A DNA stretch of 64,000 nucleotides. Source: Nemertoderma westbladi. Its lineage: Eukaryota > Animalia > Xenacoelomorpha. Position numbers and translations under genes: made by a program. Where the stretch lies: positions 1 to 64,000 of the forward strand of contig JAUCBJ010007510.1 of the NCBI GenBank assembly GCA_032718475.1. Direction: 5' to 3'. Below the pieces are notes generated by a model. That model saw only the letters and a list, made by a program, of their open reading frames with translations. It had not been told where the DNA came from and did no database searches. Positions within the stretch are counted from its first letter, which is position 1; the number at the start of each line of letters is the position of its first letter. This document shows, piece after piece, positions 1 to 64,000 of the stretch.

Positions 1-3000
1 GACACACACGAACTTTACCTTCTGTAAACCTGATCCACCACTGCTGACACCCACACACTAACTTTACCTTCTGTAAACCTGATCCACCACTGCTGACACC
101 CACACACTAACTTTACCTTCTGTAAACCTGATCCACCACTGCTGACACCCACACACTAACTTTACCTTCTGTAAACCTGACCCACCACTGCTGACACACA
201 CGAACTTTACCTTCTGTAAACCTGACCCACTGCTGGCACACACGAACTCTACCTTCTATAAACCTGACCCACTGCTGGCACACACGAACTTTACCTTCTA
301 TAAACTTGACCCACCACTGCTGACACACACACACTAACTTTACCTTATGTAAACCTGATCCACCACTGCTGACACACACACGAACTTTGCTTTATGTAAA
401 CCTGACCCACCACTGCTGACACACACACACACTAACTTTACCTTTTGTAAACCTGATCCACCACTGCTGACACCAACACCCTAACTTTACCTTCTGTAAA
501 CCTGACCCACTGCTGCTGACACCCACACACTAACTTTACCTTCTGTAAACCCGACCCACCACTGCTGACACACACGAACTTTACCTTCTATAAACCTGAC
601 CCACCACTGCTGACACACACGAACTTTACTTTATGTAAACCTGACCCACCACTGCTGAAACACACACACGAACTTTACCTTCTGTAAACCTGATCCACCA
701 CTGCTGACACCCACACATTAACTTTACCTTCTGTAAACCTGACCCGCCACTGCTGACACACACACACGAACTTTACCTTCTGTAAACCTGATCCACCACT
801 GCTGACACTCACACACTAACTTTACCTTCTGTAAACCTGATCCACCACTGCTGACACACACACACACTAACTGTACCTTCTGTAAACCTGACCCACCACT
901 GCTGACACACACACATTAACTTTACCTTCTGTAAACCTGATCCACCACTGCTGACACACACACACACTAACTTTACCTTCTGTAAACCTGATCCACCACT
1001 GCTGACACTCACACACTAACTTTACCTTCTGTAAACCTGATCCACCACTGCTGACACACACACACTAACTGTACCTTCTGTAAACCTGATCCACCACAGC
1101 TGACACACACACACTAACTTTACCTTCTGTAAACCTGATCCACCACTGCTGACACACACACACGAACTTTACCTTCTATAAACTTGACCCACCACTGCTG
1201 ACACACACACACGAACTTTACCTTTTGTAAACCTGATCCACCACTGCTGACACACACGAACTTTACCTTCTGTAAACCTGATCCACCACTGCTGACACAC
1301 ACACACTAACTTTACCTTTTGTAAATCTGGCCCACCACTGCTGACACACACACACTAACTTTACCTTTTGTAAACCTGGCCCACCACAGCTGACACACAC
1401 GAACTTTACCTTCTGTAAACCTGATCCACCACTGCTGACACCCACACACTAACTTTACCTTCTGTAAACCTGATCCACCACTGCTGACACCCAAACACTA
1501 ACTTTACCTTTTGTAAACCTGATCCACCACTGCTGACACCCACACACAAACTTTACCTTTTGTAAACCTGATCCACCACTGCTGACACCCACACACTAAC
1601 TTTACCTTCTGTAAACCTGACCCACCACTGCTGACACCCACACACTAACTTTACCTTTTGTAAACCTGATCCACCACTGCTGACACCCACACACCAACTT
1701 TACCTTTTGTAAACCTGATCCACCACTGCTGACACACACACACTAACTTTACCTTCTGTTAACCTGACCCACTGCTGGCACACACGAACTTTACCTTCTG
1801 TAAATCTGACCCACCACTGCTGAGACACACGAACTTTACTTTATGTAAACCTGACCCACCACTGCTGACACACACACACTAACTTTACCTTCTGTAAACC
1901 TGATCCACCACTGCTGACACCCACACACTAACTTTACCTTCTGTAAACCTGACCCACCACTGCTGACACACAAGAACTTTACCTTCTGTAAACCTGACCC
2001 ACTGCTGGCACACACGAACTTTACCTTCTGTAAACCTGACCCACCACTGCTGACACACACGAACTTTACCTTCTGTAAACCTGATCCACCACTGCTGACA
2101 CCCACACACTAACTTTACCTTCTGTAAACCTGATCCACCACTGCTGACACCCACACACTAACTTTACCTTCTGTAAACCTGATCCACCACTGCTGACACC
2201 CACACACTAACTTTACCTTCTGTAAACCTGACCCACCACTGCTGACACACACGAACTTTACCTTCTGTAAACCTGACCCACTGCTGGCACACACGAACTC
2301 TACCTTCTATAAACCTGACCCACTGCTGGCACACACGAACTTTACCTTCTATAAACTTGACCCACCACTGCTGACACACACACACTAACTTTACCTTATG
2401 TAAACCTGATCCACCACTGCTGACACACACACGAACTTTGCTTTATGTAAACCTGACCCACCACTGCTGACACACACACACACTAACTTTACCTTTTGTA
2501 AACCTGATCCACCACTGCTGACACCAACACCCTAACTTTACCTTCTGTAAACCTGGCCCACTGCTGCTGACACCCACACACTAACTTTACCTTCTGTAAA
2601 CCCGACCCACCACTGCTGACACACACGAACTTTACCTTCTATAAACCTGACCCACCACTGCTGACACACACGAACTTTACTTTATGTAAACCTGACCCAC
2701 CACTGCTGAAACACACACACGAACTTTACCTTCTGTAAACCTGATCCACCACTGCTGACACCCACACATTAACTTTACCTTCTGTAAACCTGACCCGCCA
2801 CTGCTGACACACACACACGAACTTTACCTTCTGTAAACCTGATCCACCACTGCTGACACTCACACACTAACTTTACCTTCTGTAAACCTGATCCACCACT
2901 GCTGACACACACACACACTAACTGTACCTTCTGTAAACCTGACCCACCACTGCTGACACACACACATTAACTTTACCTTCTGTAAACCTGATCCACCACT

Positions 3001-6000
3001 GCTGACACACACACACACTAACTTTACCTTCTGTAAACCTGATCCACCACTGCTGACACTCACACACTAACTTTACCTTCTGTAAACCTGATCCACCACT
3101 GCTGACACACACACACTAACTGTACCTTCTGTAAACCTGATCCACCACAGCTGACACACACACACTAACTTTACCTTCTGTAAACCTGATCCACCACTGC
3201 TGACACACACACACGAACTTTACCTTCTATAAACTTGACCCACCACTGCTGACACACACACACGAACTTTACCTTTTGTAAACCTGATCCACCACTGCTG
3301 ACACACACGAACTTTACCTTCTGTAAACCTGATCCACCACTGCTGACACACACACACTAACTTTACCTTTTGTAAATCTGGCCCACCACTGCTGACACAC
3401 ACACACTAACTTTACCTTTTGTAAACCTGGCCCACCACAGCTGACACACACGAACTTTACCTTCTGTAAACCTGACCCACCACTGCTGACACACACGAAC
3501 TTTACCTTCTGTAAACCTGACCCACTGCTGGCACACACGAACTTTACCTTCTATAAACCTGACCCACTGCTGGCACACACGAACTTTACCTTTTGTAAAC
3601 CTGATCCACCACTGCTGACACCCACACATGAACTTTACCTTTTGTAAACCTGATCCACCACTGCTGACACCCACACACTAACTTTACCTTTTGTAAACCT
3701 GATCCACCACTGCTGACACCCACACACTAACTTTACCTTCTGTAAACCTGATCCACCACTGCTGACACCCAAACACTAACTTTACCTTTTGTAAACCTGA
3801 TCCACCACTGCTGACACCCACACACAAACTTTACCTTTTGTAAACCTGATCCACCACTGCTGACACCCACACACTAACTTTACCTTCTGTAAACCTGACC
3901 CACCACTGCTGACACACACACACTAACTTTACCTTTTGTAAACCTGACCCACCACTGCTGACACACACGAACTTTACCTTCTGTAAATCTGACCCACTGC
4001 TGACACACACACAAACTAACTTTACCTTCTGTAAACCTGACCCACTGCTGCTGACACCCACACACTAACTTTACCTTCTGTAAACCTGACCCACCACTGC
4101 TGACACACACGAACTTTACCTTCTGTAAATCTGACCCACTGCTGACACACACACACACTAACTTTACCTTCTGTAAACCTGATCCACCACTGCTGACACC
4201 CACACACTAACTTTACCTTCTGTAAACCTGATCCACCACTGCTGACACCCAAACACTAACTTTACCTTTTGTAAACCTGATCCACCACTGCTGACACCCA
4301 CACACAAACTTTACCTTTTGTAAACCTGATCCACCACTGCTGACACCCACACACTAACTTTACCTTCTGTAAACCTGACCCACCACTGCTGACACACACA
4401 CACTAACTTTACCTTTTGTAAAACCTGACCCACCACTGCTGACACACACGAACTTTACCTTCTGTAAATCTGACCCACTGCTGACACACACTAACTTTAC
4501 CTTCTGTAAACCTGACCCACCACTGCTGACACACACACTAACTTTACCTTTTGTAAACCTGACCCACCACTGCTGACACACACTAACTTTACCTTCTGTA
4601 AACCTGACCCACCACTGCTGACACACACGAACTTTACCTTCTGTAAACCTGACCCACCACTGCTGACACCCACACACTAACTTTACCTTCTGTAAACCTG
4701 ATCCACCACTGCTGACACCCACACACTAACTTTACCTTCTGTAAACCTGATCCACCACTGCTGGCACACACGAACTTTACCTTCTATAAACCTGACCCAC
4801 TGCTGACACACACACACACACACACGAACTTTACCTTCTATAAACTTGACCCACCACTGCTGACACACACACACTAACTTTGCTTTATGTAAACCCGACC
4901 CACCACTGCTGACACACACGAACTTTACCTTCTATAAACCTGACCCACCACTGCTGACACACACGAACTTTACTTTATGTAAACCTGACCCACCACTGCT
5001 GAAACACACACACGAACTTTACCTTCTGTAAACCTGATCCACCACTGCTGACACCCACACATTAACTTTACCTTCTGTAAACCTGACCCGCCACTGCTGA
5101 CACACACACACGAACTTTACCTTCTGTAAACCTGATCCACCACTGCTGACACTCACACACTAACTTTACCTTCTGTAAACCTGATCCACCACTGCTGACA
5201 CACACACACACTAACTGTACCTTCTGTAAACCTGACCCACCACTGCTGACACACACACATTAACTTTACCTTCTGTAAACCTGATCCACCACTGCTTACA
5301 CACACACACACTAACTTTACCTTCTGTAAACCTGATCCACCACTGGTGACACTCACACACTAACTTTACCTTCTGTAAACCTGATCCACCACTGCTGACA
5401 CACACACACTAACTGTACCTTCTGTAAACCTGATCCACCACAGCTGACACACACACACTAACTTTACCTTTTGTAAACCTGATCCACCACTGCTGACACA
5501 CACGAACTTTACCTTCTGTAAACCTGATCCACCACTGCTGACACACACACACTAACTTTAGCTTTTGTAAATCTGGCCCACCACTGCTGACACACACACA
5601 CTAACTTTACCTTTTGTAAACCTGGCCCACCACAGCTGACACACACGAACTTTACCTTCTGTAAACCTGACCCACCAGTGCTGACACACACGAACTTTAC
5701 CTTCTGTAAACCTGACCCACTGCTGGCACACACGAACTTTACCTTCTATAAACCTGACCCACTGCTGGCACACACGAACTTTACCTTTTGTAAACCTGAT
5801 CCACCACTGCTGACACCCACACACGAACTTTACCTTTTGTAAACCTGATCCACCACTGCTGACACCCACACACTAACTTTACCTTTTGTAAACCTGATCC
5901 ACCACTGCTGACACCCACACACTAACTTTACCTTCTGTAAACCTGATCCACCACTGCTGACACCCAAACACTAACTTTACCTTTTGTAAACCTGATCCAC

Positions 6001-9000
6001 CACTGCTGACACCCACACACAAACTTTACCTTTTGTAAACCTGATCCACCACTGCTGACACCCACACACTAACTTTACCTTCTGTAAACCTGACCCACCA
6101 CTGCTGACACACACACACTAACTTTACCTTTTGTAAACCTGACCCACCACTGCTGACACACACGAACTTTACCTTCTGTAAATCTGACCCACTGCTGACA
6201 CACACACAAACTAACTTTACCTTCTGTAAACCTGACCCACTGCTGCTGACACCCACACACTAACTTTACCTTCTGTAAACCTGACCCACCACTGCTGACA
6301 CACACGAACTTTACCTTCTGTAAATCTGACCCACTGCTGACACACACACACACTAACTTTACCTTCTGTAAACCTGATCCACCACTGCTGACACCCACAC
6401 ACTAACTTTACCTTCTGTAAACCTGATCCACCACTGCTGACACCCAAACACTAACTTTACCTTTTGTAAACCTGATCCACCACTGCTGACACCCACACAC
6501 AAACTTTACCTTTTGTAAACCTGATCCACCACTGCTGACACCCACACACTAACTTTACCTTCTGTAAACCTGACCCACCACTGCTGACACCCACACACTA
6601 ACTTTACCTTTTGTAAACCTGATCCACCACTGCTGACACCCACACACTAACTTTACCTTTTGTAAACCTGATCCACCACTGCTGACACACACACACTAAC
6701 TTTACCTTCTGTTAACCTGACCCACTGCTGGCACACACGAACTTTACCTTCTGTAAATCTGACCCACCACTGCTGAGACACACGAACTTTACTTTATGTA
6801 AACCTGACCCACCACTGCTGACACACACACACTAACTTTACCTTCTGTAAACCTGATCCACCACTGCTGACACCCACACACTAACTTTACCTTCTGTAAA
6901 CCTGACCCACCACTGCTGACACACAAGAACTTTACCTTCTGTAAACCTGACCCACTGCTGGCACACACGAACTTTACCTTCTGTAAACCTGACCCACCAC
7001 TGCTGACACACACGAACTTTACCTTCTGTAAACCTGATCCACCACTGCTGACACCCACACACTAACTTTACCTTCTGTAAACCTGATCCACCACTGCTGA
7101 CACCCACACACTAACTTTACCTTCTGTAAACCTGATCCACCACTGCTGACACCCACACACTAACTTTACCTTCTGTAAACCTGACCCACCACTGCTGACA
7201 CACACGAACTTTACCTTCTGTAAACCTGACCCACTGCTGGCACACACGAACTCTACCTTCTATAAACCTGACCCACTGCTGGCACACACGAACTTTACCT
7301 TCTATAAACTTGACCCACCACTGCTGACACACACACACTAACTTTACCTTATGTAAACCTGATCCACCACTGCTGACACACACACGAACTTTGCTTTATG
7401 TAAACCTGACCCACCACTGCTGACACACACACACACTAACTTTACCTTTTGTAAACCTGATCCACCACTGCTGACACCAACACCCTAACTTTACCTTCTG
7501 TAAACCTGACCCACTGCTGCTGACACCCACACACTAACTTTACCTTCTGTAAACCCGACCCACCACTGCTGACACACACGAACTTTACCTTCTATAAACC
7601 TGACCCACCACTGCTGACACACACGAACTTTACTTTATGTAAACCTGACCCACCACTGCTGAAACACACACACGAACTTTACCTTCTGTAAACCTGATCC
7701 ACCACTGCTGACACCCACACATTAACTTTACCTTCTGTAAACCTGACCCGCCACTGCTGACACACACACACGAACTTTACCTTCTGTAAACCTGATCCAC
7801 CACTGCTGACACTCACACACTAACTTTACCTTCTGTAAACCTGATCCACCACTGCTGACACACACACACACTAACTGTACCTTCTGTAAACCTGACCCAC
7901 CACTGCTGACACACACACATTAACTTTACCTTCTGTAAACCTGATCCACCACTGCTGACACACACACACACTAACTTTACCTTCTGTAAACCTGATCCAC
8001 CACTGCTGACACTCACACACTAACTTTACCTTCTGTAAACCTGATCCACCACTGCTGACACACACACACTAACTGTACCTTCTGTAAACCTGATCCACCA
8101 CAGCTGACACACACACACTAACTTTACCTTCTGTAAACCTGATCCACCACTGCTGACACACACACACGAACTTTACCTTCTATAAACTTGACCCACCACT
8201 GCTGACACACACACACGAACTTTACCTTTTGTAAACCTGATCCACCACTGCTGACACACACGAACTTTACCTTCTGTAAACCTGATCCACCACTGCTGAC
8301 ACACACACACTAACTTTACCTTTTGTAAATCTGGCCCACCACTGCTGACACACACACACTAACTTTACCTTTTGTAAACCTGGCCCACCACAGCTGACAC
8401 ACACGAACTTTACCTTCTGTAAACCTGACCCACCACTGCTGACACCCACACACTAACTTTACCTTCTGTAAACCTGATCCACCACTGCTGACACCCAAAC
8501 ACGAACTTTACCTTTTGTAAACCTGATCCACCACTGCTGACACCCACACACAACTTTACCTTTTGTAAACCTGATCCACCACTGCTGACACCCACACACT
8601 AACTTTACCTTCTGTAAACCTGATCCACCACTGCTGACACCCACACACTAACTTTACCTTTTGTAAACCTGATCCACCACTGCTGACACCCACACACCAA
8701 CTTTACCTTTTGTAAACCTGATCCACCACTGCTGACACACACACACTAACTTTACCTTCTGTTAACCTGACCCACTGCTGGCACACACGAACTTTACCTT
8801 CTGTAAATCTGACCCACCACTGCTGAGACACACGAACTTTACTTTATGTAAACCTGACCCACCACTGCTGACACACACACACTAACTTTACCTTCTGTAA
8901 ACCTGATCCACCACTGCTGACACCCACACACTAACTTTACCTTCTGTAAACCTGACCCACCACTGCTGACACACAAGAACTTTACCTTCTGTAAACCTGA

Positions 9001-12000
9001 CCCACTGCTGGCACACACGAACTTTACCTTCTGTAAACCTGACCCACCACTGCTGACACACACGAACTTTACCTTCTGTAAACCTGATCCACCACTGCTG
9101 ACACCCACACACTAACTTTACCTTCTGTAAACCTGATCCACCACTGCTGACACCCACACACTAACTTTACCTTCTGTAAACCTGATCCACCACTGCTGAC
9201 ACCCACACACTAACTTTACCTTCTGTAAACCTGACCCACCACTGCTGACACACACGAACTTTACCTTCTGTAAACCTGACCCACTGCTGGCACACACGAA
9301 CTCTACCTTCTATAAACCTGACCCACTGCTGGCACACACGAACTTTACCTTCTGTAAACCTGACCCACCACTGCTGACACACACACACTAACTTTACCTT
9401 ATGTAAACCTGATCCACCACTGCTGACACACACACGAACTTTGCTTTATGTAAACCTGACCCACCACTGCTGACACACACACACACTAACTTTACCTTTT
9501 GTAAACCTGATCCACCACTGCTGACACACACTAACTTTACCTTCTGTAAACCTGACCCACCACTGCTGAAACACACACACGAACTTTACCTTCTGTAAAC
9601 CTGATCCACCACTGCTGACACCCACACATTAACTTTACCTTCTGTAAACCTGACCCGCCACTGCTGACACACACACACGAACTTTACCTTCTGTAAACCT
9701 GATCCACCACTGCTGACACCACACACTAACTTTACCTTCTGTAAACCTGATCCACCACTGCTGACACACACACACACTAACTTTACCTTCTGTAAACCTG
9801 ACCCACCACTGCTGACACACACACATTAACTTTACCTTCTGTAAACCTGATCCACCACTGCTGACACCCACACACTAACTTTACCTTCTGTAAACCTGAT
9901 CCACCACTGCTGACACTCACACACTAACTTTACCTTCTGTAAACCTGATCCACCACTGCTGACACACACACACTAACTGTACCTTCTGTAAACCTGATCC
10001 ACCACTGCTGACACACACACACTAACTTTACCTTCTGTAAACCTGATCCACCACTGCTGACACCAACACCCTAACTTTACCTTCTGTAAACCTGACCCAC
10101 TGCTGCTGACACCCACACACTAACTTTACCTTCTGTAAACCCGACCCACCACTGCTGACACACACGAACTTTACCTTCTATAAACCTGACCCACCACTGC
10201 TGACACACACGAACTTTACTTTATGTAAACCTGACCCACCACTGCTGAAACACACACACGAACTTTACCTTCTGTAAACCTGATCCACCACTGCTGACAC
10301 CCACACATTAACTTTACCTTCTGTAAACCTGACCCGCCACTGCTGACACACACACACGAACTTTACCTTCTGTAAACCTGATCCACCACTGCTGACACTC
10401 ACACACTAACTTTACCTTCTGTAAACCTGATCCACCACTGCTGACACACACACACACTAACTGTACCTTCTGTAAACCTGACCCACCACTGCTGACACAC
10501 ACACATTAACTTTACCTTCTGTAAACCTGATCCACCACTGCTGACACTCACACACTAACTTTACCTTCTGTAAACCTGATCCACCACTGCTGACACACAC
10601 ACACTAACTGTACCTTCTGTAAACCTGATCCACCACAGCTGACACACACACACTAACTTTACCTTCTGTAAACCTGATCCACCACTGCTGACACACACAC
10701 ACGAACTTTACCTTCTATAAACTTGACCCACCACTGCTGACACACACACACGAACTTTACCTTTTGTAAACCTGATCCACCACTGCTGACACACACGAAC
10801 TTTACCTTCTGTAAACCTGATCCACCACTGCTGACACACACACACTAACTTTACCTTTTGTAAATCTGGCCCACCACTGCTGACACACACACACTAACTT
10901 TACCTTTTGTAAACCTGGCCCACCACAGCTGACACACACGAACTTTACCTTCTGTAAACCTGACCCACCACTGCTGACACACACGAACTTTACCTTCTGT
11001 AAACCTGACCCACTGCTGGCACACACGAACTTTACCTTCTATAAACCTGACCCACTGCTGGCACACACGAACTTTACCTTTTGTAAACCTGATCCACCAC
11101 TGCTGACACCCACACATGAACTTTACCTTTTGTAAACCTGATCCACCACTGCTGACACCCACACACTAACTTTACCTTTTGTAAACCTGATCCACCACTG
11201 CTGACACCCACACACTAACTTTACCTTCTGTAAACCTGATCCACCACTGCTGACACCCAAACACTAACTTTACCTTTTGTAAACCTGATCCACCACTGCT
11301 GACACCCACACACAAACTTTACCTTTTGTAAACCTGATCCACCACTGCTGACACCCACACACTAACTTTACCTTCTGTAAACCTGACCCACCACTGCTGA
11401 CACACACACACTAACTTTACCTTTTGTAAACCTGACCCACCACTGCTGACACACACGAACTTTACCTTCTGTAAATCTGACCCACTGCTGACACACACAC
11501 AAACTAACTTTACCTTCTGTAAACCTGACCCACTGCTGCTGACACCCACACACTAACTTTACCTTCTGTAAACCTGACCCACCACTGCTGACACACACGA
11601 ACTTTACCTTCTGTAAATCTGACCCACTGCTGACACACACACACACTAACTTTACCTTCTGTAAACCTGATCCACCACTGCTGACACCCACACACTAACT
11701 TTACCTTCTGTAAACCTGATCCACCACTGCTGACACCCAAACACTAACTTTACCTTTTGTAAACCTGATCCACCACTGCTGACACCCACACACAAACTTT
11801 ACCTTTTGTAAACCTGATCCACCACTGCTGACACCCACACACTAACTTTACCTTCTGTAAACCTGACCCACCACTGCTGACACACACACACTAACTTTAC
11901 CTTTTGTAAAACCTGACCCACCACTGCTGACACACACGAACTTTACCTTCTGTAAATCTGACCCACTGCTGACACACACTAACTTTACCTTCTGTAAACC

Positions 12001-13770
12001 TGACCCACCACTGCTGACACACACACTAACTTTACCTTTTGTAAACCTGACCCACCACTGCTGACACACACTAACTTTACCTTCTGTAAACCTGACCCAC
12101 CACTGCTGACACACACGAACTTTACCTTCTGTAAACCTGACCCACCACTGCTGACACCCACACACTAACTTTACCTTCTGTAAACCTGATCCACCACTGC
12201 TGACACCCACACACTAACTTTACCTTCTGTAAACCTGATCCACCACTGCTGGCACACACGAACTTTACCTTCTATAAACCTGACCCACTGCTGACACACA
12301 CACACACACACACGAACTTTACCTTCTATAAATTTGACCCACCACTGCTGACACACACACACTAACTTTGCTTTATGTAAACCTGACCCACCACTGCTGA
12401 CACACACGAACTTTACCTTCTGTAAACCTGATCCACCACTGCTGACACCCACACACTAACTTTACCTTATGTAAACCTGATCCACCACTGCTGACACACA
12501 CACGAACTTTGCTTTATGTAAACCTGACCCACCACTGCTGACACACACACACACTAACTTTACCTTTTGTAAACCTGATCCACCACTGCTGACACCAACA
12601 CCCTAACTTTACCTTCTGTAAACCTGACCCACTGCTGCTGACACCCATACACTAACTTTACCTTCTGTAAACCTGACCCACCACTGCTGACACACACTAA
12701 CTTTACCTTCTATAAACCTGACCCACCACTGCTGACACACACGAACTTTACTTTATGTAAACCTGACCCACCACTGCTGAAACACACACACGAACTTTAC
12801 CTTCTGTAAACCTGATCCACCACTGCTGACACCCACACATTAACTTTACCTTCTGTAAACCTGATCCACCACTGCTGACACCCACACACTAACTTTACCT
12901 TATGTAAACCTGATCCACCACTGCTGACACCCACAAATTAACTTCACCTTCTGTAAACCTGATCCACCACTGCTGACACCCACACATTAACTTTACCTTC
13001 TGTAAACCTGATTCACCACTGCTGACACCCACACACTAACTTTACCTTCTGTAAACCTGATCCACCACTGCTGACACCCACACATTAACTTTACCTTCTG
13101 TAAACCTGATCCACCACTGCTAACACCCACACACTAACTTTACCTTCTGTAAACCTGATCCACCACTGCTGACACCCACACATTAACTTTACCTTCTGTA
13201 AACCTGATCCACCACTGCTGACACCCACACACTAACTTTACCTTCTGTAAACCTGACCCACCACTGCTGACACCCACACACTAACTTTACCTTATGTAAA
13301 CCTGACCCGCCACTGCTGACACACACACACGAACTTTACCTTCTGTAAACCTGATCCACCACTGCTGACACTCACACACTAACTTTACCTTCTGTAAACC
13401 TGATCCACCACTGCTGACACACACACACACTAACTGTACCTTCTGTAAACCTGACCCACCACTGCTGACACAAACTAACTTTACCTTTTGTAAACCTGAT
13501 CCACCACTGCTGACACACACGAACTTTACCTTCTGTAAACCTGATCCACCACTGCTGACACCCACACACTAACTTTACCTTTTGTAAACCTGATCCACCA
13601 CAGCTGACACACACACACTAACTTTACCTTTTGTAAACCTGGCCCACCACTGCTGACACACACACACTAACTTTACCTTTTGTAAACCTGGCCCACCACA
13701 GCTGACACACACGAACTTTACCTTCTGTAAACCTGATCCACCACTGCTGACACACACACACTAACTGTAC
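1..13770. repeat. Tandem satellite, ~45-51 bp monomer AACTTTACCTT(C/T)TGTAAACCTGA(T/C)CCACCACTGCTGACAC(CA)n(CT/CG), with higher-order repeats; runs off the left edge
   Basis: The monomer is continuous to ...CTAACTGTAC at 13770. Length varies through the internal (CA)n and a 3-nt CCA deletion variant. Identical or near-identical ORF-track translations recur at offsets of about 2051, 2195, 4953, 7004 and 7488 bp. Confidence 0.98.
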
Positions 13771-13814
13771 ACGGTTCCATTTACTTAGTATTCTGCAAAC
13801 AAAAATGGCCATAC

Positions 13815-14384
13815 TGTGAAGGGATCGGTCGACCCCGATTTATCCGGTTTGGTTGTTTGCTTACGCGTCCCCGCCGTGTGTAAAAGGAGTTATTGTAATT
13901 CTCCCGATGATGTTAATAATATATGTCGGTACGTATATGATAATATGAGATAATGAGATAACACAGTTAACGATGGTAATAGGCCTAAGTATACAGCAGT
14001 ACTGATGGATGATGGTGGCGACGACGGTAACAAAGTCACCGCTCTGCTGCTCTGCCCTGACTGCACTGAGATAACTGAGGTGAATGAATAGCACGACTGG
14101 TAATATATTGCACGGTTTGGCCTTATTACTGTACCTAGTCGATGCTGTCCCCCCATTGGCTAATATCCCACTTCTCGCCCTTTCACCTTCCCTGGTGTGT
14201 TTCCCGTTGCCCCTGTTGTTCTCTCTCTGTTAGGGGTTTGGCCCCTGACCCTTATTGTGTGTTTCTCCTTCCCACTTTATTGGGGTGACACGAGGTTGAT
14301 ATTGGTAATCAACCTCGTGCTCCCAATATTGCTTTACGGTTCTCACTTTATGGGGTTTGGTGAGGCGGAATTGATTCGCTAACA
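13815..14384 (-). repeat. Element 1 3' LTR (570 bp)
   Basis: Matches 21053-21620 with only a few differences; adjacent to the PPT. Confidence 0.95.
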
Positions 14385-14393
14385 CTCCCCCCC
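14385..14393 (-). promoter_or_regulatory. Polypurine tract of element 1 (equivalents at 30250-30258 and 48328-48336)
   Basis: The minus strand reads GGGGGGGAG directly into the LTR start TGTTA in all three complete copies. Confidence 0.85.
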
Positions 14394-14859
14394 ATGCTAT
14401 CTTCCCGGTGAGAAGATAGCATCAACCACTAAGTGCGCTTCAATTCCGCTGGAACTCGATCTATTATCGGGTGTGGGGTGGAGTTATTTTCTTGGAGTCG
14501 GCTTTCCAGGCCGCTCCCTATGGGTATGATCTCACTACCCTCTGGCGTCTCGTGTCGGGCCGATCGTGCGCTTCTCTCACACAATTTTTGTTTCCCCAAC
14601 ACTCTCACCACTCTAACTCCGCTCTCTGACTCAACTCGCTCTTACCCTCTCCCCACACCTGAATCGCACTCTTCTCTCTCGCCAACAGTTCCTTTCACTA
14701 TCTCCTCTCTACTCCCTGCCACTCTTTAAGGCCCTGACCTCTAATGCTACCCCTGTGCTATCATACTATCTACCTACTACTCACTTGCTAACTATCTAAC
14801 TCTCTTACTAACTCTAACTATCTCTCTAAGCCTACTAACTTTAACTCTAACTCTTCTAC

Positions 14860-15560
14860 TACGTGGCGCTTAGGGTGCCCACAACCCTCTGCTACTACCT
14901 CCATCTACGTGGCGCTTGCGGTGCCCACAACCACTCTACTACTAACTCTAACTAAAACCCTCTATCTACGTGGCGCTTGTGGTGCCCACAACCACTCTAC
15001 TATCTACCCTCTACTACTCTACTACCTGGCACCCTATGTGCCCTCTCTACTACTCTACTCTCTGGCACCCTATGTGCCCTCTCTACTACTCTACTCTCTG
15101 GCACCCTATGTGCCCGTCTCTACTACTCTACTCTATCTACATCTCCACCTCAACTAATACCTCTATCTACGTGGCGCTTGCGGTGCCCACAACCACTCTC
15201 TGCTACTACTTTCTACGTGGCGCTTCCGGTGCCCACAACCACTCTCTCTACTACTTTCTACGTGGCGCTTCCGGTGCCCACAACCACTCTCTTGCTACTT
15301 TCTACGTGGCGCTTCCGGTGCCCACAACCTCTCTACCTACTACTTTCTACGTGGCGCTTCCGGTGCCCACAACCCCTCTACTACTACTTTCTACGTGGCG
15401 CTTCCGGTGCCCACGACCCCCCTACTACTACTCGTGGCATGACAATATGCCACACTCCTTACCCCGCCGCCTTCTAACTTCTCTACTTACTATCCTTCTA
15501 CGTGGCGCTTACGGTGCCCACAACCTCCCTACTACTACTCGTGGCATGACAATATGCCAC
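14860..15560. repeat. Internal short-hairpin tandem arrays of element 1 (CTACGTGGCGCTT(C/G)CGGTGCCCACAAC, GGCACCCTATGTGCC, GGCATGACAATATGCC units)
   Basis: About 35-41 bp units are directly visible, separated by CTA/CTCTA spacers. Confidence 0.9.
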
Positions 15561-15744
15561 ACTCCCTTACCCCGCCGCCTTCTAACTTACTTACTTCTTC
15601 TAACTTACTCCTACTACTACTTACTATCTACTTCTAACTATTATTTAATTATTTTTATTTTTATTTTTAATTAAATAATTAATTTTTTGTGGGAAGGGCG
15701 TCTCGCCCTCATTCCCACCCCCCTCAGTCCAAAACCTTGGACGA

Positions 15745-16905
15745 CTAAACTCTAAGGTGCCCCTTCTTCCAGTTGGCACACTCCCACTGCCCTCCTATAT
15801 GTCCTCTTACTCTTTGCCACACCCTCTTCGCCAATTCCACCTGACCAGGGATTGGCTCTCCCCCTTTCACCACCCCAAGGTTGGGTCTCTCCATCGTCTT
15901 CTTAACTAGCTCGTCTCCTGGCATCAAATCCCTGCTGCCCCCCGCCGGCAGAACGAACCGAAAGTGAAAGAACAGGCAGAACAGAAGGTACAACAGTAGT
16001 CCCGTCCCCCTCCATCCTGCCTTCCTTCTCGACTTCCCCCTTGTCGGTATGCCTCCAACCCGGACCTGCGTCTCTTCCGGACACTCCTCTGGACACTCCT
16101 CCAGACACTCCTCTAGACACTCCTCCCGACACTCCTCCGGGCACTCCCCCGGAGTGTTGTCCTCCGGACACCTCGCCGTCCGCTCCGCTCCATCTCCATA
16201 CCGATGCTTGTTGGGAAACCTACTCTCCTCTGCCCACTTTCTTACTGTCACCTCCCTATCTGGCTCTACTATCTCCTGTTTCTCCTCTTCGTCCTCTGCG
16301 CCTGCGGTGCCTGGTAACATGCACCCTGATGTCTCTGTCACACTGCATGGGATCTTAGTTTTAACTGGGCCGCTAAGCATCCACCCGAACGGCGTGAGGA
16401 TCGCCGTCGGATCCCGCTGCCTGTCTTCGCCGAAGACCGTCTTCGTTCTCTCGTGGGCCGTCGGGCAGTCCATCCCTACTATAATGGACACCTTCCTAAC
16501 GTCCACCTTTGGTATTGAGAAATCGATACCGTCCAGGAATCTATATTGTTCGACCTCAATGTTGGTTGGTCGCCTGGCGTTGATGTTTATCGATTCTATG
16601 ACGTGGATGGGGTCGATCGTCGCCCCATAGTCGTATCCCGGTGCAATCGCTGCTATCCTGCACCGCCCCGCCCTCGTCTCCAGGACCTCATCTTTACTCG
16701 AGACGGTAGTCACCGCCATTCTGTTCGGCCTCGTCTTTAGCCCTATCTCTTCGGCCACCCAGTTCTCCACCAGCGTGAAGGCTGCTCCGCTGTCGACCAG
16801 CATTAATGTCGTTACTGATCGACCGCCCTCTCCTGATATCTTCACTGGTACTACCCCGAGTAGTACTTTTCTCTTCTTCTCCTCTTCTGTCGTGCTTGTG
16901 GCCAT
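15745..16905 (-). pseudogene. Element 1 ORF1 C-terminal part: BEL/Pao-type aspartic protease, frameshifted from gag
   Basis: Active-site motif LVDSGA, SIIVGMD and ILTPFGWMLSGP as in BEL proteases. The equivalent region is in frame with gag in element 3. Confidence 0.85.
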
Positions 16906-19184
16906 GCCTGGCCTCCAGTCTCGGACTCTCTAGCTGCTGTTTCTCTACACTCTCCGGATCTGTGTCCTTCTACCACACATCGATGACATAGTCCGTTTGC
17001 GTCTGTGTAGGCTATACGATCTTGTTTGGGCAACGCTTGCCAGTGCTTACAACTCCTGGTCTTATGTGTTCCGTCCCGGTGTAATTGACATTCGAATCCT
17101 GGATTATAGCGTTCCCTGTATAGTCCCTCACGTATCGCGCGTAGGTTTATATGTACCGATTTAGTGTTTTGGTTGTCTGTACTCGGCCTACTGGGTATAT
17201 TGGGATTGTGTTTATTTATGGTGTTATTTTCTTTCTGTCCCTGCCACGGTGTGGCCCTACTACCAGCTAACTGTGGACTAGCAGTCCCCTGTGTGGCCGC
17301 ATGTGGTAGTGACTGTCCTACTCTCGAGAATGGATCTGTCGGATTATGTTCGGGTTCAGGCCTGTTGTATTCGGTCTTTGGTGCCTTCCCCAAACTATCC
17401 TCACTATAGACTGGGTCTGTTATTAATTCGGCTTCATAGTTGAGGAAGCTCGACATCTCTTCTAGGCCCGGTTCCGCACCCTTCTTCTCCCGTGTGGAGA
17501 AGGCGATCTTCCTCCACTTCCTTCGTAACCAGATCGGCAGTGCCTGCGCTATCGTGGTGATGTTGTTAGACGCGTTGAGTTCGTATGGTGCGTCTAGCGT
17601 CTTTAACACGATTAACGCCTTCTCGACCTTGTTTGCAAAGGTCCTTATGCTAACGGGATTGTCCTGTAGGCCATCCGATGTTATGCCTCTCAGGGTTTGC
17701 CGGATGATCTTGGCCGGGTGCCCGTATTCCCTATCTAGCGCCCGCCATGCTGTCGTGAAGCCGCCCTCGATGCCCTGGTATTGCCTCACGATGTCGTATG
17801 CTGGGCCTCCTGTATATACTTGCAGATATTTTAGGCACTCCGCCTGCGTCAAGTTCTTACTTAATATTTCGTTACTATACATGCGCCGAAACTGTAGATA
17901 TTCTTCCGGCCTACTCCCATCGAATTTAAATGGTTCCACAGGTGGTAACTCGATCCTAGTTTTTAATGCATCGATCAATGTGGCCATTCCCATCGCTTGC
18001 GCTTCTAATGGGTTCGATGGATGTTGTATAGTTTCTCCTATTGGGTGCGGTCCGTTCGTCCTATCTGTTGTTGATTTTATTTGTTGCGTCGGATATATCA
18101 TTGGGGGTAACGGCCCCCTCCATATTTCCGTGTCGCATGATCTGTTCTCGTCCAAGGGGTTCGATGTTCTTGCTCCTATTGGGGTATATTGTTGATATTG
18201 TGATGGGGGAATGTCACCCTGTCCCCCTCCCACCGGTATGTTTGGTACTGGGGTTGATGTTAATATATTGGGGCCCATACATCTATCTGCAATAATTCCC
18301 CCCTCCCCTGGATATATGTTGTGTCCCTGGAAATTATAGTCATGCTGCTGTACCGGTACCGATATAGGCCTATTCACTTCTTGCCTACCTACCGGTATGT
18401 ACTCCGCGACTTCCGGGTTTAATCCCGTCGTCCGCGCTACCCTATCGCCTACTCTATCTCTCCCAGCATGGCCTATAATAGTATGTGCAGTAAGGCCTAC
18501 AGTATGTCCTGCAGTCTGCATGTGCCCTTCCGAATCGAAGTTTATTCTTCGCGAATCTCGAATCTCCCCGCGACTACCGTACTCTCGATCGGCAGCTATA
18601 TCCCGTCGGGAAGCTTCTCTTCGATCCCCTATCCTGCTCTCGTCTTCGTATCGGTACGTCCTGTACCCCTCTCTTGGTGTGCGGTGCGTTTCTCCGGGGC
18701 GACGGCAATCTCCCGAAGTTCGACCCCACTGACTCCCTACCTCCATCTCTACTATCGACGGCTCGCTATCCGTCCTCGCTCTCCGGTTGCTCCTAGCAAC
18801 GACTCTTCTATTATCTTCCTTTCTTCTCTCTTCGACCTCTCGGTTAAACTCTGCTAATCTTCTTCTATCTTCGACCTCTCTATTATACTCTACTAATCTT
18901 CTCCTATCTTCGACCTCTCTATTAAACTCTACTAATCTTCTCTCTTCTGACTGGGCTCGACGTTCCGTCGCCCGCCCTCTCGCGACGTCAACCTGTCTCT
19001 CTCTGCTCGATCGCACGCCGCTGGGGATACTCGCAATCCCCCTATTACTCTCCGTCGCCGGGTGTTGCGGTTTACCTAATTCGGCCCGCGCATTATCCGC
19101 CGACGCCTGTGGGACACTCCCTGCCCCCCCTCTCTCGCTACTAATCCCTCGCGGTGGGGTGCCCGTAGCCCCCCCCCCCCCCAC
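16851..19184 (-). CDS. gag: Element 1 ORF1 middle part: BEL/Pao-type Gag (DUF1759-like capsid region plus zinc knuckles)
   Basis: LPPVEPFKFDG..EYLQF, LKYLQVYTGGPA, AWRALDREYGHP; knuckles CQLHRDGTHKTRSC and CHRCVVEGHRSGEC. Confidence 0.85.
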   Translation of the reverse strand: MGGGGATGTPPRGISSERGGAGSVPQASADNARAELGKPQHPATESNRGIASIPSGVRSSRERQVDVARGRATERRAQSEERRLVEFNREVEDRRRLVEYNREVEDRRRLAEFNREVEERRKEDNRRVVARSNRRARTDSEPSIVEMEVGSQWGRTSGDCRRPGETHRTPREGYRTYRYEDESRIGDRREASRRDIAADREYGSRGEIRDSRRINFDSEGHMQTAGHTVGLTAHTIIGHAGRDRVGDRVARTTGLNPEVAEYIPVGRQEVNRPISVPVQQHDYNFQGHNIYPGEGGIIADRCMGPNILTSTPVPNIPVGGGQGDIPPSQYQQYTPIGARTSNPLDENRSCDTEIWRGPLPPMIYPTQQIKSTTDRTNGPHPIGETIQHPSNPLEAQAMGMATLIDALKTRIELPPVEPFKFDGSRPEEYLQFRRMYSNEILSKNLTQAECLKYLQVYTGGPAYDIVRQYQGIEGGFTTAWRALDREYGHPAKIIRQTLRGITSDGLQDNPVSIRTFANKVEKALIVLKTLDAPYELNASNNITTIAQALPIWLRRKWRKIAFSTREKKGAEPGLEEMSSFLNYEAELITDPVYSEDSLGKAPKTEYNRPEPEHNPTDPFSRVGQSLPHAATQGTASPQLAGSRATPWQGQKENNTINKHNPNIPSRPSTDNQNTKSVHINLRAIREGLYRERYNPGFECQLHRDGTHKTRSCKHWQALPKQDRIAYTDANGLCHRCVVEGHRSGECRETAARESETGGQAWPQARQKRRRREKYYSG

Positions 19185-19337
19185 CCGCTACTTCTAACTT
19201 CACTATCTCTTACTACACTTCTGCGTCCCTCTTGTCGGACACTCTCTACCCCCTTTCTCTCGCCACTAATCTTCTGTGGTGGGGCGCCCGTAGCCCCCCC
19301 CCCCCCCACCCGCCACTTCTAACTTCACTACCTCTTA

Positions 19338-20920
19338 CTACACTTCTACACCCCTCTTGTGGGGCATTCTCTGCCCCCCCTCTCTCGCCGCTAATCTCAT
19401 GTGGTGGGGCGCCCGTAGCCCCCCCCCCCACCCGCCACATCTAACTTCAATATCTCTTACTTCGTCTCTACACCCCTCTCTAGTCGACACACTGTCTCTA
19501 CTGCGGCCGGGTCTATTCACCCCCGCCTCTCTCTCTACTACTGCGTGGCCTACCAGGCCCACCTCGGGTTGGCTCAACCCCGCCACTTCCTGCCTACTAA
19601 CTACGTGGCCTACCAGGCCGCCGTCTGCCGGGCTATACACGTCTGACGCGTTCACATTAATAGCACCATTCCCAATATTATTTGTTAAATCAATTAAATT
19701 ATTAGAATTTGAAACGGGATTATTATTTAAATTATTTAAGTTAGAATTATTATTATTTTCAAAATTTAAATTGCTATTCGAATTATTTGAATTATTTTGA
19801 TTATTCTGAATATTTGAATTAATATTATTATTTGAATTTAAACTTAAATTACTACTACCGGGTAAGATATTTCCTGTAATAAAGGGATTAGGGTTATTTA
19901 CTACGGTACTATTAATACCAATATTTCCTAACGCACTACTACTACCCCCCCCCCCCCCCCCCCCGCCCGTACGGTTACTGTATGTACTGTACGTGTACCG
20001 CACGCTCTGTTCTCTTGCCTCACGCTCTTCGCGTTCACTCTCTTGCTCCTTCCTTCTCCCCATTATCCACTCTAATTTCTCTCTAGTTCTCTCTAATATC
20101 TCTCTAGTTTTTAATTCATATGCTGCCAGATTTATCTCCTGTACCCTTCTTTCTTTTGCGGAGGATGTAGCAGACTTATCGGTTGCGACGGACTCCCGCC
20201 GCCCCTCCGTCCTACTAACTTTCCCCCGCTTTCTGGGGTCCTCGCTGACCGACGAGGCCGAATCCTCGGAGCTAACCTCGGATTCGCCCTCGTGCGGTCC
20301 CGCCCAACCCACTAACTTAACTTCCCTGGCATCGACTAAGTATGGCCCTATGTACACTACACCAGGCCCCATACCCCTACGTTCCCATAGCCCAAACAGT
20401 TCGAAGGCAACCCCTCTTGCTCTCTCCTCGGCCAGTTCTCCCTGCCCAGAACGCACTAGGTAATCAAAGTATCTGTTCGACTCACCTAGTCGTCTCCTCA
20501 ACTTCACCTGGTCTATCTCAGCCCCTCCTCTAGCTTCCTTCAGTTGTTCCCGGGTCGCGGCGTAGGCTCGTCGGAGCCGGACGACCCCGACGTCCTCGTC
20601 GTCGACATCTCCTCTCTCCCTCCGGGTTCGACGTCGTACCGTCGGCTCCACCATTACCGTTCCGGTGGGCCGTTCGTCGCCCTCGGCCTGTGGCTGGCCG
20701 GCGACATCGGCATATCGACCGCCGCCCTGTGTCGACTCGTCTCTCTCCTCCCCCGTCTCGCTCTCTCCTCTACTCGACTCGCTCTCTCGCTGTAGACGAC
20801 CCCCCACATCTTGGTTCGCATCGACCGGCGTCGTGGGTCCGTATCGTCTCGCCGTGGCCTCGTGGATCGTTAGATCGCCGTCCGGGGTCCGCGGCGGTGT
20901 CGTTTCTCTCTCTCGACTTA
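19338..20920 (-). pseudogene. Element 1 ORF1 N-terminal extension (Arg/Glu-rich, poly-Gly, Asn-rich); start codon apparently mutated to ATA
   Basis: Homologous to 51272-53647, 39283-40878 and 28099-29711 (VYIGPYLVDAR, TDKSATSSAKE). Frame breaks fall at C-homopolymers. Confidence 0.75.
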
Positions 20921-21052
20921 TGTTATCTTGGGCAACTTTGGACCTCGTTACTGTTAGGGCAGCTGCTTGGTCTTTGTTACTGTTAGGGCAGCTGCTGCTT
21001 TGTTACTGTGTTACTGGCAGTCGCAGTCTCAGGCAGCTTGGGATTTTGTTAC

Positions 21053-21620
21053 TGTGACGGGATCGGTCGACCCCGATTTATCCGGTTTGGTTGTTTGCTT
21101 ACGCGTCCCCGCCGTGTGTAAAAGGAGTTATTGTAATTCTCCCGATGATGTTAATAATATATGTCGGTAAGTATATGATAATATGAGATAATGAGATAAC
21201 ACAGTTAACGATGGTAATAGGCCTAAGTATACAGCAGTACTGATGGATGATGGTGGCGACGACGGTAACAAAGTCACCGCTCTGCTGCTCTGCCCTGACT
21301 GCACTGAGATAACTGAGGTGAATGAATAGCACGACTGGTAATATATTGCACGGTTTGGCCTTATTACTGTACCTAGTCGATGCTGTCCCCCCATTGGCTA
21401 ATATCCCACTTCTCGCCCTTTCACCTTCCCTGGTGTGTTTCCCGTTGCCCCTGTTGTTCTCTCTCTGTTAGGGGTTTGGCCCCTGACCCTTATTGTGTGT
21501 TTCTCCTTCCCACTTTATTGGGGTGACACGAGGTTGATATTGGTAATCAACCTCGTGCTCCCAATATTGCTTTACGGTTTACTTTATGGGGTTTGGTGAG
21601 GCGGAATTGATTCGTTAACA
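21053..21620 (-). repeat. Element 1 5' LTR (568 bp)
   Basis: Direct repeat of 13815-14384, followed by TSD CATAC. Confidence 0.95.
21311..21400 (-). promoter_or_regulatory. Putative LTR Pol II promoter: CCAAT, TATA-like TATATTA and initiator TCAGTT (+1 near 21314)
   Basis: On the minus strand TATATTA starts at 21345, 31 nt upstream of the A of TCAGTT. Element 3 has the same spacing (TATAA at 41265, TCAGTT +1 near 41235). CCAAT lies near 21393-21397. Confidence 0.6.
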
Positions 21621-22977
21621 CATACGGATGATTTAGATCAGCAGAACTTCTGTGCAATATTTTATATTTGGGGCCCCATTGGATCAGTTATTGCATTTAG
21701 TTGCCCCTATAGAAGACTACTTCGTCTTCTTAATGCTTTATGACAGTATTATATCAGGCGCTGATCCAATGTAACCCCCCTTGTGTAACGGTTATAATGT
21801 TGTGCAGTGCATACATTTTACTTTATTGAGTTGGCCTGTAATCTATCCTAGTAAGTGATTTGTAGTGTAACTGCCAATGGGATTGCTTAGTGAGCAACCA
21901 GCTGGAGTGAATTGATTATCACATTGTTCTTTGTACATTTCTGCACATTTAAGGTGGTGTAGTTAGTATCCCGGCAGTCACTTAGAGTCATTTACGATAA
22001 CGATATTATTAGGTGTTTACCCGTTTATACTGGGAGCACAAATTCTTATGATTGTTATTCATATTATATTATTATTACAATATTCTATCTCTAATCTGAA
22101 TTCTCTTTTTTATAATTTGTTAACAACCATGTTGGGAGAGCTCCAACTGACTCGCCGAAAGATCCTTAGCCCCAATCTAGTTTCTGCTGCTAGCCGATCA
22201 ACTCAATTCTTTCCCTTTCAAAAAACTCACGAACCTAACGCATTCGTGTACAATAAGAATTTGTGTGCAGCGAATTGGTGCGTTCCATCTCGCCGAAAGA
22301 GTTGAAGTTTTGGATGCAGACTATCTGTTGGACTACGGATTTTCTAAAGGAGACATCGCATCTAAAGGTTGATCTTATCTATCTATTCACTGACTCTAGG
22401 ATGATTAGAGAAATTTCTTTATCAGGCTAAGTACCCGTTATTTATTACTTCGTGACTGAATGAAATTCTAACAGGCTACTAAACTCGATTCAGAAGTTAT
22501 TCTCGCTAACATTGTGTCATATGTTTTCCGGTCGTTAGGGACACATCGGGCAAACCGACGTTGTTTGTCCGCTGGTACTCTCATATCTGTAAACGAGGGA
22601 TTATAATCCCTAGCCTCACGAAATAATAGTAAAATAGTTACTTTTGGCTGTTTTTTTTTTAAGTTCTGCTGATCGTATTTTGGTACATTGGTTGAATGAT
22701 TTCGGCCAATGGTTTTATAATTTGTTAATATTCTCTGTCATAATTTTTGCAAGACGACTCATACTGCCCAGTGCAAAAACCATTTATATCCGGTCGGTTG
22801 TTTTAAGACAATTTTTACCCTGATCTTTCCGTATTGTAAACGGAATTATTATACCATTGGTGAGCTCTGTAAATAATTGGTTTAATTATTTTCAGGTTGC
22901 CTGCGGGTAATTTACCTTTTGTATGCTTTGTTTATTTTTAGGACTTTAGTATACTGCACATTTATTGCTACAAGAAA

Positions 22978-25900
22978 ATGTCAAGTCTTAATGTTGGTAT
23001 AGGACCTGGATCCCCAAGGAGTGGAGTGTCTCTGGTTGGTGACCCGTTGTTGGTTGGCGTCCCCATCGCTGACCTCACTGCGGTAAGTCATTCCGAGTTG
23101 GTGTCCGGCCACAAACCGTCCATTCCAGCACCAGCTGATATCACATTAAGTACAGCGGTCGCGTTGAAAAGGTCTCACTATCGGGGTGAGCCGTGTTATG
23201 ATGAGGGCCCGCGGCATGCCTCCATTGGTTCAGCAAACGGCCCCTTAACTCGCCTGAGGGGCAGCGGTACCCCCAGCTCAAACATGGTTGCTAGTGTGAC
23301 AAGTGTGGGTACCATAAACCGAGGTTTGGGACAACTCTATCGCCACCTGGAATCGGGGTGTGAGGAGATCAACAAAGCACGGGTAAGTTCCACTGTTGAC
23401 TCTGCCATTTTATACACACTGACACAGAAACTCATTGCCAGGTTTGTCAAGATTAAGGATCGTGTAACACAATTAGAGCGTTACTATATGAGTGTAATGG
23501 AACCAGTGAGGACTATGAACAGGTAACTTCTAAGTTTAATTATTATAGAGACTTGTACCATAAAGCTATTGAGACTCCAGCTCATTCTGTAAGTATCCAG
23601 GTCACTCCCCCTAGAGAAGTAATTAAAGCTATTACCCACCCGCCCTCAGAGGTACAGAATCTGCAAAGGACATCCGGTGAAGTATTAAACTCTAATTATT
23701 ATGGCCCGCCTGGGCCAGAACCGGTAGTTGGTGGCACCGCTAATTTAATCATCGATGCTTTAAATCCCAATAAGGTTAGTACTTACTCTGTGGGACATGG
23801 GGTCCCTAGGCAAAGACAGGTTAGTGTGGGGGGTGCATCACATTTGTCAGGTAGCTCCTCGAGCTCATCCAAAGTCCAGCGGCTCGCCGAAGCCAAATTA
23901 GCAGAACTAGAAGCATCCAGGCTCAAGAGACCCTTAGGCGACAGGAAATTGTTGACCGTGAACGCCATCGTATTCAAGTAGACCTTGAGGCTACACGAAT
24001 TTCGGAGGCTGGCCAAGAAACTATCTTGAAAGCCACAAAAGCAGCTGAGAAGGCTAAGGAACAAGCAGATGAAGAAACTAGGAAGGCAGAAGCACAGGCC
24101 ATCAAAGCTGTTGCTGAGGTCAAACGTGTAGCTGCGCCCAATGAACGTCTACAGGTACTAGAAAGTGCAGAGTTATGGTGTCGAGCGCAAAATGTCAGGG
24201 ACCAATGTAGAAGCCTCTAGTGCCTCTAGTGGCTCTAGAAGCTGACCCGACGCCATTTCTTGGGGATCCCAAGAAATTTGTGTCTTTGAAAAATCGCTTT
24301 ATGGCTCAAGTGCATTCGAAAGATGTCACTGATGACATCAAATTACGCTATTTGGTCACCTATGTTAAAGGTAAACCTCTGGACCTCATAGAGCATTTTG
24401 AGGGTATGACTAATGGATATCAGCTGGCATGGGAAACCCTAGAAAAGAACTATGGGAATCCGGCTTTAATAATTAAGGCTGTCATCGAGGATGTCACACG
24501 ATGTCGCTTTCCCATAGAAACACCTAGTGATGTAAGGAAGTATGCCCATGATGTGCGATGCACTATGGATGTGCCATGGACTTTAAATTGCCCATAATAT
24601 GTCAACAACCCCGATTTTATTCAGGGAGTAGCTGTGAACCTTAATGATAGGATGAGGTTACGGTGGGCGAGGAGAGTTACTAGGTTTAGACAGGACCGAG
24701 GAAGTGACCCAGGACTTAGACAGTTAGTGGCTTTCTTAGAAGAGGAATCTGACCTCCTAAACTGTCGTATGTATGGTAGGCCAGCCACTGAATCTATTCT
24801 CAGAGAAAGGATGGGGGACAAATTCCATGGTTTTGGGACAAAACCATTGCCATTAGCAGGTGACAAGTGTGACCGCCGGGCTACTCGCAATGTTCATCAC
24901 GTCCCGGAGACACCACGCTTCCCCTCAATCGACGGTAAACAACGGCTTATGACATCATTCCATGAGGAACATTGTGTAGGTCCTGAGGTTATGGAGGAAC
25001 CATCCTTTTCAGAAGCTAGCGGTGTAGATACTGACAACATTGATAAATTTTCCTGTGAGGCTTATGCAGTAAATCCACAGCATTCCTGCCAAATGTGTAA
25101 GGAGAATCATGGTTTATTTAACTGTCAGCGGTTTCGTGAAATATCTCCGAGGGCAAGGTGGGAGTTTGTAGTTGAACATAAGCTATGTCTGAGATGTTAG
25201 AGACGTGGACATTGGCGTGATGGGTGCAAAGCCCAGTTCCGTTGCAAGCAGTGTCAGCGACCCCATTCCTCACTGCTGCACCCCGAAAATTTTGAAACAA
25301 AGGACACTGATGAACGACTAAAAAACTTTTACGCGGCGAAACGAGATGATGCCTCTTCGAGACTAAAGGATTACTTACCAGATAAGGTAACACAGAGTAG
25401 GCCACCATATGGAATATATCAAAGAGTAACAGCTATGGCTACTTATATGATGGACCGCAGAGTCCAGGGGACAGATCAGACTGCTTTAGCTGCAGTATTC
25501 CTTAAGGTACTCCCTCTAGCGGTTTCAAATGCCGCAACAGGGGCAGTACTGACTACATTTGTGCTGCTTGATGACGGTTCTACAGGTACGTTTTTGGATG
25601 CCCATGTAGCGACGTGTTTAGACATGAACTTGCAGGCACTAAATATTTCAATTAATACTGTACTTACTAAGGATGAAACCAGAACAGTTATGCAGAGTAA
25701 CTGTCGAGTATCATCAGTAATGCCAAACACCGACATGGTTCTGGCGCTAAATGATGTGGTGGTGATGGACGGACTAAGTTTGAGGTATTCTAGACCGGGG
25801 TCGTGGTCTCTAGAACAACTGTCTTATTTGAGGGACATAGACCTAGCATATCCAGAAGTGGATGTTGACAAGATTTCCATGATTGTTGGCTTAAATAATC

Positions 25901-27420
25901 CGTTGGTGCACAAAAAACTTGAGGAGGTGTGGGGTCCAACAGATTACGACAAGTTGCACAATCCTCACGCAGTTAGAACACCTTTAGGTTGGACATTAGC
26001 AGGTCCCATTACATCAACTGTGGCAAACTCATGCTTGGGCCCGAATGAAAATTATAAGGCATCTGCTGATTCATCCCCTCGCATACGAAATTGCTCAGTA
26101 GCTCAACCTCTTGAAATATTAGGAGCATCAACTAATTTTGCTGACAATAAGGATAAAGTCTTTGTATATCATATAGACTGTTGTCCCTGGAGGGGAGACA
26201 ACAGAATGGACGACGAAATAACATCGGACTTGATGACTAAGTATTTTGACTCAGAAGCATTTTATTGTCCATCTAAAATGCAGACCAAATCAGTAGAGGA
26301 TCGCAGGTGTGAGGAAATTTTAGACGCCACTACAACCCTTGTTAACGGACACTACTCTGTAGGTATGCTGTGGCATGATGCTAACAAACCATTAATCAAT
26401 AATAAACAACTTGCTATTTCCCGATTACGTTGGATTAAGCGAAAGTTAAAGGGTATGCCCGAGGAACATAAAACGTACCAGGAAGCTCTACATGACTATG
26501 AAATAAAGGGTTATGCTCGTAGGTTATCAATGGAAGATAAATTAGCACCAGACGGACCAAGGAAATATTATGTCCCTACTCATCCTGTTTGGAATCCAAA
26601 TAAGCCAGGTAAACTGCGCATAGTTAACGATGCAGCCGCCACAAATCGAGGTATGAGTTTAAATAGTGAACTTATGGAAGGACCTAACAATTATAACTCG
26701 ATCCTGGATGTTCTACTTAGATTCAGGGAACATAGGTTTGTATTTGCATGTGATGTAGCCAAGATGTTTCATCAGGTTAGGACTCCTCCGAGGGACTCTC
26801 AATCTCGGAAAATCCTATGGTATGAAGGTGATGTTGAACCAGCCGATTTTAGTGGATATATTGTTTATCAGATGCTAGTTAGCATGTTCGGGGCCAAGGA
26901 CTCTCCTTGTAGGGCCACCCATGCATTACGTAAAACAGCACTAGATAATGTAGCATTGTTTGACGACAAAATAATTAAAGCAATAATACATAACTTTATT
27001 ACTCAATATTATGCCAATATTACTCAAGGGTAAGCAATTTATAAAAAAATTATGGAGTCAGAAACTGGCATGGGACACAAAACTAGACATTAATCTAGAC
27101 ACAGAGTGGAATGCTTGGTATGCGAATCTGCCAGTACTGGCGAAGTTAGAGATTCCGCGTTCATATTTTTATGGCCAAGTTAGAGACCCTACAGACATCT
27201 ACGAACTACATCACTTTTGTGACGCTAGTAAAGTTGGTTACGGTTGCATATCTTACATTAGACGAGTACAGAGATTGGGGGACATAACATGCGCTATGGT
27301 GCACGCTAAGACTCGGACGGCTCCAATCAAACAGGTTGATATCACAAGGTTAGAGTTGCAGTCAGCACTACTTCTAGTCCGTAGTCACAGACAGATAATT
27401 AATGCACTCACATTACCGTT
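22978..27420 (+). pseudogene. pol: Decayed BEL/Pao retrotransposon gag-pol (Gag, three zinc knuckles, PR, RT, RNase H), truncated by element 2
   Basis: Gag FLGDPKKF..LRYL..AWETLEKNYGNP; knuckles CQMCKENH..C, CLRC*..H..C and CKQC..H..LLH; PR LLDDGS; RT NPNKPGKLRIVNDAAA, DVAKMFHQV and FGAKDSP; RNase H LHHFCDASKVGYG, AKTRTAP and RLELQ. Multiple stops and frameshifts; the YVDD segment is deleted near 27000. Confidence 0.92.
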
Positions 27421-27981
27421 TGTTAGCGTATTCAATTCCGCTAGCCAGCCCCACAAAGTAGGCTTTAAGCAATATTGGGAACACGAGGTTGATTGCCAAT
27501 ATCAACCTCGTGTCACCCCAATAAACGGGGACAACAGGCCCCAGGGGAACACACACAGCGGGGGTCAGAGGTTATACCTCCGGGAGGGAGAGAGTGACAG
27601 TAGCGGGGGGGGAAGAGAGTAAAGGGTGAGAAGTGAGTTATTAGCCAATGGGGGGGAAGCATCGACTGAGTAGTGCAATGCGGCCAACCGTGCAATATCT
27701 TACCAGTCACCATGTATATTCATTCACTTGTAGTAAGTCAGTTAGTAGGGACAGTACCGGAACTCTAATTACCGTCTCCGTCCGCTGTCAGAAATATATA
27801 TTATCATTACCAGTACACTACATCAAACGTCAACTATTCGTGCTATTACCATTTGTTATATTATATCCTTGAGCCTATATACACCGATCAATCAATAACT
27901 CAGAACTCTTTCACATACACACGGCGGGGACGCGTAGATTAAAAACCGGATAAACCGGGATCCTCCATGGATCCCGTCACA
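27421..27981 (+). repeat. Element 2 5' LTR (561 bp)
   Basis: Reverse-complement homologue of the other LTRs (CACGAGGTTGAT hairpin, CACGGCGGGGACGCGT, GGATCCCGTCACA end). Confidence 0.9.
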
Positions 27982-28098
27982 GTAATTAGATCCAACATCT
28001 GTCCTGAGTGATTAGATCGAGCAGCTGCCCTAGTAATTAGAACCAACACTGCTGCCCGAGACTGTGACTACCAGCCACCAATCTAAAGTAAAGATAAG

Positions 28099-29711
28099 AT
28101 GAGTCAAACAGGAGAGACGACACCGCCGCGGACCCCGGACGGCGATCTAACGATCCGCGAGGCCGCGACGCGACGGTACAGACCCAGGACGCCGGATACG
28201 CCGAGCACCCGTGATCCGACAATCCAAACCGAGGGGGACCGTCCACAACCGGAGAGCGAGTCGGGAGGAGAGAGAGACGAGTCGACACACGACGGCGGTC
28301 GACGTGCTGATGTCGCCGGCCAGCCACAGGCCAAGGGCGACGGACGGCCCACCGGAACGGCGACGGTGGGGCCACCGGTACAACGCCGGACCCGGAGTGA
28401 TAGAGGAGATGTCGGCGACGAGGACGTCGGGGTCAGTGATCGACTTCGACGGGCCTACAACGCAACCCGGAACTACTCAAAGAGACCAAAGGAGGGGCCA
28501 AGATAGACCAGGTGAAGTTGAAAAGGCGACTAGGTGAGTCGAATGAACACTTTAACTATTTGATGCGTTTTGGGCAGAGAGAACTAGCCGAGGAGAGAGC
28601 GAGAGGGGTTGCCAGCGAACTGTTTGGACTATGGGAGTGTAGGGGTATGCAGCCTAGTGTAGTGTACATAGGGCCATACTTAGTCGATGCCCGGGGAATA
28701 AAATTAGTGGGTTGGAGGAGACCGCAGGAGGGCGAATCCGAGGTTAACCCCGAGGATTCGGTCTCGTTGGTCGGAGGAAGTTCCGGGAGGCGGGGGAAAA
28801 TTAGTAGGACGGGAAGGCGGAGGGAATCCGTCACAACCGATAAGTCTGCTACATCCTCCGCAAAAGAAAAACGGGTGATGGCAATAAATCTGGTGTGCCA
28901 ACTCGATCTGGTGGCGCAAGGTCAGAGAGAATTTGAGAGACAGTTAGAGGAAGAGAGTGCGCTATTAGAGAAGGAGAAAGAACTAGTTAGAGAAAATAGA
29001 GAGAAAGCCGAGAAGGTCGCGAGAAGCTTTAGGGAGTGAGTGCGAGGAAATAGGGAGGAAGGAGCAAGAAGAACGTGAGGCGAGAGAGCAGAATGAATGT
29101 AAGGAGCATGTGGCGAGAGAAACAGAGTTAGCGAAACAGAATTTGCAAGAGGATAGAGAGAGAGAGAGAGCGGGGAAGCGTGTGCGGGATGATTTACATG
29201 CCCGCATAAGCGGACTTATTCAGTATCAAACCAAACAGAAGCGCAGGCTGGAACTGGTGCAGAAGGGGTTGTCAGAGTGACGCTGGCTCGAGTACTTTCG
29301 AGGAGCCAAGGGTTGTGGAAACATTTATTAATACCCCACTTACAGGAACCGCACGACAGACCCGAGACTGGTGTGACCGTACGGGCGGGGGGGGGGGGGG
29401 GGGGGGGGGGTAATAATAATACTACAGTAGACGACGTTAATATTAATAGTACCGTATTGGATAATTCTAACCAAACCTTTATTGCAGGAAATATTTTACC
29501 TAGTAGTAGTAATTTAAATTTAAATACAAATAATCCAAATAATTTAAATAATGATCCAAATCCGAACTTACAAAATAATTCAAATAACGTAGTTGCGCAA
29601 AATAATTCAAATAATGTAATCACGCAAAATAATTCAAATAATCTTATTTCGAACGAACAAAATAATTCCGTTTCTAATTTGGGTGCACAAAATAATTTAA
29701 TTGAGTTAGAA
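28099..29711 (+). pseudogene. Element 2 ORF1 N-terminal part (frameshifts and stops)
   Basis: MSQTGETTPPRTPDGDLTIREAATRRY, VYIGPYLVDAR, poly-Gly and Asn-rich segments are spread over several frames. Confidence 0.8.
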
Positions 29712-30249
29712 TGTGACGGGATCCAGGAGGGATCCCGATTTATCCGATGTGGTATTTAGTCCACGCGTCCCCGCCGTGTATAAGAGTGAAATAAAGATAA
29801 CTGAGTTCTGAAGTTCGGTGTATAATAATAGGTTATAGGATATAGATATATTGTGAATTATACGGTAGGCGGGATACGGTAACTAAAGTCCCGTGATCCC
29901 CTAACTAAACTAATTGGCTGTACCCTACGCTAGCACTGCTGCACTGAGATAACTGAATCACTGATTAATAGGTTATTGGTTATATTGCACGGTGGCCTTA
30001 CTGCTACTCAATCGATGCCATTCCCCCCTCTGATTGGTTAATACCCTTGTTGGCGCCCCGTGGAGTATTCCCGTTCACTCCACCTGTTCTCCTTGGGTTA
30101 GGGGTTTGGCCCCTGACCCTCTATTGTGTGCTTCCTTCCCACTCTTATTGGGATGGCACGAGTTGGTTAATTGCCCAATCTCGTGGCTCCCAATATTGCT
30201 TATCGGCTTACAACTTTATGGGGTGTTGGCGGGATTGAATAAGTTAACA
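29712..30249 (-). repeat. Element 3 3' LTR
   Basis: Direct repeat of 40993-41530. Confidence 0.96.
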
Positions 30250-30964
30250 CTCCCCCCCATGCTATCTTCCCGGTAAGAAGATAGCATCAACCAAAAAAAG
30301 TGCGTTACAATCCCGCTGGATCCCGATCTAGTATCGGGTGTGGGGTGGAATTCTTTTCTCTAGGAGCCGGCTTTCCAGGCCGCCCCCTATGGGTATGATA
30401 ACGCTACCCTGTGTGCCTGGCGTCTCATGTCGGGCCGATCGCGCTCACCTCTTCACGCGATTTTTGTTTCCCCAACATTTTCGCCCTATCTCACCTTCAC
30501 CTTCACTCTCACCCTAACTCTCTCATACCCTAGGACCTCCTCGTCCCTCACTCAGCCTCTTATTCTCCCCCCCCACACTAGAATTGCGTTCGCACTCTCT
30601 CCGCACTTCGCACTCTTATTCCGATTCTCAACTCCACTTTGACTGTTTTATCTCTCCTGACGAACCTCCCCCCCTCTCTCGTGCCGTCGCACTCAAGAAG
30701 CGTGAAATTGTCAGTTGTCTCGTCCATAGTGCCATAGTCTGTTGTCCCCCAGTCCCAGTAGCTAATTGAGAAAGGTTGTATGACTATAGTACTTACTCCA
30801 AACGTATGTATTTTACTGCTAATCACTACGTACGTACATACGAATTGCACTTATATGGTTATTTGCATTAATTAAATTTATACTTAATAGTTCGTACGTT
30901 ACATGCGGCGCCTTCCAGGCGCACCACTTCCCAGTCTCAGTCTCATTCCCTCGTCTCCGGGAAC

Positions 30965-33480
30965 TTATCTGTTCCTCCTCACGTCCTCTTCCCTGGCCCG
31001 TTTCTTGGTTATCACCGCTCCTCTGGCATCATCCGCTTTCTGTTTCCGGACCTTCGCTGCCACTTCCTTGCTGATCCCGGTCGTCGGCTCCTTGGGCGCT
31101 GGTGTTATTAAAGCCCGATACCGCTTCGCCGGTGGCCCCTCAGAATGGCCTGGTTGTCTCCCTCGTGTGGCGTCCCATAGGATCATTTTCATTGCCTTTG
31201 GTACGTGTTCCGCCAAGAAATCCCTAAACTCCCTCCGGTTCTCTGGTGTCCACCTGTCCAGGTACCGTTGCGTGTTCATAACTCCGGCGAACGATGCCGC
31301 CGTAGCTACCTCTTGATAGGTAAACGGTAACCTTCGCTTTATGATTTCCATGTGGGTCTCCTGGTTTATGAGGAAGAAACCCCACTTGAACTCTTGGGCC
31401 TTCATGCGCTGGCGCGTCATGGCCCCGACGTCGGCCCACTCCTCGAACCTCGTGAACTTCTCCTCGTCGCTCATCCAGTCGCACTCGCGTCCGTAGTGCC
31501 CCCGAAAGTGGCACTTTGGACATCGGTTATGCAACCGTGGACACGCCCCCATCCTGTGACTTGGTTCTCTACAGTAGAGACAAAAGGTTCCCCGTTGGAA
31601 CCGGTATAGGCAGCTGCTTTCCTGATGGGTCTGTCTCCCACAGTAGTCGCAGCCGAGTACCAATGTCTCCCGTCCCACCTCGTCCTTCGTCCCAAGCGAT
31701 CTCCGCGGTCTATGGAGTCGCTGGTAGGCAAACTTCTCCACGTTGCTCTCCCTGTTTACGTCGATCTCTCCGCCCCTCTCGGGCATCGTCTCCCCGAATA
31801 CTATCCGTGGTGCCGTCCCCGGTTGCTCGCCCAACCTGATGGTGCTCCCCGCGAAATCCATCGCCGGCCCCTCGTGCACCCAGGTCCGCTTGCCGGATCT
31901 GTTCCAGAAGGCCCTCGCCCCACTGGCCGTCACCACCCTTCCGCCAACCCAGTCCGTGTCCGAGTGGCCTATCCTTTCGATGGGCGGCATCTCTCCGAAC
32001 TCGTCGTCGTCGTCCTCCTCTTCTGGTAGTGTCTCCAATCCCGGTATCCCGATGGATCCACTATGTCCCTTCCCGCCTTGGCTCTCGCCCGTAGCTCTCC
32101 ATCCCTCTAGCTCCCTTAACTTCCTTGGCGGTTGGTCGCCCTCGGCGCCCGCTGGTATGGGCATCGTTTGCAACCCCGACGTCGACTGTTTCGGCGATCC
32201 CACCGTCCATCCCAATTCTCGTCCTAGAGACTCCCCCGAACTCCCTGACGAAGTCCAATGAAGCTCGTCTAGGCCCGCCTGTTCCTCGAAGCCATAACTC
32301 TGTGTCCTGGCCTCCTCTTCCCTCTCCTCTGCCTCTATCCTCTCCCGTCTAGCGACTTCTTCCAGTCGCTTTGCTTCCCGTCTATCCATCTCTAGCTGCT
32401 CCCATCTCTGATACGGTGTATCTGTCTCCCCATCTACCAGATGTCGGCTGTTGTAGTACACCGACTCGCCCTTCAGCCCCGGGTGGTCTACCAGACCGTC
32501 AAAGGCCGTCTTAAAGGCTCTCCTGTAGCTTAGGGGTGATCCCGATAACAGAAATGCCCCTGGTTCCCTTTCGATAACTACGGTCATGAATAAGTTAAGC
32601 AAACTTATCATCATCCAGTCCTCCTGCAGGATATATCGCTTCTGATATACCTTTATCGCTCCTCTGCGAAACTGATATACCTCCTGCTTTCCCGGTCTCG
32701 CTCCCCACTTCAGCGAGTTCGCTAGTTCTGCTCCGTATTCTTCCCTAAACTTCCCCCAATCCATTGGTTTGTGGCATACGAGCCCCAATAATTGGCCCAT
32801 CGCCACCGCCCCGCATTGGCCTGAGTTCTCGACCACCCCCAATCCATCCGGTGCCGTCATAGCCATAAAGACTTTCTGCATATCCAGGAGGTTGGTGGCG
32901 TCCGGACCGATGATCCTCTCCGCGTCCTCGCGAATCGCCGATCCCACTTTCGTCGTCGACTTCTCTCTTACTAAGACTTGTACCGCTTTCGGCAGTCGGT
33001 CTAATTTCGGCCCGTCCTTCTTCCCATACGTCCCTAGGTCGAATAAGAAGAGTTACTGTGGAGTATGGTCCTGGCCGACCCTGCCGTTCCTCGTCTTGAA
33101 CCCGCTTCGTCCTCCACGGTTCCCTCGTCATCTAGGATCATATATCCTCCTCTGTTGACGGACTCTATGAATCTTTTCCAGTCCTTCCTCGGCGATTCCC
33201 TCGGATACTTCGGAATCCCGAACTTCGCTTCGTCCCCTTTCACCACGTAGTGGAAGTGTTGGAAGATCGCGTTGTCCAGCGACGGCGTCCCGTAGGTCCC
33301 GACCAACCGCTGTTCGTGCGCCTCCCGGAAGTGATCCTGCAGCGCTCGTGCCGCGTGACCCCTTTCCAACCTCTCGTAGTATCCTCTCGTCTTTTCCTCC
33401 GGGTGTCTTTCGGTGAAATCCACCAATATTTCTTTTCCTCCTGACTCCGCCTTTCTCTTCCTGATCAGCTTACTCGCCAT
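30965..33480 (-). CDS. Element 3 ORF2: putative DEDDy 3'-5' exonuclease (WRN/EXD/Mut-7-like) plus three CCHC zinc knuckles; ~845 codons if repaired, with one frameshift near 33050
   Basis: ExoI-like ILDDEG; LP..VQ.LV.EK.TTKVGSAIREDA.RI, which resembles the WRN-exo KVG..I..D..L motif; LLD; ExoIII-like Q..YILQED. Knuckles CDYCGRQTHQESSC, CLYCREPSHRMGAC and CPKCHFRGHYGREC. A second diverged copy lies at 45293-47716. Confidence 0.7.
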
Positions 33481-33989
33481 TCCGAACACTACACTCGCTC
33501 ACCTGCAGGGTGGTGCCTTACCAAGGCGCAATACAGATGAGTGATGTATTAAGATGTTTCGTACAGTTCGATAATGGCCTACTTTTCTACTTAACTGCGC
33601 CTTTCAAGCTTAATTTAATCTAATTAATTTCGGAGCTAGTAAATCAGCCTAATTTACAATTTCCGTCCGTTACTTTTATTATGTTCTAGAACGACTTTCC
33701 TTGTGTTACCACTATTTTCCGATTTTTAGCCCTATTCTATTTATTTATTTATTTTGCTTTGATTCTACTGTCTTACTACTTACTACTGCCTATGGATTTT
33801 ATTCTATTCTCTCTCTGATCCATATTCTGGCCTACTCTGTGGGCCTATGCAGTACAGCAGTATGCGTCGTGTGGCCACACGATTTATCCAGCTGCACTCA
33901 TATGCCCCCCTCTCGCTACTAACTCTACTTACTGCTAACTAATATCTATATCCTATTTACCCCTTTTACCTCTTACTCTCTCTCTCTAA

Positions 33990-34610
33990 CTAATGGTACT
34001 ACGTACCCTCTAACTCTAACTCTAACTAGGTACTACGTACCTACTAACTCTCTAACTATCGGTACTACGTACCCTCTAACTCTAACTCTAACTAGGTACT
34101 ACGTACCTACTAACTCTCTAACTATCGGTACTACGTACCCTCTAACTCTAACTCTAACTAGGTACCACGTACCTACTAACTCTAACTATCGGTACTACGT
34201 ACCCTCTAACTCTCCAACTATCGGTACTACGTACCCTCTAACTCTAACTCTAACTAGGTGCTACGTACCTACTAACTCTCTAACTATCGGTACTACCTAC
34301 CCTCTAACTCTAACTCTAACTAGGTATTACCTACCTACTAACTCTAACTATCGGTACTACGTACCCTCTAACTCTCCAACTATCGGTACTACGTACCCTC
34401 TAACTCTAACTAACTATTGGTACTACGTACCCTCTAACTCTCTAGCTCTAGGTACTACGTACCTACTAACTCTAACTAACTATTGGTACTACGTACCCTC
34501 TAACTCTCTAGCTCTAGGTACTACGTACCTACTAACTAACTAACTTTAGGTACTACGTACCTACTAACTAACTAACTAACTCTAGGTACTACGTACCTAC
34601 TAACTAACTA
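33990..34610. repeat. Array of GGTAC-TAC-GTACC mini-hairpins with CTAACT spacers, between ORF1 and ORF2 of element 3
   Basis: Roughly 20 copies are directly visible. Similar arrays lie at 49540-49890 and 54680-55280. Confidence 0.9.
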
Positions 34611-34769
34611 ACTATTATTTTTATTTTATTTTATTTTTATTTGTGTGGGAAGGGCGTCTCGCCCTCAATCCCACCCCCCTCAGTCCAAAACTTGGACGAC
34701 TAAACTCCACTCTAACTCCGCTCTAAGGTGCTCCTTCTAAGAGACAGGTAACACCTCTGCCCGCACCTT

Positions 34770-37700
34770 TTACGGATCTAACTCTTCCATCCCAGTCCAA
34801 CCTGTTGGACAACTCAGCGACCCAAGGGGTGATTCCTCCAGCAGGCAACTCTCCCACTGCCCCCCTATAGGTTCTCTAATTCTTCGCTCCACTCTCCTTG
34901 TCAATTCGATAGGTGGTCTTTTCTCCTGTTTTGGCAAATGCTGTCTCCTATTTATGTTTCTGATCTCGTGGTCGTCCCTTGGCGGCAAAGTGCCACCCTT
35001 CAACGTGTCACCCGGCGGTATAATGCCGCCCCTGTTCTTCTCCTTAATTTTAGATGCCACCTCTGTTGGCCTCCCCCTTAATATGTGTGCTGGCATTAAA
35101 GGCTTCAACGACCCCCGTTCGTCCTTCGGTATACACGATGTCTGCCCATGTAATGCCCCCTCGCACTCTGTCGGTTCCGCGTGCATACGCAGCACGCCTC
35201 CTACTCTCCCGCCTCCTTTGTCCACCATATGTTTATTCATGGGCTTCTCTGCCCCTGGTCTGATCGTCTCACATCTTCTCCCTTTCCCTCTTGTATTCTT
35301 ACTCGGCTTCCCCCTTGTCGGTATGCCTCTCAACCGGACCGGCGTCTCTTCCGGACGCTCCTCTGGACACTCCACCGGACACTTCTCCGGTTTGTCCTCC
35401 CGACACTCCACCGTCCGCTCCTCTCCATCTCCATACCGATACTTGCTGGGACCCTTATTCCAACCCATCGCCTCTAGGTCTTCCGCATCCATACCATTCT
35501 CCTCCGCCCACTCTCTTGGTGTTGCTTCTACTTCTAGCTGTCTACCACTATTGCCCATCTCTGGCCTCTCCTCTATTTCGTCAGTTCCTGGCATCATGCA
35601 TCCTGAGCTCTCGGACACATGGAATGGTATATTACTCTTAATTGGGCCTGTCAGTGTCCACCCGAATGGTGTTAATATTGCCACCGGGTCACTCTGCTTG
35701 TCTTCGCCGAAGACCGTTTGCATTCTCTCGTGGGCTGTTGGGCAGTCCATGCCTACTATGATGGATACCTTCCTAACGTCCACGTCTGGGATTGAGAAGT
35801 CAATGTTGTCCAGGAATTTGTATTGCTCGACCTCGATGTTGGTTGGCCGCCTGGCATTGATGTTAATTGACTCTATTACTTGGATGGGGTCGATGGTTGC
35901 CCCATAATCGCATCCTGGTGCCACTGCTGCAATTGCGCACCGTCCTGTCCTCATCTCTAGGATCTCGTCTTTGCTAGAGATGGTTGTCACCGCCATCCTG
36001 CTTGGCCTCGTTCTCAACCCTATTTCTTCGGCTACCCATTCCTCAACTAATGTGAAGGCAGCTCCACTATCAACCAGCATTAGTGTTGTTACTGATCGAT
36101 TGCCTTCCCCGATCACTCGTACTGGTACTACTCCAAGTAGCACTGTTCCTCTCTTCTTCGCCCCTACTGTGCTCGTTGCCATCGTCTGGCCTCTCCTTTG
36201 GCCAAACTTGACCGGCTTCTCTAGGCATTCCCTGGCCTTGTGTCCACTCTTCACACATCGCGAGCAGATTTTATTGCTCGACGCGTAATCTATCTGGTCT
36301 TGCCTCGGTAGCGCCTGCCAGTACCTGCAATTCATAGTTTTATGAAGCGCATTTGCGTGTAGCTGGCATTTGCTCTTTGGGTCGTAGCCCTCTTTATACA
36401 ATGCATTGCGTATCGCAGTTATATTCGTACCAAAGTCCCTACTATTCTTATTGACTGGATTTGGCCTACTGGACGTACTGGGGTTATGTTTATTCATGTC
36501 GTTATTGTTCCCCTGTCCGTTCCATGATGTTGTCTTATCTTCGTTTGCCTGTGGACTTGCAGTCCCCTGCGTCGCTGCGTATGGCAATGATTGTCTGAGC
36601 CTCGGCAATGCGTTTGATGTATTGTGCTCTGGTTTGGGCCTGTAGTGATCTGTCTTTGGTCCCTTTCCCAGGCTATCTTCACTATAGACTGGGTCCGTTA
36701 TTAGTTCAGCCTCGTAATTTAAGAAGTTTGACATTTCTTCTAAACCTGGTTCCGCACCCTTCTTGTCTCGGGTGGAGAAAGCGATCTTCCTCCATTTGTT
36801 GCGCAGCCAGCTCGGTAGTGCCTGCGCTATCGTGGTGATGTTATTGGACGCGTTGAGCTCGTATGGCGCATCTAGCGTCTTCAGCACGATCAGCGCCTTC
36901 TCGACTTTGTTAGCAAACATCTTAATGCTAACGGGATTATCCTGTAGGCCACCCGATGTTATGCCTCTCAGCGTTTGCCTGATGATCTTGGCCGGGTGCC
37001 CGTATTCCCTATCCAGTGCCCGCCATGCTGTCGTGAAGCCGCCCTCTATTCCCTGATATTGCCTCACGATGTCGTATGCTGGGCCTCCCGTGTATACTTG
37101 TAGATACTTTAGGCACTCCGCCTGCGTCAAGTTTTTTGTTAGTATATCGTTACTATACATTCGCCGAAACTGTAAGTATTCTTCCGGCCTGCTCCCATCG
37201 AATTTGAACGGTTCCACGGGTGGTAATTCGATCCTCGTTTTCAACGCATCGATCAACGTGGCCATCCCCATTGCCTGCGCTTCTAATGGATTCGACGGGT
37301 GCTGTATAGTTTCCCCTGTCTGGTGCGGTTCGTCCGTCCTATTTCTTGATCTTCTCTGACTCGGATATGTCATCGGGGGTAGCGGCCCCCTCCATATGTC
37401 TGTATCACACGACCTGTTTTCATCTAGGGGTCTCGTTGTTCTTGTTCCTGTCGGGGTATATTGTTGATATTGTGATGGGGGAATGTCACCCTGTACCCCC
37501 CCCACCGGTATGTCTGGTACTGGGGTTGATGTTAATATGTTGGGGCCCATACACCTATCCGCAATAATTCCCCCTTCCCCTGGGTATATGTTATGTCCCT
37601 GCATGCTGTAGTCATACTGCTGTGCTGGTACCGGTATAGGCCTATCAGCTTCTGGCCTACCCGCCGGTATGTATTCCGCGACTTCCGGGTTTAATTCCGT

Positions 37701-38255
37701 CGTTCGCGCTATCCTATCGCCTATATATCCTCTCTCAGTATGGCCTATGGTATGTGCAGTAAGACCTACAGTATGCCCTACAGTCTGCATGTGTTGCTCG
37801 GGATCGAAGTTTATTCTTCTCGAATAATCCTCCCCGCGGCTACCGTATTCTCGATCGGTAGGTATATTCCGTCGGAAAGTTTCTCTTCGACCCCCCTCCC
37901 CACTGTTTTCATCTTCGTACCGGTACATCGCGTACCCCTTTCTCGGCGTGTAATGCGTCTCACCGGATCGCATCCCTCCGGGGCGACGGCAATCTCCCGG
38001 AGTCCGACCCCACTGACTCTCCGTTCTCATCTCGACTATCGACGGCTCGCTGTCCGTCCTCGCTCTTCTATCTTTTGCGGCGATACTTCTACTACTCTCT
38101 TCCTCTCTTCTCCTATCAGTGGAATATTCCCGCTCACGAGATCTCTCGTCGACCTCCCGGTTAAACCCCACTGTTCTTCTTTCCTCCTCTGATCGGGCTC
38201 GACGCTCCGTCTGCCCTCCCGCGACGTCAACCTGTCTTTCTCTGCTCGATCGCAC
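34770..38255 (-). CDS. gag: Element 3 ORF1 main part: Gag, zinc knuckles, aspartic protease and a low-complexity C-terminal tail; no RT
   Basis: 1161-aa open frame containing the BEL Gag motifs, CQLHANALHKTMNC, CSRCVKSGHKAREC and LVDSGA. It ends without any RT motif. Confidence 0.9.
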   Translation of the reverse strand: MRSSRERQVDVAGGQTERRARSEEERRTVGFNREVDERSREREYSTDRRREEESSRSIAAKDRRARTDSEPSIVEMRTESQWGRTPGDCRRPGGMRSGETHYTPRKGYAMYRYEDENSGEGGRRETFRRNIPTDREYGSRGEDYSRRINFDPEQHMQTVGHTVGLTAHTIGHTERGYIGDRIARTTELNPEVAEYIPAGRPEADRPIPVPAQQYDYSMQGHNIYPGEGGIIADRCMGPNILTSTPVPDIPVGGVQGDIPPSQYQQYTPTGTRTTRPLDENRSCDTDIWRGPLPPMTYPSQRRSRNRTDEPHQTGETIQHPSNPLEAQAMGMATLIDALKTRIELPPVEPFKFDGSRPEEYLQFRRMYSNDILTKNLTQAECLKYLQVYTGGPAYDIVRQYQGIEGGFTTAWRALDREYGHPAKIIRQTLRGITSGGLQDNPVSIKMFANKVEKALIVLKTLDAPYELNASNNITTIAQALPSWLRNKWRKIAFSTRDKKGAEPGLEEMSNFLNYEAELITDPVYSEDSLGKGPKTDHYRPKPEHNTSNALPRLRQSLPYAATQGTASPQANEDKTTSWNGQGNNNDMNKHNPSTSSRPNPVNKNSRDFGTNITAIRNALYKEGYDPKSKCQLHANALHKTMNCRYWQALPRQDQIDYASSNKICSRCVKSGHKARECLEKPVKFGQRRGQTMATSTVGAKKRGTVLLGVVPVRVIGEGNRSVTTLMLVDSGAAFTLVEEWVAEEIGLRTRPSRMAVTTISSKDEILEMRTGRCAIAAVAPGCDYGATIDPIQVIESININARRPTNIEVEQYKFLDNIDFSIPDVDVRKVSIIVGMDCPTAHERMQTVFGEDKQSDPVAILTPFGWTLTGPIKSNIPFHVSESSGCMMPGTDEIEERPEMGNSGRQLEVEATPREWAEENGMDAEDLEAMGWNKGPSKYRYGDGEERTVECREDKPEKCPVECPEERPEETPVRLRGIPTRGKPSKNTRGKGRRCETIRPGAEKPMNKHMVDKGGGRVGGVLRMHAEPTECEGALHGQTSCIPKDERGSLKPLMPAHILRGRPTEVASKIKEKNRGGIIPPGDTLKGGTLPPRDDHEIRNINRRQHLPKQEKRPPIELTRRVERRIREPIGGQWESCLLEESPLGSLSCPTGWTGMEELDP

Positions 38256-38381
38256 GTCGCTGGGGATACTCGCAATCCCCCTATTACTTTCCGTCGCCGG
38301 TTGTTGCGGTTTACCTTGTTCGGCCCTCGCATTGTCCGCTGACGGCTGTGGGACACTCTCTGCCCCCCCCCCCTCTCGCCG

Positions 38382-40878
38382 CTAACTTTCTGTTGTGGGG
38401 TGCTCGTAGCCCCCCCCCCACTCGCTACATCTAACTTCGCTACCTCTCTCCCCGCTATTATATACCTCTCTAGTCGACACATCGACCCTACTGCGGTCGG
38501 GCCCATTCACCCCCGCCTCTCCCTCTGCTATTGCGTGGCCTACCAGGCCCTCTACTCCCTGCCTACCAACTACGTGGCCTACCAGGCCCTCAGCTTCCTG
38601 TCTACTAACTACGTGGCCTACCAGGCCCTCTGCTCCCTGTTTACTAACTACGTGGCCTACCAGGCCCTCTGCTCCCTGTCTACTAACTACGTGGCCTACC
38701 AGGCCCTCAGCTTCCTGTCTACTAACTACGTGGCCTACCAGGCCCTCTGCTCCCTGTTTACTAACTACGTGGCCTACCAGGCCCTCTGCTCCCTGTCTAC
38801 TAACTACGTGGCCTACCAGGCCCTCTGCTCCCTGTCTACTAACTACGTGGCCTACCAGGCCCTCTGCTCCCTGGTTACGTAGGCCCGACGTGTTTACATT
38901 AATAGCACCCATATTGGAAACGGAATTAATTTGCTCATTTGAAACAAAATCATTTGTATTATTCTGCGCGACTACGTTATCTGAATTATTTTGTAAATTC
39001 GGGCTAAGATCATTATTTGAATTATTCGAATTATTCTGTGTAATTGCGTTATTTATGTTATTTTGCAGGTCCGAATTCGAGTTATTATTTTGATTATTTG
39101 AATTATTTTGCGTAACTACATCAATATTAGGATTATTTTCTACATTAACACTGGGATTGTTCTGATTTAAATTTAAATTACTACCACTAGGCAAAGTATT
39201 TCCTGCAACAAAGGTTTGATTAGTGTTATCCCATACGGTACTATTAATATCAACAATGTCTACTGTACCATTATTATTATTATTACCCCCCCCCCCCCCC
39301 CCCGCTCGTACGGTCGCACCAGTCTTGAGTCTGTCGTGCGGTCCCTGTCAGTGGGGTATTAATAAATGTATCTACGGCCCCTGGCTCCTCAAAAATACTC
39401 GAGCCGGCCCCGCTTTCAGACGGCAACACTCGGACCAATTCCAGCTCGTGCGCCCGTCTAATCTTATTTTTTGCCGATACACCTTGGCGTTTCTCTAATT
39501 CCCTTAACTCTCGCTCAGCCTTTGCCCCTCTCTCCTCACTCTCCTGGCTGTCCTGTCTGGCCGACTCTACTACACTCCTAGCGTTCTCCCTTCGTCTCGC
39601 CTCACGTTCTTTGCGTTCCTTTTCCTTTCTTGCCTCATATTCCTTGCGTTCCTTTTCCCTTCTTGCCTCATATTCCTTGCGTTCCTTTTCCCTTCTCGCC
39701 TCACGTTCCTTGCGTTCCTCGTCCTCCCTTGCCTCACGCTCTCTGCGTTCCCTTTCCTCCCTAGCCTCACGCTCTCTACACTCCTTTTCCTCTATTTCGT
39801 CACTCTCCCTAAGGCTCCTCAAAGCCCTTTCGACCCTCTCACCATTCTCTTTAATCAATGCCGCTTCCCTCGCTAACCGCGCTCTCCCCTCCTCTAGCCG
39901 TTCCTCCATTTCCTTCTGACCTTGCTCTGCCACGTCGAGGCGGTATGCGGCACCTATCTCTCTCACCACTCTTTCTTTCGCGGAGGATGTAACAGACTTA
40001 TCGGTTACGACGGACTTCCCCCGCTTTCCCGACCTACTAACTTTCCCCGGCCTCCCGGAGCTTTCTCCGACCGACGAGGCCGAATCCTCGGGGTTAACCT
40101 CGGATTCGCCCCCTTCGAGTCCCCTCCAACCCACTGGTTTTACTCCCCGGGCATCGACCAAGTATGGCCCTATGTACACTGGCGCTACACTAGGTTCCAT
40201 ACTCCCACACTCCCATAGTTCAAACAGTTCACCGGCTATCCTTTCTGCTCTCTCCCCGGCCAGTTCTCTCTGCCCAAAACGTATTAGGTAATTTAAGTGT
40301 CTATCCGACTCACCTAGTCGCTTTCTCAGTCTCACCTCGTCTACCTTCGCCCCTTCCTTCTTGGCGTCGCTTATCAGCTTCCGGGTCGCGTTGTAGGCCC
40401 GTCGAAGTCGCTCAGAAACCCCGACGTCCTCGTCGCCGACCTCTCCTCCGTCCCTCCGGGTTCGACGTCGTACCGGCGGCTCCACCGTCGCCGTTCCGGT
40501 GGGCCGTCCGTCGCCCTCGGCCTGTAGCTGGCCGGCGACATCGGTACCGATCTCTCCTCCGTCTCTTCGTGTCCGACGTCGCACCGTCGGCCCCACCGTC
40601 GCCGTTTCGGTGGGCCGCTCGTCGCCCTCGGCCGGTAGCTGGCCGGCGACATCGGCGCGCCGTTCTCCGTCCCGTGTCGACTCATCTCCCTCTCCCTCCG
40701 TCTCGCTCTCTCTCTCTCTTGGCTCGACTTCGGGTTCCAGGCCCTCCTCGTCCTGTGCTTCCGGTTCGCCCGTTATCGATGGCTCCGGCGTCGTGGGCCT
40801 GTATCGTTTGGTCGCGGCCTCGCGGATCGTTAGGTCTTCGTCCGGGGTCCGCGTTGGTGTCTCGCCCGATTCACTCAT
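38382..40878 (-). CDS. Element 3 ORF1 N-terminal extension (coiled-coil ER repeats, poly-Gly, Asn-rich, 13-aa repeats); frame breaks at C-homopolymers
   Basis: ORF pieces 39283-40878 and 38382-39194 are collinear with the uninterrupted 51272-53647 frame of element 4. Confidence 0.75.
38535..38872 (-). repeat. 39-bp coding tandem repeat, about 8-9 copies, encoding GAEGLVGHVVSRQ
   Basis: Unit CTACGTGGCCTACCAGGCCCTCTGCTCCCTGTCTACTAA is directly visible. Confidence 0.92.
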
Positions 40879-40992
40879 CTCGTTTGTGGCTGATGATTCG
40901 GCTAGCTAGGTTGCAGTTCTTAGAGTTTAACTAGGGCGGTAGCTCGGTTTAGTTACTGTGTTTAGCTGGGGAAACAACACCGTTTTAGTTAC

Positions 40993-41530
40993 TGTGACGG
41001 GATCCAGGAGGGATCCCGATTTATCCGATGTGGTATTTAGTCCACGCGTCCCCGCCGTGTATAAGAGTGAAATAAAGATAACTGAGTTCTGAAGTTCGGT
41101 GTATAATAATAGGTTATAGGATATAGATATATTGTGAATTATACGGTAGGCGGGATACGGTAACTAAAGTCCCGTGATCCCCTAACTAAACTAATTGGCT
41201 GTACCCTACGCTAGCACTGCTGCACTGAGATAACTGAATCACTGATTAATAGGTTATTGGTTATATTGCACGGTGGCCTTACTGCTACTCAATCGATGCC
41301 ATTCCCCCCTCTGATTGGTTAATACCCTTGTTGGCGCCCCGTGGAGTATTCCCGTTCACTCCACCTGTTCTCCTTGGGTTAGGGGTTTGGCCCCTGACCC
41401 TCTATTGTGTGCTTCCTTCCCACTCTTATTGGGATGGCACGAGTTGGTTAATTGCCCAATCTCGTGGCTCCCAATATTGCTTATCGGCTTACAACTTTAT
41501 GGGGTGTTGGCGGGATTGAATAAGTTAACA
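40993..41530 (-). repeat. Element 3 5' LTR
   Basis: Direct repeat of 29712-30249, followed by TSD TAGAA. Confidence 0.96.
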
Positions 41531-41535
41531 TAGAA

Positions 41536-44500
41536 GATTTAATTGATCTAACCAATGGCAATACCAGTGGTGCTATTAATGTGAACGTGTCGGACGTGTA
41601 TAACCCGACATATGAGGGCCTGGTGGGCCGTTCAGTTAGTAGGCAGGAAGTGGCGGGGTTGAGCCGACCCGACGGGGGCCTGGTAGGCCACGTAGTTAGT
41701 AGGCAGGAGGTGGCGGGGTTGAGCCAACCCGATGGGGGCCTGATGGGCCACGTAGTTAGTGGGCAGGAGGTGGCGGGGTTGAGTCAACCCGACAGGGGCC
41801 TGGTAGGCCACTTAGTTGGTAGGCAGGAGGTGGCGGGGTTGAGTCAACCCGAGAGGGGCCTGGTAGGCCACGTAGTAGTAGAGAGAGAGGCGGGGGTGAG
41901 TAGACCCAGCTGCAGTAGAGACATTGTGTCGACTGAAGAGGGGTGTAGAAGTGAAGTAAGAGGTAGTGGCGTGACATGTGGCAAGTGGGGGGGCTACAGG
42001 AGCCCCACAACAAGAAGTTAGCGGCGAGAAGGGGGGGCAGAGAGTGCCCCACAAGCGTCGATGGATAGTGCGCGGGCCGAATTAGGTAAACCGCAGCACC
42101 CGGCGATGGAGAGTAATAGGGGGATTGCGAGTATCCCCAGCGGCGTGCAATCGAGTAGAGAGAGACAGGTTGATGTCGCGAGAGGGCGGACGAAGCGTCG
42201 AGCCCGATCAGAAGAGGGAAGAAGGAAACGCGACCTGACGAGGCGCACCATGCGTCGAGAGAGGGGTACGCGATGTACCAGTACGAGGACGAGAGCAGTA
42301 AAGGGGGTCGGAGAGAAACTTCCCGGCGGGATCTAGCTACCGATCGAGAATGCGGTAGCCGCGGGGAGGATTATTCGAGAAGATTAAACGTCAATCCCAA
42401 GCGACACATACAGACTGTAGGACATACTGTAGGCCTTACTGCACATACTATAGGCCATGCTGGCAGAAATAATGTGGGCGATGGGATTAAACCCGGAAGT
42501 CGCGGAGTACATACCGGCAGGTGGGCCAGAAGCTGATAGGCCTATACCAGTACCAGTACAGCAGTATGACTACAGCATGCACGGACATAACATATACCCA
42601 GGGGAGGGGGGAATTATTGCGGATAGGTGCATGGGCCCCAATATATTAACATCAACCCCAGTACCAAACATACCGGTGGGGGGGGGGGGGCAGGGTGACA
42701 TTCCCCCATCACAATATCAACAATATACCCCAATAGGAGTAAGAACAACGAACCCCTTGGATGAAAATAGATCATGCGACACCAAAATATGGAAGGGGCC
42801 GCTACCCCCAATAATATACCCAAGCCAAAGGAAGCCAGGTAATAGGACGGACGGACCGCACCCAACAGGAGAAACTATACAATATCCATCGAACCCATTG
42901 GAAGCGCAAGGGATGGGGATGGCCATGTTAATCGATGCGCTAAAAACTAGGATCGAATTACCACCCGTGGAACCGTTCAATCTCAATGGGAGTAGGCCGG
43001 AAGAATATCTACAGTTTCGGCGCATGTATAGTAACGAAATACTAACAAAGAGCTTGACGCAGGCGGAGTGCCTAAAGTATCTGCAAGTATATACAGGAGG
43101 CCCAGCATATGACATCGTGAGGCAATACCAGGGCATCGAGGGTGGCTTCACGACGGCATGGCGGGCACTGGACAGGGAATACAGGCACCCGGCCAAGATC
43201 ATCCAGCAAACCCTGAGAGGCATAACATCGGGTGGCCTACAGGATAATCCCATTAGCATTAAGACGTTCGCGAACAAAGTCGAGAAGGCGCTAATCGTGC
43301 TAAAGACGCTAGACGCGCCTTACGAACTCAATACGTCCAACAACATCACCACGATAGCGCAGGCACTACCGATATGGTTGCCCAACAAGTGGAGGAAAAT
43401 CGCTTTCTCCACTCGAGATAGGAAGGGTGCGGAACCGGGTTTAGAAGAGATGTCGAGCTTCTTGAACTACGAAGCTGAATTAATAACAGACCCAGTCTAT
43501 AGTGAGGACAGCCTGGGAAAGGGACCAAGAACCGATTACCACAGACCGAAACCAGAACACAACGTGTCAAACGCCTTACCAAAGCTCAGGCAATCACTGC
43601 CATACACAGCGACACAGGGGAATGCTAGTCCACAGGTAGCCGGGGGTAAGACCACATCATGGAGCGGACAGGGGAAAAATAACAACACAAATAAACATAA
43701 CCCCAGTATGCCCAGTAGGCCGAGCCCAAACAATAAGAATAGTAGGGACTTTGGTACAAATGCAACTGCGATACGCAATACGCTGTATAAGGACGGCTAC
43801 GACCCAAAGAGCAAATGCCAGCTACATACAAATGCGCTTCATCAGACCATGAATTGCAGGTACTGGCAAGCGCTACCCAGGGAAGATCAGGTAGAATACG
43901 CGGCAAGAAATGAGATCTGCTCGCGATGTGTGATGAGTGGACATAGAGCTAGACAATGCAAGGAGATGCCGATTAAGTTCGGTCAAAGTAAAGGCCAAAC
44001 GATGGCAACGAGCACAGTAGGGGCAAAGAAGGGAGGAACGGTACTACTTGGGGTAGTACCAGTGCGAGTGATTGGGGAAGGCAATCGATCAGTGACCACA
44101 CTGATGCTGGTCGACAGTGGAGCTGCCTTCACACTAGTCGAGAATTGGGTGGCCGAGGAGATAGGATTGAGAACGAGGCCAAGTAGAATGGCAGTAACAA
44201 CAATCTCCAGCAAAGATGAGATCCTGGAGATGAGGACCGGACGGTGCGCAATAGCAGCAATAGCACCTGGATGCGACTATGGGGCGAACATCGACCCCAT
44301 CCAGGTGATAGAGTCGATAAACATCAACGCCAGGCGACCAACCAACATCAAGGTCGAGCAATATAAATTCCTGGACAGTATCGACTTCTCAATCCCAGAG
44401 GTGGACGTTAGGAAAGTATCCATCATAGTAGGAATGGACTGCCCGACGGCCCACGAGAGAATGCAAATGGTCTTCGGCGAAGACAGGCAGTGTGACCCGG

Positions 44501-45243
44501 TGGCGATTTTAACACCATTCGGGTGGACGCTGACCGGCCCAATCAGAACCAATATACCATTTAGTGTAACCGAGACTTCAGGGTGCATTGTGCCAGGGAC
44601 TGTTGAAGAGGTAGAGGAGAAGCAAGAGACGGGCGATAGGGGGAGACAGCTAGAAGTAGAAGCAACACCAAGAGAGTGGGCGGAGGAGAATGGCTTGGAT
44701 GCAGAAGATTTAGAGACAATGGTTTGGAACAAGGATCCCAGCAAGTATCGGTATGGAGATGGAGAGGAGCGGACGGCGAGATGTCCGGAGGACTAACCGG
44801 AGAAGTGTCCGGTGCAGTGGCAGGTGGACAATAGTCCGGAGGAGTGTCCGGAGGAGTGTTCAGAGGAGTGTCCGGAAGAGACGCCGGTCCGGTTGAGAGG
44901 CATACCGACAAGGGGGAAGCCGAGTAAGAAGACAAGATGGAAAGGGAGAGGATGTGAGAGGATTAGACCAGGGGCAGAGAAGCCCATGAGTAAACACAAC
45001 AGAGGAGCCGGGAAAGTAGAAGGAGGCGTGTTGCATACGCACGCGGGACTGACAGAGTGCGAGGGGGCATTACATGGGCAGAGATCGTGTATACCGAAGG
45101 ACGAACGGGGGTCGTCGAGGCCTTTAATGCCAGCACACATATTAAGGAGGAGGCCAGCAGAGGTGGCATGTAAGAATAAGGATGACACCAGGGGCGGCAT
45201 TATAACGCCGAGCGACGAGTTGAAGGGTCGCACTTTGCCGCCA
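41536..45243 (+). pseudogene. gag: Element 2 ORF1 continuation: 60-bp repeats, Gag, knuckles and protease (frameshifts; stop at 44794-44796)
   Basis: ORF 42457-44796 carries the same Gag and LVDSGA motifs as element 3. Confidence 0.88.
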
Positions 45244-45292
45244 TACCACGATACCGGGAGCTCATAACACCAGCGCCCAAGGAGTCGACGAC

Positions 45293-47716
45293 CAGCTCAC
45301 CTAGCCTCCTTAGCGGGTGATCGCCCTCAGCCCCCGCTGGTATGGGTGCCGCCTGCGATCCCGATGTCGACTGTTTCGGTGATCCCACCATCCATCCCAG
45401 TTCTCGCCCTAGAGACTCCCCCGAACTCCCTGACGACGTCCAACGAAGTTTGTCTAAGGCCGCCTGTTCTTCGAAGCCGTAGTTCTGGGCCCTAGCCTCC
45501 TCCTCCCTTTCTTCTGCCTCTCTCCTCTCCTGTCTGGCGATTTCTTCCAATTGCTTCGCTTCTCGTCTATCCGCCTCTAGCTGCTCCCATCTCTGATATG
45601 GCGTATCTACGTCCCTGTCTACTAGATGTCGGCAGTTATAGTATACCGACTCGCCCTTCAGCCCCGGGTGGTCTACCAGACCCTCGAAAGCCGTTTTAAA
45701 GGCTCTTCTGTAGCTCAGGGGTGACCCCGATAGCAGGAATGCCGTTGGTTCTTTCCCAATGACGACGGTCATGAATAGGTTTAGCAAACCCATCATTTTC
45801 CAGTCCTCCTGCAGGATATATCGCTTCTGATATACCTTTATCGCTCCTCTTCGGAATTGATACAACTCTTGTTTCCCTGGTCTCGCTCCCCACTTCAGCG
45901 AGTTCGCTAACTCTGCTCCGTACTCTTCTCTGAACTTCCCCCAGTCCATTGGTTTGTGACACACGAGCCCCAATAGCTGGCCCATCACCACCGCTCCACA
46001 ATGGCCTGCGTTCTCCACTAGTCCCAACCCATCTGGTGCTGTCATAACCATGAAGACCGTCTGTGTATCCAGAAGGTTGGGGGTGTCCGGTCCGATGATT
46101 CTCTCCGCATCGTCGCGGATCGCCGATCCCACTTTCGTCGTCGACTTCTCTCTCACTAGGGTTTGCACCGCCTTCGGCAACCGGTTCAATTTCGGCCCGT
46201 CCTTCTTCCCATACGTTCCCAGATTGAACAGGAAAATATCACCATTTGGCGCGGCCAAATGTAGGAGTATGGTTCTGGCCGACCCCGCCGATCCTCTCCT
46301 CGAACCCTCCTCGTCTTCCACGGATCCTTCGTCGTCTAGGATCATGCATCCTTCCCTGCTGACAGACTCTACGAACCTCTTCCAATCTTTCCTCGGTGGC
46401 TCCCTCGCGTACTTCGGAATCCCGAACTTCGCCTCGTCTCCCTTCACCACGTAGTGGAAATGCTCGAAGATCGCGTTGTCCAGCAACGGCGTCCCATAGG
46501 TCCTGACCAGTCGCTGTTCGTGCACCTCCCTGAAATGGTCCTGCAGTGCTCGCGCCCCGTGACCTCTCTCCAACCGCTAGTAGTATCCCCTTGTCTTCTC
46601 TTCCGGATACTACTACTACTACTAGGATCGGCATGCTGCATTGCAGCTGCATTTTTAAGAATGCTGTGCCGGCTTGTCAACAAAATTGCACCGCCACAAC
46701 TCCCTATCACCCATGACATTTGCTAGATCATCCGCATCTTTAAGACCAGTGTCCTTTAAGATGCGTCTCAAGAAAGTCATGGGCTGTCCACCATGCTTAT
46801 TCACTCCATGAGGCTGCCAAAGTACAAGATTATGCACTGGCTGGTCCTCACGGCGAAAGCAATGTCCTGCAAAGCAGAGGCGATTTTGTTCTAGTGTCAA
46901 GCTTGGGGGAACCAATGAGACACCTCCAATGTTATATAGTGTCTGGTTGGAGATGTGTGCATTGTACTTGACACAATGAACCTGGCGTAGCATTCTTGTG
47001 AATGTGCCATCCAGAGATTTGGTGTCCTCAGCAGTTAGAGCCCAGCATGGACTCCCGTAGAGGAGTACTGGAACTACTGCTGCTCTAAATAATCGGACCT
47101 TAAGTTTCCGATTAATTCTCGGTGACTTCCAAATCCTGGAAAGCCTATTCAAGGCTGCCCATGCCTTTCCCTTACGTATTCGAAGGTCCTCACCTGACTT
47201 CCGGATCCATGATCCCAGGTAACAGAAGTCGTCGACATGCTCAAGCATACCATCCTTTGAGCTTATGCACATCCGATCAGAGACTTGCTGAGGACTTTCA
47301 AAGTTAACTGTCAGAATTTTGGTCTTTCTGGAGTTAATAAAAAGACCAACACTAGAAGCAGCATGTTCTAATGAGCTGAGGAGCCGTTGTGCTCCCTCTA
47401 ATGATTCTGAGAGTACTCCTAAGTCATCAGCAAAGTCTAGATCAGTTAGGTACTTGGCAGGATTTCCTCGACTTCTGGAGCCAGTAGGTGGAGTTATCAT
47501 CACCCCATCATCATTATGATGATCTAAGGACATGCGTAGAACATAGTCAACCACAATAATGAATAAGAATGGTGCAAGTGTGTCTCCTTGGAGGACGCCC
47601 CATAACACTTCGAATGGTTCTGTGTCACCGTCAACAGGATGCCTCTTGGTAAAATCCACCAGTATCTCCTTTCCTCCTGACTAAGCCTTTCTCTTCCTGA
47701 TCAGTTTCCCCGCCAT
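45293..47716 (-). pseudogene. Element 5 ORF2 (exonuclease-like domain; early TAG, RTE insertion, C-terminal knuckles lost)
   Basis: MAGKLIRKRKA*SGGKEILVDF, then after the RTE: ILDDEG..TILLHLAAPNGDIFLF..LPKAVQTLVREKSTTKVGSAIRDDAERI..YQKRYILQEDW. Confidence 0.75.
46609..47636 (-). mobile_element. 5'-truncated RTE-type non-LTR retrotransposon (RT C-terminal half, ORF ends at 46655)
   Basis: GVLQGDTLAPFLFIIVVDYVLR, LTDLDFADDL, FCYLGS, VLLYGS..W; short 3' UTR ending in an (AGT)n tail; flanking GGAT duplication at 46605-46608 and 47637-47640. Confidence 0.9.
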
Positions 47717-47784
47717 TTCGAACCCTCTCACTCGCTCACCTGTAAGGTGGTGCCTTGCCAAGGCGCAGTACAGATGAGTGATGA

Positions 47785-48327
47785 TGTGACGGGATCTACG
47801 GATCCCGGTTTATCCGTTGGGTTTTCTATCCACGCGTCCCCGCCGTGTGTGAAAGGTAAAAGAGTTCTGATGTTCGGTAATATGTATAAAGGTATAATAT
47901 AGTCTGATAGTTGATATAGTATAGTACGACACTTTACCGGTAGATAAGTATGATGGCGGTAGCGGACGGTGACAGAAGTCCCCGTTCCACCCTACTGATC
48001 TGACTGAGTAAACTAAACTGAATAGGGAAGCACCAATAGGTAATATATGTACTGCACAGTTGGCCATATTACTGTACCTAGTCGATGCTGTCCCCCCATT
48101 GGCTAATATCCCACTTCTCGCCCTTTCACCTTCCCTGGTGTGTTTCCCGTTGCCCCTGTTGTTCTCTCTCTGTTAGGGGTTTGGCCCCTGACCCCTATTG
48201 TGTGTGTCTCTCCTTCCCACTCTATTGGGGTGACACGAGGTTGATATTGGTAATCAACCTCGTGCTCCCAATATTGCTTTACGGCTCACTCTATGGGTTT
48301 GTGTTAGCGGAATTGGATAAGCTAACA
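47785..48327 (-). repeat. Element 4 3' LTR
   Basis: Direct repeat of 53712-54254. Confidence 0.96.
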
Positions 48328-48959
48328 CTCCCCCCCATGCTATCTTCCCGGTGAGAAGATAGCATCCAACTAAAGTGCGCTACAATTCCGCTGGATCCCG
48401 ATCTAGCATCGGGTGTGGGGTGGGTATATTTTCTTTCGGAGCCGGCTTTCCAAGCCGCTCCCTGTGGGTATGATAATGCTACCCTCTGGCGTCTCGTGTC
48501 GGGCCGATCGCACGCTTCTCTCACACAATTTTTGTTTCCCCAACACTCTCACCACTCTACTCCAACTCTCGCATACTCCCGGACCTCCTCGTCCCACACT
48601 CTTCTTCTCACTTCTCCTCCCCCACACTTGAATTGTGCCCACGCTCTCTTCGCACTTTGCACTATCACCTCTCCACTCTCTGCCACTCCCTAAGGCTTTA
48701 TTTAATCTCTAATGCTACCCCTGTGCTATCATACTATCTACCTACTGCTTACTAACTCTAACTATCTAACTAACTCTGCTAACTACTAACTCTTACTACT
48801 TCTAGCTCTAACTGAGAGCCTCTAACTTTCTACTGACTCTAACTCTCTACTAAGTCTAACTAACTCCCACTAACTCTCTACTTCTACTAACTCTACTTGA
48901 CTCCTCTAAGTCTACCAACTCTGCTAACTAGCTCTACTAACTCCACTCCACTCTTCTAA

Positions 48960-49890
48960 CTATGTGGCGCTTGCGGTGCCCACAACCACTTACTATCTGG
49001 CACCCTATGTGCCCTTCTACTACTCTACTACCTCTAACTCTCTAACTCTACTGCCTGGCACCCTATGTGCCCGTCTCTACTATTCTACTCTCTGGCACTC
49101 TATGTGCCCTCTCTACTACTTCTAACACTTTAACTCTACTACCTGGCACCCTATGTGCCCCCTCTACTACTCTACTACCTCTAACTCTCTAACTCTACTA
49201 CCTGGCACCCTATGTGCCCGTCTCTACTACTCTACTACCTGGCACCCTATGTGCCCGTCTCTACTATTCTACTCTATCTCTAACTCTCTACTAACTCAAC
49301 TACCTCTACTACTTACTTCTTGTGCCCGGCACCTCTTGTGCCCGGCACCCACCCTAATTAACATATTCTGCTCTTACATCAATCACGTCATCACGCCCGA
49401 GCCCCACTAAGTTCAGTGCATCCCCTACTAACTCTAACTACGTGGCGCTTGCGGTGCCCACAACCTCTACTGCTACTTCCATCTACGTGGCGCTTATGGT
49501 GCCCACAACCCTCTACTGCTCTACTAACACTCCTAACTAGCGGTACTACGTACCCTCTTACTTCTCTAGCTCTCTCTACTAGCTAAGCGGTACAACATAC
49601 CCTCTTACTACTCTAGCTCTCTCTACTAGCTAGCGGTACTACGTACCCTCTTACTCTTACTAACTCTCTCTACTCTTACTAACCAGTACTACGTACCTTC
49701 TAACTCTTACTAACTCTCTCTACTCTTACTAACCGGTACTACGTACCCTCTAACTCTTACTCTCTAATGGTACTACGTACCCCTTAACTCCTACTCTCTA
49801 ACGGTACTGTGTACCCTCTAACTCTTACTCTCTAACGGTACTACGTACCACCCTCTAACTCTTACTCTCTAACGGTACTACGTACCACCC
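48960..49890. repeat. Element 4 internal hairpin arrays (GGCACCCTATGTGCC, GTGGCGCTTGCGGTGCCCAC and GGTACTACGTACC types)
   Basis: Directly visible; combines the unit types of elements 1 and 3. Confidence 0.85.
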
Positions 49891-49962
49891 TCTAACTAAC
49901 TAACTAACTCTTACTACCTAACTTCTACCTACTCTATTATTTAATTATTTTCTTATTTTTAA

Positions 49963-51271
49963 TTAAATAATTATTTTATATTTTGTGCGTGGGAAGGGCG
50001 TCTCGCCCTCATTCCCACCCCCCTCAGTCCAAAACTTTGGACGACTAAAAACTCTCACGTGCCCCTTCTTCCGGTAGGCACTCTCCTGCTGCCCTCCTAT
50101 ACGTCCTCTAACTCTTCGCCACACTCTCTTCGGTGCCACCTTTGCTCGCCTCCCCCTTCGTATGTGCGCTGGCATTAGAGCCCTCGACGACCCCCGCTCG
50201 TCCCTCGGTATACGCGGTGTCTGCCCATGTAATGCCCCCTCGCACTGTGTCAGCCCTGCGTGTGTATGCAACACGCCTCCTTCTACTTTCCCGACTCCTT
50301 TGCTCATGGACTTCTCTACCCCTGGTTTAGTCCTTTCACATCCTCTCCCTTTCCAACACTCTCCGGATCTGTGTCCTTTTACCACACATCGATGACATAG
50401 TCCGTTTGCGTCTGTGTAGGCTACACGATCTCGTTTGGGCAACGCTTGCCAGTACTTGCAACTCCTGGTCTTATGGGTTCCGTCCCGATGTAATTGACAT
50501 TGGAATCCTGGATTATAGCGTTTCCTGTATAGTCCTTCACGTATCGCGCTTAGGTTTATATGTACCGATTTAATGTTTTGGTTGTCTAGACTCGGCCTAC
50601 TGGGTGTATTGGGATTGTTTTTATTTACGGTGTTATTTTCTTTCTGTCCCTGCCACGGTGTGGCCCTGCTACCAGCTAACTGTGGACTAGCAGTCCCCTG
50701 TACGGCCGCGTGTGGTGGTGACTGTCCGCACGACCTGTTCTCGTCCAGGGAGTTCGATGTTCTTGCTCCTATCGGGGTATATTGTCGATATTGTGATGGG
50801 GGAATGTCACCCTGTCCCCCCCCCCCGGCCGGTATGTTTGGTGCTGGGGTTGATGTTAATACATTGGGGCCCATACGTCTATCTCCAATAACTCCCCCCT
50901 TCCCCTGGATATATGTTATGTCCCTGTGTATTATAGTCATGCTGCTGTACCGATATAGGCCTACCTACCTCTCGCCTACCTACCGGTATGTACTCCGCGA
51001 CTTCCGGGTCTAATCCCGTCGTTCGCGCTACCCTATCTCTCCCAGCATGGCCTATAATAGTATGTGCAGTAAGGCCTACAGTATGTCCTGCAGTCTGCAT
51101 GTGCCCTTCCGAACCGAAGTTTATTCTTCGCGAATCTCGAATCTCCCCGCGACTACCGTACTCTCGATCGGCAGCTACATCCCGCCGGGAAGCTTCTCTT
51201 CGATCCCCTATCCTGCTCTCGTCTTCGTATTTGTACGTCCTGTACCCCTCTCTTGGCGTGCGGTGCGTTTC
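49963..51271 (-). pseudogene. Element 4 ORF1 remnant with two large deletions (capsid region and protease); zinc knuckles retained
   Basis: DENRSC joins directly to GQSPPHAA, and HRSGEC joins directly to WKGRGCER, relative to elements 1, 2 and 3. Confidence 0.85.
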
Positions 51272-53647
51272 TCAGGGGCGACGGCAATCTCCCGAAGTTC
51301 GACCCCACTGACTCCCTAACTCCATCTCTACTATCGACGGTCCGTTATCCGTCATCGTACTCCTATCGTTCGTGGCGACACTTTTTCTACTATCTCCTCT
51401 TCTTCTCTTTTCAGTGCAGTATTCCGGCTCATGAGATCTCTCGTCGACCTCCAGGTTAAACTCCACTGTTCTTCTTCCCTCTTCTGATCGGGCTCGACGC
51501 TTCGTCTGCCCTCTCGCGACGTCAACCTGCCTCTCTCTACTCGATCGCACGCCGCTGGGGATACTCGCAATCCCCCTATTACTCTCCGTCGCCGGGTGTT
51601 GCGGTTTACCTGATTCGGCCCGCGCATTATCCGCTGACGGCTGTGGGACACTCTCTGCCCCCCCTCTCTCTCTACTAATCTCTCGCGGCGGGGTGCCCGT
51701 AGCCCCCCCCCACCCGCCACTTCTAACTTCACTATCTCTTACTACACTTCTACACCCCTCTTGTGGGGCATTCTCTGCCCCCCCTCTCTCGCCACTAATC
51801 TTATGTGGTGGGACGCTCGTAGCCCCCCCCCACTCGCCACATCTAACTTCACTATCTCTTACTTCGTCTCTACACCCCTCTCTAGTTGACGCACTGTCTC
51901 TACTACGGCTGGGTCTATTCACCCCCGCCTCTCTCTCTACTACTGCGTGGTCCATCAGGCCCACCTCGGGTTGGCTCAACCCCGCTACCTCCTGCCTACC
52001 AACTACGTGGCCTACCAGGCCGCCGTCGGGTTGGCTCCACCCTGCCACCTCCTGCCTACTAAGTACGTGGCCTACCAGGCCCCCGTCTGCCGGGTTATGT
52101 ACGTCCGACACGCTCATATTAATAGCACCATTCCCAATATTATTTGTTAAATCAATTAAATTGTTAGAATTTGAAACGAGATTTAAATTATTTAAATTAG
52201 AATTATTATTATTTTCAAAATTCAAATTATTATTCGAATTATTTGAATTATTCTGAATATTTGAATTAACGTTATTATTTGAATTTAAATTTAAATTACT
52301 ACTACCAGGTAAAATATTATTTGCTGCAATAAAGGGATTAGGGTTATCTACTAAGGTACTATTAATATTAACTATCTCTAACGTACTACTATTACCCCCC
52401 CCCCCCCCCCCGCCCGTACGGCTACACCAGTTCTGGTTCTCTCGCCCGGTGTCTGTAAGTGGGGGCTCACTCTCTGATATTTCCGACCGCGCCAGTTCTA
52501 GTCGGCGCTGGTTTAGTTTGGCTTGATATTGTGTAAGCCTCTCTAGCTGGGCACGCAAATCATCCTGCACGCGCTTACTCTCTATCTCTTTCTCTCGCAT
52601 ATTCTGTCCGGCCAACTCTGACCATCTCGCAGACATCTCCAACCGCCTCGTCGACTCGCTCTCTACTCCCATCTCCCGCTCTCTACACTCCTCGGCTGCC
52701 TCTCTACACTCCTCGGCTCCATCTCTATACCCCTCGGCTTTCTCTCTACATTCCCTCGCCCACTCTTCTTCTCCCTCCAACAATGCGGTTTTCTCTCTCA
52801 ATTGCCACTCTAACTCATTCTGCTCATTCGCCACCGTTTCTAATTCACACGTCAGACCTATCTCCCGCACCCTTCTTTCTTTTGCGGAGGATGTAGCAGA
52901 CTTATCGGTTGCGACGGACTCCCGTCGCCCCTCCGTCCCACCAACTTTCCCCCGCCTCCCAGAACTTCCTCCGACCGACGAGACCGAATCCTCGGGTTTA
53001 ACCTCGGATTCGCCCTCCTCAGGTCTCTTCCAACCCACTAATTTTACTCCCCGGGCATCGACTAAGTATGGCCCTACGTACACTACGCTAGGTTCCATAC
53101 CCCTACACTCCCATATTTCAATCAGTTCGTTGGCAACTCCCCTCGCCCTCTCCTCGGCTAGTTCTCTCTGCCCAAAACGCATTAGGTAATCAAAGTATCT
53201 GCTCGACTCACCTAGTCCTCTTGCCAATCTCACCTTGTCTATCTTCGTCCTTCCTCTGGCGTCTCTCAGTTGCTTCCGGGTCGCGAGGTAGGCCCGTCGA
53301 AGTCGATCAGAAACCCCGACGTCCTCGTCGCCGACCTCTCCTCCGTCTCTCCGGGCCCGACGTCGTACCGGCGGCCCCACCGTCGCCGTTCCGGTGGGTC
53401 GTCCGTCGCCCTCGGCCTGTGGCTGGCCGGCGACATCGGTACGTCGACCCTCGCTCCGCATCGACTCGTCTTTCTCCCTTCCCGTCTCGTCCTCTCGCTG
53501 TAGACGGCCCCCCTCGTCTCGGATCGCCGGATGGCCCGTTCTCGATGGGTTCGGCGTTGTGGGTGCATACCGTCTCGTCGCGGCCTCGCGGATCGTTAGA
53601 TCGCCGTCCGGGGTCCGCGGCGGTGTCGTTCCTTTCTCTCGACTCAT
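51272..53647 (-). CDS. Element 4 ORF1 N-terminal extension, 791 aa uninterrupted
   Basis: ATG at 53647 (MSREKGTTPPRTPDGDLTIREAA); reads through the poly-Gly, Asn-rich and GLVGHV repeats. Confidence 0.8.
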   Translation of the reverse strand: MSREKGTTPPRTPDGDLTIREAATRRYAPTTPNPSRTGHPAIRDEGGRLQREDETGREKDESMRSEGRRTDVAGQPQAEGDGRPTGTATVGPPVRRRARRDGGEVGDEDVGVSDRLRRAYLATRKQLRDARGRTKIDKVRLARGLGESSRYFDYLMRFGQRELAEERARGVANELIEIWECRGMEPSVVYVGPYLVDARGVKLVGWKRPEEGESEVKPEDSVSSVGGSSGRRGKVGGTEGRRESVATDKSATSSAKERRVREIGLTCELETVANEQNELEWQLREKTALLEGEEEWARECREKAEGYRDGAEECREAAEECREREMGVESESTRRLEMSARWSELAGQNMREKEIESKRVQDDLRAQLERLTQYQAKLNQRRLELARSEISESEPPLTDTGRENQNWCSRTGGGGGGGNSSTLEIVNINSTLVDNPNPFIAANNILPGSSNLNLNSNNNVNSNIQNNSNNSNNNLNFENNNNSNLNNLNLVSNSNNLIDLTNNIGNGAINMSVSDVHNPADGGLVGHVLSRQEVAGWSQPDGGLVGHVVGRQEVAGLSQPEVGLMDHAVVEREAGVNRPSRSRDSASTREGCRDEVRDSEVRCGEWGGATSVPPHKISGERGGAENAPQEGCRSVVRDSEVRSGGWGGATGTPPREISRERGGAESVPQPSADNARAESGKPQHPATESNRGIASIPSGVRSSRERQVDVARGQTKRRARSEEGRRTVEFNLEVDERSHEPEYCTEKRRRGDSRKSVATNDRSTMTDNGPSIVEMELGSQWGRTSGDCRRP

Positions 53648-53711
53648 CTTCGTCTTTGGTGGCTGGCAGCCACAGTCTGTCAGGGCAGCTGGGCGGATCT
53701 GATTCTGTCAC

Positions 53712-54254
53712 TGTGACGGGATCTACGGATCCCGGTTTATCCGTTGGGTTTTCTATCCACGCGTCCCCGCCGTGTGTGAAAGGTAAAAGAGTTCTGATGT
53801 TCGGTAATATGTATAAAGGTATAATATAGTCTGATAGTTGATATAGTATAGTACGACACTTTACCGGTAGATAAGTATGATGGCGGTAGCGGACGGTGAC
53901 AGAAGTCCCCGTTCCACCCTACTGATCTGACTGAGTAAACTAAACTGAATAGGGAAGCACCAACAGGTAATATATGTACTGCACAGTTGGCCATATTACT
54001 GTACCTAGTCGATGCTGTCCCCCCATTGGCTAATATCCCACTTCTCGCCCTTTCACCTTCCCTGGTGTGTTTCCCGTTGCCCCTGTTGTTCTCTCTCTGT
54101 TAGGGGTTTGGCCCCTGACCCCTATTGTGTGTGTCTCTCCTTCCCACTCTATTGGGGTGACACGAGGTTGATATTGGTAATCAACCTCGTGCTCCCAATA
54201 TTGCTTTACGGCTCACTCTATGGGTTTGTGTTAGCGGAATTGGATAAGCTAACA
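53712..54254 (-). repeat. Element 4 5' LTR
   Basis: Direct repeat of 47785-48327, followed by TSD GATGA. Confidence 0.96.
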
Positions 54255-54679
54255 GATGAGATCAGGATGGTCTGCACAGTTCGACAATGGCCTATTCCTT
54301 ACTTAATTCTGAGTTATAGCCTAAATTTTACTATTTAATTCCTAAAACTATCAAATTGTACTCTAAATTACAATTTTGTCCGTTACTTTAATTATGTTCC
54401 AGAATTTTCTTATTACTGTTACCATAATTTGTTTAATTTCTAATTTCTTATTTGTTTTAATTTAATTCAATCCTACTGCGCTACTACCTACTTATTATTG
54501 CCAATGGATTACTCTATTTTGTAATCCACATTCTGGCCTACTCTATGGGTTTGTGCAGTACAACAGTATACGTCGCGTGGCCTACACGATTTATCCAGCT
54601 GTACTCACGTGCCCCCCTCTCGCTACTAACTATTAAATAACGTTTATATTATATCCCTTCAACCACTATCTCTTACTAG

Positions 54680-55280
54680 CCGGTACTACGTACCCTCTTA
54701 CTAACCTCTAACACTAACTCCTACTAACCGGTACTATGTCCCCTCTTACTAACCTCTAACACTAACTCCTACTAACCGGTACTACATACCCTCTTACTAA
54801 CCTCTAACTCTCTCTAACTAATCGGTACTACGTACCCTCTTACTAACCTCTAACACTAACACTTACTAATCGGTACTACGTACCCTCTTACTAACCTCTA
54901 ACACTAACTCTTACTAATCGGTACTACGTACCCTCTTACTACTCTAACTCTCTCTAACTAATCGGTACTATGTACCCTCTCACTAACCTCTAACACTAAC
55001 TCTTACTAACCGGTACTACGTACCCTCTTACTACTCTAACTCTCCTAACTAACGGTACTACGTACCCTCTTACTACTCTAACTCTCCTAACTAACGGTAC
55101 TACGTACACTCTTACTACTCTAACTCTCCTAACTAGTGGTACTACATACCCTCTTACTACTCTAACTCTCCTAACTAACGGTACTACATACCCTCTTACT
55201 ACTCTAACTCTCCTAACTAACGGTACTACGTACCCTCTTACTACTCTAATTCTCTTACTAACGGTACTACGTACCTTCTA
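54680..55280. repeat. Element 5 spacer array of GGTACTACGTACC hairpins, ~39-46 bp units
   Basis: Directly visible. Confidence 0.9.
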
Positions 55281-55504
55281 ACTACTAACTCTTACTATCT
55301 AACTTCTATCTGCCTACTTACTGTGTACCTAGTATGTACTATTATTTATTTTATTTTTATTTATTTTATGTGTGGGAAGGGCGTCTCGCCCTCAATCCCA
55401 CCCCCCTCAGTCCAAAACTTGGACGACTAAACTCTACTAAACTTCACTTTAATTCAACTTAAGGTGCTCCCTCTAGAAGACAGGTAACACCTCTACCCGC
55501 ACTT

Positions 55505-58129
55505 TTACGGATCTAACTCTTTCATCTCAGTCCAACTTATTGGACAACTCAGCGACCTAAGGGGTGATTCATCCAGCAGGCAACTCTCCCACTGCCCCCC
55601 TATAGGTCCTCTAATTCTTCGCTCCGCTCTCCTTGTCAATTCGGTTGGCCTTTTCTCCTGTCTTTGAATTTGGAAGTGCTGTCTGCTCTTTATGTTTCTG
55701 AATTTCTCGTGGTCGTCCCTTGGCGGCAAAGTGCCACCCTTCAACTCGTTTCTCGGCGTTATAATGCCGCCCCTGGTGTCATCCTTATTCTTACATGCCA
55801 CCTCTGCTGGCCTCCCCCTTAATATGTGTGCTGGCATTAAAGGCCTCGATGACCCCCGTTCGTCCTTCGGTATACACGATCTCTGCCCATGTAATGCCCC
55901 CTCGCACTCTGTCAGTCCCGCGTGCGTATGCAACACGCCTCATTCTACTTTCCCGGCTCCTCTGTTGTGTTTACTCATGGGCTTCTCTGCCCCTGGTCTA
56001 ATCCTCTCACATCCTCTCCCTTTCCATCTTGTCTTCTTACTCGGCTTCCCCCTTGTCGGTATGCCTCTCAACCGGACCGGCGTCCCTTCCGGACACTCCT
56101 CTGAACACTCCTCCGGACTATTGTCCACCTGCCACTCCACCGGACACTTCTCCGGTTTGTCCTCCGGACATCTTGCCGTCCGCTCCTCTCCATCTCCATA
56201 CCGATACTTGCTGGGATCCTTGTTCCAAACCATTGTCTCTAAATCTTCTGCATCCAAGCTATTCTCCTTCGCCCACTCTCTTGGTGTTGCTTCTACTTCT
56301 AGCTGTCTCCCCCTATCGCCCGTCTCTTGCTTCTCCTCTACCTCTTCAACAGTCCCTGGCACCATGCACCATGAAGTCTCGGTTACACTAAATGGTATAT
56401 TGGTTCTGATTGGGCCAGTCAGCATCCACCCGAATGGTGTTAAAATCGCCACCGGGTCACACTGCCTGTCTTCGCCGAAGACCGTTTGCATTCTCTCGTG
56501 GGCCATCGGGCAGTCCATTCCTACTATGATGGATACTTTCCTAACGTCCACCTCTGGGATTGAGAAGTCGATACTGTCCAGGAATTTATATTGCTCGACC
56601 TTGATGTTGGTTGGTCGCCTGGCGTTGATGTTTATCGACTCTATCACCTGGATGGGGTCGATGTTCGCCCCATAGTCGCATCCCGGTGCTATTGCTGCTA
56701 TTGCGCACCGTCCGGTCCTCATCTCCAGGATCTCATCTTTGCTGGAGATTGTTGTTACTGCCATTCTACTTGGCCTCGTTCTCAATCCTATCTCCTCGGC
56801 CACCCAATTCTCGACTAGTGTGAAGGCAGCTCCACTGTCGACCAGCATCAGTGTGGTCACTGATCGATTGCCTTCCCCAATCACTCGCACTGGTACTACC
56901 CCAAGTAGTACCGTTCCTCTCTTCTTCGCCGCTACTGTGCTCGTTGCCATCGTTTGGCCTTTACTTTGACCGAACTTAATCGGCATCTCCTTGCATTGTC
57001 TAGCTCTATGTCCACTCATCACACATCGTGAGCAGATCTCATTTCTTGCCGCGTATTCTACCTGATCTTCCCTGGGTAGCGCTTGCCAGTACCTGCAATT
57101 CATGGTCTGATGAAGCGCATTTGTATGTAGCTGGCATTTGCGCTTTGGGTCGTAGCCGTCCTTATACAGCGTATTGCGTATCGCAGTTGCATTTGTACCA
57201 AAGTCCCTACTATTCTTATTGTTTGGGCTCGGCCTACTGGGCATACTGGGGTTATGTTTATTTGTGTTGTTATTTTTCCCCTGTCCGCTCCATGATGTGG
57301 TCTTACCCCCGGCTACCTATGGACTAGCAGTCCCCTGCGTCGCTGCGTATGGCAGTGATTGCCTGAGCTTTGGTAATGCGTTTGACACGTTGTGTTCTGG
57401 TTTCGGTCTGTGGTAATCTGTTCTTGGTCCCTTTCCCAGGCTGTCCTCACTATAGACTGGGTCTGTTATTAATTCAGCTTCGTAGTTCAAGAAGCTCGAC
57501 ATCTCTTCTAAACCCGGTTCCGCACCCTTCCTATCTCGAGTGGAGAAAGCGATTTTCCTCCACTTGTTGGGCAACCATATCGGTAGTGCCTGCGCTATCG
57601 TGGTGATGTTGTTGGACGCATTGAGTTCGTAAGGCGCGTCTAGCGTCTTTAGCACGATTAGCGCCTTCTCGACTTTGTTCGCGAACGTCTTAATGCTAAC
57701 GGGATTATCCTGTAGGCCACCCGATGTTATGCCTTTCAGGGTTTGCTGGATGATCTTGGCCGGGTGCCCGTATTCCCTGTCCAGTGCCCGCCATGCCGTC
57801 GTGAAGCCGCCCTCGATGCCCTGGTATTGCCTCACGATGTCATATGCTGGGCCTCCTGTATATACTTGCAGATACTTTAGGCACTCCGCCTGCGTCAAGC
57901 TCTTTGTTAGTATTTCGTTACTATACATGCGCCGAAACTGTAGATATTCTTCCGGCCTACTCCCATTGAGTTTGAACGGTTCCACGGGTGGTAATTCGAT
58001 CCTAGTTTTTAGCGCATCGATTAACGTGGCCATCCCCATCGCTTGCGCTTCCAATGGGTTCGATGGATATTGTATAGTTTCTCCTGTTGGGTGCGGTCCG
58101 TCCGTCCTATTTCCTGGCTTCCTTTGGCT
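55505..58129 (-). pseudogene. gag: Element 5 gag-protease (in-frame stops), 5' part cut off by the LINE
   Basis: ORF pieces 57317-58147, 55940-57244 and 55505-55936 are in one frame, separated by stops; same motifs as element 2. Confidence 0.88.
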
Positions 58130-58258
58130 CATCATTATGATACGCAATCATTTATTCTAGAGTAAGCTGTAGGCCTGCCGACAATAAGACCAAGAAAGAT
58201 ACCGGTACTAGGCCTATACAGTTTTTATCCCTGAGTCAGACTACAGCCAGACAGCACA

Positions 58259-61200
58259 ATGTCCCCGCTCTTAATCTCCACAGTTTTCATCGTTCTGGGT
58301 CGTTTCGTTGTGGCAGAACCATCCGATCCGCGGGGTAACCCTGCAACCCACCCAATACCCGTATTGGACTGGTTTGCGGAACACCCTGTCGCTACCGTTT
58401 CGAACTGCCGCGCCGAATCGACGGAGATGTGGTCGACGAGTGGATTTAGCCTCTACTGCCTTCGTCGGGGAAGAAGATCTTGGGTCTCCTCTCCACGATC
58501 TAGAGGCCTAATCGCTAAACTCTGTCTACTGTCTCTGGCTGGGGATATTGAGACCAACCCAGGACCCAGCAGGACGCGGGCCCCGAAGATCAACTGTCCC
58601 GTCTGTCAACGAGGAACAAACTCTCGGAGTAAGATCGTCCAATGCGAGAGTTGTGACACATTTGTACATTTAAAATGTTACCGTAGGAAACGCAGTAATT
58701 TATTCTCCACCAGAAACAATCTTGAACCAAGTTTTCTCTGCAATAGCTGTATTTTTACCGAACTTCCCTTTCATGATACAATTTTAGAATCAGAAACCGA
58801 CGATTCATTTCTCACATCGCCTCTGCAAACTCCAAGTGATGCTGAGAGTGAAACTTTTAATTTTTTTAAGAAAAAAGGTCTGCATTTTTTGCACTTAAAC
58901 GCACGATCTCTGCTTCCAAAACTTTCCGAAATTCGTATTTTAATCAATAAATCCAACCCAGCAGTTTTAACAATCTCTGAAACTTGGCTCGATGATAGTG
59001 TTTCTGATGGAGAAATTTATATTGATAATTACGTAGTTTTACGTAAGGATAGGGACAGACACGGTGGTGGTGTCTGTACTTACATTCGATGTGATTTAGC
59101 TTTTAATCGTAGGGAAGATTTAGAGACTTGTGACGAAGTTTTACTGGTGGAACTTTTACTTCCTAAAACTAAACCTATTTTAATCGGTACTTTATATCGG
59201 CCCCCTAAACAATCAGATTTTTTGCAAAATTTTGAAAATACAATTTTATGTAATCTTAGGTCAGACTGTGAAATATATTTCTTAGGTGATTTTAATATCT
59301 GTTACCATCACAAAGCATCCCCCATCTGTAAACAGTACCAAAGTATTTTAAATTTGTTTGGTTTAAAACAAATTATTCGAGATTCTACCAGAATTACCAG
59401 TAAAACTTATACTTTACTAGATCACATCCTTTGTAATAATACCGATATTATTTCTCAATCTGGGGTTTTACCTATAGGTCTAAGCGATCATTTTATAGTT
59501 TTTTGCACAAGAAAGACACAAAAATCTTTTTTCGGGGATCATAAAACAGTAACAGTTAGGTCTATGAAAAATTACAGCAAGGAACGCTTTTTAAGTTTGT
59601 TAGTTAATTCTGACTGGGAACCCTGTTTTAAGGCCGCTGACATTAACCTTGCGTACACTGTTTTTAAAGATATATTTTTAAAGGCACTTAATACTGTAGC
59701 ACCAATTAAAGAAATTAGACTTAAACAACGCACTGAGCCCTGGATGACCTCGGGTATTCTTAGTAATATCAGAGAAAGAGATAACTATTTGTATAAATTT
59801 AGGAAATACCGTGTTTTAGCTGATTATAATAATTACTGCAAATATAGAAACCTTGTCCAACGGGAAATAAAAAAAGCTAAATCTGAATATTTGTACAACA
59901 AAATAAGTGAGAATAAAGATAATCCTAAAAGTCTATGGTCTACCCTAAAATCTTTAGGTTATAAAAACCTAAAATCTAAATCGAATATTGTTCTGCAAGA
60001 TAACGGTGAGCTGATTCATGATCATACTCTAGTTAGTAATTTATTTAATAATTATTTTACTAATGTTGCCTCTAATTTAGTTAAGAAATTACCGTTATCA
60101 AGTAATAAATATAGTATAGGGTCCGAAACTCTAAATAATTTTTATTTAGAAAAGTTACAAAATTCAGAAAAGTTATTTTTAAAACCCGTTTCTGAGGATT
60201 TCGTTTTTAAAAATCTACTTAGCCTATCAGCCTCAAAAAGTACCGGTCTAGATCTAATACCTGCCCGTTTTCTTAAGGATGGTGCTGAAGTACTTAAAGT
60301 GCCTATTACTTTTATTATTAATTACTCTATCGTAGATAATGTAGTACCAGACGAACTGAAATTAGCTAAGGTTGTTCCTCTGTATAAAAAGAATAGTAAA
60401 GTAGAACCCTGTAATTACAGACATGTTAGTATCTTAAGTATTGTATCTAAAATTCTAGAACGTTCTGTTTTTCTACAGCTGGAGGCACATCTTAGTAGGC
60501 TAAATCTGATCTATGAACTTCAGTCCGGTTTTCGTAAATCATATTCTACAGACACCTGCCTTATTAACTTAACTGATACAATTAGATGTAATAACGCAAA
60601 GGGTTTATATACTGGTATGGTAATGTTGGACCTACAAAAGGCTTTCGATACTGTAGATCACGAAATTCTGCTTGGTAAGTTAGGCCTGATGGGTGTAGGT
60701 TCTATAGACTGGTTCAAGTCCTACCTGTCAGACAGAGGTCAAACTGTAGTCATTAGCAAATCGCTGTCTACTGTACAAGAGATTACCTGTGGTGTACCGC
60801 AAGGTAGTATATTAGGTCCTCTGCTTTTTGTATGCTATGTAAATGATATGATAAGTAGTATAGATCCCGATTTTAAACTCATTTTATATGCCGACGACAG
60901 TGCTCTTATTTTCTCTCATAAAGATCCTATCCATATTTCCCAAAAGTTAAGTGCAGTTCTAGAATCCTGTAATGAGTGGTTGGTTGATAATAAGCTATCC
61001 ATTCACTACGGTAAAACTGAAAGTATTTTGTTTGGTTCCAAAAGAAAGTTAAAGAAGGTAACTAAGTTTGAAGTCACTAGTAATGGACATAAGATTGAAA
61101 ATAAAAAGGAAGTTAAATATTTAGGCGCCACATTGGATAACTGCTTATCAGGAGAAAGTACAGTGAAAAATATTTTCTCGAAAGTTAACAGTAGGCTTAG

Positions 61201-61756
61201 GTTTCTATACAGAAATAAAAATAGTTTGAACACCGACTCCCGCAAGTTACTTTGCTCTTCTTTAATACAGTGTCACATGGACTATGCGTGCTCTTCTTGG
61301 TATGAAGGCTTAACCAAACAGCTTAAATGTAAATTACAAGTAGCTCAGAATAAAGTAGTACGATTTATTAAAGACTACAAACCTAGGCATCACCTAACTC
61401 CAGATGACTTTTCTGAATCTGGACTACTTAACTTAGATAGTAGAGTTAAGCAGCTACGCCTTAACCATGTGCATAAAGTGTATAATGGTAAATGTCCCAA
61501 TTACCTAAAACAAAGATTCAACAGAGTACGCGATACACACTCTTACAGTACCAGAGCTAGTGCTTCAAACTTCTACCTCCCGAATTGTAAATCCTTTGAA
61601 TCTGATACCTTCTTTTTTAACGGCATAAAAAATTGGAACGCTCTGCCTAATGAAATTAAAAACCTAAATAATCAACATTCTTTTAAATCTGCAATTAAAT
61701 CTCACCTCCGTGTGCAATGTAAAAATAGGTACAATAGTCCTACAGTAAGTTATTAG
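58259..61756 (+). CDS. LINE polyprotein: 2A-like peptide, PHD finger, AP endonuclease, reverse transcriptase (1165 aa)
   Basis: [14 protein letters not shown]; CPVC..CESC..HLKC..CNSC; APE HLNARSL, ISETWL, YRPP, GDFN, LDH and SDH; [25 protein letters not shown] and YADD. Confidence 0.95.
58541..58567 (+). other. 2A-like ribosome stop-go motif GDIETNPG/P
   Basis: Exact match to the D(V/I)ExNPGP consensus, preceded by LLSLAG, in frame with the ORF. Confidence 0.85.
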
Positions 61757-62085
61757 TTTATTAATTATTTACTATTTATACTGTAATTACGTTTTATAAT
61801 AAATTGTTCTGTACATTACATCTTTATCGTTGAGTCGGGCATTGTCACGCTCTCGGTAAAGTTGTACATGTACATAGTGTAATTACGTTTTATATTGGTT
61901 TTAGGTTAGCGTAGTGTAATATTGTATTTGTAACCAAGTAACATAAAGGACCCCCTTGGAAATAAGCTGCAAAGCTTTAGGGGTAATCCTATATGTTATG
62001 TTGGACAATACCTTTATACCGGTACATTGTTTGGTGTATTTGTTATTGTTTTTTACATAATGTATAAATAAATCTATCTATCTAT

Positions 62086-63737
62086 CTGTCTCTGGCTGGG
62101 GATATTGAGACCAACCCAGGACCCAGCAGGACGCGGGCCCCGAAGATCAACTGTCCCGTCTGTCAACGAGGAACAAACTCTCGGAGTAAGATCGTCCAAT
62201 GCGAGAGTTGTGACACATTTGTACATTTAAAATGTTACCGTAGGAAACGCAGTAATTTATTCTCCACCAGAAACAATCTTGAACCAAGTTTTCTCTGCAA
62301 TAGCTGTATTTTTACCGAACTTCCCTTTCATGATACAATTTTAGAATCAGAAACCGACGATTCATTTCTCACATCGCCTCTGCAAACTCCAAGTGATGCT
62401 GAGAGTGAAACTTTTAATTTTTTTAAGAAAAAAGGTCTGCATTTTTTGCACTTAAACGCACGATCTCTGCTTCCAAAACTTTCCGAAATTCGTATTTTAA
62501 TCAATAAATCCAACCCAGCAGTTTTAACAATCTCTGAAACTTGGCTCGATGATAGTGTTTCTGATGGAGAAATTTATATTGATAATTACGTAGTTTTACG
62601 TAAGGATAGGGACAGACACGGTGGTGGTGTCTGTACTTACATTCGATGTGATTTAGCTTTTAATCGTAGGGAAGATTTAGAGACTTGTGACGAAGTTTTA
62701 CTGGTGGAACTTTTACTTCCTAAAACTAAACCTATTTTAATCGGTACTTTATATCGGCCCCCTAAACAATCAGATTTTTTGCAAAATTTTGAAAATACAA
62801 TTTTATGTAATCTTAGGTCAGACTGTGAAATATATTTCTTAGGTGATTTTAATATCTGTTACCATCACAAAGCATCCCCCATCTGTAAACAGTACCAAAG
62901 TATTTTAAATTTGTTTGGTTTAAAACAAATTATTCGAGATTCTACCAGAATTACCAGTAAAACTTATACTTTACTAGATCACATCCTTTGTAATAATACC
63001 GATATTATTTCTCAATCTGGGGTTTTACCTATAGGTCTAAGCGATCATTTTATAGTTTTTTGCACAAGAAAGACACAAAAATCTTTTTTCGGGGATCATA
63101 AAACAGTAACAGTTAGGTCTATGAAAAATTACAGCAAGGAACGCTTTTTAAGTTTGTTAGTTAATTCTGACTGGGAACCCTGTTTTAAGGCCGCTGACAT
63201 TAACCTTGCGTACACTGTTTTTAAAGATATATTTTTAAAGGCACTTAATACTGTAGCACCAATTAAAGAAATTAGTCTTAAACAACGCACTGAGCCCTGG
63301 ATGACCTCGGGTATTCTTAGTAATATCAGAGAAAGAAAGAGATAACTATTTGTATAAATTTAGGAAATACCGTGTTTTAGCTGATTATAATAATTACTGC
63401 AAATATAGAAACCTTGTCCAACGGGAAATAAAAAAAGCTAAATCTGAATATTTGTACAACAAAATAAGTGAGAATAAAGATAATCCTAAAAGTCTATGGT
63501 CTACCCTAAAATCTTTAGGTTATAAAAACCTTAAATCTAAATCGAATATTGTTCTGCAAGATAACGGTGAGCTGATTCATGATCATACTCTAGTTAGTAA
63601 TTTATTTAATAATTATTTTACTAATGTTGCCTCTAATTTAGTTAAGAAATTACCGTTATCAAGTAATAAATATAGTATAGGGTCCGAAACTCTAAACAAT
63701 TTTTATTTAGAAAAGTTACAAAATTCAGAAAAGTTAT
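62086..63737 (+). mobile_element. Second, partial copy of the same LINE (equivalent to ~58529-60176), with a 4-bp AAAG duplication frameshift near 63335
   Basis: Near-identical to the first copy. It starts right after the (TCTA)n tail, and similarity stops at AAAGTTAT (63737). Confidence 0.92.
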
Positions 63738-64000
63738 ATTGGAAGAGACGGTAACAATACCTGCAATATCCTACTGTAAAGTTTGTAAATCAAATCATAA
63801 ATCCGACCTTCTCACCAAAACAGTAAACTCTAAGTAAGCGAATATATTGCAGTATCGATCTCTTATAACCGGTGAGGCAGAAAACAGTCTACGAGCAGAC
63901 AAACTTCGATAAAACAAAATCCCGCGCAGCGAATCCTAAAATCAGGCTGACTCACTGACGGACTAAGAGGCTCGTACACTTTGCCGCGGTGTGATTTATA

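Follow-up and report, generated by a model that had tools for sequence, protein, structure and literature searches.

The window, by which we mean the whole 64,000-nt stretch analysed here (Nemertoderma westbladi, contig JAUCBJ010007510.1, positions 1 to 64,000), consists of nested retroelements that follow a 49-bp satellite and include four related long terminal repeat (LTR) elements, E1 to E4, as well as a neighbouring BEL element coding for reverse transcriptase (RT), E0 (Table 1). The satellite occupies positions 3-13770 in 288 copies and shows a higher-order period near 2051 bp and a strong strand skew. Neither a tRNA gene nor an Rfam match was found in the window. The 3' LTR copies, together with target duplications of 5 bp, fixed the LTR ends of E1, E3, and E4 independently of the pairing described below. 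The LTRs are 538 to 570 nt long, run from TG to CA, and lie inside the 0.2- to 1.2-kb range of BEL/Pao elements (Belpaoviridae); a polypurine tract (GGGGGGGAG) stands before the 3' LTR, and a 5-bp target duplication was present in all three complete elements. Between the two LTRs of one element we counted no substitution in E3, one in E4, and four plus one 2-nt gap in E1; E1, E3, and E4 are young insertions. A conserved hairpin, GCTATCTT...AAGATAGC, is found directly 5' of the polypurine tract in all three complete elements (14385-14425, 30250-30290, and 48328-48368, minus strand), and an alignment inspected by eye revealed several conserved inverted repeats in U3 (the 21621-21400 region of each LTR), with letters that differ between subfamilies.

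Table 1. Features of E0 to E4 in the window (PBS, primer-binding site)
Feature	Position	Strand	Remarks
E1	21620-13815	minus	complete; target duplication GTATG
E1 5' LTR	21053..21620	-	568 nt; TG...CA
E1 predicted primer seed	21265..21272	-	TTTGTTAC, then CGT
E1 invariant motif	21104..21113	-	GGCGGGGACG; predicted to form helix P2 with the bases that follow the primer
E1 bulged second PBS-like copy	21093..21102	-	inside LTR; weak support
E1 hairpin	21058..21075	-	5 nt before LTR end
E1 PBS	21045..21052	-	GTAACAAA; abuts LTR end
E1 gag and protease	15745..19187	-	BEL-type gag with DUF1759 and zinc knuckles, plus aspartic protease; two frames; not followed by pol
E1 3' LTR	13815..14384	-	polypurine tract before LTR; target duplication GTATG
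E0 predicted self-primer	22037..22049	+	CACAAATTCTTAT; inside LTR
E0 PBS	22253..22265	+	13-bp complement; abuts LTR end at 22252
E0 coding remnants	24244..27420	+	gag, protease, RT, Peptidase_A17; broken, cut off by E2 insertion
E2	from 27421	plus	interrupted by E3 at 29711/41531; without 3' LTR in window
E2 5' LTR	27421..27981	+	561 nt; end rests on alignment
E2 upstream R segment	27723..27763	+	interrupted pairing with leader 27991-28026
E2 predicted primer seed	27764..27772	+	TCTAATTAC
E2 invariant motif, PBS-like copy, terminal hairpin	27923..27976	+	27923-27932, 27934-27943, 27956-27976
E2 PBS	27982..27990	+	GTAATTAGA
E3	41530-29712	minus	complete; target duplication TTCTA
E3 5' LTR	40993..41530	-	538 nt; identical to E3 3' LTR
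E3 upstream R segment	41169..41193	-	pairs with leader 40983-40959; 3/1000 shuffles
E3 predicted primer seed	41160..41168	-	TTTAGTTAC
E3 invariant motif, PBS-like copy, terminal hairpin	40998..41056	-	41056-41047, 41045-41036, 41018-40998
E3 PBS	40984..40992	-	GTAACTAAA
E3 gag-protease frame	34770..38381	-	1203 aa; without RT, RNase H, integrase
E3 3' LTR	29712..30249	-	target duplication TTCTA
E4	54254-47785	minus	complete; target duplication TCATC
E4 5' LTR	53712..54254	-	543 nt
E4 predicted primer seed	53896..53904	-	TTCTGTCAC
E4 invariant motif, PBS-like copy, terminal hairpin	53717..53771	-	53771-53762, 53760-53751, 53734-53717
E4 PBS	53703..53711	-	GTGACAGAA
E4 3' LTR	47785..48327	-	target duplication TCATC

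A BEL-type Gag (DUF1759 above the cut-off, zinc knuckles) with a protease was identified in E1, E2, E3, and a fifth fragment, and E4 has lost this part. No pol domain (RT, RNase H, or integrase) was found in E1 to E4, a tblastn search with six BEL pol regions matching only E0, and a Ty3/gypsy chromovirus pol with a chromodomain was likewise absent. The best protein relatives were BEL polyproteins of 22 to 34% identity, with the top ones at 30%; among the 10 best-scoring ones scanned, DUF1759 was present in all and Peptidase_A17 in the 7 long ones, and no gag-protease relative of near length was found. Gag and protease are under strong purifying selection, with a dN/dS of 0.04 to 0.15 at a dS of 0.4 to 1.0 for each of the two domains in five between-subfamily pairs (the sixth pair was nearly identical and uninformative). 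As judged from their coding part, E1 to E4 are non-autonomous BEL/Pao derivatives and not members of the Tf1/sushi group, which agrees with the BEL/Pao origin assigned to the family in the preliminary description, given the DUF1759 gag, the aspartic protease, and nearest proteins that are full BEL polyproteins. Having no pol, they would depend on RT provided in trans. E3 has an additional reading frame in the pol position (30965-33498, minus strand; 695 aa, and a further 154 aa in a different frame) with a related copy at 45200-46576; it has CCHC-like knuckles and no Pfam match, and an Atlas search gave only a weak lead (0.78).

The bases directly behind each 5' LTR turned out to be the reverse complement of a segment within the same LTR. 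The longest perfect match in the element's own LTR was 8 bp for E1 and 9 bp for E2, E3, and E4, while all 12 comparisons with the LTR of another element gave only 4 to 6 bp. Dinucleotide-shuffled LTRs reached the observed length in 16, 13, 14, and 8 of 5000 cases for E1 to E4, and the flanks behind the three 3' LTRs gave best self-matches of 4, 4, and under 4. With the columns anchored on the LTR end and on the AC that ends the seed (MAFFT misaligned the E3 seed), 35 of 36 cells were Watson-Crick pairs and five of nine columns had changed on both sides; this covariation comes from no more than four copies in which seed and PBS are linked, and these share descent. The preliminary description had reported four differing sites, each complementary to its own partner, and all eight stretches read as it gave them. 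Its 11-bp match for E1 shrinks to 8 perfect pairs, or 10 of 11 if one mismatch is allowed, the pairing itself being real, and its view that pairing stops exactly at the LTR boundary holds insofar as a C-A mismatch lies there, with two more possible pairs beyond it. That no TGG of a tRNA-type PBS follows the 5' LTRs was likewise borne out: the first 39 nt behind each of the four LTRs contain none, the first 200 nt behind those of E1 to E3 contain none either, and the first in E4 is at +40. Nor do E1 to E4 have an 18-nt PBS matching the 3' end of tRNA-Arg or -Gly, which serves as a BEL/Pao criterion. The 3' LTRs share this terminal CA, so the primer's 3' end must be located at it, which excludes a tRNA site further downstream.

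The E1-E4 family is very abundant and diverse, as contigs from public DNA runs compared with E3 indicated, although seed and PBS variants stay unlinked in these; one run presumed to be RNA contributed 7 short contigs that covered the upstream LTR only. Contigs of other copies often break at 40982-40991 (within the interval 40833-40991), near the far end of the 9-nt PBS, as though between-subfamily conservation stopped there. The LTR motif of the family had no match in viral or metagenome contigs. The short tandem units of the leader repeat each element's own PBS variant (21006-20973, 28008-28040, 40956-40949, and 53683-53676), which dates their origin or homogenisation to after the divergence of the variants.

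Taken alone, the seed is weak (-6.9 to -11.9 kcal/mol), and its predicted pairing depended on the segment folded, ranging from under 0.01 to 0.96 and not exceeding 0.41 for E1. The roughly 45 nt that precede the seed also pair colinearly, with interruptions, with the leader behind the PBS, and for this reason the primer is likely to be a 5' piece of the transcript of about 50 nt, as modelled here, rather than a free-standing internal 9-mer. In E1 to E4, only 1, 0, 11, and 0 of 462 to 492 other LTR windows paired with the leader as well as the 25 nt preceding the seed. Against shuffled sequences the extension was clear in E2 (21/1000) and E3 (3/1000) and not in E4 (90) or E1 (948), and the assignment of each extension to its own leader came second of 24 at 25 nt and first of 24, with a margin of 0.3 kcal/mol, at 40 nt. 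Start sites were predicted from CCAAT, TATA-like, and initiator-like TCAGT/TCATT motifs and place the AC at about +50 in E1, E2, and E4 and at +67 to +76 in E3. The seed had earlier been placed 40 to 70 nt below the start rather than at +1; the predicted distance of about 50 to 76 nt is close to this, and, like that of Tf1, the primer may nevertheless start at +1. Canonical poly(A) signals are absent 3' of the seed in E1, E3, and E4.

The best partner of the bases that follow the seed (CGT...) was the invariant motif GGCGGGGACG in all four elements, although this helix, P2, was no better than shuffles element by element (83 to 281 of 1000). A hairpin is predicted 5 nt before the LTR end in all four as well. 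Just after the invariant motif, 36 to 40 nt before the LTR end, each element contains a bulged copy of the PBS, and the fold that uses this inner copy lies within about 1 kcal/mol of the priming fold. Its own-pair assignment ranked 1 of 24; compared with shuffles it was significant in none of the four elements (Fisher p 0.19) and in 5 of 20 spliced relatives (Fisher 0.003), described below.

E0, the RT-coding neighbour, shows a similar arrangement. Its 13-bp direct self-complement was not reached in any of 5000 shuffles, and its LTR end was confirmed by loose ends of other copies at 22252 in four of four runs from three samples. A 17-bp splice joint in E0 was set aside for its non-canonical donor. 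The E0 LTR has no similarity to those of E1 to E4, and the E0 protease is 31% identical to that of the window family. In a gag-plus-protease tree (68 of 92 rows) the window family was sister to E0 with a support of 1.00, a grouping that joins two long branches, and loci L001 and L005 (both spliced) and L003, from the set described next, adjoined the pair with a support of 0.93.

An alignment of 14 BEL polyproteins led to 87 loci, 78 of them metagenomic (from the best 80 of 524 stretches) and 9 on contigs filed in prokaryote genome bins; viral contigs gave no match. The latter nine BEL/Pao-bearing contigs (L079-L087) are likely animal host DNA binned in. Direct self-matches in these autonomous loci were mostly short, yet lay right behind splice-acceptor tracts. 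In 9 of 14 loci with repeat-defined LTR ends, the PBS complements the joint of a predicted GT-AG intron inside the LTR over 10 to 15 bp; of the remainder, two have a TGG site and three no good joint (one end in this set was moved by hand by 6 nt, and one LTR was taken as the last 600 nt). A strict scan, for which a GTRAG donor, a YAG acceptor, and a site 0 to 4 nt after ACA or ATA were demanded, covered 75 loci, 12 of the 87 having been dropped for short upstream DNA; its filters, like those of the direct-form motif test, were chosen after the pattern had been seen. The predicted exon-exon joint matched the PBS in 27 of the 75 loci, at 21 distinct sites (L001, L004, L005, L010, L013, L014, L017, L020, L027, L028, L033, L034, L043, L044, L046-L048, L050, L051, L065, L068, L070, L073, L076, L079, L083, and L084), against 0 to 5 matches for 18 sets of decoy signals. 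Decoys in the wrong context gave 0, 2, 10, 0, 1, and 0 matches, the 10 overlapping true TACA ends. Splice-joint complements outside the strict filter were also seen in L011 and L086, and a looser junction scan was rejected as non-specific (34 of 75, decoys 10 to 26).

Without splicing, all 21 sites pair over only 4 to 8 bp, and the predicted pairing of the spliced and unspliced forms had medians of 0.835 and 0.005, respectively, the spliced form scoring higher at 14 of 18 sites. The spliced-form primer ends in AC at 14 of 21 sites, with CG next at 7 of 21, and AATAAA or ATTAAA lies at most 100 nt from the acceptor at 18 of 21 (a count with no null run). TATA boxes stand upstream of the donor at 8 of 21, at distances of 36 to 345 nt, which vary too widely for start sites to be placed. 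In 3 of the other 48 loci we found a direct 11-bp primer ending in AAC|CG (L022, L030, and L085); L012, labelled a direct form in the RT tree, failed the motif test. The remaining 45 of 75 loci show neither form of self-primer, two of them being tRNA-type by the TGG motif and many without a whole LTR. In the RT tree (86 rows, FastTree, midpoint root, no named references) the spliced forms were spread across, with direct forms among them, and L022 was sister to the spliced L027/L028 (0.96). The upstream extension was not general among autonomous loci (2 of 20, Fisher p 0.09). Splicing does not better the pairing of the window family, whose best GT-AG joints reached 5, 6, 9, and 6 bp, none with good signals.

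Since the PBS is the reverse complement of a stretch of the element's own LTR, self-priming with the element's own RNA is likely, and we hold it to be quite probable, on these sequence comparisons, that the pol-less BEL/Pao elements of the window prime minus-strand synthesis in this way, like Tf1, with RT provided in trans. The use of their own RNA as primer, already proposed in the preliminary description, gains support from the RT-coding BELs with the same arrangement and is amended as to the RT in trans and the primer of about 50 nt. The transcript would start about 50 nt (67 to 76 in E3) upstream of the AC, and its 5' piece would fold onto the PBS and the leader behind it by a perfect seed and an interrupted extension. 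A cut at AC|CG, at the junction with the second helix, would free a 3' OH that primes across the LTR end, and the RNase H of the partner would probably make this cut, as RNase H does in Tf1. The R sequence left downstream of the cut would allow strand transfer, and a long primer with pairing all along it would help the second strand transfer as well. In most of the autonomous relatives sampled, the primer would exist only once the predicted LTR intron is spliced. The intron would then be inherited only via an unspliced 3' copy, and the progeny of a spliced 3' copy would lack it and carry a ready-made primer. Such intron-free forms of the splice-built primer would be represented by the window family, E0, L022, L030, and L085, as expected if the 3' R copy was also spliced before copying. 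We lean slightly towards a wider reading, in which a broad BEL/Pao radiation uses a self-primer assembled by the spliceosome and the window family is an escaped, intron-free, pol-less offshoot with a ready-made primer of about 50 nt, a two-state fold, a decoy PBS, and RT in trans; reverse transcription in that radiation would depend on removal of the intron from the 5' copy, with the intron retained in the 3' copy.

Chance or base composition, for which it speaks that the matches are short and the copies related, is an extremely improbable source of the pairing in view of the 8 to 16 of 5000 shuffles per element, the matches confined to the diagonal, and the five compensated columns. Use of the PBS by a host tRNA fragment, through anticodon-loop priming, or by another small RNA, with the LTR match as a structural mimic, is also highly improbable. 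A Val-type half with UAC/CAC at its end would, to pair with the fifth PBS base, need a purine at tRNA position 32, where tRNAs almost always carry a pyrimidine. Half-tRNA priming does exist, in copia, Ty5, and fungal Helenus (accessible parts of PMC6317226 and PMC10886601), but here the four sites and the fifth of E0 would each need a fragment of their own that also matches their own LTR at one homologous place, and the 21 distinct sites of the relatives match splice joints.

The pairing could be real but regulatory (in dimerisation, packaging, translation, or poly(A) control), with priming by something else. The seed does have other partners, in the bulged inner PBS copy with its nearly equal fold, and further PBS copies stand in the leader. 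This account nevertheless appears improbable, for the perfect partner lies flush with the LTR end in all four elements and E0 and 0 to 4 nt off in the relatives, the 3' LTRs end at the first PBS copy and not at those of the leader, no other priming signal is present, and the inner copy alone was not significant in the window. The elements might also be chimeras in which a BEL gag-protease sits between Tf1/sushi-type Ty3/gypsy LTRs and is mobilised by a gypsy RT, self-priming then not being a BEL property. The lack of pol and of LTR similarity to E0 would fit, as would the GTAAC that opens the PBS of E1 and E3 (ATAAC in Tf1, according to the available text of PMC11042837) and LTR ends that resemble the rGmr1/Sushi motifs tabulated in PMC3601003, as far as its accessible part goes. 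The RT-coding BELs, however, show the same priming geometry and the same AC|C end, and purifying selection on the BEL gag-protease would fit co-assembly with a BEL Gag-Pol, which makes a chimeric origin very improbable.

Self-priming by the element's own RNA would be a trait that E1 to E4 share with Tf1/sushi, whose pol has a chromodomain, whereas E1 to E4 code for a BEL/Pao gag-protease. E1 to E4 have a perfect seed of 8 to 9 bp and a predicted interrupted extension of about 50 nt, whereas the Tf1 primer, of 11 nt, is short and fully paired. Self-priming has been described for Tf1/sushi and predicted for Tcn1 and TAR (accessible parts of PMC6317226, PMC4600332, PMC10085805, PMC5341516, PMC6934838, PMC3601003, and PMC11042837). 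Tf1/Tf2, Tj1, Tosmo, and Tf1/sushi likewise have a PBS directly after the CA of the LTR that is complementary to an LTR-derived 5' segment of the mRNA, use no tRNA, and, in Tf1/sushi, form a multi-helix "pretzel" fold around the primer (PMC4600332, PMC10085805, and PMC5341516, in the sections available). Compared with the three-duplex pretzel of Tf1 as far as these sections depict it, P2 and the terminal hairpin are predicted in all four elements, but the partners differ and P2 is not above shuffles; the partner of the second helix lies 50 to 60 nt before the PBS in E1 to E4 and beside it in Tf1. The primer of the BEL relatives, unlike that of Tf1/sushi, spans a predicted splice joint.

BEL/Pao elements have, according to the ICTV profile, an 18-nt PBS for tRNA-Arg or -Gly and a pol gene (PMC8742986). 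E1 to E4 resemble them in their TG...CA LTRs of 0.5 kb, polypurine tract, DUF1759 Gag with zinc knuckles, and aspartic protease, and differ in having neither a tRNA PBS nor pol (PMC8742986). Complementarity between LTR and PBS also led to the proposal of self-priming in the Tcn1 (Ty3/gypsy) and TAR/Houba/Osr-1 (Ty1/copia) plant lineages, which belong to other superfamilies and hosts and were found as direct matches of at least 10 bp, a method that would miss a splice-built primer; the Tcn1 and TAR lineages show that self-priming arose in more than one superfamily (all from the accessible part of PMC6317226). A search of open-access full-text articles returned no report of self-priming or of a splice-built primer in BEL/Pao in the texts as far as they were accessible; in the parts available, the term "PBS" is absent from PMC3118150, PMC554778, PMC2774666, and PMC6238403, and self-priming of BEL elements goes unmentioned in PMC8220671, PMC13524379, and PMC10886601.

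Self-priming of the Tf1 type being already known, what is new on our best reading would be its occurrence in BEL/Pao, with a predicted splice-joint primer in the relatives, and this putative splice-built primer is the most surprising part. Reference descriptions present BEL/Pao elements as tRNA-primed and their replication as poorly understood. If correct, the proposal would extend self-priming to a third LTR superfamily, account for the lack of an evident PBS in many BEL elements, let annotators place LTR ends by an exact rule, and link retrotransposition to host splicing.

Elsewhere in the window, E2 (plus strand) and a 98% identical copy (minus strand, from 58116 downward) abut tail to tail at 45243-45294, both without 3' ends, and LINE elements with PHD finger, endonuclease, and RT domains are present at 58235-63345 and 46655-47680.

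Follow-up and report, generated by a model that had tools for sequence, protein, structure and literature searches.

The window analysed here, 64,000 nucleotides of Nemertoderma westbladi contig JAUCBJ010007510.1, carries a long open reading frame, ORF2, within an LTR element of the BEL/Pao type (element B), and a second copy of ORF2 in a related element (element D). The carrier, its relatives and the two ORF2 copies are laid out as follows.

29712..41530, minus strand: element B, a pol-less BEL/Pao-type LTR element of 11.8 kb, inserted into the related element E
40993..41530, minus strand: 5' LTR of element B, TGTT...CACA
34770..40905, minus strand: gag-protease region of element B in three frames, with a DUF1759 Gag domain, a zinc knuckle and an aspartic protease
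33960..34615: tandem-repeat spacer between gag-protease and ORF2 (TRF period 66, 9.5 copies)
30965..33480, minus strand: ORF2 copy 1, from the ATG at 33480 to the stop at 30965, in the same sense as gag
29712..30249, minus strand: 3' LTR of element B, with a G-rich polypurine tract upstream
45293..47716, minus strand: ORF2 copy 2 in element D, with its start at 47716, stops near the start and an inserted LINE fragment, ending before the knuckles
about 46607..47636, minus strand: 3' fragment of a non-LTR retrotransposon reverse transcriptase with a (TAG)n tail, about 1 kb, inside ORF2 copy 2 (RVT_1, Pfam E 4e-10)
45737..46399, minus strand: unbroken exonuclease-like domain of ORF2 copy 2
13815..21620, minus strand: element A
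47785..54254, minus strand: element C
27421..27990, plus strand: stretch of element E compared with A, B and C

A BEL/Pao-type carrier without pol

The two LTRs of element B show 0 mismatches in 538 bp, and the element has a 5-bp target duplication, TAGAA. Contigs of two DNA runs join position 29706 to 41531, skipping element B, a joint that may stem from other copies of E because B sits inside that repeat. Pfam identifies DUF1759 (E 3e-10) and Asp_protease_2 (E 2.9e-5) in element B, and the protease is 31% identical (E 2e-30) to that of remnant F, which bears a Peptidase_A17 region. No reverse transcriptase, RNase H or integrase was found in element B by Pfam, and tblastn with the pol-bearing remnant F matched only gag and protease. 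The relatives A, C and D likewise end after the protease. With gag and protease and without pol, the family is therefore non-autonomous and BEL/Pao-derived. Set against the description of Belpaoviridae (PMC8742986), element B has the DUF1759, BEL-type Gag and a related protease between TG...CA LTRs, and the polypurine tract, but it lacks the pol functions (reverse transcriptase, RNase H and integrase) and a tRNA-Arg or tRNA-Gly primer site, and its extra ORF is not env-like.

Remnant F itself (about 23000-27420, plus strand), a BEL/Pao element in decay, still shows gag, protease, RT-like and Peptidase_A17 parts; element E has inserted into it and cut it. It is possibly a relative of the helper element; a search of the window assigned no LTR or primer site to it. 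Elements A and C are young, with 4 and 1 LTR mismatches, respectively, and 5-bp target duplications, and both consist of gag-protease only, without pol and without ORF2. Because these relatives moved recently without it, ORF2 is an accessory gene. Many diverged pieces of the element are present in the two DNA runs, where 33,971 and 14,830 contigs matched, counts that do not represent copy number.

ORF2 and its two broken copies

The sequence-only reading had described a second sense ORF in an env-like position, present in two copies. The long ORF, its gag sense on the minus strand and the second copy starting at 47716 are all as described, but neither copy is intact. ORF2 copy 1 does lie after gag-protease and before the 3' LTR of element B; however, no pol precedes it, and ORF2 has no hydrophobic, transmembrane or fusion segment (maximum 19-residue Kyte-Doolittle mean 1.4), which sets it apart from env.

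From N to C terminus, copy 1 encodes an N-terminal part, an exonuclease-like domain (about 32560-33190), an acidic, low-complexity linker, three CCHC knuckles, a C-terminal domain and a basic tail. A short deletion near 33055 shifts the frame within the exonuclease-like part, and because of this frameshift the motif LLHLAAPNGDIFLF, one of the series of exonuclease motifs in the sequence-only reading, is found only in copy 2; the other motifs of that series are present, with Glu at the ExoIII position. Copy 2 has two in-frame stops close to its start, is interrupted by the LINE fragment, and lacks knuckles because it is cut off at a rearrangement junction near 45293. No indel is listed at a 15% share over the copy-2 domain, which hints that the copy-1 frameshift is not common. 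Element B inserted recently with an already frameshifted ORF2, or ORF2 broke soon after.

The zinc knuckles of ORF2 lie as follows.

31610..31651, minus strand: CX2CX4HX4C zinc knuckle, ORF2 copy 1
31541..31582, minus strand: CX2CX4HX4C zinc knuckle, ORF2 copy 1
31481..31522, minus strand: CX2CX4HX4C zinc knuckle, ORF2 copy 1

All three, reported earlier as perfect, are exact, and of the two window copies only copy 1 carries them. Six-frame translation of the whole window contains eight CX2CX4HX4C motifs, the other five being in gag frames. The ORF2 knuckles weakly resemble retroviral nucleocapsid (E 0.035) and the knuckles of Trypanosoma brucei RNase D (E 0.22). Downstream of the knuckles (31034-31480, minus strand) lies a domain of about 110 residues, for which domain-library searches returned no family match, followed by a basic tail with 21 K/R in 80 residues.

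In both copies a CAG/GTGAGC stretch lies about 22 nt upstream of the ATG (33480-33510 and 47716-47745, minus strand); together with the GT(A/G)A that begins the leader after each 5' LTR, these could be splice sites for a subgenomic ORF2 message. At 45264-45293, 30 nt of the ORF2 3' end are inverted, and an inverted 2.4-kb pair of elements E and D (42823-45243 versus 55721-58129, 97.9% identity) adjoins the junction that truncates copy 2.

Purifying selection on ORF2

The many nucleotide differences between the copies, with a similar protein, had been read as suggesting selection, and the codon comparison bears this out. Over the 418 codons compared, which cover the parts shared by both copies, the knuckle half being present in only one window copy, amino-acid identity is 86%, with dN 0.07 and dS 0.63. 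The resulting dN/dS of 0.11 (bootstrap 0.07-0.16) is far from 1, although dS may be inflated, as it is higher than the divergence seen in the aligned non-coding spacer (56/355); the differences per codon position (42, 29 and 122) are independent of that. For the nuclease domain (206 codons) dN/dS is 0.09 (0.05-0.15), and elsewhere in ORF2 it is 0.07 in the N-terminal part and 0.15 after the domain. Values for gag and protease, 0.085-0.24, are comparable to that of the nuclease domain. Across the family, 26 of the 40 listed differences over the domain are silent and 27 fall at third positions (56 more lie beyond those listed); two of those listed are at motif codons, and both are silent. ORF2 is under purifying selection.

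A WRN/EXD2-like exonuclease fold is likely

The sequence-only reading had likened ORF2 to WRN, EXD2 and Mut-7. Library searches lend this no help: ORF2 has no match in Pfam, NCBIfam, PHROGs or PDB sequences, and DNA_pol_A_exo1 (PF01612) is absent from the matches listed at E up to 10, the Pfam cut-off not being reached. A search of 5.8 billion proteins (251-802 aa; 803-2290 aa) found no ORF2 relative, nor did tblastn against plasmids and phages. Three matches among 1.84 billion representatives were all to one short stretch in bacterial repeat proteins and were set aside as chance, as was a 31-residue match in a bacterial mobile element (locus L001) from scans of viral, genome and metagenome contigs. 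Because the collections searched are mostly prokaryotic, these blanks say little about animals. An unguided single-sequence AlphaFold model of the domain (pLDDT 35.5) gave no usable fold match.

Since library searches were blank and the single-sequence model unusable, a WRN-like profile was built from real PF01612 proteins. The domain tests used the unbroken copy-2 domain, with the copy-1 pieces as separate alignment rows in some. A first profile combined 11 standalone Bacteroidota exonucleases and finds its best PDB matches in WRN, Nibbler and EXD2. When the 370 ORFs of the window are scored against it, the two ORF2 copies take the top two ranks (E 0.014 for the first, 0.26 for the second), and none of 2000 shuffles attains the ORF2 score. 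With a 22-sequence profile, copy 2 reaches E 0.0018 over 76 colinear residues and copy 1 ranks fourth. Alignment of the domain to a WRN-like DEDDy profile with hhalign gives a probability of 86.7% and a score of 41.9 for a local match of 68 columns, against null maxima of 22.6 (200 shuffles) and 20.5 (49 real protein pieces). In a reciprocal search of 355 targets, 24 of the top 25 were DEDDy-labelled, a label borne by 143 of the 355, 120 of these from one close family.

The residues of the copy-2 domain that fall on catalytic positions are these.

46334..46336, minus strand: D81, ExoI
46328..46330, minus strand: E83, ExoI
46109..46111, minus strand: D156, ExoII
45818..45820, minus strand: Y253, ExoIII
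45806..45808, minus strand: E257, ExoIII

The global hhalign alignment (probability 30%) places D81-x-E83 on ExoI, D156 on ExoII, and Y253-x3-E257-x-W on the Y-x3-D-x-W of ExoIII. At the end of the first strand, D81 and E83 align to D-T-E in both aligners and are kept in both copies, and D156, after the KVG strand, occupies an invariant column (20/20 rows). In ExoIII, Y253 aligns but the Asp position is taken by Glu (E257), with an Asp one residue later. Both copies retain an acidic residue at each of the four catalytic positions, as well as the Tyr. On these alignments the domain is best described as DEDDy-like and is not a canonical DEDDy member.

A guided model, from an alignment with 18 bacterial exonucleases, rises to pLDDT 62.5, with residues 124-175 lacking resolved structure, and matches RNase D, T. 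brucei RNase D (TbRND), WRN, Nibbler and EXD1 at Z 9-10. Because the alignment imposes the fold, these matches are circular and indicate compatibility only. The order helix-strand-strand-strand-helix is common to the poor unguided model and the guided one. We consider a WRN/EXD2-like DEDDy exonuclease fold likely on the profile evidence, and stop short of certainty because the hypothesis dictated which family was tested and a profile score of 12 bits would fall short of significance in a whole-library search. If the fold is correct, the retained acidic residues make it probable that the domain is also catalytically active.

The family probably primes from its own LTR

The four related elements A, B, C and E were compared at the site where a tRNA primer would be expected. 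Two stretches of element B are central.

40984..40992, minus strand: primer-site position of element B, 9 nt complementary to its own LTR, with no TGG tRNA-type site
41160..41168, minus strand: LTR motif that pairs with it (LTR positions 363-371), the candidate self-primer

A tRNA primer site is described for Belpaoviridae (ICTV profile, PMC8742986). Judged from the start letters, the sequence that follows the 5' LTR opens with GT(A/G)A in all four elements, with neither a TGG primer site nor the 18-nt tRNA-Arg/tRNA-Gly primer site of that family. The first nucleotides after the 5' LTR are exactly complementary to the element's own LTR (LTR positions 344-371) over 8, 9, 9 and 9 nt in A, B, C and E, respectively. 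Primer-site letters differ between elements and cross-element pairing extends over only 4-6 nt (background 0.15-0.75%); by these sequences the self-priming signature co-varies among A, B, C and E. In all four elements, a second helix with the invariant GGCGGGGACG can form beside the primer helix, and a hairpin can form that ends 5 nt before the LTR end. In the folded leader the primer helix has a probability of 0.89 in B, 0.96 in E, 0.01 in A and 0.11 in C. A primer made at a splice junction finds no counterpart in the four LTRs, none of which holds a junction-spanning complement of at least 8 nt.

In Tf1 self-priming, the complement at the RNA 5' end is freed by cleavage, an RNase H step. The family probably self-primes in a Tf1-like manner. 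Self-priming is described for the Tf1/Tj1, Tcn1 and TAR elements (PMC4600332, PMC6317226). As in Tf1/Tj1, the primer site here complements the element's own LTR and not a tRNA, but those elements belong to the Ty3/gypsy or Ty1/copia lineages, and the present family has a candidate primer complement of 8-9 nt and no RNase H of its own (PMC4600332, PMC6317226). Neither this signature nor the absence of pol from the carrier figured in the sequence-only reading.

Relation to known nuclease cargo

Exonuclease cargo is not new to LTR elements. According to Rodriguez, Kenefick and Arkhipova 2017 (PMC5408684), the bdelloid rotifer LTR retrotransposons Juno and Vesta, and the Athena/Terminons, have a DEDDy-like ORF3 with a DEED motif, for which roles in RNA-end processing and in silencing are both raised; PMC5718144 and PMC6338049 restate the finding. 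Like ORF2, the Juno and Vesta gene is an exonuclease-like accessory ORF before the 3' LTR with one catalytic Asp replaced by Glu, and its function, too, is putative. Compared by description, the rotifer elements have full pol (PR-RT-RH-IN), belong to other LTR lineages and carry DEED. The signature here is DEDE, in a carrier that combines BEL/Pao gag and protease with the absence of both pol and a tRNA primer site, and the text available on the rotifer ORF3 mentions no triple CCHC array (PMC5408684). T. brucei RNase D (PMC7797062; PDB 7C42) has a DEDD domain followed by four tandem CCHC knuckles that bind RNA upstream of the cut, a combination called very unusual in its report. With the guided model it shares the top rank with other structures (Z 9.9, rmsd 3.5, 168 aligned), a circular result, and the knuckle match is weak. 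That enzyme is cellular and mitochondrial, with four knuckles and a short linker, in contrast to the roughly 250 residues between domain and knuckles here, and apart from the fold nothing points to shared ancestry. ORF2 has its motifs in the same order as the WRN/EXD2/Nibbler (Mut-7)/bacterial WRN-like exonucleases of PF01612 and can be aligned with them from LLHLA to LLD, but identity to the Bacteroidota proteins is only about 17-25%, insertions follow ExoI and precede both the ExoII helix and ExoIII, and Y-x3-E stands in place of Y-x3-D.

The sequence-only reading knew of no such cargo in BEL/Pao elements. Our literature searches, most subscription journals and Repbase lying outside their scope, found none for BEL/Pao either, and a term search of the BEL/Pao survey PMC3118150 did not return 'exonuclease'; for LTR elements in general, Juno and Vesta are a precedent. 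DEDDy cargo in LTR elements is already published (PMC5408684); what is new is that the carrier is BEL/Pao, that the cargo is of the WRN-like type and that it has a triple knuckle. Nuclease cargo of LTR elements would thereby extend from rotifer lineages to BEL/Pao, which suggests that 3'-5' exonucleases were captured repeatedly and independently, and hence a recurring need in the retroelement life cycle. The rotifer env and GDSL ORF3s that were sampled show no departure from neutrality (PMC5408684), in contrast to the clear purifying selection on ORF2.

What the ORF2 protein may do

Direct observations on ORF2 are its place in the element, the selection on it, its knuckles and its pol-less carrier. 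Our leading reading, which we hold tentatively, is that ORF2 is a conserved accessory gene whose product is likely to be a WRN/EXD2-like 3'-5' exonuclease that would trim the ends of RNA inside the ribonucleoprotein particle of the element itself. A gene held at a dN/dS of 0.1 in a mobile element must, we infer, mostly benefit the copy that encodes it, and it is this selection logic that would place the trimming within the element's own particle. Gag and protease are under similar constraint, so the family likely makes a particle of its own and borrows Pol. By analogy with T. brucei RNase D, the three knuckles would grip single-stranded RNA and pass its 3' end to the exonuclease active site.

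An active exonuclease could instead be a counter-silencing factor: in cells that express the element, it would shorten or destroy piRNAs or siRNAs, or be a competitor of host Nibbler/Mut-7/EXD1. Nibbler and EXD1 belong to this fold class, ORF2 is dispensable in cis (A and C do without it), as expected of a trans-acting factor, and the contig matches in the two DNA runs indicate a large family. Yet a shared benefit would be harder to hold at a dN/dS of 0.1, the nucleocapsid-like knuckles suggest the element's own RNA, and among rotifer elements ORF3 type shows no clear link with copy number according to Rodriguez et al. (PMC5408684). We judge counter-silencing possible, if unlikely.

In Egalitarian and EXD1 the exonuclease fold is used for RNA recognition or transport, and ORF2 could similarly be a catalytically dead RNA-binding adaptor. 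The Glu at the ExoIII Asp position would suit this, as would selection about as strong outside the domain as within it, and inactive DEDD derivatives, Maelstrom and EXD1, act in piRNA biogenesis according to PMC5408684. However, neither copy has lost the Tyr or the acidic residue at any of the four catalytic positions, and the rotifer cargo, with its own Asp-to-Glu change (DEED), is regarded as possibly active in the same paper. A dead adaptor seems improbable to us.

The self-primer is the most specific candidate substrate of the putative enzyme, made concrete by the co-occurrence of the self-priming signature with ORF2. A pol-less, self-priming BEL/Pao family might have captured a knuckle-bearing WRN-like exonuclease that shortens the RNA from its 3' end as far as the 9-bp primer duplex and also acts in trans for relatives without ORF2. 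If so, a retroelement primer would be made by an element-encoded exonuclease, and not by a tRNA or RNase H alone. We rate this version of RNA trimming as more doubtful still, because the signature persists in A and C, which have no ORF2, and because a trimming enzyme would likely be halted early by the second helix. Least probable is that the domain is not exonuclease-derived and resembles one by chance, ORF2 being a second nucleocapsid-like or other accessory protein: blank library-wide searches and an unguided model that matches nothing would fit this, but the controlled profile tests and three separated motifs in correct order and spacing speak against it.

Because the carrier family lacks pol, the role of ORF2 should be easier to isolate, and since an unbroken natural domain exists in copy 2, the question raised by the 2017 work, whether such cargo is active and on what, is directly testable.

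Other elements in the window

A non-LTR retrotransposon ORF of 1173 codons lies at 58235-61756 on the plus strand, with a partial tandem copy, 99.4% identical, at 62068-63754. It has a PHD-like Cys/His region, endonuclease-like and RT-like motifs, and an N-terminal GDIETNPGP, which we take to be a 2A-like peptide. Positions 1-13700 form a satellite array of 49-bp units in which GC skew is strong.
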